Part shown: positions 1-32,000 of the stretch, in pieces
Layout of the letters: every line of letters starts with the position of its first letter
Position numbering within the stretch: the first letter of the stretch is position 1
Source of the DNA: Promethearchaeum syntrophicum
GTDB lineage: Archaea; Asgardarchaeota; Lokiarchaeia; Sigyniarchaeales; Promethearchaeaceae
Assembly: GCF_008000775.2 (NCBI RefSeq)
Contig: NZ_CP042905.2
Span: 4,292,195 to 4,324,194 of the forward strand
DNA length: 32,000 nucleotides
Reading direction: 5' to 3'
Program-made: the position numbers and the translations under genes
The notes under the pieces: generated by a model
Seen by the model: the letters and a program-made list of their open reading frames with translations, nothing else
What the model was told of the DNA's origin: nothing
Databases searched by the model: none

Positions 1-33
1 ATTCAAAAAAAAATTATGGAGGAGGAATTTTAA

Positions 34-3000
34 ATGGCATTAATCGATAATTTGATAATAATTCTCTATAGTGTTGTGGGATTAAGCACATTTTTATTTG
101 GATTCTCATTAGTTTTTAAAAATCTGAGAAAAATTAATCGAATCGAAAGAGAGAAATTTGATTTAGGTGATTGGCTTGCATCGATCGGTTTTGGTGTAAT
201 GTTTACTCTCGCAATTTTATTTGCATTAAATCTTTCAATAGAATCTTTTATTATAACAGAGGATCCACTCCCTTCAATTGCTGGATTTTTATTAGTAATT
301 ATGATCGGAATACTCCTTATCTATCCACTATGGGAAGTGATATTTTTAGGAAGGCCTACAGCAGATAGTGTTCACGATTTTCATAAATTTCTGGAATCGA
401 GAATATTAGATAGATTTAAGGGTAAAATGGCATATTTAGTTTCTTTCGGAATATTTATTGTGATTTACATAATTCCTGTTATTGTTTTCACTCTTCTATT
501 AGATTATTCTTTTATAGAAATCCTTTTTGTATGGTTCTTATTATTCCCTCTATTCTTTTTAAACTATTTTGCAGCAAATGGAATTGTATCTGCAATTTTA
601 CAGACAAGTTTTAGAAAAACCATCTCATCGGACATAATAGAAGCGAGTAATACTGGTAAAAATACGAAAAAGATGATCATAAATGTATTTGTTATGATGA
701 TAACTTGGCTTCCTTTTCTTCTCAATGCTTATAATATAGCTAATCCCATCATAAGGGCAATTAATGGGTATGAATTACTTGAAAAAGATCCAATTATGGG
801 TATAATTTCATTAGTTACAACCGTTCCTCTAGGAATTAAGGGTTTCTTCAACAAATTCTGGAATAAAAAATCAAAAACAAAGACAATTGATTTCTTATTC
901 AGTGGTTATATTTTTATTGCAATTGGAATTAACATGTTGATAAATTTCTTCCAAATCAATGAAGGATTAGTTGTTTCAGTTTTTAGCCAAGTAGGATTTC
1001 TCTCTTCACTTAGTGCAATTTTCTCAGATTATACCCTACTTGTTCCAATTATTGTGATTCAAAGTTTAATTACACTTGTTTATGGATTGATTATCTTTTT
1101 CCAAAAAAATTCAGATTTTCACTCTGATATTCGATTAAGGGCAACTTCAATCGCATTTGGAATTAAAGATCTTGATGATTTAATCAAAAAGGATGATCCG
1201 GGGGCAAAGAAAAAGAGGAAAGAAAAAGAAAGAAAGTATGATTATTTAACTTTATATAAATCTCTTTTACTTCCACCAGTTTTCTCAAAATATGGAGTCG
1301 ATCTTAACGAACAGGTTAGATTAAAAGCGCGACAGTATCTTCTCCTAATAAGTATTAATAGTACAGAACACGCTCAAAAAATTGTTGATTTTGTTTTTGA
1401 GACTTCAATCGATCCTAAATCTTCAGTGAAATTCAAATATTCCAAATACTCAGTAAAGGAAGCTATTAATTTGTTGGGGGATATCGGAAAGAAATATCCT
1501 GAATTTGTGATGACTCGAATGATTGAAGCACTACCCGAATCCGATATTCAGATTCAGAGGTATATTTTAGATGCCTTAGGAGATATAGGTGAAAAAAAGG
1601 AGAATTTAATTGTAATATTAGATGAAATAGAACCATTATTGGAAAGCACACGCTATGAATTAAGAACGGCTGCATTTCAAGCAATTTCAGAGATGGTTAT
1701 GGAAGGATCCAATGATGACAAGGAATTTATTCAGATAGCACTGAAGAAAGTTTACGAAATTTTATCTGAATGTTATAAAAATCCAGATATAATCGATACT
1801 GCAATGGAATCTTTAGTGCAAATGAGTGCAAGAATTGCGAATGATTTAGATATATCTAAAATAATTCCGTTCATTCATTATTCTGAAGGCAAAGATAAAG
1901 ACACCAATGATTATATTATACAAAATGCGATTATTGTTCTGGGTTATATGGTATATTATAATATTGATACGTTTCCGTTAGAAGATATTAAAAATTACCT
2001 TAAGGATAAAAGGAATTTTATTAGATATGTTGCATGTGATGCTATCGGCAATTTTATTTTAAAATGTCCTGATAACTTCAAAGAATCTCTATTAGTAAAT
2101 TTGATGATTATATCTCTTTATGATGATGACGATGATGTATGTGAGATGTGCACTGAGAGTATTACAGAATTTTTAGTTTTGAATAAAAATTATGAACCGA
2201 TAATTGATGGTCAGAAAATCTCTGTTTTAAATTATTATTTAAAGGCCCTATCGAGTTCAGAACGAAAAATTGCAGAAAAAGCTAGCGAAGCCTTAAAATC
2301 AATCAGTCCACTTTATGAGGAAAATATTTATCCCCAATTAGAAGAAATCATCAAAAAACAAGAAAACTTGGAATTAGTTAGGGATAGTTTACATGTAATT
2401 GCGCTATCTGGTATTGAGGAGCACCTTAGTGTTGATTTAAACTTGATATATGGATTAACTGAACATACTGATGCAAGTGTGCGTTCAGAAGCAGTCTATA
2501 CATTAGGGTTACTCTCAAAAAATAGGACTGATATAGATGAAAACTATATTATAAAACTAATCGATGATCCCGATCCCCAAGTAAGAAGTCAAACAATTTT
2601 TGCATTGGGAAAAATAGGTATAAATAAACCTGATAAAGTAATTCCGATATTGATTCAGGGATTCTTTGAAATCGATAGGCAATCAGATGATAAAATAAAC
2701 GAAGTTGAATTATTTGCTGAAAGTTTAGGATTAATTGGAGCTGAGCACCCATCAAATGAGATTATTGTTTCTCTTCAAAGTGGATTGATGGGGGACTCGA
2801 ACCCTTTCACTAAAGATGTTATGGCTCATGCATTAGGAGCAATTGGACACGGTATGATCCGCTCGGGAAATGCAACGCGGAGAATAGAAAATGAAGCATT
2901 TTACAATAGTGTTAGTTGGTTACGAAGTCAAAGCAAAAAAGAATATACTATCGGAAATCTAGTTATTATTTTCATTGAAGCATTGCAATTAAAATCCATT

Positions 3001-3564
3001 CCAAATTCAGTCATGGATGAAATATCAGATTCAGTTCAAGATCTTTTACCTGTCTTCTTATTTGTTGACGAAGATGAAAGAAAAAAGAACAGAATCTTAA
3101 CAACCATTAAAGAATTACTTGCTCAAGCATATTATAGTAATTACAATAATGAAATTCTCGAAAATATAGATAGAATAGATAGTTTAATAAGCTTTAAACG
3201 TAGTTTCGAGACAGACTTAACATCTCTTCAGGAACAGTTCATTTTCTTTAGTAAACAGTACACAAGTGACGGAAAACAGTTTTATGACCAAGGTAATGTC
3301 TTTTTGCAATTAGTTAAGAAAGAGGAACCTGAATTCTATGATTATGCTCTTCGTTCTTTTGAAGTCGCGATCGATTTAGCTCCATTTGAATTTTTTACAC
3401 CTAATTGTTTATTGCAAATGGCAATTATTTTGGAGCATAAAGGGGAACATTTGGAAGCGAAGAAGAAATATGAAGAAGCTTTAGAAATTTTCAGCAGTTT
3501 AGATGAAATTGAAAAAATGAAAGAATGTGAACAAGCACTTACTTCTATTCAGCAACATCTTTAA
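34..3564 (+). CDS. Large membrane-anchored HEAT-repeat / TPR protein (polytopic N-terminal domain, soluble repeat domain)
   Basis: An uninterrupted 1176-aa ORF. A GGAGGAGG Shine-Dalgarno-like motif at 18-25 lies 8 nt upstream of the ATG. Residues 1 to ~370 are consecutive hydrophobic helices. Residues ~470-900 carry recurring HEAT/PBS-lyase-like units ('RYILDALGDIGEK', 'DASVRSEAVYTLGLL', 'DPDPQVRSQTIFALGKIG', 'FIRYVACDAIGNF'). The C-terminal ~100 aa look TPR-like ('YDYALRSFEVAIDLAP', 'EAKKKYEEALEIF'). Confidence 0.7.
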   Translation: MALIDNLIIILYSVVGLSTFLFGFSLVFKNLRKINRIEREKFDLGDWLASIGFGVMFTLAILFALNLSIESFIITEDPLPSIAGFLLVIMIGILLIYPLWEVIFLGRPTADSVHDFHKFLESRILDRFKGKMAYLVSFGIFIVIYIIPVIVFTLLLDYSFIEILFVWFLLFPLFFLNYFAANGIVSAILQTSFRKTISSDIIEASNTGKNTKKMIINVFVMMITWLPFLLNAYNIANPIIRAINGYELLEKDPIMGIISLVTTVPLGIKGFFNKFWNKKSKTKTIDFLFSGYIFIAIGINMLINFFQINEGLVVSVFSQVGFLSSLSAIFSDYTLLVPIIVIQSLITLVYGLIIFFQKNSDFHSDIRLRATSIAFGIKDLDDLIKKDDPGAKKKRKEKERKYDYLTLYKSLLLPPVFSKYGVDLNEQVRLKARQYLLLISINSTEHAQKIVDFVFETSIDPKSSVKFKYSKYSVKEAINLLGDIGKKYPEFVMTRMIEALPESDIQIQRYILDALGDIGEKKENLIVILDEIEPLLESTRYELRTAAFQAISEMVMEGSNDDKEFIQIALKKVYEILSECYKNPDIIDTAMESLVQMSARIANDLDISKIIPFIHYSEGKDKDTNDYIIQNAIIVLGYMVYYNIDTFPLEDIKNYLKDKRNFIRYVACDAIGNFILKCPDNFKESLLVNLMIISLYDDDDDVCEMCTESITEFLVLNKNYEPIIDGQKISVLNYYLKALSSSERKIAEKASEALKSISPLYEENIYPQLEEIIKKQENLELVRDSLHVIALSGIEEHLSVDLNLIYGLTEHTDASVRSEAVYTLGLLSKNRTDIDENYIIKLIDDPDPQVRSQTIFALGKIGINKPDKVIPILIQGFFEIDRQSDDKINEVELFAESLGLIGAEHPSNEIIVSLQSGLMGDSNPFTKDVMAHALGAIGHGMIRSGNATRRIENEAFYNSVSWLRSQSKKEYTIGNLVIIFIEALQLKSIPNSVMDEISDSVQDLLPVFLFVDEDERKKNRILTTIKELLAQAYYSNYNNEILENIDRIDSLISFKRSFETDLTSLQEQFIFFSKQYTSDGKQFYDQGNVFLQLVKKEEPEFYDYALRSFEVAIDLAPFEFFTPNCLLQMAIILEHKGEHLEAKKKYEEALEIFSSLDEIEKMKECEQALTSIQQHL

Positions 3565-3587
3565 GAATAGAAGTGTTTATTTTTTTT

Positions 3588-5129
3588 ATGGAATTACCCA
3601 GATCTGCGGGTATATTATTGCACCCAACCAGCGTTTATACTCGTTATGGGATTGGTGATTTAGGTCCAGATACTTTTCAATTTATTGAATTTTTAAAAGC
3701 TAGTTCACAACATTTTATGCAAGTATTACCAATTGGACCAACTGGCTATGCAGACTCTCCTTATCAAACCATATCAGCATTTGCGGGAAATCCTCTTTTA
3801 ATTAGTCCAGATGGATTAATTCAAATGGAACTTATCACCTTGGAAGAAGTGGATCAATGCCTAAAGGAAATTAAAATACATGATGAACCTTCTAAGAATT
3901 TAAAAGTGAATTATCAAAATGTAATTGATCTTAAAGAGAAAATCTTAAAAATTGCTTTTAAAACATTTTTACAAAAGCAATTTCAACAGAATTCAAAATT
4001 AAATGATTCTTTTGTTAAATTTTGCGAAGAACAAGCATATTGGTTGGATGATTTTGTACTTTTTTATTCTCTTAAGGTAGCAAATAATTTACAATCGTGG
4101 ATAACCTGGCCAAAAAATTTTGCCTTGAGGCACAAAAATGCTTTAAAAGTATGGATTGCAGGTCATTCGAGAGAATTAAAACTATATAAATTTATACAAT
4201 GGATATTTTCAATCCAATGGACTAATTTACGAGATTTTGCTCATAAAAATAATGTTGAAATTATTGGTGACATGCCAATATTTGTTGCCCATGATTCTGT
4301 TGATGTTTGGGCAAATTCTGATTTATTCACATTAAATCCAGATGGAACTTTAGAATATCAAGCAGGAGTCCCCCCGGATTATTTTTCAAAAACAGGTCAG
4401 TTATGGGGCAATCCGTTATATAAATGGGAGATTCTACAAGAGAGAAATTTCAAATGGTTTATTCAAAGATTTAAAAGACAAATAGAATTATTTGATTGGA
4501 TACGCGTTGACCATTTTCGCGGTTTTCAAGCATTTTGGAGAATTTCTGGAACCGCCAAGGATGCAATTGATGGAAAATGGATAAAAGCTCCTGGGGAAGA
4601 TTTATTTATTGAGGTCCAAAAACAGCTTGGTATCCTGCCAATAATTGCTGAAGATTTAGGAGTAATAACATCTGAAGTAGAAGCATTACGAGATAAATTT
4701 AACTTTCCCGGAATGAAAATACTCCAATTTGCCTTTGGGAGTGATGAAGAAAATCCATATTTACCACATAACTTTGTTCATAATTGTATATCGTACACAG
4801 GAACTCATGATAACAATACTACATTAGGGTGGTGGCAAAATGATGCAACTAAAACTGAAAAGAAGAATTTAAGAGAATATTTAAACACGAAATCAGAGAA
4901 TAAAAGTGTAGTAGATGATTTAATTAGGATTCTTTATCGATCAATTGCAAAAGTGGCAATAATTCCAATCCAAGATCTTTTAGGCCAAGGCGAAGAAGCT
5001 AGAATGAATACTCCAAGTGTTGAAGGTGGAAATTGGCAATATCAAGTAAAAATTGATAATGATGTTAAAAATCGCGCAAAATTTCTGAAGAAAATAACAA
5101 AACTATACGGAAGAAAAGTGATTATATAA
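3588..5129 (+). CDS. malQ: 4-alpha-glucanotransferase (amylomaltase, GH77)
   Basis: The N-terminus 'RSAGILLHPTS...GIGDLG' is typical of GH77. Other family motifs present are 'SPYQTISAFAGNPLLISP', 'WIRVDHFRGF' (nucleophile region), 'IIAEDLGVIT' (acid/base Glu) and 'GTHDNNT'. The ORF track starts at GTG 3573; I prefer ATG 3588 (MELPRSAG...). Confidence 0.9.
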   Translation: MELPRSAGILLHPTSVYTRYGIGDLGPDTFQFIEFLKASSQHFMQVLPIGPTGYADSPYQTISAFAGNPLLISPDGLIQMELITLEEVDQCLKEIKIHDEPSKNLKVNYQNVIDLKEKILKIAFKTFLQKQFQQNSKLNDSFVKFCEEQAYWLDDFVLFYSLKVANNLQSWITWPKNFALRHKNALKVWIAGHSRELKLYKFIQWIFSIQWTNLRDFAHKNNVEIIGDMPIFVAHDSVDVWANSDLFTLNPDGTLEYQAGVPPDYFSKTGQLWGNPLYKWEILQERNFKWFIQRFKRQIELFDWIRVDHFRGFQAFWRISGTAKDAIDGKWIKAPGEDLFIEVQKQLGILPIIAEDLGVITSEVEALRDKFNFPGMKILQFAFGSDEENPYLPHNFVHNCISYTGTHDNNTTLGWWQNDATKTEKKNLREYLNTKSENKSVVDDLIRILYRSIAKVAIIPIQDLLGQGEEARMNTPSVEGGNWQYQVKIDNDVKNRAKFLKKITKLYGRKVII

Positions 5130-5229
5130 AATCTCTTCCCCCTAAGACATTAATTCAGTTATACTCCATTTTTTATTTACCATATTTTTAAATATATCAA
5201 TTAAATAAAGAGGATAGGAGAAGGAGTAT

Positions 5230-6495
5230 TTGAACGATCAAGACCCGAAATTGCGGACAAAAATCAATTCTGAGCAAAATATATCAAATAAAGAAGAATT
5301 TCCTTCAGAATTAAGACAAGAAAAAGTGAACCATTTTTCCGCTTCTATAGATAATTCTAATCAAGAATTCTCAAGAAATTTTATTGTTCCTTTAAACGGT
5401 AAAGATAATCAAATAAAAAATGTTCAAGATTTCTTTTCACAATATGGAGAAATCAAAAATCTATTACAATTTAATTTAGATAAAATAGAAAAGCACAATG
5501 AAAGAAATGGTGAAAAATTGGAAATTTATGATAACTTAGGGAAAATATCAGGAAAAATTCTTATAAAAACACCGAGAAATCATGAAATTCAATTATTTCT
5601 TCAACAATTCTCATCTACAAATTATTGTAAATTATATAAAATTAATATATATAGACTTCTTGAGAAAATTAATAGAAATATTATTTCTTTGAAAGAAGAA
5701 TTGATTAGATTTTTTATATTAAAAGATTTTCCTGAACCTTTTATTATTTTATTTCCTCTGGATGAGCTAGAATATTTCTCTCAAGAAGAAATCGTTCTCT
5801 TGTATTCAATATTTAAAATCACAGATAATTTTGCACCGATTTCATTAGGGGGATTATTTTTATTCGTCTCTTCACTAAAGCAAAATTTGCCACATGAGTT
5901 TAACAATTTCTTTGATTTAGAAGTTAATGTAAAAATACCAGATATACAGAGCAAAAAGCGCTTAATAGAATCAATTTTAAAGAATATTCCGAATAATAAT
6001 GTTGATATCGATCATTTTTCATTACAAGTAAAGGATTGGAATGTAGCATCAATTAGAAAATTCATTATTTTTGCTTATAGATACTTTCAAATTAATCAAA
6101 AAGATGATTTAACAAGTAAAATGAAGTTTAATACCAAATTTCTTAGCGATTTAATTGAAAATAATTCAATAAATTTCAGAAACGATATTTCTTTAGATAA
6201 AAAAAACGCAATACAGATTAATAATACAATAAATTCTCAACCTAAATTATTAGATTCAGGTAAAAAATTAAACCAAAACTTAGAAAACCAATTATATCAA
6301 GAATCTGCTTCAAAAAATTATGAGGATTTATGCATAATATTAGATAAAATTCAAAAAGGGATTGTTCTTTTGCCATTTGAAAGGCAAACACTAGCAGATA
6401 ATTCCTTTATTCTAAAAGAAGACCCACAAAAAGCCTTGCAAAAACTAAATAAAGCAAAATCTACCGTTGATAAGTTTAAAAAGATTATTTCTTAA
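5230..6495 (+). CDS. Hypothetical protein with a degenerate AAA+ ATPase-like core (Walker A lost)
   Basis: A 421-aa ORF with a TTG start preceded by the purine-rich 'gaggataggagaaggag'; there is no in-frame Met for ~290 codons. The middle of the protein aligns by eye to a classical AAA module. 'GKILIKTPRNHEIQLFLQQF' sits where G-PPGTGKT-LLA would be. 'FIILFPLDELEYF' resembles Walker B. 'VNVKIPDIQSKKRLIESILKNIP...VDIDHFSLQVKDWNVASIRKF' resembles the AAA lid (IEIPLPD..R.EIL..H......VDL..LA..T.GFSGADI). It lies 25 nt upstream of the SMC gene on the same strand. Confidence 0.5.
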   Translation: MNDQDPKLRTKINSEQNISNKEEFPSELRQEKVNHFSASIDNSNQEFSRNFIVPLNGKDNQIKNVQDFFSQYGEIKNLLQFNLDKIEKHNERNGEKLEIYDNLGKISGKILIKTPRNHEIQLFLQQFSSTNYCKLYKINIYRLLEKINRNIISLKEELIRFFILKDFPEPFIILFPLDELEYFSQEEIVLLYSIFKITDNFAPISLGGLFLFVSSLKQNLPHEFNNFFDLEVNVKIPDIQSKKRLIESILKNIPNNNVDIDHFSLQVKDWNVASIRKFIIFAYRYFQINQKDDLTSKMKFNTKFLSDLIENNSINFRNDISLDKKNAIQINNTINSQPKLLDSGKKLNQNLENQLYQESASKNYEDLCIILDKIQKGIVLLPFERQTLADNSFILKEDPQKALQKLNKAKSTVDKFKKIIS

Positions 6496-6520
6496 ATTAT
6501 TAATTTAACACAATTTTAAA

Positions 6521-9500
6521 GTGAATACTATGACCGAAATGAAAGGATTGGCAGAAAACATTGAAAAAACTAAATCAATGGAGTTATCCCCAATTCTAGA
6601 TGAGAAAAAAGAGGTCATAAAAGATTTTAAAAATAAGATCAAATTAGAAAAAATTATTTTAGAAGACTTCATCTCATTCGATTATAATGAAGTAATATTT
6701 CATCCTGAATTTACAATCATTACTGGTCCTAATGGTGTTGGCAAATCTTCAATATATCATGCTCTTAAATTTGTACTAGGTTCTAATGATTATGATGGAC
6801 GATATAATAAATGGTCTAATTTTATTAGAACAGGACAAAAATATGCAATTGTAACTCTTTACTTGCAATTCTCTGGAAAAAAATATTGTCTTAAAAGAAC
6901 CGTTTTTAAGGATAAAGCCCCAAAATTTTCTTTTCAAGGTCCAGATGAAAAAGAATTTCACGATGTTTCAGCAAAAAAGATTCAAGAATTTGTAGATAAA
7001 ATTGGTATTGATCCTGACCATGTGTTCTCATTTATGTCTCAAGGTAAAATTGGATCTCTTAAAAATTTTAAAGATGAAGCCTTGTGCACATTTGTGGAAA
7101 AAGGATTAGGACTTAATATTCTTAGAGAAAATATATTAAGTCAAAAAGAACGAATAATTTATTTAAAAAAGGAATTTTCTGTGTTAATTTCACAACGAGA
7201 CAGTATGAAATATCAACTAGTTGAATTAGAACCTAAATTAAAACGTTTAGAGAAAAAAAGATCTTTGCTAAGTAAATTAGAAGGGTTAGATAATGAGCTA
7301 TTATGGGCACAAAAAGAAGATATTATAAAACAAATTGATGTATATCGCGATCAGATTCATTTTAAAGAAAATTCAATTAAAGATCTTGAATTAAATATCA
7401 GTACTCTTCAAGAAGAAGAAAACTCCATTGAAGAGAATTTGAAACAAGAAAAAGACGAATACAAGATTACAATTGATATTTTTGCACAAAAAAAAGCGCA
7501 TCTTGAAATTTTAAAAAAAGAAATTAATAAATGGACCTCTGAAAAGAATCAAATTGCTGATAAAATCGAGAAAATATCTAAAGATATAGATAAATTACAG
7601 TTAGATATTAATAAACAAGGTTTTGAGCTTAAATCTTATCAAAAGAGCATGGATGATTTGAAAACCTTAACTGGAGAAGCAAAACTTTTATTAAAATCAT
7701 ATGAAGATGAGGAACGCTCTTTAAATAAAAAATTCATTAAATATCGGGAAATATTGTTTGAATTTGATTCAAAAACACAAATAGTTTCAAATTTAGAAGA
7801 CAATTTGAAAGAAATAGAAGAAAGTCATAACAAAAAGGAATCAGAAATCAATGAAAAAGCCAAGGAAATTCAAAAAATCGACCATGAATTGAAGGATTTC
7901 AAATGGTTTATGGAAAATCCAAAAAAAGATTTACAAATTAAAATGAAAGCTTTAGTAGAAAAATATCAAAAATCAATAAATATCTTCAATGACGATTTAG
8001 TACAATTACAAATTCAATATAAAACATTAACAAGTGAGATAGAACGCGTTAAACAATCTGTTCATGATAAAAGCATGCCTAAACCAAAATCCATAATATC
8101 CATGATGGATGAAATTAAACAGAGGAACATGCAAAGTATTGGTCCGTTGATTGATTATATAACTTTTGATCCTTTATATCAAATGGCGGTTGAATCAATC
8201 TTTGGTTCAAGAGTCTTATATAGTTTCATTGCTAAAAATCATGAAGAATTTGCCCTACTTAAAAATATGGCTCAAAGATATAATGCAAGATGTAATCTAT
8301 ATTTAGAAAAACAAAAAAACCTAACTCCTTTACCTTCATTGAATGATTCTCAAGAAATGGGAGTATTTGGGTATTTAGCAGAAATAATAAAACCTACAAT
8401 CCCGGAACCTGCAATTCAAAAAGTTATTCATTCCGTAGCAAGTATAACACTTGTTGTTAAGGATCATATTGCTGGAACTAACTACACTCAAAAATTTAAA
8501 TCCAGAAATTGGATTGTAACCTTAGATGGAGAACAATTAAGACCGAAAAAATTTGTTTTAGAAGCGCGTCCTTATATTTCAAATAATAAACAAAAAATTA
8601 CAAGTGTCTCTCAGGCAAAAATAATATTAAATGAATTAAACGAAAAATCTGAAAGAAATCGTCATAATTATAATAAGCGAAGTTCAGATCTACAAAACCT
8701 TAAAGAAAAACATAAGAAAGTATTGAAAGATTTAGCACAAATTGATGTCCTATTAGTAAAATATAAACAAAAGGAAATAACTACTAAGGTTAAAAACGCT
8801 CTAATAAATGAGAGAGAGAAAAATTATACTAAAATTCAAGAAAAAAAGAAAAAGATTGAAGTTATTAAAAAAGAGATCGAAATTTTGAAAGAAAAATTAC
8901 CCGATGATTCAATATTAAATCATGATCGACTAACTCAACTACCAAATTTAATAGTTACTCAAAAAAATAAGATAACAGAATATGAATCTAAAAAAGACAT
9001 TAATATTCAGCAAATAAATGATATAAAAATTAAGGAAAATCTTCTTTCAAATGAAATAAATGCAAAAACAAAAGAAAAACAAGAGATAATTTCGGATTTA
9101 ACTTCTCAAGATAAACATTATTATGATCTCATTCAAGAAAATATCAAATTAACAGGTCAAATTAAAAACATTAAAAATGAAATTGAAGAGAGCAACACAA
9201 AAATCACTTCCTTAGAATTGGAAGAAAAAAAGATTTCTGAAGAAAAAAATCAACTGTTAATTCGGAAGGCCACGTTGAAAAATTCGATCGATGATATTAA
9301 ATCCTACATTGAAGAGAAAGAGAAGAAAATTGAAAGAATTAGCAATATTTTAAAGGAGATCAAAGAAAAAGTTTACCCAAAGCGTCCAATCATCGAAATT
9401 CAAAATGATATCGAAGAAATAAATAAAATCTTGAGATCTTATTTCGATGTAGATGAAAATATCATATTAGAAAAACAACGAATTGAGGATTCAATAAAAA

Positions 9501-10072
9501 AAATATTAGAAAAGCAAGAAACATCAGATAAAGAGATAAAAGCAGCAAAAGAAGCAGAATTAAAAATTGAACAAAACTATCTTAACAAATTCGAAAAATC
9601 TGTAGATATTTTAGAAGATCTCGTAAATAAAAAATTAAAATTTACCCAAACTGATTTTAATGTGAATTTAAATTTAGAAGGGGAAATTGAAGAATTTAAA
9701 TTAACAATTAAAGCCGTTTCAACAAAAAATCAAAAAAATGTTCGTCCTTTTACAGCTTTGAGTGGTGGGGAACAATCTATGGTTGGAATTAGTCTAATGT
9801 TATCATTGCACTATTTTAATCCTTCTCCTTTCAATATCTACGATGAAATTGAAATGTTTTTGGACAACCTAAACGCAGAAATCATCGCAAAATTAATCTT
9901 CGAAATTACAACAAGTGGAATTCAATGCATTTTAATAATGCCAGATTCTTCCATTTCAATATTATATTATGCAAATAAAGTCATTGGGATTAGTAAAAAT
10001 GGAACCAATGGTTCATCAACTGTGCATTATGCCAAGGCGCGAAAAAATTCTAATTTCCAAACTCTTAATTAG
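6521..10072 (+). CDS. SMC-family chromosome-organisation ATPase with hinge; head motifs resemble Smc5/6
   Basis: Walker A 'GPNGVGKS' (6725-6748). Q-loop-like 'FSFMSQGKIG'. Very long Lys/Glu-rich coiled coils. The central hinge-like region has 'IGPLIDYITFDPLYQMAVESIFGSRVLYSFIAKNHEEFALLKNMAQ' and 'ITLVVKDHIAGTNY...WIVTLDGEQLRP'. Signature motif 'LSGGEQS' (~9758-9778) and Walker B/D-loop 'FNIYDEIEMFLD'. 'ILIMPDSS' occupies the usual H-loop position. The start could be GTG 6521 or ATG 6530. Confidence 0.88.
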   Translation: MNTMTEMKGLAENIEKTKSMELSPILDEKKEVIKDFKNKIKLEKIILEDFISFDYNEVIFHPEFTIITGPNGVGKSSIYHALKFVLGSNDYDGRYNKWSNFIRTGQKYAIVTLYLQFSGKKYCLKRTVFKDKAPKFSFQGPDEKEFHDVSAKKIQEFVDKIGIDPDHVFSFMSQGKIGSLKNFKDEALCTFVEKGLGLNILRENILSQKERIIYLKKEFSVLISQRDSMKYQLVELEPKLKRLEKKRSLLSKLEGLDNELLWAQKEDIIKQIDVYRDQIHFKENSIKDLELNISTLQEEENSIEENLKQEKDEYKITIDIFAQKKAHLEILKKEINKWTSEKNQIADKIEKISKDIDKLQLDINKQGFELKSYQKSMDDLKTLTGEAKLLLKSYEDEERSLNKKFIKYREILFEFDSKTQIVSNLEDNLKEIEESHNKKESEINEKAKEIQKIDHELKDFKWFMENPKKDLQIKMKALVEKYQKSINIFNDDLVQLQIQYKTLTSEIERVKQSVHDKSMPKPKSIISMMDEIKQRNMQSIGPLIDYITFDPLYQMAVESIFGSRVLYSFIAKNHEEFALLKNMAQRYNARCNLYLEKQKNLTPLPSLNDSQEMGVFGYLAEIIKPTIPEPAIQKVIHSVASITLVVKDHIAGTNYTQKFKSRNWIVTLDGEQLRPKKFVLEARPYISNNKQKITSVSQAKIILNELNEKSERNRHNYNKRSSDLQNLKEKHKKVLKDLAQIDVLLVKYKQKEITTKVKNALINEREKNYTKIQEKKKKIEVIKKEIEILKEKLPDDSILNHDRLTQLPNLIVTQKNKITEYESKKDINIQQINDIKIKENLLSNEINAKTKEKQEIISDLTSQDKHYYDLIQENIKLTGQIKNIKNEIEESNTKITSLELEEKKISEEKNQLLIRKATLKNSIDDIKSYIEEKEKKIERISNILKEIKEKVYPKRPIIEIQNDIEEINKILRSYFDVDENIILEKQRIEDSIKKILEKQETSDKEIKAAKEAELKIEQNYLNKFEKSVDILEDLVNKKLKFTQTDFNVNLNLEGEIEEFKLTIKAVSTKNQKNVRPFTALSGGEQSMVGISLMLSLHYFNPSPFNIYDEIEMFLDNLNAEIIAKLIFEITTSGIQCILIMPDSSISILYYANKVIGISKNGTNGSSTVHYAKARKNSNFQTLN

Positions 10073-10082
10073 GAGGATTTAA

Positions 10083-10763
10083 ATGTCCAGACTTATTTCA
10101 CTGCTAGAACGAATAAGTTTTTTGAAAAATCAAGTTCTAATGGGAAAAAAAACATTACTTGATGAAGATTTGGAATCTTTATTTATTGAATTTAAGGATT
10201 TAATTTCAGAATCTGAATTAGAGACCAGTATTCAGATTATGGATAATGGGACTATAATTCTCGAACAGAAGCTCGAAGAATTAAGGAATTTCATATCTAA
10301 TATCTCTCAAAAAGATCAAATTCTTGAATATCTTAGAAATTCTTCCTCAGATGAGTCCTTTTCTCAAATCTTGAATAAAACGTGGCAATCCCCTTTATTG
10401 TTACCTAATTTTTCACTATCATTTTTAACGAAAAGCTTTGAACGGCTTGTGCTAAACAAAAAATCCACTAATTTAGAAATGTTTTTTAAAGAAAAACCAA
10501 TTCTTGGAGTCCCTGACATAAAAGAACTCCCTGAAATTGATAAACCTTATAAAATAAAAATGCTTGGGTATCTAAATTTGATTCGACCATTATTACCTGC
10601 TACTTTAGAGGAACTTATTGATAGAAACCATTCTATTGATGTATATTATGAAAATTTCTCTTATATCCTCCATTTACTCCAACTCGGATTTTTATCGTTC
10701 ACGAAAAAAACTCAACATTTTGATATTACAAATAAAAAAATAGAAGGCAAATTTGATGAATGA
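10083..10763 (+). CDS. Kleisin-like protein (ScpA/Nse4-like), probable SMC partner
   Basis: AGGAGG at 10071-10076 precedes the ATG, which lies 10 nt after the SMC stop. The C-terminal segment 'ATLEELIDRNHSIDVYYENFSYILHLLQLGFLSFTKKTQHFDI' matches the pattern of the ScpA C-terminal winged helix (...v.tFLAlLEL.k.g.i.l.q...f.I). The position between the SMC gene and a ScpB-like gene supports the call. The N-terminal kleisin helix motif is not clearly recognisable. Confidence 0.5.
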   Translation: MSRLISLLERISFLKNQVLMGKKTLLDEDLESLFIEFKDLISESELETSIQIMDNGTIILEQKLEELRNFISNISQKDQILEYLRNSSSDESFSQILNKTWQSPLLLPNFSLSFLTKSFERLVLNKKSTNLEMFFKEKPILGVPDIKELPEIDKPYKIKMLGYLNLIRPLLPATLEELIDRNHSIDVYYENFSYILHLLQLGFLSFTKKTQHFDITNKKIEGKFDE

Positions 10764-11313
10764 ATATACAATTTTACTGTATTTATTGACTCGAACAAAA
10801 CAAGGAAATTCTAATGATAAATTTGAAATTATTGGGGCTTCAGAAGAAGAATTATGTGATAGTTTACATTTTACAGGGAAATTTACGAAAATCCAATTGC
10901 ATGAACTTATGGATCAATTTTCAAAATCTATTTCAATCTTTAATCTCCAACTAAAACAAAATCCGTTTAATTTTCGATGGTATTTAACCCAATCATCTGA
11001 AATTGAAGAGTTTTTCAGTTCAAATCCATTTAGTGGAAAACCAAGAATAGCCGCAACACTTTGTACGGTTCTTTCTTTATGTATGACAAATAATGGAAAA
11101 ATAGATATCAATTCGGTTCGGAAAATAAGAAATAAGAAGGATATCAGAAAAGATTTGCAAGAATTGGAGAAATTAAACTTCATAAATATGGAAAAGAAAA
11201 GCAATCTAATATCTATTAATCCTTATTTGGGGTATTTTATGGATATCGAGGGTTTTTTGAATATACTTGAAAATGAAATAAGAAAAAAGAATATAGAAAA
11301 TGTTGATGAATAA
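10753..11313 (+). CDS. ScpB/KITE-like tandem winged-helix protein
   Basis: Overlaps the previous gene by 11 nt. Two winged-helix-like halves are visible. The first is 'YTILLYLLTRTK...EEELCDSLHF...FNLQLKQNPFNFRWYLT' (compare ScpB ...GLELVEVAGGYRLVT). The second is 'PRIAATLCTVLSLCMTNNGKIDINSVRKIRNKKDIRKDLQELEKLNFINMEKK..LISINPYLGYFMDIEG' (compare ScpB LS.AALETLAIIAY.QPIT..EIE.IRG.....VL..L.E.GLI......Y.TT..FLEYFGL). Confidence 0.5.
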   Translation: MMNEYTILLYLLTRTKQGNSNDKFEIIGASEEELCDSLHFTGKFTKIQLHELMDQFSKSISIFNLQLKQNPFNFRWYLTQSSEIEEFFSSNPFSGKPRIAATLCTVLSLCMTNNGKIDINSVRKIRNKKDIRKDLQELEKLNFINMEKKSNLISINPYLGYFMDIEGFLNILENEIRKKNIENVDE

Positions 11314-11391
11314 ACGCAAAATTCAATTTTACATTCGAATATCATTAGAATATTATTTATCATTTTAAACGAGAAATATTGAGCATTTATT

Positions 11392-11739
11392 ATGGGAATG
11401 TTTTCTCGCAAAAAAAAAAAAGAATATACTCATTTTACAAAAAGGTTAACAAATTCAATATATATCAAACAGATAGCAATACATTCAAATAGTGATTTTA
11501 CAACTTTAAAGCATAATTTATTAGACGGACATATTATGGTATGCGATTTAACCCCCCTCGTTAGAATTGCAAAAGGATTACATGGTTCAAAAGAAGGAAA
11601 TAAACATATATTACATAATCAACTCCAGCAAATTAAAAAATATTGCCTCCAGCATGGAGGAAATGTTACTAAATTAAAGGAAAGTATATTATTGATTACT
11701 CCAAATATAAATTTCAAACTGCAGAATTTTATTAAATAA
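11392..11739 (+). CDS. sepF: SepF-like cell-division protein (FtsZ membrane anchor family)
   Basis: The N-terminus 'MGMFSRKKKK' resembles the SepF membrane-targeting helix. 'YIKQIAIHSNSDFTTLKHNLLDGHIMVCDLTPL' aligns to the SepF core (vvv..p.s..da.eia..l..g..vivnL..l). 'QLQQIKKYCLQHGGNVTKLKESILLITPNINF' aligns to (Ri.DFl.G..yal.G.i.ki.e.iflltP.nv.i). Confidence 0.5.
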   Translation: MGMFSRKKKKEYTHFTKRLTNSIYIKQIAIHSNSDFTTLKHNLLDGHIMVCDLTPLVRIAKGLHGSKEGNKHILHNQLQQIKKYCLQHGGNVTKLKESILLITPNINFKLQNFIK

Positions 11740-11746
11740 TTTTTTT

Positions 11747-12178
11747 TTATTTTAAACTTTCAAATAATGATTTTAAATCGTTTTTTCCCAGATTTTCTAA
11801 CACAATTATTAGATCATTTAAATTTCTAAATTTATGATGCCACAAGGCTTCATCTACTGCTCTAATTAAGCCGGGTTCAAAGACTGCACAAAGATATTGT
11901 AAACCTTTTGTGGTAGCAAAGACTTTAGGTTCAATCCTTAAATTAGAATCACTGAAAGTATTTAATGTGTCATTATAAATTTTTCCCCTGACATCAAAAT
12001 ATCTTGTAGTTGAAATACTTGAATTTATAATCCCAATTCCTATTGATGCAGAATATTTACCTGAAAATCTTTCCTCTCTAACAATTATTGCCTCCACTCC
12101 ATTCTCTGGTTCTTGATGTATAGTGCCCTTTTCTTTAATTATATCCTTGATCTGTTTAATTAATGGTTCAATTTTCAT
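11747..12178 (-). CDS. Hypothetical protein (143 aa, soluble)
   Basis: A clean ORF with an ATG start, filling the gap between convergent and divergent neighbours. I recognise no family motif. Confidence 0.5.
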   Translation of the reverse strand: MKIEPLIKQIKDIIKEKGTIHQEPENGVEAIIVREERFSGKYSASIGIGIINSSISTTRYFDVRGKIYNDTLNTFSDSNLRIEPKVFATTKGLQYLCAVFEPGLIRAVDEALWHHKFRNLNDLIIVLENLGKNDLKSLFESLK

Positions 12179-12335
12179 TTTTATTTTCTACATTTTTATC
12201 TATGATCTAAGATTAGAAAAGGCTTTTGATATTCTATTAGAGAAAGCTATAAATATATTTTGTATACAAAATAGTAAATGAAAATAATTTTACCTTAAAT
12301 AGAATAAAATTTCGTAAAAAAATTGTGAAAAAAAA

Positions 12336-12632
12336 ATGAAAGAACCTGAACCTGAAGAAGGAAGAGAATTTGGTAAAGTGAAATGGTTTAGCCCGAGAAG
12401 AGGATACGGATTCATAATCAGAGATGACATCCCACCAGAGCAAGAAAATCATGAGATTTTCTGCCATTATTCGAGTATTGATATGGAAGGATTTAGAACG
12501 CTTTTACCCGACTTGAGAGTGAGTTTTGAGATCGCTCCTGGAAAAAGAGAGGGAACTGTTGAAGCAAAGAATGTGAAAATTGCACCTCCGATATTCGCTA
12601 ATGAAGAGAAAGAAAAAGAAAAATCTGAATAA
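12336..12632 (+). CDS. csp: Cold-shock-domain protein with acidic N- and C-terminal tails
   Basis: 'GKVKWFSPRRGYGFI' contains an RNP1-like motif and 'EIFCHYSSI' an RNP2-like motif, followed by 'V.FEI..GKREG.VEAKNVKI'. Together these match the CspA/CSD fold pattern. It is flanked by 'MKEPEPEEGREF' and 'NEEKEKEKSE'. Confidence 0.85.
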   Translation: MKEPEPEEGREFGKVKWFSPRRGYGFIIRDDIPPEQENHEIFCHYSSIDMEGFRTLLPDLRVSFEIAPGKREGTVEAKNVKIAPPIFANEEKEKEKSE

Positions 12633-12633
12633 C

Positions 12634-13710
12634 CTACTTCTGCATCATGGCAATTATGGTGCTTACAAGCGGAAGTTCATACTGCAAGAAATTATGTCCT
12701 CCCGAATTTAAAATCTCCCAATTATTATTTTCTGAGATTAATTTTGCGACATCTCTATTTTCTAAGAAACTTTCAAATGAAATAATTTTATCATTTTTTG
12801 CGTGAACTAGAAATAGCTTCTTCGAAGTGAAATCAACCCAATCAGCATCATTATTAAAACTTCTTCTTAACTGAGCCAATTGTAATTTGGGTGAAAGTTC
12901 ATAATTTACTTCATCTAAAGGATTCATCTTTACCCCAAAAAAAGTGTATCTGAGCCATAACCACCAATTTTTTTTGAATGTAATTGGGGATTGGGGAATA
13001 TTATTTCTATAATTGGACATTGCAGATACAGCAATTATTTTTTCAACAGAATCATCAGCTAATCCTTGTTTTATAGAAGCGAGTGATCCAAGACTAATAC
13101 CAACCAGATATATTGTCCGATCACCCAAAATGGAATCATTTTTCACATATTTAATTACATCCTTCAAATCACGGGTTATTTCAACAAATTGGCTTGTTTT
13201 TCCTGCTTTTCTTGATTTTCCGGATCCTCTACTATCAAAAGTTAACACGTCATAACCGGACAAGGCAATAGGGATAGTGATATGGCGTGTGTAAATACAA
13301 TCATCTGAAAATCCATGACTAAATATTACAACAGGGGATTTTGGGGGGGTTCCATCCTTATGCAAGATTTCCCCGTATAAGGTGGGATTTTCATTAGAAT
13401 TGCTTTCATCATTCCTATTAATGTCAAGATTTTGATCTTTTTTAGACCAGAGTATTGGGATTTGAACTGATTTTATTTTTATTTGTAAAGGTTCAACCCT
13501 ATGCCATCTAAATTGCCAGAAATCTCTCAACTCAAAATACAAAGCCCAACAGAGCCACGTAAAAGCAAATGTCATTACGGATAAATAGATGCATCTCCAG
13601 AAATCATTGCCAAAAAGAACGAAATTAACATAATATATGTATGCGGCCAGAGAAAAATCAACAATAAATAAAAGAATATGTTTGGGGCGGATTATTATAC
13701 TATTTTTCAA
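12634..13710 (-). CDS. Membrane-anchored alpha/beta-fold hydrolase
   Basis: Two N-terminal hydrophobic helices. 'PVVIFSHGFSDD' is the HG oxyanion region. 'YLVGISLGSLAS' is the G-x-S-x-G nucleophile elbow. 'HAKNDKII' and 'GGHNF' supply the candidate Asp and His of the catalytic triad. Confidence 0.8.
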   Translation of the reverse strand: MKNSIIIRPKHILLFIVDFSLAAYIYYVNFVLFGNDFWRCIYLSVMTFAFTWLCWALYFELRDFWQFRWHRVEPLQIKIKSVQIPILWSKKDQNLDINRNDESNSNENPTLYGEILHKDGTPPKSPVVIFSHGFSDDCIYTRHITIPIALSGYDVLTFDSRGSGKSRKAGKTSQFVEITRDLKDVIKYVKNDSILGDRTIYLVGISLGSLASIKQGLADDSVEKIIAVSAMSNYRNNIPQSPITFKKNWWLWLRYTFFGVKMNPLDEVNYELSPKLQLAQLRRSFNNDADWVDFTSKKLFLVHAKNDKIISFESFLENRDVAKLISENNNWEILNSGGHNFLQYELPLVSTIIAMMQK

Positions 13711-13746
13711 CTAAATTCTCCTTGTTTTCATTTGGTCATATGGTTT

Positions 13747-16245
13747 TTATAGAATATTTTTAAAATCTTCAATTATTTTCTTACTATTTTTTTTATTGCC
13801 CGAATTATTTAATAAGTTTCTAATTTTTTCTTCAATTTCATTTGATATTTTTTTCCCACCCCGAACGGAAGGTTCAAAATTTTGAATGTAATCTACCATA
13901 TCATCAGGGAGATCATAGATTTTACCCAAAATAATGTCACAAATATCGATAATATTTTTCATTTCCGAAGTGTTAAACCTGCGGTGTTCCTTATCAAAAC
14001 ATTGCATGAGTGATTTCATTAAAAAGGAAGAAAATTCTTTAAGAAGGTCAAAAAATGTCTTTAATTTATCTACAAGATCTTGAGAAAGGGGAAAAGCTTT
14101 CATTATATCAGAATTCATGTGCCTTCCATCACTATAAATTCTAAACCATACGTAATACAGTGAACTGTTAATTAGAATTAAGATAAAATATTTCAACCCT
14201 TCTATATTTCTTGATATTTCTACCAGTGCAATCTGCGTTCCATAATAAGGTGGTTTTTCCCAAGCATTATACCAATAATTTCCTGATATTCTAACGGATA
14301 TTAAATCTTCAACCTTTTTTCCTTCTTTCTCAAATTGCATCAATTTATTTCTATACTCATCAATATTTCTAATAATTAAGAATCTGTTTAAAATATCGCC
14401 TAAAATTAGTAATTTTTCATTAGAATTTAGAGTATAATGTTCTGAGAGCAACTCCAAAAATTCTCTTGCCCTTTTTTCACCTATTTTGGGAAGTCTGTGC
14501 TTTTTATCAAAAGAAACTCCTATATTTTTTCCTAATAGAAAATTATTAGCCAGTACATATTTAATATTTCGAAGATCTGGCATTTTTCTAAACATATTTG
14601 TTGTCAGAATGTCTGAAAATTGATTTTTATTTAATTTTATGGAATTCTTGTTTATACATTGAATAATTGAAACAGATTGTGTCATTTTGGTAAAAAATCG
14701 GCATTTATCTCTGTCAAAAGATGCAATTTTACTTATTTCATAGGAATTTACGATTTTTTGGCGCGTTTTAGAAAGATCTTTACTAAAACATATAGCATAA
14801 CTAGTTAAAAATGCAATTATACCTTTGTTTCGATTGAGATCAATGGCCCGTTCAATGAAAACTGACGAAATTTCATTCAAGAATGAATAAAATGGATCGA
14901 TTTCTTTTTTCTCAGAATTTGAAAGTAAATTTCCATACGGAGGGTTTCCTAAAATAATATCAAATCCAAAATTATTCGAGTTAATTGGAAAAACATCTGG
15001 AAATTCAACATTCCAATGAAAGGGTTTAATTTTGGTATTCTTTTTTATTTCTTTGGTATCTTTTTCACTCCAATTAATAGAACCTAATAAAGAATTTCCT
15101 GTGAGAATATTTAATCTCAATAACCTAGGATTCAAAAATCTTGAAGATGAAAAATCCCATGAATCAATATAATTTAGAAAAAGTCTAATTTTCGCAATAA
15201 TTACAGCGCGTGGATTAATATCTACTCCATATATAGCTGACGAAAATAAAAATTTCTTTAGAATGGCAATGGAATCTTTAAATTTTTCAAAGGAGTTTAA
15301 ATCTATTATCTCATCAGAAACTGTTATTAACAATACTCCCTTAATTTGGTAATTTCTTGATGCCGTCCATATATATTTGTATAATTTAATTAATATTTTT
15401 GTTATACTAGCTAGAAAATGCCCAGATCCAACAGCTGGGTCCAAAATTTTAAAATTATTAATCTTTACAAAAAAATCTTGAATTTTATTAAGTTTTAACT
15501 TAAATTCATATTGATCTAGTTCTGATTTAAAGAAATTCTCACAATTTATCCAAAAAGGAACTTTTAAATTATCTGAAAACAATTTGGCATTTAGACTAGA
15601 TTCAGCAAGGAAATCACAGATATTATCCGGAGTATAATATGCCCCCGTTGATTTTTTAGTGTCATCTGATAAAATTTTCTCAAACAGAGCTCCAATGATA
15701 AAATCATTAATTGGACCCCCCACAATTTCCTGCAAGATGAACATATTAAATAATGGAAGTGAGTTAATTATTGATTCAGGAATTTTTTTGGATATTTTGA
15801 TTTTTTCAAGTTGTGTACTATCAATATCTTGAAAAAATGCTTCATTTGGTAAGGACTTGTGAATAAACCCATCCCAAAGAAAACCGTGATTATCTCTCAG
15901 GAAATAATCTCCTATAATAACGAGTTCTTCTTGGTTACTATTCCTTGATATGACGGGTAATTTTTTAGAATTCGAAGGAAAAATACTATTAAAAAATTTA
16001 GTTAAGAATTCAGAATAAAATTGGTGATTTAGGGATGACTTTTTTCGATTAAAGTGATTTAAAAAATATTCAGAATCTTTATTAAAACACAGCTTTCGTT
16101 GCAAATACCAGAGAGCGGTCATTAAAAGCACAAATCTATTTATTTTTTCTGGATTTATATCTGACTTGCTGATTCTTTGCAAGTATTCGCAAGATTTTTT
16201 AAAAATATTAAAAAATGAATCAATTTTTTTATTCTGTAGGCTCAA
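13747..16245 (-). CDS. N6-adenine DNA methyltransferase, gamma class (Eco57I/TaqI-like, with C-terminal target-recognition domain)
   Basis: 'GAYYTPDNICDFLAE' (motif X region). 'ILDPAVGSGHFL' (motif I, SAM binding). 'GVDINPRAVIIAKIRL'. 'FDIILGNPPYG' (motif IV NPPY, ~14933-14949). C-terminal 'LINSSLYYVWFRIYS...MKAFPL' resembles the TaqI-like specificity domain. Only ~190 aa precede the methyltransferase core and I see no PD-(D/E)xK nuclease motif. The start is TTG 16245, 17 nt inside the upstream gene. Confidence 0.85.
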   Translation of the reverse strand: MSLQNKKIDSFFNIFKKSCEYLQRISKSDINPEKINRFVLLMTALWYLQRKLCFNKDSEYFLNHFNRKKSSLNHQFYSEFLTKFFNSIFPSNSKKLPVISRNSNQEELVIIGDYFLRDNHGFLWDGFIHKSLPNEAFFQDIDSTQLEKIKISKKIPESIINSLPLFNMFILQEIVGGPINDFIIGALFEKILSDDTKKSTGAYYTPDNICDFLAESSLNAKLFSDNLKVPFWINCENFFKSELDQYEFKLKLNKIQDFFVKINNFKILDPAVGSGHFLASITKILIKLYKYIWTASRNYQIKGVLLITVSDEIIDLNSFEKFKDSIAILKKFLFSSAIYGVDINPRAVIIAKIRLFLNYIDSWDFSSSRFLNPRLLRLNILTGNSLLGSINWSEKDTKEIKKNTKIKPFHWNVEFPDVFPINSNNFGFDIILGNPPYGNLLSNSEKKEIDPFYSFLNEISSVFIERAIDLNRNKGIIAFLTSYAICFSKDLSKTRQKIVNSYEISKIASFDRDKCRFFTKMTQSVSIIQCINKNSIKLNKNQFSDILTTNMFRKMPDLRNIKYVLANNFLLGKNIGVSFDKKHRLPKIGEKRAREFLELLSEHYTLNSNEKLLILGDILNRFLIIRNIDEYRNKLMQFEKEGKKVEDLISVRISGNYWYNAWEKPPYYGTQIALVEISRNIEGLKYFILILINSSLYYVWFRIYSDGRHMNSDIMKAFPLSQDLVDKLKTFFDLLKEFSSFLMKSLMQCFDKEHRRFNTSEMKNIIDICDIILGKIYDLPDDMVDYIQNFEPSVRGGKKISNEIEEKIRNLLNNSGNKKNSKKIIEDFKNIL

Positions 16246-17089
16246 TTTCTTTCAATTCAACAGGAGGTTTGTCTCTAAGAATAGTTGGTCTTGATTTTAA
16301 TCTTATCTTTTCTGCGTCAACTTCTTCTTTTTCAACGATTTCAGAGTGTTTAAAGATAGTAAATACAGAAATAAATGAAGATAAGAATATTCCAATACTT
16401 CCTAATAAGATCCAAATCCAGAATAAAATAATCTCATACCTTTGAATTAAATATAAACTTGATTCTATTGATCCTGGTTGAAATTCAAATATAAAATTTC
16501 TTTGATTCATGTATAAAACTAATCCAAGAGTAATAATAGTGCTCGACAGAGAGCATACTACTAGATAAATCTTTTGTGACCATATAGTACAAGCTAATTG
16601 CACACATGTAATCCCAAACCATATCCAAGTAATTATAATTAATCTATCAAAATAACTTGTAAATTGAGAAGCAGTTACACTATATAATATGATTTCAGGT
16701 TTTTCCCATCCAAAAATTGAAAATCCTAAAATTGGAATTAAAAAACTAAGAATTAAGATACCTATTCCAAAATAAATTGAAATTTGCATAGGAAAAGTCC
16801 TTTCAATTTTGATTATTGTATCTTCCCCGATAATCATTTCATCAATTTCAGCTTGAACCTTAAGAGGAATTACACTATCTAAGAGAACAAATTCAAACAT
16901 TTTAAACTTATTAATAATTTTGGATGCAAGATCAATTCCGATTTTTTGTTCGCGCTCTTTAGATTTTACTCCTGAATAAAAGTATACTTTCTTTTCCTCG
17001 TTATCGATTAACAACGCTATATCATGAGGGTAAAGAGTTTCAGATTCAACGAAATCGTTCTTAGAGAGATCTAAAATATATAAAAACAT
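16229..17089 (-). CDS. Membrane protein: N-terminal soluble domain (possible gelsolin/ADF-like fold) plus 4-5 TM helices
   Basis: A 286-aa ORF with an ATG start. Residues 1 to ~95, 'FLYILDLSKNDFVESETLYPHDIALLIDNEEKKVYFYSGVKSKEREQKIGIDLASKI', follow the gelsolin-domain pattern (l..v......V.....L...D.yiLd....iy.W.G..s...E...a...A..i). They are followed by hydrophobic helices ('ISIYFGIGILILSFLIPILGF', 'IIITWIWFGITCVQLACTIW', 'IYLVVCSLSSTIITLGLVLYM', 'IILFWIWILLGSIGIFLSSFISVFTIF') and a charged tail. I trust that it is coding more than the fold assignment. Confidence 0.6.
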   Translation of the reverse strand: MFLYILDLSKNDFVESETLYPHDIALLIDNEEKKVYFYSGVKSKEREQKIGIDLASKIINKFKMFEFVLLDSVIPLKVQAEIDEMIIGEDTIIKIERTFPMQISIYFGIGILILSFLIPILGFSIFGWEKPEIILYSVTASQFTSYFDRLIIITWIWFGITCVQLACTIWSQKIYLVVCSLSSTIITLGLVLYMNQRNFIFEFQPGSIESSLYLIQRYEIILFWIWILLGSIGIFLSSFISVFTIFKHSEIVEKEEVDAEKIRLKSRPTILRDKPPVELKEIEPTE

Positions 17090-17164
17090 GCTATAATTGG
17101 AATTTAGTTGTTTCTTTTGAAAAAACTTTCGCTAAATATTGATAACAAAGAAAAAAATCTAATT

Positions 17165-18064
17165 TTAGATATTTAATTTAATTTGTTTTGCTCGTGTTCG
17201 CAAAGTTACTTCGGTAACTCTGGCAATTTCACTAATTTCTGTTTGAGTTTTTCGTTCTGCTGTTGATTTAGCTGCGATATAAAGAGCCGCTGCAGCCAAT
17301 CCTTTAGGATCTTTACCCATTTTTTTTAATCCATGTTTTAATGCAGTTTTCAACATATTTGCTGCTTTTTGTTGAACTAGAACGGATAAATTCAAATCGT
17401 TTCCAAACCGGAACACAAGTGGTCCTGGTGAAATTGGTTTGTAGCGAAGATTAAGCACTGGTAAAACATTTCGGACTACTAAACCTAAGGAACGATGAAC
17501 ACTTCGTAATGGAAGCAATGCTATGTCTACTACCTCTTCTAATAAGCGCGGGAAATTATGAATTCTGATTCCGGCATAAAGAGATGCTGTCACAAATGAA
17601 TCAATGCTTCTTCCCATGGTTAATTTTTGTTTAGCAACCTCTGAATAGATTTTCCAGGCGGTTTCAAGAATATGATCCGGAATATTTAATTTCTGGGCAA
17701 GTTGGTTGATCTTTGGGCGAGCTTCCCAAAAATTACGCTCGAGTGAATTAACTAAAGAACCTTGGATTTTGGAAAGACGGTTAAACATTGCTTGTTTTTT
17801 GCCTTGAAGGGATACACCCTTTGCATCAGGTGAATTTGTACCAATTATTGTTCTGGGACCAAAGTTTCTCCATCGTGGCTCAGTTCTTTTACGATTTTTA
17901 ACTTCGTCGGCTGTATAAGCGCGTTTTTCTGTTGCTACGAACGATCTTCCTAAAACCATCCCACAATTATGGCACACTCTCATCCCATCATCGTTATGGA
18001 TAGCAGGATCACTGCAACATGGTTCATCTTCATTCTCCTTTTCGTAAAAATTTGGTATTGCCAT
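17165..18064 (-). CDS. tfb: Transcription initiation factor IIB (TFB)
   Basis: An N-terminal Zn-ribbon ('CCSDP...VCHNCGMVLG') and B-reader/linker are followed by two cyclin-fold repeats ('NIPDHILETAWKIYSEVAKQKLTMGRSIDSFVTASLYAGIR', 'LAAAALYIAAKSTAERKTQTEISEIARVTEVTLRTRAKQI'). This is the canonical archaeal TFB architecture and length. Confidence 0.95.
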   Translation of the reverse strand: MAIPNFYEKENEDEPCCSDPAIHNDDGMRVCHNCGMVLGRSFVATEKRAYTADEVKNRKRTEPRWRNFGPRTIIGTNSPDAKGVSLQGKKQAMFNRLSKIQGSLVNSLERNFWEARPKINQLAQKLNIPDHILETAWKIYSEVAKQKLTMGRSIDSFVTASLYAGIRIHNFPRLLEEVVDIALLPLRSVHRSLGLVVRNVLPVLNLRYKPISPGPLVFRFGNDLNLSVLVQQKAANMLKTALKHGLKKMGKDPKGLAAAALYIAAKSTAERKTQTEISEIARVTEVTLRTRAKQIKLNI

Positions 18065-18404
18065 TTTAATTTCATCTATTTTCGCACTCTATTTTTATTA
18101 AGACAGTAATGAGGAAATATGATCCCTCAAAATACCCATTTTATGTTTAGAGCGCGTGTTCTACATAAATAATTTACTGATACAATAAATATTAATTCTT
18201 CTATAATATTTCCAAAGTTTTTTGGAAAAATTTTTAGGAGATCCCTAGTTTTTGGTAATGAAATCTTCATAAATATAGTTGAAAAAATTGGAAAGATTCC
18301 CAAAAATGGAATATAATATCTAAAAAGGGAAAAAAAGGATTTAAACGATTTAGAAAAATTACAAAATAATACAAGGTTTTTTATCTTTTTCATAATTTTT
18401 TTTT

Positions 18405-18887
18405 TTACAAAAGAACAATGCCTATTCCTATACTCCCCGCTATGATAAATTCATTTAAAATTGCCCATTTTTTTTCTTTTAAATTTGGAAGCCAAGAAAA
18501 AAGGACATCTCTCACTTTATCAATGCTAGGATGAATAAGCGGATCTCTATGAAAAAACGGTCTTAAAACATACCAATCAATAATATCGGGTAAAACTGAG
18601 AAAAGCATTACCCACCAATATTTTTCAATGAACCAAATGAAGATAAAGACACTCAGGCCATAAGCATATAATAAATGGAATATCTTAAAGAATAAATCAT
18701 CCCAATGTGCTTTATATGGATGATATGTTGAAATTGCAATGCAATCTAACAAATAATGAGAAATTACTGCTAGAACAGCAATAACTATTATTTTCAACGG
18801 AATCGGAGAAGTTACTAGTAATAAATTAAGTATTTTCGCAGTAAGAATTCCAATAAGAAAGTGAGTAGACATTTGCATTTGATTCAT
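18405..18887 (-). CDS. Small integral membrane protein with His/Asp motifs (possibly a DUF457-like membrane-bound metal-dependent hydrolase)
   Basis: The ORF track begins at 18947, but its first 20 codons run through the tRNA-Thr gene. I place the start at ATG 18887 (MNQMQMSTHF...), preceded by 'AAGGA'. The protein is hydrophobic throughout, with 'STHFLIG', 'ISHYLLDC' and 'LPDIIDW' motifs. The functional call is weak. Confidence 0.5.
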   Translation of the reverse strand: MNQMQMSTHFLIGILTAKILNLLLVTSPIPLKIIVIAVLAVISHYLLDCIAISTYHPYKAHWDDLFFKIFHLLYAYGLSVFIFIWFIEKYWWVMLFSVLPDIIDWYVLRPFFHRDPLIHPSIDKVRDVLFSWLPNLKEKKWAILNEFIIAGSIGIGIVLL

Positions 18888-18901
18888 TCCTTGAATAAAT
18901 A

Positions 18902-18974
18902 AGCCAATGGTGGGAATTGAACCCACGGCATCTTGATTACGAATCAAGCGCTATAGCCTCTAAGCCACACTGGC
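18902..18974 (-). tRNA. tRNA-Thr (anticodon CGU)
   Basis: The minus-strand sequence is GCCAGTG-TG-GCTTAGAGGCTATAGC-G-CTTGA-TTCGTAA-TCAAG-ATGCC-GTGGG-TTCAATT-CCCAC-CATTGGC-T. It forms a 7-bp acceptor stem (one G-U), a 5-bp anticodon stem and a 7-nt loop with U33 and anticodon CGT. The T-arm is GTGGG/CCCAC with a TTCAATT loop. It is 73 nt with no encoded CCA. Confidence 0.9.
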
Positions 18975-19058
18975 CTTTTTGAATCTTTAATTAAACAAGA
19001 TTTCTGTAAAACTTTCTAATTAACTAAGGGAAAAAAGTATTGGGATGACCCAATATAA

Positions 19059-20546
19059 TTAATCCGCTTCAAAAAATGTTTTATATGCTAAATAAGTGGA
19101 AAATAGATCTGCTATGTGAATAATTTCATAAGGGCTATGCATATTTATTACCGGAGTCCCCGCATCGACAACATCACAATTAAAGGATTCTGCAAAATAT
19201 TTTGCGATAGTTCCTCCTCCGCCTTCATCAACCTTTCCCAACTCTACAATTTGATATGGAACTGTTTTTTCATCGTAAATTTTTCTGATATAAGCCATTA
19301 TTTCTGCAGGAACATCACTTGAACCATATTTCCCTCCACCACCTGTATGTTTTTCTATTACTATCCCTTTTCCTAATACTGCAGCGTTAAGAGGGTCATG
19401 AACTGATGGAAAAATCGGATTTATTGCAGATCCTACATCAGCAGATAGCATAAGTGTATTTGACAGAGTTAAATGGAGATTAGTTAAAGTTTCAGAAACT
19501 CCTGTTCTTACCATAATATCATTCATTACAAAACGAATCCATGCAGATTGTGCGCCGGTACTACCATTGCTACCTATTTCTTCTTTATCAAAAATTGACA
19601 TAATAGCGGTATTTTTAGGTGCTCCTTTAAGATCAATTAAAGATTTTATTCCTGTCCATGAACAAACCCCATCATCATGACCTGCCGCACCTATCATGCT
19701 TCTATCCAATCCGACGTATCTTGGGGGAAGTCCAGAAACCAAATTTAATTCGGCAGATTGAAGATCAGCTTCGGTAATTCCATGTTTTTCATTCAATATC
19801 TTTAAAATATTAATTTTGAATTTTTCTTTAACCTTTTTTGCATCCTTATTATTGTTTTCATCAATCGGAAGTGCTCCAGCAAGAACATTTAATTCTTCTC
19901 CTTTAAAAGTCTCAGGTGATTTTCTTTTATTTTGAACGTTTTTAGATAAATGGGGTAAAATATCTGGAATGGTAAAAACTGGATCATCGGGATTCTTCCC
20001 AATATCAATTGGAATCTTAGTGCCATCTTTTTTCACGATTAAACCAGTTAAATGTAATGGAATTGTAGCCCATTGATATTTCTTTATCCCACCGTAATAG
20101 TGAGTTTTAAAAAGTGCAACAGCAGCTTTTCCGTCCTCATATAATGGCCGCATTTTTAAATCCAATCGGGGAGTGTCAATATGAGATCCAATCATGTGGA
20201 TTTTTTCTATTAATGATTTTTGACCAATCACTGCCATAGCAACGTTTTTTTCTCTATTGACATAATAAATTTTATCACCGGGGTTCAATTTGTTAATATT
20301 TTTACCAATCTCTAATCTTTTAAATCCATTTTCTTCAGCTTTCTTTATTGTCCAAGTTGTTCTTTCTCGTTCGGTCCGGGCATTTTTCAAAAAGTCGAAA
20401 TATTCATCGGCAAGTTTCAAAGTTTCCTGTTTTTGGTCATCAGTAAATATTTCCCATCCATGTTTAAATTTATTAACCAATTTATCCTCCAAAGATGGTT
20501 CTTTAGGTTTATCTTCCGACTTACTTTCTGTTGTAAAATTGTTCAT
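19059..20546 (-). CDS. M18-family aminopeptidase (aminopeptidase 1 / aspartyl aminopeptidase-like)
   Basis: 'MIGSHIDTPRLDLK', 'GAAGHDDGVC', 'FDKEEIGSNGSTGAQS' and 'DAGTPVINMHSPYEI' match the metal-ligand blocks of M18 peptidases. The length (~495 aa) is typical. Confidence 0.85.
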   Translation of the reverse strand: MNNFTTESKSEDKPKEPSLEDKLVNKFKHGWEIFTDDQKQETLKLADEYFDFLKNARTERERTTWTIKKAEENGFKRLEIGKNINKLNPGDKIYYVNREKNVAMAVIGQKSLIEKIHMIGSHIDTPRLDLKMRPLYEDGKAAVALFKTHYYGGIKKYQWATIPLHLTGLIVKKDGTKIPIDIGKNPDDPVFTIPDILPHLSKNVQNKRKSPETFKGEELNVLAGALPIDENNNKDAKKVKEKFKINILKILNEKHGITEADLQSAELNLVSGLPPRYVGLDRSMIGAAGHDDGVCSWTGIKSLIDLKGAPKNTAIMSIFDKEEIGSNGSTGAQSAWIRFVMNDIMVRTGVSETLTNLHLTLSNTLMLSADVGSAINPIFPSVHDPLNAAVLGKGIVIEKHTGGGGKYGSSDVPAEIMAYIRKIYDEKTVPYQIVELGKVDEGGGGTIAKYFAESFNCDVVDAGTPVINMHSPYEIIHIADLFSTYLAYKTFFEAD

Positions 20547-20733
20547 TATATTTTTTTATAGTGAAACTTTTTTTATAGGCTTTCTTCAATTTAATGTTCA
20601 TTTGTTAAATGGGGATTTATGAGGCGATTATTGATCAATTAGAATAAAGAATTATGGCTTAAATTACGTAATTGCATTTGTATTTTTCTAGTTTTAACAT
20701 TACAAAGGAAGGAAATGGAGTGATATTAATAAA

Positions 20734-22200
20734 ATGATAACGCAACGAGTAGATGAGAATATCTACGAAGTTCCAGCAGATATGAAATTAATTAAAGTTG
20801 AAGATAAAATCCTAAATTTTAACATGAAAGTGCCAGCGCGAATCTATGCTAATGAATATTTGATGGAAAGAATTAGTAAAGATAAAAGTATTGATCAAAT
20901 TACAAATGTTGCATGTTTACCTGGAATTAGAAAACATGTAATTGCGATGAGCGATGCTCACCAAGGATATGGATTCTGTATAGGAGGAGTTGCTGCCACG
21001 GATATTGAAGGAGGAGCAATATCCCCTGGAGGAGTTGGTTATGATATTAATTGTGGCGTGAGGTTATTAAAAACAGGTTTAGAGTACAGTGAGGTTTCAG
21101 CCCAATTACCAGAATTAACAGAAGGATTGTTTCACAATATACCAAGTGGTTTAGGTTCTAAGGGAAAACTTCATATAACACCTACTGATTTAAATCAGGT
21201 TTTGGATGAAGGAATTAATTGGGCGATAGAAAAAGGATTCGGGTATGATAAAGATCGTGAATTTTGTGAAGATCATGGTTTTACTCAAGGAGCTGACAGT
21301 TCTTTAGTTTCAAAAAGAGCAAAGGATAGAGGGATAAGACAACTAGGATCTTTAGGTTCAGGAAATCATTTCATCGAAATTCAACGTGTTGAAGAAATAT
21401 TCGATGACCGGGCAGCAAAAATAATGGGAATCCAAAAAAATCAAGTTACCATGATGATTCATACTGGAAGTCGTGCAATGGGTCATCAAGTATGTACTGA
21501 TTCTTTGCAGGAAATCGATCATTTAATGCATCGAAATGGGATTATTGCACCAGATCGAGAGTTGGGTTATGCCATAAGTGGAACTAAAGAAGCAGATCGA
21601 TATTTAGCTCAAATGCGGGCAGCAGCTAACTTTGCTTGGACTAATCGGCATATCATCATGCACTGGGCCAGAGAAACTTTTCAATCGGTCTTAGGGCTTG
21701 AACCTTCACAAATGGAATTAATTTATGGATTAGCACATAATATTCTTAAACAAGAAGAACATGATCTTGGTAATGGAATGCGTGGAATGGTGAATGTTCA
21801 TAGAAAAGGCGCAACCCGAGCATTCCCTCCTGGTCATCCCGATGTCCCTGATAAGTATAAAGAAATCGGTCAACCCGTGCTAATACCTGGAAGCATGGGG
21901 ACGTCATCATATTTATGTGTTGGCCAAGAGAAAGCAATGGATTTGAGTTTTGCTAGCACAGCGCATGGAGGAGGTAGAGAAATGAGTCGTTCAAAAGCAA
22001 AACGTCAATTTTGGGGTAAAACCATTAAACAAGAATTAGGAAAACAAGGGATTGTAGTTCGAGCAGCCTCCCTCAAAATTTTAGCAGAAGAAGCTCCTTT
22101 AGCCTATAAAAATATAGATGAAGTAGTGGGAGTTTCACATAATTTAGGGATTATTAAGAAAGTTGCGAAGTTAATTCCGATAGGTGTAACAAAAGGATAA
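20734..22200 (+). CDS. rtcB: RNA-splicing ligase RtcB (3'-phosphate/5'-hydroxyl RNA ligase)
   Basis: 'SDAHQGYGFCIGGVAA', 'GGVGYDINCGVR', 'LGSGNHFIEIQ', 'MIHTGSRAMGHQV', 'LAHNIL' and 'HRKGATRAFP' are present. These are the canonical RtcB metal- and GMP-binding blocks. No intein is present. Confidence 0.95.
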   Translation: MITQRVDENIYEVPADMKLIKVEDKILNFNMKVPARIYANEYLMERISKDKSIDQITNVACLPGIRKHVIAMSDAHQGYGFCIGGVAATDIEGGAISPGGVGYDINCGVRLLKTGLEYSEVSAQLPELTEGLFHNIPSGLGSKGKLHITPTDLNQVLDEGINWAIEKGFGYDKDREFCEDHGFTQGADSSLVSKRAKDRGIRQLGSLGSGNHFIEIQRVEEIFDDRAAKIMGIQKNQVTMMIHTGSRAMGHQVCTDSLQEIDHLMHRNGIIAPDRELGYAISGTKEADRYLAQMRAAANFAWTNRHIIMHWARETFQSVLGLEPSQMELIYGLAHNILKQEEHDLGNGMRGMVNVHRKGATRAFPPGHPDVPDKYKEIGQPVLIPGSMGTSSYLCVGQEKAMDLSFASTAHGGGREMSRSKAKRQFWGKTIKQELGKQGIVVRAASLKILAEEAPLAYKNIDEVVGVSHNLGIIKKVAKLIPIGVTKG

Positions 22201-22230
22201 AAAAATCGATTATAATGAAGCGGAAAATCT

Positions 22231-22635
22231 ATGGACACAACAGAAATTTTTACAATTCGGAATTTTGAACCTGTGAAAATTCGGGGTGAATTATATGGAA
22301 ACCTTATAGAGTTTAACAAAATTAAAAGGCATGTTAAATTCACCTCGAAATTTCATCAACCAGATTTTATTCATAACGATCAAATTGAAAAAATGATTAT
22401 CAAATTTGATAATAAGAGAAAATTATTATGGTTGGGAATCGCAACAATAATACTTTTCATTGGAATTTTTGTTCTTCTTGCCTGGATTCGGTTACCACCA
22501 TGGAAAATCTCAATTAAACTAAAAAAGGAGCAGAAACCCATTGTAATTCGAGCACAGATAGATGAAAGCAAGGCTTCAAATCTCGCCAGTTTTTGTGCCG
22601 ATCAATTTCAAACGATTCTAATTAATCAAAAATGA
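22231..22635 (+). CDS. Hypothetical single-pass membrane protein
   Basis: A 134-aa ORF with one clear hydrophobic helix ('LLWLGIATIILFIGIFVLLAWI'). I recognise no family. Confidence 0.35.
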   Translation: MDTTEIFTIRNFEPVKIRGELYGNLIEFNKIKRHVKFTSKFHQPDFIHNDQIEKMIIKFDNKRKLLWLGIATIILFIGIFVLLAWIRLPPWKISIKLKKEQKPIVIRAQIDESKASNLASFCADQFQTILINQK

Positions 22636-22654
22636 TAATCCACTCTGATTTTTT

Positions 22655-23356
22655 TTAAATATGAAGGTAGTGACCGAACTTTTCTTGTTTGGTCTTGAGA
22701 TAATTAGCATCATATTGTTGAGGTGGAATTTCCAATGGGACTCTTTCTGCAATTTCAATTCCATAGTCACCCAAAACCATTTTTTCCGGATTGTTGGTTA
22801 ATAAGCGAACCGATTTCACTCCAATTTTCTTCAACATCTCCGCAGGGATTTCATAATTACGTTCGTCAGGTTTAAATCCCAGCAAAACATTCGCATCCAA
22901 AGTATCTACTCCATAATCCTGGAGCGCATAGGCTCGAAGTTTATTTACAAGCCCGATCCCGCGCCCCTCTTCTTGGTGATACAACAGAATACCTCTCGCT
23001 TCTTTTTCAATTAATTGAAGAGATGTATGTAATTGAGGACCGCAATCACATCGCTTGGAACCCAATGAGTCTCCCGTAAGGCATTTGGAGTGAATTCTTG
23101 TAAGAATATTTTCTCCATCTTCGATGTCACCTTTAACTACCATAATATGTTCCTTATTATCTCGGCTGTTTACAAATGCTAAAATTTTAAATTGTCCATA
23201 TTCGCTCGGAAAATCTGCTACTGAGACCAAACTCACACATATCGATTTACTGCATGCCCCACATTCCAGACTATGTGGTGAATCATAACATTGGCGGATA
23301 AAATTAATATCTTGATTGATAATTTCATCAAATGTCGGTATTTTTACCATTTTCAT
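22655..23356 (-). CDS. ribA: GTP cyclohydrolase II (riboflavin biosynthesis), with a ~45-aa Cys-containing N-terminal extension
   Basis: 'RIHSKCLTGDSLGSKRCDCGPQL' is the Zn-binding C-x...C-x-C block. 'GILLYHQEEGRGIGLVNKLRAYALQDYGVDTLDAN', 'DERNYEIPAEMLKKIGVKSVRLLTNNPEK' and 'YLKTKQEKFGH' are collinear with E. coli RibA as I remember it. Confidence 0.9.
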   Translation of the reverse strand: MKMVKIPTFDEIINQDINFIRQCYDSPHSLECGACSKSICVSLVSVADFPSEYGQFKILAFVNSRDNKEHIMVVKGDIEDGENILTRIHSKCLTGDSLGSKRCDCGPQLHTSLQLIEKEARGILLYHQEEGRGIGLVNKLRAYALQDYGVDTLDANVLLGFKPDERNYEIPAEMLKKIGVKSVRLLTNNPEKMVLGDYGIEIAERVPLEIPPQQYDANYLKTKQEKFGHYLHI

Positions 23357-23559
23357 TACTTTAATAAGTTCGTTAGGACTTAAATTTTGACTTTAATTCT
23401 GAGAATGAAATCAACTTATTACCTTTTTTCTAATACCTCAGAATCTCCTATTCTTTTTAAAAAAAGTTACGTCAATTCTCAAAATTATTTAAGAGTCGAA
23501 AAAGAGAAAGAATCAATTAAACCTGATTAATTTTTAAAATATCATTAGAAGAAAGAAAA

Positions 23560-23675
23560 TGTAGGGAGAGGGATTTGAACCCTCGTTTCACTAAGAACTG
23601 GAGCCTCGGTCCAGCGCCGTTTTGACCAATTTTGGTATAACACCAAAAATGTAGACCATGCTTGGCTATCCCTAC
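23560..23675 (-). tRNA. Class II tRNA-Leu (anticodon GAG) with a ~30-nt insertion (putative intron) in the D-loop
   Basis: The minus strand reads GTAGGGA-TA-GCC-AAGCATGGTC[TACATTTTTGGTGTTATACCAAAATTGGTC]AAAAC-GGC-G-CTGGA-CCGAGGC-TCCAG-TTCTTAGTGAAAC-GAGGG-TTCAAAT-CCCTC-TCCCTAC-A. It has a perfect 7-bp acceptor stem, a canonical T-arm and a 13-nt variable arm (class II). The discriminator is A73 and a T-run follows. Removing the bracketed 30 nt, which are flanked by a GGTC direct repeat and contain a TTTTGGT/ACCAAAA hairpin, leaves an 85-nt tRNA with a D-arm typical of archaeal tRNA-Leu. The anticodon GAG is at 23605-23607. Confidence 0.7.
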
Positions 23676-23717
23676 ATAAAAAAGTATGATCTAACAAATC
23701 ATTCATAAAAAATAAAT

Positions 23718-25640
23718 TTATCTATCTTTATTTGTTTCTGTTTCAACCATTTTTCGAACTTCAATTTCTTGGAAAATCATAATCAAACCATTGATGATTA
23801 AAATTATCCCAAAGGTAATGAATATGATGAAAAATAAAACTTTAAGAAATTCTGAGTCTTGATTGCTAAATGAGGGGAGATGAGAAGATAATATAAAAAT
23901 ATCATTCAATATTAAAATCCCATAGACTAATAGAACCAAACCTATAAATATTAGAATACTAGCCCCTACAAAATTTAATCTCCGAGCAATTATTTCTTCT
24001 TTTTCTGAATGGTGAGTTATCCCACCGATTACTATGGTTTTCTCATCCTTCAAGAGTTTCGGTAAAATCCTTCGAATTGTAAAAAGATCGAATAATAAAG
24101 ATATAATCCCAATACATCCCATCAAATAGATTGAAATATTAAAGAAGAGTAGATCTGAGCCGTTAAAAGAAACTTTTATAGATAAAATACTCCAAAGTAG
24201 GATTAAAATAATGCTGATACCAAATTTACTACCGTTTAAAAGTAATAATAAATGAGTACGACGCGCAATACTAAAAAGGTAATAAATTATTCCCATTAGG
24301 ATTAAAATGATTCCAACTATTACACCTAGAAATCCTATGTCGGTGGAAAACATTGAAAATATTAAGATGAGACTTGCAATTATTGCCATAATGGGTATAA
24401 ATGGATATAATGGAACCTTCCAAGGGCGAATAAGGTTTGAACGTGTATTTCTGAGAATAATTAAAGATATAGATAGGATTACCATAGATAATAAAAAGAT
24501 AAAATTACCTATCTCGGAAATCAAATTGATATCAGCAATAAATGTAATTATAATTATAAGCACAAAAGATGAACCCATAGCTACCCATTGAACTTGTTTT
24601 TTATTTTTTTTCAAAAATCCTTTATTTAAAAATCCGTCTCTTGCCATTGAATGGAGTAAGTGGGTGGACATTTGAAATCCTGAATTGATTGATGTAGTAG
24701 TTGCAATCATACCAATTAAACCAATAAAATAAATGCCGAAGTTTCCAAATCCAAGACCGAATATATCTGCTAAAGGAGCATCAGATTGGTCTAAAATGAT
24801 AGAATTCCAAGAATTTGATGATGTACTTCCAAGATTAATTAATGCAACAAAGCTAACTAACCAATAAATAACAATTCCGATTATAATGGATATTAGATAT
24901 ACCCGCGGAATAGTTTTTCTCGGTTCTTTAATTTCATCAAATTTAGTAGTAAGTGATTCAAAAGTAGAATTCCATTCATAAACGCAGAAAAAAACAAAGG
25001 AATATGCAGCGGTTGATAAGATTGGTCCAATTTCCATCCGTTCTTGAAAAATTTCAAATCCAAAATCATTATTTAGAGAACTTCCTAGAAAACCGCCCAA
25101 TATAATAAAGGTAATAAATCCAAATAGGAGAGTGTAGGTTAGAATCTTCATTATGCTATTAAGTTTATCGGGATAATATAAAGTAAAGACAAAAAAGAAC
25201 AGAAGAACTGCAAACCCGATAATAGAAACCGTAGTTGAGTTCAAAGAATTAACTGGAAGAAACACGGTCAGAGATAAGGCAAATCCAATTCCTGATAATG
25301 CAGTAAATAATAAATTTCCAATCCACATTCCCCAACCGATTAGAAACCCCGAAAGACCGCCTATAGCTTCTTTTGAGAAAGAGTAGCCACCACCGGCTAT
25401 CGGCAAAGACAAAGCAAGCTCACTGTAGATCATTATAAATAAGATCATAAGAAGTCCGCTAAGGATCAAAGAAATAAGGAGACCAGAATTAGCCTTTAAT
25501 ATAACAATCCCCAGAATGGCGAAAATTGGTCCTCCAATAGTCCCCCCCAGAGCTTGCTTGAGCATTCCCAACATGCCCATTTTCTTTTGGTTTTTTTTTG
25601 AGAGTGTTACTGAAGGTTCTATTTCTTCATCAATTGCCAT
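23718..25640 (-). CDS. APC-superfamily amino acid/polyamine permease with an additional C-terminal multi-TM extension
   Basis: 'LKQALGGTIGGPIFAILGI' is the G-rich TM1 motif of APC transporters. It is followed by ~12 hydrophobic helices and then ~200 further residues with 4-5 more helices. The ORF track starts at 25733. I trim to ATG 25640 (MAIDEEIE...) because the upstream 31 codons overlap the divergent gene and look non-coding; ATG 25652 is an alternative. Confidence 0.8.
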   Translation of the reverse strand: MAIDEEIEPSVTLSKKNQKKMGMLGMLKQALGGTIGGPIFAILGIVILKANSGLLISLILSGLLMILFIMIYSELALSLPIAGGGYSFSKEAIGGLSGFLIGWGMWIGNLLFTALSGIGFALSLTVFLPVNSLNSTTVSIIGFAVLLFFFVFTLYYPDKLNSIMKILTYTLLFGFITFIILGGFLGSSLNNDFGFEIFQERMEIGPILSTAAYSFVFFCVYEWNSTFESLTTKFDEIKEPRKTIPRVYLISIIIGIVIYWLVSFVALINLGSTSSNSWNSIILDQSDAPLADIFGLGFGNFGIYFIGLIGMIATTTSINSGFQMSTHLLHSMARDGFLNKGFLKKNKKQVQWVAMGSSFVLIIIITFIADINLISEIGNFIFLLSMVILSISLIILRNTRSNLIRPWKVPLYPFIPIMAIIASLILIFSMFSTDIGFLGVIVGIILILMGIIYYLFSIARRTHLLLLLNGSKFGISIILILLWSILSIKVSFNGSDLLFFNISIYLMGCIGIISLLFDLFTIRRILPKLLKDEKTIVIGGITHHSEKEEIIARRLNFVGASILIFIGLVLLVYGILILNDIFILSSHLPSFSNQDSEFLKVLFFIIFITFGIILIINGLIMIFQEIEVRKMVETETNKDR

Positions 25641-25684
25641 ATCTAAAAACATGCTTTTATGTCTTAAAAATATATGATTAAATA

Positions 25685-26191
25685 ATGGGAAAAAAGAATT
25701 TAAAAAATGAAGATATTGAAAAAGAACTTGCACAAGTTGATGAAATTTCGAATATTGAAGATATTCCAGATGACATTTTACTCAATGAAGATTTGGATGA
25801 CCCCTTACTTGATGAAATGGATGCGATTTTACATGGAAAAGAATACAAACCAAAGCCTAAACCTGAACTTAAGGAAAAATTATATAAAAACTCCAAAAAT
25901 CAGGAAGGGTCTAAATCAAATTCAACCAATATTTCTAATAATATCGAAATCCCCCAACAAATTGTAAAGGAATTCACCATTTTCCTATTAAAAAAATCAA
26001 AAAGCTTTGAAGAAATGTCATTTCAAACAATTCTTAGGAAAATTCCCAAGGAATGGCAATTTACAGAGTTAATTTTAATTGATACAATAGAGAGTATAAT
26101 TGAAAAAAAAGGAATTACATCTTTTAATATGAAAATGACCGCTAATTCTCTTAAATTTTATCCAATTAAGAAGAAAAAAAACAATAAGTGA
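25685..26191 (+). CDS. Hypothetical protein: acidic disordered N-terminus plus a C-terminal winged-helix-like domain
   Basis: A 168-aa ORF with an ATG start. The N-terminal 60 aa are rich in D/E ('DIPDDILLNEDLDDPLLDEMD'). The C-terminal ~80 aa have a helix-helix-helix-strand pattern ('IVKEFTIFLLKK...MSFQTILRKIP...ILIDTIESIIEKKGI...LKFYPI'). Its stop overlaps the next gene's GTG (GTGA). Confidence 0.5.
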   Translation: MGKKNLKNEDIEKELAQVDEISNIEDIPDDILLNEDLDDPLLDEMDAILHGKEYKPKPKPELKEKLYKNSKNQEGSKSNSTNISNNIEIPQQIVKEFTIFLLKKSKSFEEMSFQTILRKIPKEWQFTELILIDTIESIIEKKGITSFNMKMTANSLKFYPIKKKKNNK

Positions 26192-27009
26192 TTAGAAAAA
26201 TGAATCCAGTCCCAACTTTCTATTTCATTTTAGATAAAAATCATAATTTTCTCGTGGAAAGTGTTGAAGGAAGAAAAGATCAAGAAAAATATTTTCCAAA
26301 AATTTCAGCTAAATTTAAAAAGAAACTCCAGGAGTCATTTCCGGAACAATTTCTTCTAAATCAGAATTTTCATCTAAAAATATTAAATAATACTGTTATT
26401 TTTGAAGTAATATTACTCAAACAAGAAATTAAACCAGAATTCCCCAATTTAAGATGGGTTTCAATATCAAAGATTACAGATAATGTAAATGTGGTTATTA
26501 ATTCAACTGAAAAAATAAGTATAGCCCCCGGTAAAATTCAAGAGATTTATTATTCAGAAGTTTTACAAGGGTATTCGCTGAAGGGAAAAGATTTTGAGGT
26601 ATGGCATTTTTGTAATAATGAATCTGATGCAAATAATCTTGCTGAATTGGTGAGAAAAGGGATAAAATGTGCGACAGCCAGTCTTTATGATGTTTATCAA
26701 GCAGAAAATGAACCGATCCCATCAATAGGTTCTCATTCAGTGATAATTAATTATGATGGTTTACCTCAATCCATAATTCGAACAACTAAGGTAGATATAG
26801 TTCCTTTTGAAGAAGTTTCCGCTGACTTTGCCAGAATTGAAGGTGAAGGTGATAAATCTTTGAACTATTGGCGTCGCGTGCATAATGAGTTTTTTTCAGA
26901 AGAATCCAAAGTATATAATGTGGCTTTCACGCCTAGAAGTTTAGTGATATGTGAACAATTTGAAGTGGTAAAAATTATTATTGAAAACAAAGAAAAAACT
27001 CATATATAG
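26188..27009 (+). CDS. ASCH-domain (PUA-like fold) protein with an unassigned ~130-aa N-terminal domain
   Basis: The C-terminal half reads 'VWHFCNNESDANNLAELVRKGIKCATASLYDVYQAENEPIPSIGSHSVIINYDGLPQSIIRTTKVDIVPFEEVSADFARIEGEGDKSLNYWRRVHNEFF'. It is collinear with the COG4405/ASCH family pattern (...a..l..lvl.G.KtAT.s......e.e.lP.vG....i.d..g.p.c.i.tt.v.i.pF.eV...fA..EGEGD.SL.yWr..H..FF). The start is GTG 26188 or ATG 26200. Confidence 0.75.
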   Translation: MIRKMNPVPTFYFILDKNHNFLVESVEGRKDQEKYFPKISAKFKKKLQESFPEQFLLNQNFHLKILNNTVIFEVILLKQEIKPEFPNLRWVSISKITDNVNVVINSTEKISIAPGKIQEIYYSEVLQGYSLKGKDFEVWHFCNNESDANNLAELVRKGIKCATASLYDVYQAENEPIPSIGSHSVIINYDGLPQSIIRTTKVDIVPFEEVSADFARIEGEGDKSLNYWRRVHNEFFSEESKVYNVAFTPRSLVICEQFEVVKIIIENKEKTHI

Positions 27010-27030
27010 TAAAAATCATATTATGTAAAT

Positions 27031-27540
27031 ATGGCTATGCTATACGATGATGAGCACTTCTGTAAACATTGCAATAAAAAAGTTGCTCATGTCCATTTTT
27101 GCACCCCAGCAGAGGAATCTAAGAAATTTAAATGCGAATATTGTGAAACTGAAAACATTAACCACCGTCATATGTGTTCTGAGAAATTGAAACACATTAA
27201 ATTCTACTGTAAAAATTGTGGAGCAGTTGCTGTGGATGAAACTCATGTATGTAATCCAATACCAATAGAAGAAGAATTGAAAGAACATTGGGATAAAATT
27301 AGTGAAAAATCAGAGTCTGAAGTTTTAACTTCTTGTGGTATATGTGGACAACCCGTAAGTCCTCCCGGTCATTATTGTGATCAGAAATTTCCTTACGTTT
27401 GTAAGTATTGCGGGCAGGAAATCACTGCTGGTTATCACCAATGTAAAAAAAAATCAGGAAAATATAAATTTATTTGTAAAACGTGTGGTCGATTAGGCGT
27501 TAAATCAACAGATGTTTGCGCACCGGCTCCGATTGATTAA
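27031..27540 (+). CDS. Cys/His-rich protein made of six tandem C-x2-C-x7-8-H-x-C modules (putative multi-zinc-knuckle protein)
   Basis: The six modules are 'CKHCNKKVAHVHFC', 'CEYCETENINHRHMC', 'CKNCGAVAVDETHVC', 'CGICGQPVSPPGHYC', 'CKYCGQEITAGYHQC' and 'CKTCGRLGVKSTDVC'. The His is replaced by Asp in the last one. Modules 1, 3 and 6 are each followed by a Pro-containing tail. ATG start, 21 nt after the ASCH gene. Confidence 0.7.
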   Translation: MAMLYDDEHFCKHCNKKVAHVHFCTPAEESKKFKCEYCETENINHRHMCSEKLKHIKFYCKNCGAVAVDETHVCNPIPIEEELKEHWDKISEKSESEVLTSCGICGQPVSPPGHYCDQKFPYVCKYCGQEITAGYHQCKKKSGKYKFICKTCGRLGVKSTDVCAPAPID

Positions 27541-27607
27541 AATTAGACTTATTTACATAATTTTTTCTTATTTTTGGCTAAAATTCCATATATTTATGAA
27601 AAACTTC

Positions 27608-27695
27608 TCGCATCAGTTACCCTAGGATTAACCTAGTATTATCATCATCGGTTCATTATAAACCTAAGACTTCCTCTGATTTCATCATCTGCAAT
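27608..27695 (-). ncRNA. Candidate C/D-box sRNA (non-canonical spacing); weak call
   Basis: The minus strand reads ...GCAG-ATGATGA-AATCAGAGGAAGT-CTTA-GGTTTATAATGAACC-G-ATGATGA-TAATACTAGGTTAATCCTAGGGTAA-CTGA-TGCG... It has two perfect RUGAUGA boxes, a terminal CUGA and a 3/4-match D' box (CUUA) 13 nt after box C. A GGTT/AACC mini-stem lies between D' and C'. A short GCA/TGC pairing is possible at the termini. The 25-nt spacer between C' and D is about twice the archaeal norm. Confidence 0.2.
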
Positions 27696-27831
27696 TAAAT
27701 AAAAAATCAAACAAATGAAAAATTTTGGTATTTTGAATTTGATAAAGTGAAAGAGATGAAAAAGGTTTTAAAATGGTAAAAATCAAATGTAGATCAAATT
27801 GAAATTTGAATAAATTAAATGGTTAAAAAAA

Positions 27832-28788
27832 ATGGTCGTTATAGCAGATGGACGGTTTGAACTACCAGAAAGATACTTGTATTCTTCACAACATGTTTTT
27901 TTGGATACAAAAAAAAAGATCGCGGGTCTGGATCAAATAGGATATGCATATTTATCTAACCCCACTGAATTCAAAGTCTTAGTTGAAGAGAAGGTACAAA
28001 TGAATGAACCTATTGCAGTTATTACAACCGATCGTGGAATTACGACACTTTATTCTCCATGTGCGGGAAAAATTAAAACTATAAACCAAGATCCTTTAAA
28101 AAATATGGAATTGGATACTTATACGAAAGGTTTTATCTTGGAATTTGAATCAATTTCTGAAATTGACCCAACACTAATCACTGGAGATAAAATTGAACCT
28201 TGGGCTAATCATGAAGTAAAAACATTACTCAAAAATGAATATTCATTTAAAGTTATCGAAATTGGGGATTCAGCAGCAGGTAAAACCGCAATAAAAGTTA
28301 GATTCACCGATGATTATTTTAAGCAGGATCTAAAAACAACTTTAGGTGTCGATTTCGGATCCAAAGAATTAAAATGTGAATATATAGCAGACGACACATT
28401 ATTTGCAGGGGTGTATCATTTTAATGCAAAATTGAATGTATGGGATGCTGCAGGACAAGCTCACTTCGAAAAAATTCGCGGAATGTATTATAGGGATGCT
28501 AAAGGAGCCCTACTTTGTTTTGATGTTAACAATCCAGTTTCATTTAAGAATTTGGATACTTGGGTTGATGAATTAGATGAAAATGTTGGACGGAAGGTGC
28601 CAGTATTATTAGTGGGCAATAAAATTGACTTAGAACGCCGTGTGAAGGCTAAAGATGCAGAAGATTATGCAGAAAAGCGAGGTTTCATTGGTTATGTGGA
28701 ATGTTCTGCCAAAACAGGCATCGGTATTCAAGAAGCATTTATGAAATTAGCTCTTGCGATTTATAAATATGAAGAAGGTTTAAGTTAA
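27832..28788 (+). CDS. Rab/Ras-like small GTPase fused to an N-terminal GcvH-like (lipoyl/biotinyl-fold) domain
   Basis: In the GTPase half (aa ~139-318), G1 is 'GDSAAGKT' (28264-28287) and switch I is 'TLGVDF'. G3 is 'WDAAGQ', G4 is 'GNKIDL' and G5 is 'CSAKTG'. There is no C-terminal prenylation Cys. The N-terminal half (aa ~8-115) reads 'LPERYLYSSQHVFLD...IAGLDQIGYAYL....FKVLVEEKVQMNEPIAVITTDRGITTLYSPCAGKIKTINQDPLKN...DTYTKGFILEFE'. It is collinear with glycine-cleavage H protein (IP..l.Yt..HEW......vGIT.yAq..LG.vvfVelPevG..v..g...gvvESVKaasdlYsPvsGev.evN..L...Pel.n.dPy.eGW......). The lipoyl Lys position is Arg68 (CGT 28033-28035). Confidence 0.85.
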   Translation: MVVIADGRFELPERYLYSSQHVFLDTKKKIAGLDQIGYAYLSNPTEFKVLVEEKVQMNEPIAVITTDRGITTLYSPCAGKIKTINQDPLKNMELDTYTKGFILEFESISEIDPTLITGDKIEPWANHEVKTLLKNEYSFKVIEIGDSAAGKTAIKVRFTDDYFKQDLKTTLGVDFGSKELKCEYIADDTLFAGVYHFNAKLNVWDAAGQAHFEKIRGMYYRDAKGALLCFDVNNPVSFKNLDTWVDELDENVGRKVPVLLVGNKIDLERRVKAKDAEDYAEKRGFIGYVECSAKTGIGIQEAFMKLALAIYKYEEGLS

Positions 28789-28793
28789 ATTCA

Positions 28794-29924
28794 TTAAGCT
28801 TTTTTTTTATGGGAACGAATAAGCCCTTTAATTAGAGAAATTCTTAGTAAAGCAGTAGATAAGATAAAAGACTGAAATATGGGTGCTAGTGGTGTAAAAT
28901 TGGATTCAAAATTAACCACAGAAATCCTAGGTTCATCTTGAAAATTCTTTATTAAATGAGTATTATTACTAATTAATGCCATGCTTCCAGCGCGATTTAG
29001 GATTAGATCTACTAGACGGGGAAGCGTATCTTTTTCAGTTTCTCCTGGTTCAAAAGCTCCAATCATAATGCATTTTATTTTTGTATTAATTGCTTTTCTT
29101 TCAAAAATTTGAAAGGGTCCATGAAAAAAGAGACCTAAAGATATCCCTTCACACATTGAACCGATAAAACTGTTTGCGTTAAGTGCTAATAATTTGCAGG
29201 AAGATTCGCTTACAGGATCTCGAGAAATTAAATATACAATTTTAAAATCTTGACCTAAGAAATCAACTAAAATCTTTGTTTGTGTAGGTTCAACTTTTCT
29301 ATATTCTTTTAATTCCGATATAAATTTCATAATTTTACTATGGATGTCTTCGGAAATTGGATCTTTTCCAAGTAATATCTGTGAAATGAAATAAAGGACT
29401 ACAATTGTATGCGGAAAAGATTTTGATGACAAAACTATTTCAGAATCAAGATATATAGGAAGATTTATTCCACAATAGGAAGAAATGGGTGATTTTTTAT
29501 TATTTGTTACTAACCATATAAGGTTTGGATCTATGTTTAGTATGTGTAATTGCTCAATTGCATTTTTTAATAAACGAGATTTACCAGATGTGGAAATAAA
29601 GATATACAGGGTGCTTGTATCATATTCCTTAGGAAGAAAATAATCATAAAATTCGGTCATTTCAATATTCTGCCACGTAAAAGAGACACTTTCCTTGTCA
29701 TTCATTAAAAGATATTTTGGAATTTCAGAGGCGAAAAAATTGAATGTATTTCCAATAAACACAACATGAGAGAACTGTAATGTTGATAGAATTTCTTGAA
29801 TATGGTTAATAATTTCCTTTCCTTCTTTATAAAAATAGTTATCAACACATTTTTCAAGTGATTCTGGTAAGGATAAAAATTCCTCGCGAATGTCTTCATA
29901 AAAAAAAGGCCATTTTTCAGTCAT
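28794..29924 (-). CDS. Double SIS-domain protein (GlmS isomerase-domain-like; GlmD/AgaS/FrlB family), paralog 2
   Basis: 'VVFIGNTFNFFASEIPKYLL' corresponds to the GlmS 'ACGTSYHAG' block. 'LYIFISTSGKSRLLKNAIEQL' corresponds to 'ISQSGETADT'. The second half has 'FFHGPFQIFE'. It is about 360 aa long, collinear with its neighbour, and its start ATG shares one nt with the neighbour's TAA (TAATG at 29922-29926). Confidence 0.75.
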   Translation of the reverse strand: MTEKWPFFYEDIREEFLSLPESLEKCVDNYFYKEGKEIINHIQEILSTLQFSHVVFIGNTFNFFASEIPKYLLMNDKESVSFTWQNIEMTEFYDYFLPKEYDTSTLYIFISTSGKSRLLKNAIEQLHILNIDPNLIWLVTNNKKSPISSYCGINLPIYLDSEIVLSSKSFPHTIVVLYFISQILLGKDPISEDIHSKIMKFISELKEYRKVEPTQTKILVDFLGQDFKIVYLISRDPVSESSCKLLALNANSFIGSMCEGISLGLFFHGPFQIFERKAINTKIKCIMIGAFEPGETEKDTLPRLVDLILNRAGSMALISNNTHLIKNFQDEPRISVVNFESNFTPLAPIFQSFILSTALLRISLIKGLIRSHKKKA

Positions 29925-31003
29925 TATTCAATAACACCTCTTCGCAATGCTTGATCTAATAACAGAAATTGAACTAATAATATTTCAAAAATTGGTGCTA
30001 GATATGAATTAGTTGTCGTATGTTCGAAAACCCAAACATTAGGATTTGCCCTACCTAACGATGATAATTGTCTGCTATTATTTATTAATACTACTTTTCC
30101 TGAACCTAATTTTTTAGTAATCATATCAATTAATCGTAGTGTATCTTCAATGCTTGAATTATCACTAATGACTAAAATACAACGGAAGGAATCATCAACT
30201 AATTGAAAAGGTCCATGTAAAAATAACCCAATATTAAAACCTTGACCAAAAAGACGTACATATGATTTAGAATTTAAAGCGCCTTGATAAGCAGTAGAAA
30301 GGCTTGCACCTTTAGATATAAAATATAAATTGTTATAATCTACTCCCAAAAAATCGTTAATTGATTTTAGATGAAATGCCCAATCGGTGCAATAAAATTT
30401 AGTTTCAAAAATTAGATTTCTTATCTCTTCTTCTACTTTTGGGGAAATAGGTTCCTCTTTCATGAATACCCGAGCAATTAAATATAGGATAAGAATGGTA
30501 GTAATATAAGAAATTGAGCCGATTACCTGTTGTGAACCCGACATCATAGGAAAATGAAAATGACTGTTTTTTGCTAAAAATGATTCAGGATTATTGGATA
30601 CGCCACATATTTGCTCAGCAGTAATATTCTTTTGTAGCAATTTTTCAATAGATTGTTTGATTTGTATTGATTCTCCAGATTCTGATATAAAAACAAATAA
30701 ACAATTTTTACAAAGTTGACTAGCATTAAAGTAATTTAAAAAATCTTCCACTTCATAATGTGCACAAAAAAATTCACTTGGATTTAGTTTTTTGGTTATA
30801 TAATAATAAGGAATGATTGAAGCGAAGTAATTATATGTATGACCAACAAAGATTATTCTTTGAAAACCTTTAGATTCGATATGTTGCCCCAATTTTTTAA
30901 GTAAGCCCTCTCCTTCTGCAAGGTAATAACGAAGACATCTTAAAAGTGCTTTAGGGATTGAAAGAAAATCTTCCAGGATAGCGTCAAATCTGAGTTTGGT
31001 CAT
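29924..31003 (-). CDS. Double SIS-domain protein (GlmS isomerase-domain-like; GlmD/AgaS/FrlB family), paralog 1
   Basis: The blocks 'IIFVGHTYNYFASIIPYYYI', 'LFVFISESGESIQIKQSIEKL', 'VIGSISYITTILILYLIA' and 'LFLHGPFQLVDD' are collinear with the sugar-isomerase half of GlmS as I remember it. Confidence 0.75.
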   Translation of the reverse strand: MTKLRFDAILEDFLSIPKALLRCLRYYLAEGEGLLKKLGQHIESKGFQRIIFVGHTYNYFASIIPYYYITKKLNPSEFFCAHYEVEDFLNYFNASQLCKNCLFVFISESGESIQIKQSIEKLLQKNITAEQICGVSNNPESFLAKNSHFHFPMMSGSQQVIGSISYITTILILYLIARVFMKEEPISPKVEEEIRNLIFETKFYCTDWAFHLKSINDFLGVDYNNLYFISKGASLSTAYQGALNSKSYVRLFGQGFNIGLFLHGPFQLVDDSFRCILVISDNSSIEDTLRLIDMITKKLGSGKVVLINNSRQLSSLGRANPNVWVFEHTTTNSYLAPIFEILLVQFLLLDQALRRGVIE

Positions 31004-31121
31004 TTGAATTCGATTAATCTTAATTTGTAATTAGTTTGTAATTAGTTGTTAAATATTTTTTTCCACTGAATTATTGTAATATAAAAATAGATTTGAAAAC
31101 CTTTGATGATAATAAAATATT

Positions 31122-31970
31122 ATGTTTAGAAAAAAAAAGGAAAAAAAAAAAGAAATCATCGATGAGAAAAATGGCAAAGCGAAAAGCAAATCGTTTATTT
31201 ATCGTTTATTTTCAATTGTTTCCTATGTCATTTTGCTTGGAATTGGATTAATCGTAGGTTATTTCGTAAAAATTCCTATTGAAATCTCGTACGCGATATT
31301 ATTTATTTTTGGAATTTTAGCTGTCGCATTAAATTTAGATGAGAATAAAATGCATTGGTTAAAGCAAATTCCGTTACTACGCCATCATTTTTCTTTAATG
31401 AATAGAATTAATAAAAAAATCGGAGAATCTGCAAAAGCGGGAACTTTAAAAGAAGCATTTAAATTTTTAATTGGAATGTTCATGCTAATCCTTTATCTCT
31501 TTTTATTCAATATCTTCATAATTCTTATTCGTTTAATTCTCTCAATTGGAATTCCCGATACAGATCCATTAAGATTTGTTGAAGCCTTTATCACTTTGAT
31601 TGGGGCGGGAATAACTGCCTATGTTGTATGGCTTATTGCATTTTATAAAGAAATAAAAATGTTAAAGAAGAGGGAAGTAGGATCTTTAAAAAAAAAAATA
31701 ATGAAGAAAGTGAAATCTGGTTTGGGATTTGTAAATATCTATTTAAAACTTATTCCTTTGTCTCTAGCTTATTTGGTATGGATAACCGGAGAAATTTTAT
31801 TCATGTTAGGGAGTAACTTAGCAGGAATTGCATTAATTGTATATATCTTAGGAGGAACGTTATATGGACTCTTAATAATATGTATAATTTGCATTATATT
31901 TCTTACTAAGGCACCTAAATTAACAGACGAATCAACAATAGAAATAAATTCAAAGGAAGAGCATAATTAA
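31122..31970 (+). CDS. Hypothetical polytopic membrane protein with a Lys-rich N-terminus
   Basis: A 282-aa ORF with an ATG start and at least 6 hydrophobic helices separated by short charged loops. I recognise no family. Confidence 0.55.
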   Translation: MFRKKKEKKKEIIDEKNGKAKSKSFIYRLFSIVSYVILLGIGLIVGYFVKIPIEISYAILFIFGILAVALNLDENKMHWLKQIPLLRHHFSLMNRINKKIGESAKAGTLKEAFKFLIGMFMLILYLFLFNIFIILIRLILSIGIPDTDPLRFVEAFITLIGAGITAYVVWLIAFYKEIKMLKKREVGSLKKKIMKKVKSGLGFVNIYLKLIPLSLAYLVWITGEILFMLGSNLAGIALIVYILGGTLYGLLIICIICIIFLTKAPKLTDESTIEINSKEEHN

Positions 31971-32000
31971 TCTGTTAATAATTGCGAGATAAATAATTCA

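Follow-up and report, generated by a model that had tools for sequence, protein, structure and literature searches.

Asgard archaea are the closest known relatives of eukaryotes, and the question touched by the locus described here is how one prokaryotic SMC complex gave rise to cohesin, condensin and Smc5/6. The window that we analysed, a stretch of 32,000 nucleotides from Promethearchaeum syntrophicum MK-D1, carries a four-gene operon (locus tags DSAG12_00496-00499) in which genes for an SMC protein, a kleisin-like protein (K) and a kite (B) are preceded by a further gene, X. Which SMC complex does this operon encode, and does X belong to it?

Part of the answer was already available. Archaeal "SMC5/6-related" SMC-kleisin-kite operons have been described (Yoshinaga & Inagaki 2021, PMC8665677; van Hooff et al., bioRxiv 10.1101/2024.01.07.573240), and the supplement of the latter study gives genes _495/_496/_497 as the MK-D1 SMC5/6-related complex, in the order SMC-kleisin-kite, with _495 as an SMC5/6-related SMC, _496 as an Nse4-related kleisin and _497 as an Nse1/3-related kite. 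The same work reports a separate canonical SMC-kleisin-ScpB cluster in MK-D1, genes _810-_808, so that, according to this work, the genome has the second, canonical smc that the initial annotation had asked about. Its proposal of an archaeal Smc5/6-like holocomplex agrees with van Hooff et al. for the same locus and was to that extent already published; the SMC-kleisin-kite core is known, and gene X is the new part.

The open reading frame list gave four tightly packed genes on the + strand between 5230 and 11313, ahead of which a putative promoter and leader were read by eye:

5187-5229, + strand: putative promoter and leader of the operon
5187-5196, + strand: putative TATA-like element TTTAAATATA, ahead of the gene X TTG start
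5217-5227, + strand: putative purine-rich, Shine-Dalgarno-like sequence AGGAGAAGGAG, ahead of the gene X TTG start
5230-6495, + strand: gene X (pseudo-AAA), 421 aa, TTG start; DSAG12_00496, QEE14683.1
6521-10072, + strand: SMC gene, 1183 aa, GTG start; DSAG12_00497 by position, GTDB gene NZ_CP042905.1_495
10083-10763, + strand: kleisin-like gene K, 226 aa; DSAG12_00498, GTDB gene _496
10756-11313, + strand: kite gene B, 185 aa from ATG 10756 (186 aa from TTG 10753); DSAG12_00499 by position, GTDB gene _497

Exact sequence matches identified X, K, the SepF-like gene and neighbours as DSAG12_00496/00498/00500/00501. The packing on one strand and the gaps of 25 nt and 10 nt were as first claimed, but the 11-nt overlap had to be corrected to 8 nt (ATGAATGA): the kite most likely starts at ATG 10756, a start that we prefer because the resulting MNEYT... 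agrees with the orthologue N-termini MNEF/MNEY, and an exact-sequence look-up of the protein collection returned no version of the kite starting with MM. The TTG start of gene X is likewise supported, since its orthologues keep the N-terminus M-[NT]-[DE]-Q-x-P...TK. The genes are translationally coupled, as seen in the 10-nt gap, where a strong GGAGG Shine-Dalgarno sequence lies 7 nt upstream of the K start, and in the 8-nt start/stop overlap.

The SMC protein is complete, with invariant ATPase motifs and a hinge (Pfam, alignment A1). Pfam SMC_N matched it at 2.3e-14, and a split ABC head was found with Walker A, Q-loop, signature motif, Walker B and D-loop all in place:

6725-6748, + strand: Walker A GPNGVGKS, residues 69-76, followed by S77 (family alignment, motif comparison)
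8138-8467, + strand: hinge, residues 540-649 (Pfam PF06470)
9761-9865, + strand: LSGGEQS signature, Walker B NIYDE and D-loop DEIEMFLD, residues 1081-1115 (motif table)
9929-9952, + strand: ILIMPDSS at the H-loop position, with P1141 invariant in the SMC family

Across 19 family members G69-S76 (with G69, P70, N71, G74, K75 and S76 as the Walker A invariants), Q174, S1081-G1083, D1108, E1109 and D1115 were invariant in alignment A1. The hinge, which had been called genuine on reading the sequence, scored 24.2 bits against the PF06470 cut-off of 22.5 (4.6e-5), and G541, P542, G562, G614 and G617 within it are conserved in the family.

The strings on which the Smc5/6 comparison had been built (GPNGVGKSS, NFIRTGQKYAIVTLYL, LSGGEQS, DEIEMFLD and ILIMPDSS) were all found, and the eukaryotic motifs quoted for comparison were checked against PDB sequences, in which yeast and human Smc5 read SGGER[AS]VST...PFRVVDEINQGMD...QYF[LF]ITPKLL. 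The family has GKSS, SGG[EQ][QR]S and [TM]P where canonical SMCs have GKSN, SGGEK and SLR/THR; "GKSS" is also found in the short SMCs of TACK archaea, whose members further resemble MK-D1 in GKS[ST], in SGGE[RQ][ST] and in having a proline in the motif that replaces the H-loop. At the H-loop position the wider family reads [IF][TIM]P and MK-D1 itself MP, compared with ITP in the TACK/eukaryotic Smc5 group. Set against the SMC5/6 motif set of SGGER[ST], PFR.[VL]DE.[DN]..MD and [IL]TP, the family offers SGG[EQ][QR]S, DEIEMFLD and [TIM]P. The D-loop had been said to depart from the prokaryotic consensus, and it does differ from the bacterial DEIEAALD, but it is of the type found in canonical archaeal SMCs (DEVDMFLD).

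K, which is 100% identical to P0052, had been described as kleisin-like. Its AF2 model (pLDDT 72) comprises helices at 3-74, a low-confidence linker at 130-150 and an H-H-H-beta-beta winged helix at 153-215, that is, the N-terminal helical domain, disordered linker and C-terminal winged helix of a kleisin, and its gene lies between the SMC and kite genes in all loci. JGI names two members of the K family kleisin. No profile or fold match, however, was statistically significant: neither Pfam ScpA nor Nse4_C matched K, hhalign against the Nse4_C-like kleisins of TACK archaea gave a probability of 1.5%, and the Foldseek matches (E >= 0.39) placed Nse4 (7tve_G) first at E 0.39, RAD21 third and the ScpA C-domain at ranks 23 and 30. 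Modelled architecture and genomic context therefore are the grounds on which K is placed among the kleisins.

B was more readily assigned. Its AF2 model (pLDDT 85, pTM 0.74) is a tandem winged helix, as expected of the ScpB-like KITE that had been proposed, and the ten best Foldseek matches were all ScpB (1.5e-4 to 2e-3), followed by MAGE/Nse3 and Nse1 (1e-2 to 3e-2), MukE and JetB; 27 of the best 30 PDB matches were kites, the other three being two cullin chains and an RNA polymerase III subunit. By Pfam, ScpB matched 7/42 members of the kite family (best 2.2e-6) and MAGE 1/42 (E 0.15), and hhalign of B against TACK kites, among which Pfam marks one as MAGE-like, gave a probability of 1.8%. 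Pfam, Foldseek and hhalign thus do not support an Nse1/Nse3 (MAGE)-type kite, B being nearer to ScpB in the first two; the published kite phylogeny (bioRxiv 10.1101/2024.01.07.573240) disagrees.

The canonical prokaryotic SMC equivalog TIGR02169 aligned with the SMC end to end (42-1168 to 2-1160) at 181.9 bits against a cut-off of 729.4, and the second such model, TIGR02168, gave 172.1 bits against 567.35; membership in this equivalog was rejected because the scores lie far under the curated cut-offs. In NJ trees of head domains the SMC family was monophyletic (97.5% of bootstraps), and a split of the family plus TACK from archaeal plus bacterial canonical SMCs appeared in 100% of 200 bootstraps (324 head columns). 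A position nested within the canonical archaeal/bacterial clade, which would have counted against the initial annotation, was rejected, since groupings of the family with canonical SMCs made up 0% of bootstraps. The affinity with Smc5/6 proposed there fared less well. In an NJ tree of the C-head, drawn without a Rad50 root, TACK and Smc5 grouped together (85%) with the SMC family outside, between them and canonical SMC, as a third lineage. In PDB searches the N-terminal head found Smc5 as its best full-length match, but the C-head resembled Smc1/Smc4/prokaryotic Smc more closely than it did Smc5/6. The SMC is a deep non-canonical branch, which the published LG+C60 maximum-likelihood phylogeny, placing the MK-D1 protein in the SMC5/6-related clade, labels SMC5/6-related (bioRxiv 10.1101/2024.01.07.573240). 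That label was not reproduced by our similarity tests, since TACK and Smc5 group in the C-head tree without the family; the basis for calling the SMC "Smc5/6-like" is the published tree together with the motifs in common, and overall similarity does not provide one.

These data bear on the rival that survives best, according to which the operon originated within Asgard archaea as a highly diverged paralogue of canonical SMC-ScpAB, its Smc5/6-like motifs being convergent or ancestral and no sign of specific common ancestry. Such an origin would fit the ScpB-like kite, the archaeal-type D-loop and the C-head matches, to which the less diverged member P0274 adds best PDB matches among Smc1/2/4 and prokaryotic Smc, not Smc5/6. 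It would also fit the length and hinge, which are those of a canonical SMC (the TACK SMC5/6-type proteins have 590-680 aa), and the near-equal distance of the family from canonical SMC and from the TACK-archaeal and eukaryotic Smc5 group, given that it is 21-26% identical to every other group. We nevertheless consider this origin unlikely: the family never grouped with canonical SMCs in the bootstraps, GKS[ST], SGGE[RQ][ST] and a TP-type H-loop replacement are common to it and to TACK/eukaryotic Smc5, and the published analysis relates SMC, kleisin and kite to SMC5/6, Nse4 and Nse1/3, respectively (bioRxiv 10.1101/2024.01.07.573240).

There remained gene X. Single X sequences found no match among the Pfam AAA models, but a profile of the X family searched against the PDB established homology to the AAA fold, with Cdc48/p97 D2 at 2e-9, p97 at about 1e-7 and Vps4/CdvC at 4e-6. 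Three parts of the protein could be delimited:

5551-5589, + strand: P-loop remnant, residues 108-120, GKILIKTPRNHEI (alignment of 74 homologues)
5737-6234, + strand: second half of the AAA alpha/beta core plus lid, residues ~170-335 (HMMER alignment to CDC48A D1/D2, column counts)
6253-6492, + strand: helical TPR/MIT-like module on a variable linker, residues 342-421 (alignments A4, A9)

X has in common with Cdc48/p97/VAT and Vps4/CdvC the fold-level sequence signature of the lid and of the later half of the ATPase core (sensor-1 Asn, FD, PD...R). In the alignment of 74 homologues, however, the catalytic residues were missing. The P-loop consensus G-x-ILI-N-x-N-P-G-T-D-I has no lysine, with D at position 119 in 60/74 and I at position 120 in 59/74, where active AAA proteins have GPPGTGKT; in place of the Walker B hhhhDE, most members have hhhhNQ and MK-D1 has P-L; and the retained FD motif lacks the preceding arginine finger, while the PD...R motif of the lid is kept. 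Throughout the family, X has thus lost the lysine of Walker A, both acidic residues of Walker B and the arginine finger, so that it cannot hydrolyse ATP and is a pseudo-enzyme. Further differences from these ATPases are that X has a single AAA module, with no N-domain or N-terminal MIT domain, and a conserved C-terminal helical module of its own. This module is the best-conserved part of X (QLYQEAAS.NY.EL.IILDKL.KG..L......LA.YSFILKD.P..AL..L.KAK), and its sole PDB match was a designed TPR at E 0.12, below significance. By its sequence, then, X is a degenerate classic AAA pseudo-ATPase of the Cdc48/Vps4 class, whose N-terminus varies and whose C-terminal helical module is conserved. The claim that such an upstream gene has no counterpart in known SMC-ScpAB loci found support, and in the literature searched we found no description of X ahead of the SMC trio.

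The conservation of the gene order, which the initial annotation had proposed to check in relatives, proved extensive across Lokiarchaeia-type genomes. The four-gene order recurs in 13 SMC- or kleisin-anchored loci, with X in 13/13; in 51/52 testable X-anchored metagenomic loci the SMC gene comes immediately after X, the two lying some 0-40 nt apart or overlapping slightly, at X identities down to 24%; and the complete X-SMC-K-B order is present in 26/27 X-anchored loci of sufficient length. The gene order is not due to chance. In several Lokiarchaeia synteny extends beyond the operon to a wider neighbourhood with a HEAT protein, GH77, CSD, a hydrolase and a methylase.

Adjacency to the SMC gene alone could reflect co-regulation, and X might be only a conserved neighbour, for example an independent degenerate AAA protein co-transcribed for unrelated reasons and having no role in the SMC complex. 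Since the wider neighbourhood is itself syntenic, the synteny of X can be inherited and not selected. This reading is nonetheless improbable: X stays beside the SMC gene down to the lowest identities and with unrelated flanks (L016, L018, L019, L022, L023), and among the loci fetched no X homologue was found away from the SMC operon. A Wadjet/Lamassu-type anti-plasmid or anti-phage defence system, with an SMC-like ATPase, kleisin, kite and effector, to which the JetABCD-like set of four genes and weak PADLOC matches (SMC to LmuB/JetC; X residues 228-333 to the AAA protein IetA, E 1.5e-5) might point, is extremely improbable, as those matches are to generic ABC/AAA, partners (JetA/JetB/JetD or LmuA) were absent from the PADLOC results, in which K had no match and B matched no kite model, the SMC has a true hinge, X is catalytically dead and contains neither a nuclease nor any other effector domain, and the locus has stable housekeeping surroundings that are shared between genera and is not in a variable island.

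It is highly probable, in our judgement, that the operon encodes a second MK-D1 SMC complex, distinct from the canonical SMC-ScpAB-type cluster, in which X is most likely a non-catalytic accessory or regulatory subunit because its position directly upstream of the SMC gene is near-obligate. For a more specific proposal the chances seem to us about even: that X (DSAG12_00496) is the dedicated fourth subunit of a Lokiarchaeia-type non-canonical SMC complex and represents a new class of SMC accessory, a dead Cdc48/Vps4-like module with a TPR/MIT-like docking domain, controlling loading, ATPase activity or removal of the complex in the nearest relatives of eukaryotes that are in culture, the SMC family being perhaps a third, Asgard-specific lineage with an ScpB-like kite and not a straightforward Smc5/6 orthologue.

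By analogy with Smc-ScpAB, MukBEF and Smc5/6, such a complex would contain an SMC homodimer joined through the hinge, two heads bridged asymmetrically by the N-terminal helical domain and C-terminal winged helix of the kleisin, and a kite dimer on the kleisin middle, and ATP-driven engagement of the heads would lead to DNA clamping and translocation. X may serve to load the complex, to target it or to modulate its ATPase, in a role comparable with that of Nse5/6 or MatP-type partners; alternatively, it may be an adaptor to an active AAA unfoldase.

The eukaryotic Smc5/6 holocomplex consists of Smc5-Smc6, the Nse4 kleisin, the Nse1/Nse3 kites, Nse2 and Nse5/6. The MK-D1 operon resembles it in combining SMC and kleisin with a kite (not a hawk), in the Smc5 match of the N-terminal head, in the proline motif at the ITP position and in having a probable extra non-SMC accessory factor. 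It differs in its single SMC gene (presumably giving a homodimer) and single kite gene, in a D-loop and C-head that are not Smc5/6-like, and in having a pseudo-AAA protein as accessory factor, with no RING, SUMO-ligase or Nse5/6 solenoid. With prokaryotic Smc-ScpAB it shares length, hinge, the archaeal order smc-scpA-scpB, the archaeal type of D-loop and a kite nearest to ScpB structures, but its SMC scores only about a quarter of the NCBIfam equivalog threshold, its kleisin has no Pfam ScpA match, and it carries the pseudo-AAA gene and stands as a second system beside the canonical one (bioRxiv 10.1101/2024.01.07.573240). Among the TACK members fetched, the SMCs were short (610-681 aa), the kleisins gave weak Nse4_C matches, one kite a weak MAGE match, and no upstream X was present, whereas the Lokiarchaeia-type operon encodes a full-length SMC with hinge and an ScpB-like kite, always with the pseudo-AAA gene; the SMC heads of the two groups are only about 25-27% identical.

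What is added here is a strictly co-inherited and seemingly undescribed pseudo-AAA partner of an SMC complex, together with mixed subunit signals, the SMC lying outside the canonical clade and yet having an ScpB-like kite. Both bear on whether SMC accessory regulators are older than eukaryotes and on how safe the "SMC5/6-related" label is. As its hosts are cultured, the complex could be reconstituted or localised, in MK-D1 and in Lokiarchaeum ossiferum, a second cultured Asgard archaeon, which has an orthologous locus.

The initial annotation had described four closely packed genes on one strand in Promethearchaeum syntrophicum MK-D1, the first cultured Asgard archaeon, and the open reading frames bear this out:

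5230-6495, + strand: gene X, open reading frame of 421 aa
6521-10072, + strand: SMC gene, open reading frame of 1183 aa
10083-10763, + strand: gene K, kleisin-like, open reading frame of 226 aa
10753-11313, + strand: gene B, kite (kleisin-interacting tandem winged-helix protein), open reading frame of 186 aa

X and SMC are 25 nt apart, SMC and K 10 nt apart, K and B overlap briefly, and the region has a G+C content of ~26-29%. When the junctions were read from the sequence, a TATA-like TTTAAATATA and a purine-rich AGGAGAAGGAG were found ahead of X, and GGAGG 7 nt 5' of the ATG of K. The K/B overlap is present as first annotated, though not with the length of 11 nt: the most probable start of B is ATG 10756 rather than TTG 10753, because the former gives the N-terminus MNEYT, as in the orthologues, and the start/stop overlap ATGAATGA would therefore span 8 nt. 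The version of B with an MM start is absent from a collection of 15 billion proteins in which the proteins of neighboring genes are present.

K is 100% identical to P. syntrophicum DSAG12_00498, and exact matches were also found for X (DSAG12_00496), for the next two genes 3' of the operon (DSAG12_00500 and DSAG12_00501) and for the cold-shock gene (QEE14689.1). The 4.32-Mb MK-D1 chromosome carries DSAG12_00496, _00500, _00501 and QEE14689.1, and the exact-match genes are annotated as hypothetical, the cold-shock gene excepted. The MK-D1 SMC protein itself was missing among the homologue-search results, where the closest match was 86%.

Extending the work of Yoshinaga and Inagaki (PMC8665677), van Hooff, Raas, Tromer and Eme (bioRxiv 10.1101/2024.01.07.573240) proposed two SMC-kleisin-kite operons for TACK and Asgard archaea, one related to condensin/cohesin and the other to SMC5/6. 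Their supplementary text gives P. syntrophicum NZ_CP042905.1_495 as an SMC5/6-related SMC and NZ_CP042905.1_497 as an Nse1/3-related kite, with _496 between the two; relative to DSAG12_00497-00499 these numbers are offset by two throughout, consistent with the same genes. Because the supplement names the locus, the core of the finding was already on record, as was a second, canonical smc. The interpretation given in the initial annotation was partly right, and the SMC-kleisin-kite trio and the SMC5/6 label are known already, published for exactly this locus. What appear to be new are X as an obligate pseudo-AAA partner and the resemblance of the kite to ScpB, of which we found no description in the literature searched; the string "AAA" has zero occurrences in the preprint text.

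The SMC protein matched Pfam SMC_N (2e-14) and the SMC hinge (24.2 bits; cut-off 22.5), and aligned end to end with the NCBIfam archaeal SMC equivalog, scoring 182 bits where the cut-off is 729. In an exhaustive HMMER search its Lokiarchaeia-type homologues (hereafter the SMC family) formed a continuum from 1694 down to ~370 bits, with ~30 clusters at 50% identity, below which lay a plateau at ~180-250 bits of canonical SMCs and short SMCs of 590-680 aa. Across 19 aligned family members Walker A, the Q-loop Gln, the SGG of the signature, the Walker B DE and the D-loop Asp are invariant, which argues that the ATPase is under selection. Two members from DRO88, P0006 and P0017, were considered as paralogues of one MAG; this was rejected, since both contigs have the same synteny, and each is therefore taken as the orthologue of a separate population within a single metagenome.

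For placement of the family the reference groups were three SMC5/6-type loci of TACK archaea (L005, L007 and L009) and, as canonical SMCs, one bacterial protein from an rnc-smc-ftsY locus and one named euryarchaeal SMC. The short SMCs of the TACK loci are 610-681 aa long. Weak Pfam matches to Nse4_C were obtained for the kleisins of L005 and L007, the two loci covered by the scan, and to MAGE for the kite of L005. The L007 SMC is closest in the PDB to yeast and human Smc5 (8e-30), and its C-head alone matched Smc5 at 1e-18 versus canonical Smc at 6e-8. The TACK operons (short SMC, kleisin, kite) occupy 7105-10433 in L005, 9995-13401 in L007 and 9980-13138 in L009; just 3' of the operon in L007 is an open reading frame of 1092 aa (14335-17613).

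Head motifs of the SMC groups compared
Bacterial canonical: Walker A GKSN; signature SGGEKA; D-loop DEIEAALD; H-loop position THR
Archaeal canonical: Walker A GKSN; signature SGGEKS; D-loop DEVDMFLD; H-loop position SLR
TACK short SMC: Walker A GKSS; signature SGGER[ST]; D-loop DE[YF]DVHMD; H-loop position ITP
Smc5: signature SGGER[AS]; D-loop DEINQGMD; H-loop position ITP
SMC family: Walker A GKS[ST]; signature SGG[EQ][QR][ST]; D-loop DE.[DEQ][MI][FY]LD; H-loop position [TIM]P

The SMC family therefore has its Walker A, signature and H-loop states in common with the SMC5/6 side, whereas in the D-loop it follows the canonical SMCs of archaea. In NJ trees of 324 head columns the family was monophyletic in 97.5% of bootstraps, and with four groups the split of SMC family plus TACK from archaeal plus bacterial canonical SMCs was obtained in 100%; this tree is unrooted, and the split says only that the family lies outside canonical SMC, not that it has a specific kinship with TACK. 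When C-head fragments of yeast and human Smc5 were added, TACK and Smc5 came together at 85%, and the SMC family joined the C-head tree between that pair and canonical SMC, with C-head identities of 21-26% to each of the TACK, Smc5 and canonical groups. PDB searches pointed both ways: they gave Smc5 as the best full-length match of the N-head, and ranked Smc1/2/4 and prokaryotic Smc above Smc5/6 both for the C-head and for P0274, a less diverged family member. We conclude that the family is a deep, non-canonical lineage, and its SMC5/6 label is founded on the published ML tree and the shared motif states, not on overall similarity.

B is a kite, confidently modeled as two winged helices (pLDDT 85, pTM 0.74), and by these tests it is nearest to ScpB. 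ScpB structures take the first ten places among its PDB matches (1.5e-4 to 2e-3), with MAGE/Nse3, Nse1, MukE and JetB next, and in Pfam ScpB matched 7 of 42 members of the B family (best 2e-6; a single member passed the gathering score) and MAGE 1 of the 42; a sequence-profile search of the PDB with the B profile returned nothing. This disagrees with the "Nse1/3-related" label of the preprint (bioRxiv 10.1101/2024.01.07.573240). K had no match in Pfam or, by sequence, in the PDB, and a Pfam scan of 40 members of its family found no kleisin family. The JGI pipeline calls two members of the K family kleisin. The model of K (pLDDT 72) has the architecture of a kleisin, with a helical domain at the N-terminus and a winged helix at the C-terminus, separated by a disordered linker. 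None of its Foldseek matches was significant (all E at least 0.39); Nse4 ranked first, RAD21 third and the ScpA C-domain 23rd and 30th, in a list that also held many generic winged-helix proteins. Profile-profile comparison (hhalign) of K and B with the Nse4-like and MAGE-like subunits of TACK gave no significant similarity.

Single sequences of X had no Pfam match, but a profile of 11 orthologues matched the D2 domain of Cdc48/p97 (2e-9) and Vps4/CdvC (4e-6) in the PDB, in a region that takes in the latter half of the ATPase core together with the lid. In the alignment of 74 homologues the equivalent of the P-loop is G-x-ILI-N-x-N-PGTDI, versus GPPGTGKT in active AAA proteins, Walker B is hhhhNQ, and no arginine finger precedes the FD motif; the sensor-1 Asn and the FD and PD...R motifs are kept. 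X is thus a pseudo-ATPase, and the degenerate P-loop and Walker B and the missing arginine finger uphold the earlier guess of a pseudo-AAA+ protein. The most conserved part of X is a C-terminal helical module of 80 residues with a TPR/MIT-like pattern, whose sole PDB match, a designed TPR, was not significant (E 0.12).

The order X-SMC-K-B recurs in L. ossiferum, Harpocratesius and nine more SMC-anchored loci, and at two loci anchored on the kleisin, whose MAGs were submitted as Hod- and Thorarchaeota, with flanks that differ among several of the loci. In an X-anchored scan of metagenomes (70 loci), the SMC gene came right after X in 51 of the 52 that extend 600 nt or more past X, and the complete order was present in 26/27 of those that extend 5.2 kb or more. 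The exceptions, L046 (755 nt past X, no SMC match) and L087 (X-SMC-K, no B match), may be assembly or threshold effects. TACK loci contained no X homologues. The loci submitted as Hodarchaeota (L022) and Thorarchaeota (L023) have near-identical neighborhoods, SBF-HTH-DUF3795-X-SMC-K-B-...-ATP-grasp, of which L016 shares the stretch 3' of the operon; this points either to unreliable taxonomic labels from the submitters or to an unusually conserved region.

A known defense system was rejected, since PADLOC gave generic matches only. The operon encodes a full-length SMC competent as an ATPase, a protein shaped like a kleisin, a kite and a dead AAA protein, tightly coupled and conserved together. 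By analogy with the structures of Smc-ScpAB, MukBEF and Smc5/6, one kleisin would close an SMC homodimer that also carries a kite dimer, and DNA would be clamped and translocated on ATP binding and hydrolysis. X would probably be a non-catalytic subunit or regulator docking via its C-terminal module; more speculatively, with gene linkage as the sole constraint, it could act in loading or targeting, modulate the ATPase, or serve an active AAA unfoldase as its adaptor.

DSAG12_00500 (11392-11739, + strand, 115 aa) begins 78 nt downstream of B and is SepF-like (Pfam SepF, E 1e-3; six-orthologue profile against PDB 3zig, a SepF-like protein, 6e-5). A SepF-like gene follows the operon in L001, L002, L014, L015 and L020, which hints at a possible link of the SMC complex to FtsZ-based division.

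Upstream, 34-3564 (+ strand) encodes a protein of 1176 aa that has HEAT repeats and an N-terminus spanning the membrane several times. It matched Pfam Cnd1 (condensin CAP-D2 hawk) above cut-off (7.5e-10) and stromalin SCD (1.9e-5), and L. ossiferum, Harpocratesius, L015 and L020 keep the gene in its place two genes 5' of the SMC operon. We rejected it as an archaeal hawk: its PDB matches are artificial alphaRep HEAT proteins only, with no condensin or cohesin hawk, and it has the membrane N-terminus. The Cnd1/SCD matches are probably a generic PBS-type HEAT cross-hit.

A mechanical open reading frame of 180 aa at 18405-18947 (- strand), with no Pfam match, is overlapped at its 5' end by tRNA-Thr(CGT) (18901-18975, - strand), and probably has a wrong start or is spurious. 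The 832-aa gene at 13747-16245 (- strand) has orthologues with Eco57I/MmeI-type N6-methyltransferase domains (Pfam); in L001, L002 and L017 it likewise stays near the SMC operon, and in L016 and L018 a related methylase lies upstream of the operon.

Follow-up and report, generated by a model that had tools for sequence, protein, structure and literature searches.

A Rab-like GTPase fused to a GcvH-like domain in Asgard archaea, with a possible link to heterodisulfide-reductase gene modules

The analyzed 32-kb stretch of the Promethearchaeum syntrophicum MK-D1 chromosome (referred to below as the window) contains a complete open reading frame encoding a 318-aa protein, in which a GcvH-like domain is followed by a Rab-like small GTPase. 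The product is 100% identical to WP_147661646.1 (= QEE14702.1). The coordinates and motif strings given for this ORF in an earlier sequence-only reading are all present, including ITTDRGITTLYSPCAGKIKTIN at aa 64-85. The following genes were distinguished at the locus:

27031..27540, + strand: Cys/His-rich zinc-ribbon-repeat protein, 169 aa, upstream neighbour
27832..28788, + strand: fusion of GcvH-like domain and Rab-like small GTPase, 318 aa, ATG start
28794..29924, - strand: SIS1, 376 aa, GlmS-isomerase-like, without a glutaminase domain
29924..31003, - strand: SIS2, 359 aa, GlmS-isomerase-like (PDB 3tbf, 1.6e-13), second of the SIS pair

A survey of this architecture in other genomes, proposed in the same reading, revealed that it recurs in more than 100 full-length proteins. 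In total, 149 homologs were identified, of which 106 are full-length; they originate from Lokiarchaeia and from MAGs labelled Helarchaeota, Hodarchaeota and Sigynarchaeota. The fusion was found in the closed genomes of MK-D1 and Lokiarchaeum ossiferum; it is a genuine protein, conserved widely among Asgard archaea. The possibility that an assembly chimera or a missed stop codon joined two separate genes, which the sequence-only reading had named as grounds for abandoning its proposal, is refuted by the conserved junction and has practically no probability: the identical protein is encoded in the closed 4.32-Mb MK-D1 genome, its reading frame contains neither a stop nor a frameshift, proteins of the same architecture (315-321 aa) come from independent assemblies (two L. 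ossiferum genomes among them), and nothing was found in support of a chimera. For the analysis of gene neighbourhoods, metagenomes were searched with a 29-aa family-specific sub-alignment, which yielded 25 loci; a looser P-loop pattern gave at least seven true loci.

The C-terminal part of the protein (aa 140-311) scores 156.7 bits with the Ras profile PF00071 (cutoff 21.6, E=5.1e-46). Its best PDB match is the Thorarchaeota Rab 7ezb (3.3e-34), followed by Rab2, Rab11 and Rab1. The five G-motifs previously noticed in this region could all be located:

28237..28767, + strand: Rab-like small GTPase domain, aa 136-312
28264..28287, + strand: G1/P-loop GDSAAGKT, aa 145-152 (G145, G150, K151 and T152 invariant in 37 homologs)
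28339..28356, + strand: switch I/RabF1-like TLGVDF, aa 170-175 (T170 invariant)
28387..28416, + strand: 10-residue insertion in the beta2-beta3 (interswitch) hairpin, aa 186-195, seen as alignment gaps and family-specific
28441..28458, + strand: G3/switch II WDAAGQ, aa 204-209 (W204, D205, G208 and catalytic Q209 invariant)
28618..28629, + strand: G4 NKID, aa 263-266 (N, K and D invariant)
28705..28713, + strand: G5 SAK, aa 292-294

The key residues of these motifs, including the catalytic Gln, do not vary among the 37 homologs. The string NKIDL occupies aa 263-267 of the fusion protein, and RabF-like segments (LGVDF, KLNVW and YYRDA) are recognisable. Judging by the invariant GTP-binding and hydrolysis motifs, the gene product is predicted to be a functional Rab-like GTP switch. 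Two further peculiarities of the G domain had been pointed out, and both are evident. The insertion of about 10 residues appears as a 10-residue gap relative to the Thorarchaeota Rab and a 12-residue gap relative to Rab2B, and is kept throughout the 37 aligned family members. The C-terminus (...YKYEEGLS) lacks a prenylation Cys, and no Cys is present beyond residue 291.

Tran et al. (2024) assigned WP_147661646.1 to the MK-D1 “Rab clade” (PMC10933270). The RabF-like motifs and the catalytic Gln are shared with Asgard Rab-like GTPases (7EZB and the Rab clade of Tran et al.), and other Asgard Rabs are likewise devoid of a prenylation Cys. However, members of the Asgard Rab clade are mostly single-domain proteins, whereas the fusion has an additional 132-aa N-terminal GcvH-like domain and the 10-residue interswitch insertion. 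Asgard longin and roadblock GTPases (Rag/Arf-like) also combine a small GTPase and a protein-interaction domain in one polypeptide, but the fusion differs in its Rab-like G domain and in having the fold of a metabolic carrier protein as its accessory domain.

The assignment of the N-terminal domain to GcvH is weak for a single sequence and becomes significant once family information is added. Its distinguished features are:

27832..28227, + strand: N-terminal GcvH-fold domain, aa 1-132 (profile, PF01597, AF2 and Foldseek)
28009..28086, + strand: hairpin equivalent to the lipoyl-lysine hairpin, aa 60-85, PIAVITTDRGITTLYSPCAGKIKTIN
28033..28035, + strand: Arg68 codon (cgt), at the lipoyl-lysine position
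28183..28227, + strand: C-terminal helix of the domain, aa 118-132, GDKIEPWANHEVKTL, motif G-x(1-3)-[ILVA]-xx-W-xxx-[ED]

Searches with the single sequence gave matches to PF01597 (E=0.023/0.004), PF00364 (E=0.003) and TIGR00527 (E=0.0045), and the scores do not reach the curated GcvH thresholds (15-17.4 bits vs 22.2 for PF01597, 17 vs 115.85 for TIGR00527 and 15.6 vs 117 for NF002270). A profile constructed from 31 N-domains matches 12 PDB GcvH sequences with E<1e-4, the best alignment (3.2e-7) spanning profile positions 10-107, and 28 of the 31 family members match PF01597 (best 7e-11). The AF2 model of aa 1-132 has a pLDDT of 93.2 and a pTM of 0.85; when it was compared with the PDB using Foldseek, the best 22 matches were all GcvH or GcvH-L (TM 0.60-0.74). 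According to this model, aa 1-132 have the GcvH fold, i.e. a hybrid barrel-sandwich with a C-terminal helix. The collinearity with GcvH claimed in the sequence-only reading, which would have been given up had aa 1-120 shown no GcvH- or lipoyl-like fold, is thus supported by both the profile and the predicted structure.

The N-domain shares with GcvH (PF01597/TIGR00527) the whole-length fold, including the C-terminal helix, as well as the hairpin-flanking signature P-x-x-G...N and the signature D-x-Y-x-x-G. Unlike GcvH, it has no lipoyl-lysine, remains below the curated cutoffs, carries an attached GTPase and is not encoded next to gcvT/P; it comes from a divergent subclade with a C-terminal helix motif of its own. 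Among the structural matches is GcvH-L of Streptococcus/Staphylococcus (PDB 5A35, TMt 0.73). Like the N-domain, GcvH-L is a GcvH paralog that has taken on a role other than glycine cleavage. In contrast to the fusion, GcvH-L proteins are lipoylated and retain the lysine, their partners are a macrodomain/sirtuin pair, and they carry no GTPase.

The swinging-arm lysine had been read as Arg, and the residue opposite the lipoyl-Lys in the alignment with M. tuberculosis GcvH is indeed Arg68. The flanks of the hairpin are conserved among the homologs (G69 in 103/106, P76 and G79 in 106/106), but the residue-68 column contains N (24), Q (20), R (18), K (12) and S (9), and also I, T and H. The lipoyl-lysine is not conserved in the fusion family. 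We nevertheless considered whether the N-domain may still carry a cofactor (lipoyl, octanoyl or another acyl group, possibly on a different residue) and act in glycine cleavage or a lipoate relay, with the GTPase regulating the pathway. That the domain retains the fold of GcvH together with most of its signature residues, that Lys is present at this position in 12 of the 106 homologs, and that MK-D1 encodes the lipoate synthases LipS1/S2 (PMC10332631) would agree with such a role. However, a site of essential modification could not drift as freely as this column does. For MK-D1, a full glycine cleavage system separate from the fusion, the presence of which the sequence-only reading had suggested checking, has been reported (PMC9931769). 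Moreover, neither gcvT/P nor lipoate genes are present within the 32-kb window, and no gcvT/P genes or lipoate-ligase-type Pfam matches were found beside the fusion in the 11 loci whose neighbours carried precomputed Pfam annotation; the remaining loci were screened by tblastn only for Hdr, SIS, p166 and the zinc-ribbon protein. With the lysine lost, a separate glycine cleavage system and no gcvT/P neighbours in the 11 annotated loci, a residual carrier is very improbable, and we reject this explanation.

Among 1.84e9 representative sequences searched, the closest non-fusion relatives of the N-domain are 140-155-aa, Lys-bearing GcvH-like proteins. One of these, P0135, scores 80.6 bits; the median score of other GcvH proteins is 37 bits. 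The C-terminal helix motif occurs in 29/31 fusion N-domains, 8/9 members of the P0135 clade and 2/111 other GcvH proteins. Standalone genes of this type were found within HdrC-HdrB-GcvH-like operons (L022/L023 and L026), in L026, a Promethearchaeota MAG, with overlapping stop and start codons; at L025 such a gene adjoins a CCG gene. The N-domain belongs to a GcvH-like subclade with standalone Lys-bearing members encoded in or beside hdrC/hdrB-type genes of Asgard MAGs. This Hdr-linked subclade and the recurrent Hdr, SIS and small-protein neighbourhoods of the fusion gene, described below, are reported here for the first time.

A partnership between GcvH and Hdr has a single established precedent, LbpA (Cao et al. 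2018, PMC6067878). This GcvH-like protein is needed by the Hdr-like complexes of sulfur oxidisers and shows genetic coupling with HdrB/C-type (CCG) proteins. In gene context, i.e. in their position in or beside hdrC/hdrB-type genes, the standalone Asgard relatives look analogous to LbpA. In the sHdr systems, LbpA is a standalone protein; its lipoylated lysine is strictly conserved, and so, in most cases, are two cysteines, one N- and one C-terminal (PMC6067878). Its genes are accompanied in sulfur oxidisers by dedicated lipoate-ligase genes (sLpl/LipS1/S2), whereas the fusion has no such lysine and showed no lipoate-ligase-type matches among its annotated neighbours.

The helix motif also bears on the relationship between the two domains. 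The helix of aa 118-132 runs via a 3-residue linker into beta1 of the G domain (residue 136), and its residues W124 and E128 are invariant or nearly so. Together with the interswitch insertion present in all 37 aligned members, this would suit an N-domain that packs on the switches or the beta2-beta3 hairpin as an intramolecular regulator (an auto-inhibitor, a GDI-like lid or a GAP-assisting element) and has no external partner. We consider this unlikely. A fixed interface is unsupported by AF2: the pTM of the full-length, two-domain model is only 0.60, compared with 0.85 when the N-domain is modelled alone, and the placement of the N-domain relative to the switches is not fixed by the model. 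Furthermore, the W/E motif is present in standalone relatives without a G domain, and therefore did not evolve for contact with it.

Genes of heterodisulfide-reductase modules adjoin the fusion gene at numerous loci. HdrCBA-MvhD-ferredoxin neighbours were identified at L004, L006, L007, L009, L014, L029, L030, L032, L034, L037 and L040, and other Hdr/Mvh modules (Mvh-like/HdrBC) flank the gene at L001, L045 and L050. The neighbouring HdrC and HdrB are bona fide members of their families (TIGR03290, 181 bits, cutoff 160; TIGR03288, 403, cutoff 345), and they are accompanied by genes for HdrA2-like, MvhD and 2x[4Fe-4S] ferredoxin proteins. The Hdr and GTPase genes are co-directional at some loci and divergent at others, so their adjacency survived inversions. 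MK-D1 encodes a paralog of the fusion, WP_147662223.1, that has such a cluster beside it, as do many orthologs, L045 included. Its locus looks like an operon, as the ferredoxin and GTPase genes are separated by 48 bp and the GTPase and p169 genes by 21 bp. Hdr genes are absent from the 32 kb that hold the window copy, and neither Hdr nor SIS neighbours accompany the two copies in the sole Helarchaeota MAG examined.

Across Lokiarchaeia, the fusion gene also repeatedly adjoins GlmS-like SIS genes, either one or a pair. The SIS pair follows 14 copies of the fusion gene, including the window copy, where SIS1 is the conserved convergent neighbour of what we call the type A paralog. At L030 and L036 the tandem order is Hdr - type B GTPase - p166 - type A GTPase - SIS-SIS. 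In a neighbour-joining tree without support values, the earliest-branching Lokiarchaeial clade is that of L009; there the fusion gene has Hdr as well as SIS neighbours, and the SIS2 ortholog lies downstream of the GTPase gene in the same orientation. Another recurrent neighbour is a small Asgard-only protein (the p166/p169 family) with no match in Pfam, NCBIfam or PDB; it may be roadblock-like, the sole hint being one UniRef name, “Roadblock/LC7 doma...”.

All Hdr-adjacent loci belong to Lokiarchaeia, so the pattern is in part a matter of inherited gene order. Inheritance might explain most of it if the GcvH-like domain were a generic protein-binding or oligomerisation module with a partner unrelated to Hdr. 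Accessory domains are frequent among the small GTPases of MK-D1, 26 of 74 having roadblock or longin domains and others having “?” accessory domains (PMC10933270), and both the confinement of the positive cases to one class and the lack of Hdr neighbours for the Helarchaeota and window copies are in keeping with such a module. Against it, the adjacency outlasts inversions and is kept in clades only 47% identical, distinct Hdr/Mvh modules flank distinct subclades (L001 and L045), and the genes of the standalone sister proteins are themselves located in or beside hdrC/hdrB-type genes. We regard a generic module as somewhat unlikely.

The reading we favour, with a probability of roughly 45% and on the principle of guilt by association, is that the fusion is a GTP switch whose pseudo-carrier N-domain tethers it to an Hdr-type partner and gates a redox module. 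The N-domain would be lipoate-free and descend from the Asgard GcvH-like proteins whose genes lie within or next to hdrC/hdrB-type genes, no longer carrying the swinging arm but keeping the ancestral docking surface, through which it may attach the GTPase to an Hdr-type (CCG-domain) protein or its associates. The GTP/GDP state could then gate the assembly, activity or location of the redox module, with the neighbouring small protein possibly helping to set that state. The window copy would represent the type A paralog, which kept its SIS-pair neighbours after a tandem duplication and, in MK-D1, probably lost direct adjacency to Hdr; therefore its partner may have shifted. That the domain has been repurposed for partner binding, as had been presumed, we infer as well, and the gene neighbourhoods supply a concrete candidate partner.

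A more specific version of this proposal is that the Rab-like GTPase regulates or assembles the flavin-based electron-bifurcating HdrABC-MvhD (and Mvh/HdrBC) complexes, docking through a lysine-less domain that mimics a lipoyl-GcvH-like substrate of HdrBC. This version as a whole, in which a lipoyl-GcvH-like protein would be the disulfide substrate of Asgard HdrBC, seems to us somewhat unlikely.

The usual view of Asgard small GTPases is that they foreshadow the switches of eukaryotic membrane traffic, and almost none of them has a known partner. Here the fused domain, its standalone sisters and the gene neighbourhoods converge on heterodisulfide-reductase/hydrogenase modules, the core of the hydrogen-producing, syntrophic energy metabolism of these archaea, and thus provide a concrete, testable partner hypothesis. 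The neighbourhoods hint at a “eukaryote-like” GTPase wired to energy metabolism and not to membrane traffic. If this is correct, a Rab-like switch controls a redox enzyme complex, a carrier-protein fold has been reused for docking after loss of its cofactor site, and lipoyl-GcvH-like proteins are candidate substrates of non-methanogen HdrBC, the physiological substrate of which has long been an open question. Should the regulator proposal hold, part of the Asgard small-GTPase expansion first served energy metabolism, not membrane trafficking. If the Hdr link fails, the fusion merely adds one accessory-domain variant to the many Asgard GTPases, and one that a published supplement has already tagged.

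That tag qualifies the sequence-only reading, whose author was aware of no described GcvH-GTPase fusion. WP_147661646.1 and WP_147662223.1 are labelled “GCVHG” in the alignment of Supplementary Fig. 5 of Tran et al. (2024), and the label is absent from the main text (PMC10933270). In literature on Asgard GTPases searched together with GcvH or glycine cleavage, or by accession, this supplement was the sole trace, and no discussion of the fusion was found.

The Cys-rich protein encoded upstream of the fusion gene and the protein encoded downstream of the MK-D1 paralog are both 169 aa long; membership of one family was rejected (BLASTP E=4.6). The zinc-ribbon-repeat neighbour also occurs at L010 and L011, in a looser association with the fusion gene.

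The open reading frame that the sequence-only reading had interpreted as a fusion of a GcvH-like domain to a Rab-like small GTPase is uninterrupted, and its product is identical (100%) to QEE14702.1/WP_147661646.1 of P. (Prometheoarchaeum) syntrophicum MK-D1 (4.32-Mb chromosome), annotated as "GTP-binding protein" and nothing more. All sequence strings quoted in that reading were found in the protein; the observation itself is real and its interpretation essentially correct. A second copy in MK-D1, WP_147662223.1, shares 60% identity. The relevant genes of the window are:

27832..28788, + strand: fusion gene, 318 aa
27031-27540, + strand: 169-aa protein with six CxxC-x(8-9)-H-x-C repeats and a weak double-zinc-ribbon match
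28794-29924 and 29924-31003, - strand: GlmS-isomerase-like double-SIS proteins that lack a glutaminase domain

The fusion is conserved: a Rab-like switch predicted to be competent is joined to a GcvH-fold domain that has lost its cofactor site. A search of 5.8e9 proteins yielded 149 homologs, 106 of which (300-345 aa) share this two-domain layout with the junction conserved, so that artefactual joining of the two halves is ruled out. Homologs are present in the cultured MK-D1 and Lokiarchaeum ossiferum, in Harpocratesius, and in MAGs labelled Lokiarchaeia, Promethearchaeota, Helarchaeota, Hodarchaeota and Sigynarchaeota.

Residues 140-311 match Pfam Ras (E=5.1e-46), and the closest solved structure is a Thorarchaeota Rab (7ezb, E=3.3e-34); dozens of eukaryotic Rab2/11/1/8/10 structures rank behind it. 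Key G-motif residues are invariant among 37 aligned full-length homologs (P-loop G/GKT, switch-I Thr170, D205/G208/Q209, N263/K264/D266, S292/A293), which argues that a working GTP switch with its catalytic glutamine is kept by selection. The beta2-beta3 hairpin, in which an insertion of about 10 aa had been noted, exceeds that of the Thorarchaeota Rab by 10 residues and that of human Rab2B by 12, and the C-terminus indeed contains no cysteine for prenylation. In four divergent fusion branches (P0126, P0127, P0129 and P0133) switch II is degenerate (WDISGN, WEIVTQ, WDVGGS and WDIGST), the P-loops are altered too and the G3 glutamine is gone; these are possible pseudo-GTPase paralogs.

Taken singly, the window sequence gave only sub-threshold matches for its N-terminal domain (Biotin_lipoyl, E=0.003/0.0008; GCV_H, E=0.023/0.004; TIGR00527, E=0.0045). 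Family information makes the GcvH assignment secure: the profile built from 31 N-domains retrieved 12 distinct GcvH sequences from the PDB at E<1e-4, the best being M. tuberculosis GcvH (3.2e-7, profile positions 10-107), with E2 lipoyl and biotinyl domains ranking after GcvH, and 28 of the 31 family members match PF01597 individually (best 7e-11). For the confident AF2 model of aa 1-132 (pLDDT 93.2, pTM 0.85), the 22 best-ranked PDB structures in Foldseek are without exception GcvH or GcvH-L, with TM 0.60-0.74 along the entire chain, C-terminal helix included.

The swinging-arm lysine is replaced, as noticed from the sequence, by Arg68 (codon 28033-28035, within ITTDRGITTLYSPCAGKIKTIN), whose column aligns with the lipoyl-lysine of M. 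tuberculosis GcvH in the HMMER alignment. Among the 106 full-length homologs this column is variable (N24, Q20, R18, K12, S9, I5, T4, H3), while its flanks are fixed (G69 in 103/106, P76 and G79 in 106/106). The hairpin is thus retained and the modification site is not; judged by these residues, the fusion N-domains, taken as a family, are not lipoyl carriers.

Tran et al. 2024 (Commun Biol, PMC10933270) modelled the full set of 74 MK-D1 small GTPases with AF2. Their Supplementary Fig. 5 places "WP_147661646.1-GCVHG" and "WP_147662223.1-GCVHG" inside the Rab clade, the letters denoting domains according to the legend; the main text mentions neither glycine cleavage nor lipoyl and pools such domains as "?". 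The bare architecture, of which the sequence-only reading was not aware, is therefore already on record; our literature search for Asgard GTPases tied to GcvH found no other paper. Because of this tag, and because GTPases with accessory domains are common among Asgard archaea, the fusion is not categorically new. Its lysine loss, distribution, domain origin and gene context are not on record; the loss appears to be unreported, as do the domain's Hdr-linked ancestry and its gene's conserved setting beside Hdr, SIS and p166 genes.

About 40 loci were surveyed. Gene calls had been precomputed for 11 fusion loci; these 11, and further loci from scans of genomes and metagenomes, were annotated by tblastn. 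The fusion gene recurrently adjoins Hdr/Mvh redox modules, SIS genes and p166/p169, a 160-175-aa protein, in the following settings:

Type A (14 copies; GTPase followed by two paralogous, convergent GlmS-isomerase-like SIS genes): window, L005 (Harpocratesius), L010 (Promethearchaeum sp.), L011 (L. ossiferum), L012, L027, L028, L035, L036, L038, L044, L046, L047, L049
Type B (GTPase directly adjoining an HdrC-HdrB-HdrA-MvhD(FlpD)-2x[4Fe-4S] ferredoxin cluster): L004 (MK-D1 paralog), L006 (L. ossiferum), L007 (Harpocratesius), L014, L029, L030, L032, L034, L037, L040
p166/p169 family: L004:2853-3362; L006:5977-6477; L007:5957-6466; L011:10985-11464 and 13401-13919; L014:5423-6091

The SIS proteins of the window (roughly 360-376 aa) share 31% identity; in L028 and L036 the contig ends inside the second SIS gene. 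The zinc-ribbon gene is also conserved in L010, where it precedes the GTPase and its product has 87% identity; it lies 4 kb upstream in L011 and has two divergent copies in L051. MK-D1 (window 19059-22200) and Harpocratesius (L005) share the order M18 aminopeptidase - RtcB - ... - GTPase - SIS-SIS, but in MK-D1 an additional ~5.6 kb of inserted genes separates RtcB from the GTPase (GTP cyclohydrolase II, amino-acid permease, ASCH-domain and zinc-ribbon proteins).

The type B Hdr genes are genuine by their profile scores (TIGR03290, 181 > 160; TIGR03288, 403 > 345; HdrA2-like, 818 bits). In some genomes the cluster runs in the same direction as the GTPase gene, as in MK-D1, where with gaps of 48 and 21 bp it looks like an operon; in others it is divergent, so the adjacency has outlived inversion. 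A clade at only 47% identity (L009 = L051; L050) has HdrCBA-MvhD-Fd, GTPase and SIS all co-directional, and L009 is basal to types A and B in an NJ tree without bootstrap, with the Helarchaeota copies outside. The order type B GTPase, p166, type A GTPase in L030, which stops at the second GTPase, and L036, where SIS-SIS follows, is the signature of tandem duplication. In other subclades the adjoining Hdr/hydrogenase module is a different one. L001 has HdrA-like-MvhD-Oxidored_q6-FrhB/Pyr_redox-TusA neighbours. L045 carries, convergent with the fusion gene, two copies (4560-12073) of an Oxidored_q6 (hydrogenase small-subunit-like, 454 aa) - HdrC - HdrB - NiFe-large-subunit-like (443 aa) cluster. 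None of the Hdr, SIS or p166 neighbours was found at the two Helarchaeota loci and on a few short or one-sided contigs. Hdr genes, gcvT/P and lipoate genes are all absent from the window; the separate glycine cleavage genes sought by the sequence-only reading have been reported for MK-D1 as a complete system (PMC9931769), as have LipS1/S2 lipoate synthases (PMC10332631).

The p166/p169 gene, DSAG12_01132 in MK-D1, usually lies downstream of the type B GTPase where the flank is present, immediately 3′ of this Hdr-adjacent paralog; in L. ossiferum it separates the type A GTPase from its SIS genes. No p166 match was obtained in L032. The family has 92 members, and every member with a lineage-specific taxon label is from Asgard archaea. 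It has no match in Pfam, NCBIfam or the PDB, and one UniRef name reads "Roadblock/LC7 doma...".

In a search of 1.84e9 cluster representatives with the N-domain profile, the fusion family filled the first ranks (about 13 representatives, E<1e-24), followed, past a score gap, by standalone 140-155-aa GcvH-like proteins with the lysine (motifs GKG/AKW). P0135 and P0136 scored 80.6 and 72 bits, respectively, whereas ordinary GcvH has a median of 37 bits and its PDB entries reach about 34 bits. The motif G-x(1-3)-[ILVA]-xx-W-xxx-[ED] in the C-terminal helix occurs in 29/31 fusion N-domains and 8/9 members of the P0135 clade, compared with 2/111 other GcvH. The closest named relatives of P0135 are from Promethearchaeota (Asgard) MAGs, and such proteins (with Lys, 140-151 aa) are encoded in HdrC-like (Fer4_8) - HdrB-like (CCG) - GcvH-like arrangements:

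L022:3185-5052 (L022/L023): operon encoding a P0135-type relative
L026:4639-6447: operon encoding a P0135-type relative, GcvH-like start overlapping the HdrB stop
L025:319-1679: P0136 gene adjoining the CCG gene

The HdrB of L045 shares 51-53% identity with that encoded beside these standalone genes. The fusion N-domain descends from a GcvH-like subclade; where members of this subclade stand alone, their genes lie within or next to hdrC/hdrB-type genes. By analogy with sHdr-LbpA, these operons suggest that a lipoyl protein is the disulfide substrate of a non-methanogen HdrBC.

Only 70 of the top 148 GcvH-like representatives in this search have Lys at the lipoyl position, and absence of the lysine may be more widespread among GcvH-like domains. 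The same set includes proteins of ~220-240 aa with the domain after a 40-70-residue N-terminal extension (hydrophobic at its start in P0151), fusions to Cys-rich N-terminal regions (P0137, P0145) and very large proteins made of many repeats (P0138, 1391 aa; P0143, 2034 aa).

The sole experimentally established GcvH-Hdr partnership is that of LbpA with the sulfur-oxidising Hdr-like complex, in which the lipoyl arm is thought to deliver substrate to the Hdr active sites (PMC6067878). By analogy, the standalone Asgard proteins would be lipoyl carriers for HdrBC, and the fused lysine-less domain may retain the docking surface, which would make the GTPase a nucleotide-gated adaptor or regulator of the Hdr module, with p166/p169 as a candidate GTPase regulator (GAP/GEF). 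This proposal is weaker for the window copy, since the MK-D1 type A copy retains SIS neighbours only. One of the two main rivals holds that the N-domain is a generic interaction domain and the Hdr neighbourhood merely inherited synteny. The other, an intramolecular regulatory domain, would be compatible with the 3-residue linker and the interswitch insertion, but the full-length model (pTM 0.60) gives no sign of a fixed interface. Lysine loss, Hdr-linked ancestry and Hdr/SIS/p166 context together frame the adaptor proposal as a specific, testable hypothesis of a eukaryote-like GTPase tied to archaeal redox metabolism.

Elsewhere in the window, two genes may form a condensin/cohesin-like pairing:

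34-3564, + strand: 1176-aa HEAT-repeat protein with weak Cnd1/stromalin-domain similarity
6521-10072, + strand: 1183-aa SMC-like ATPase (SMC_N + hinge)

The former lies two genes upstream of the latter, separated by a GH77 4-alpha-glucanotransferase gene and a 421-aa ORF without Pfam matches.
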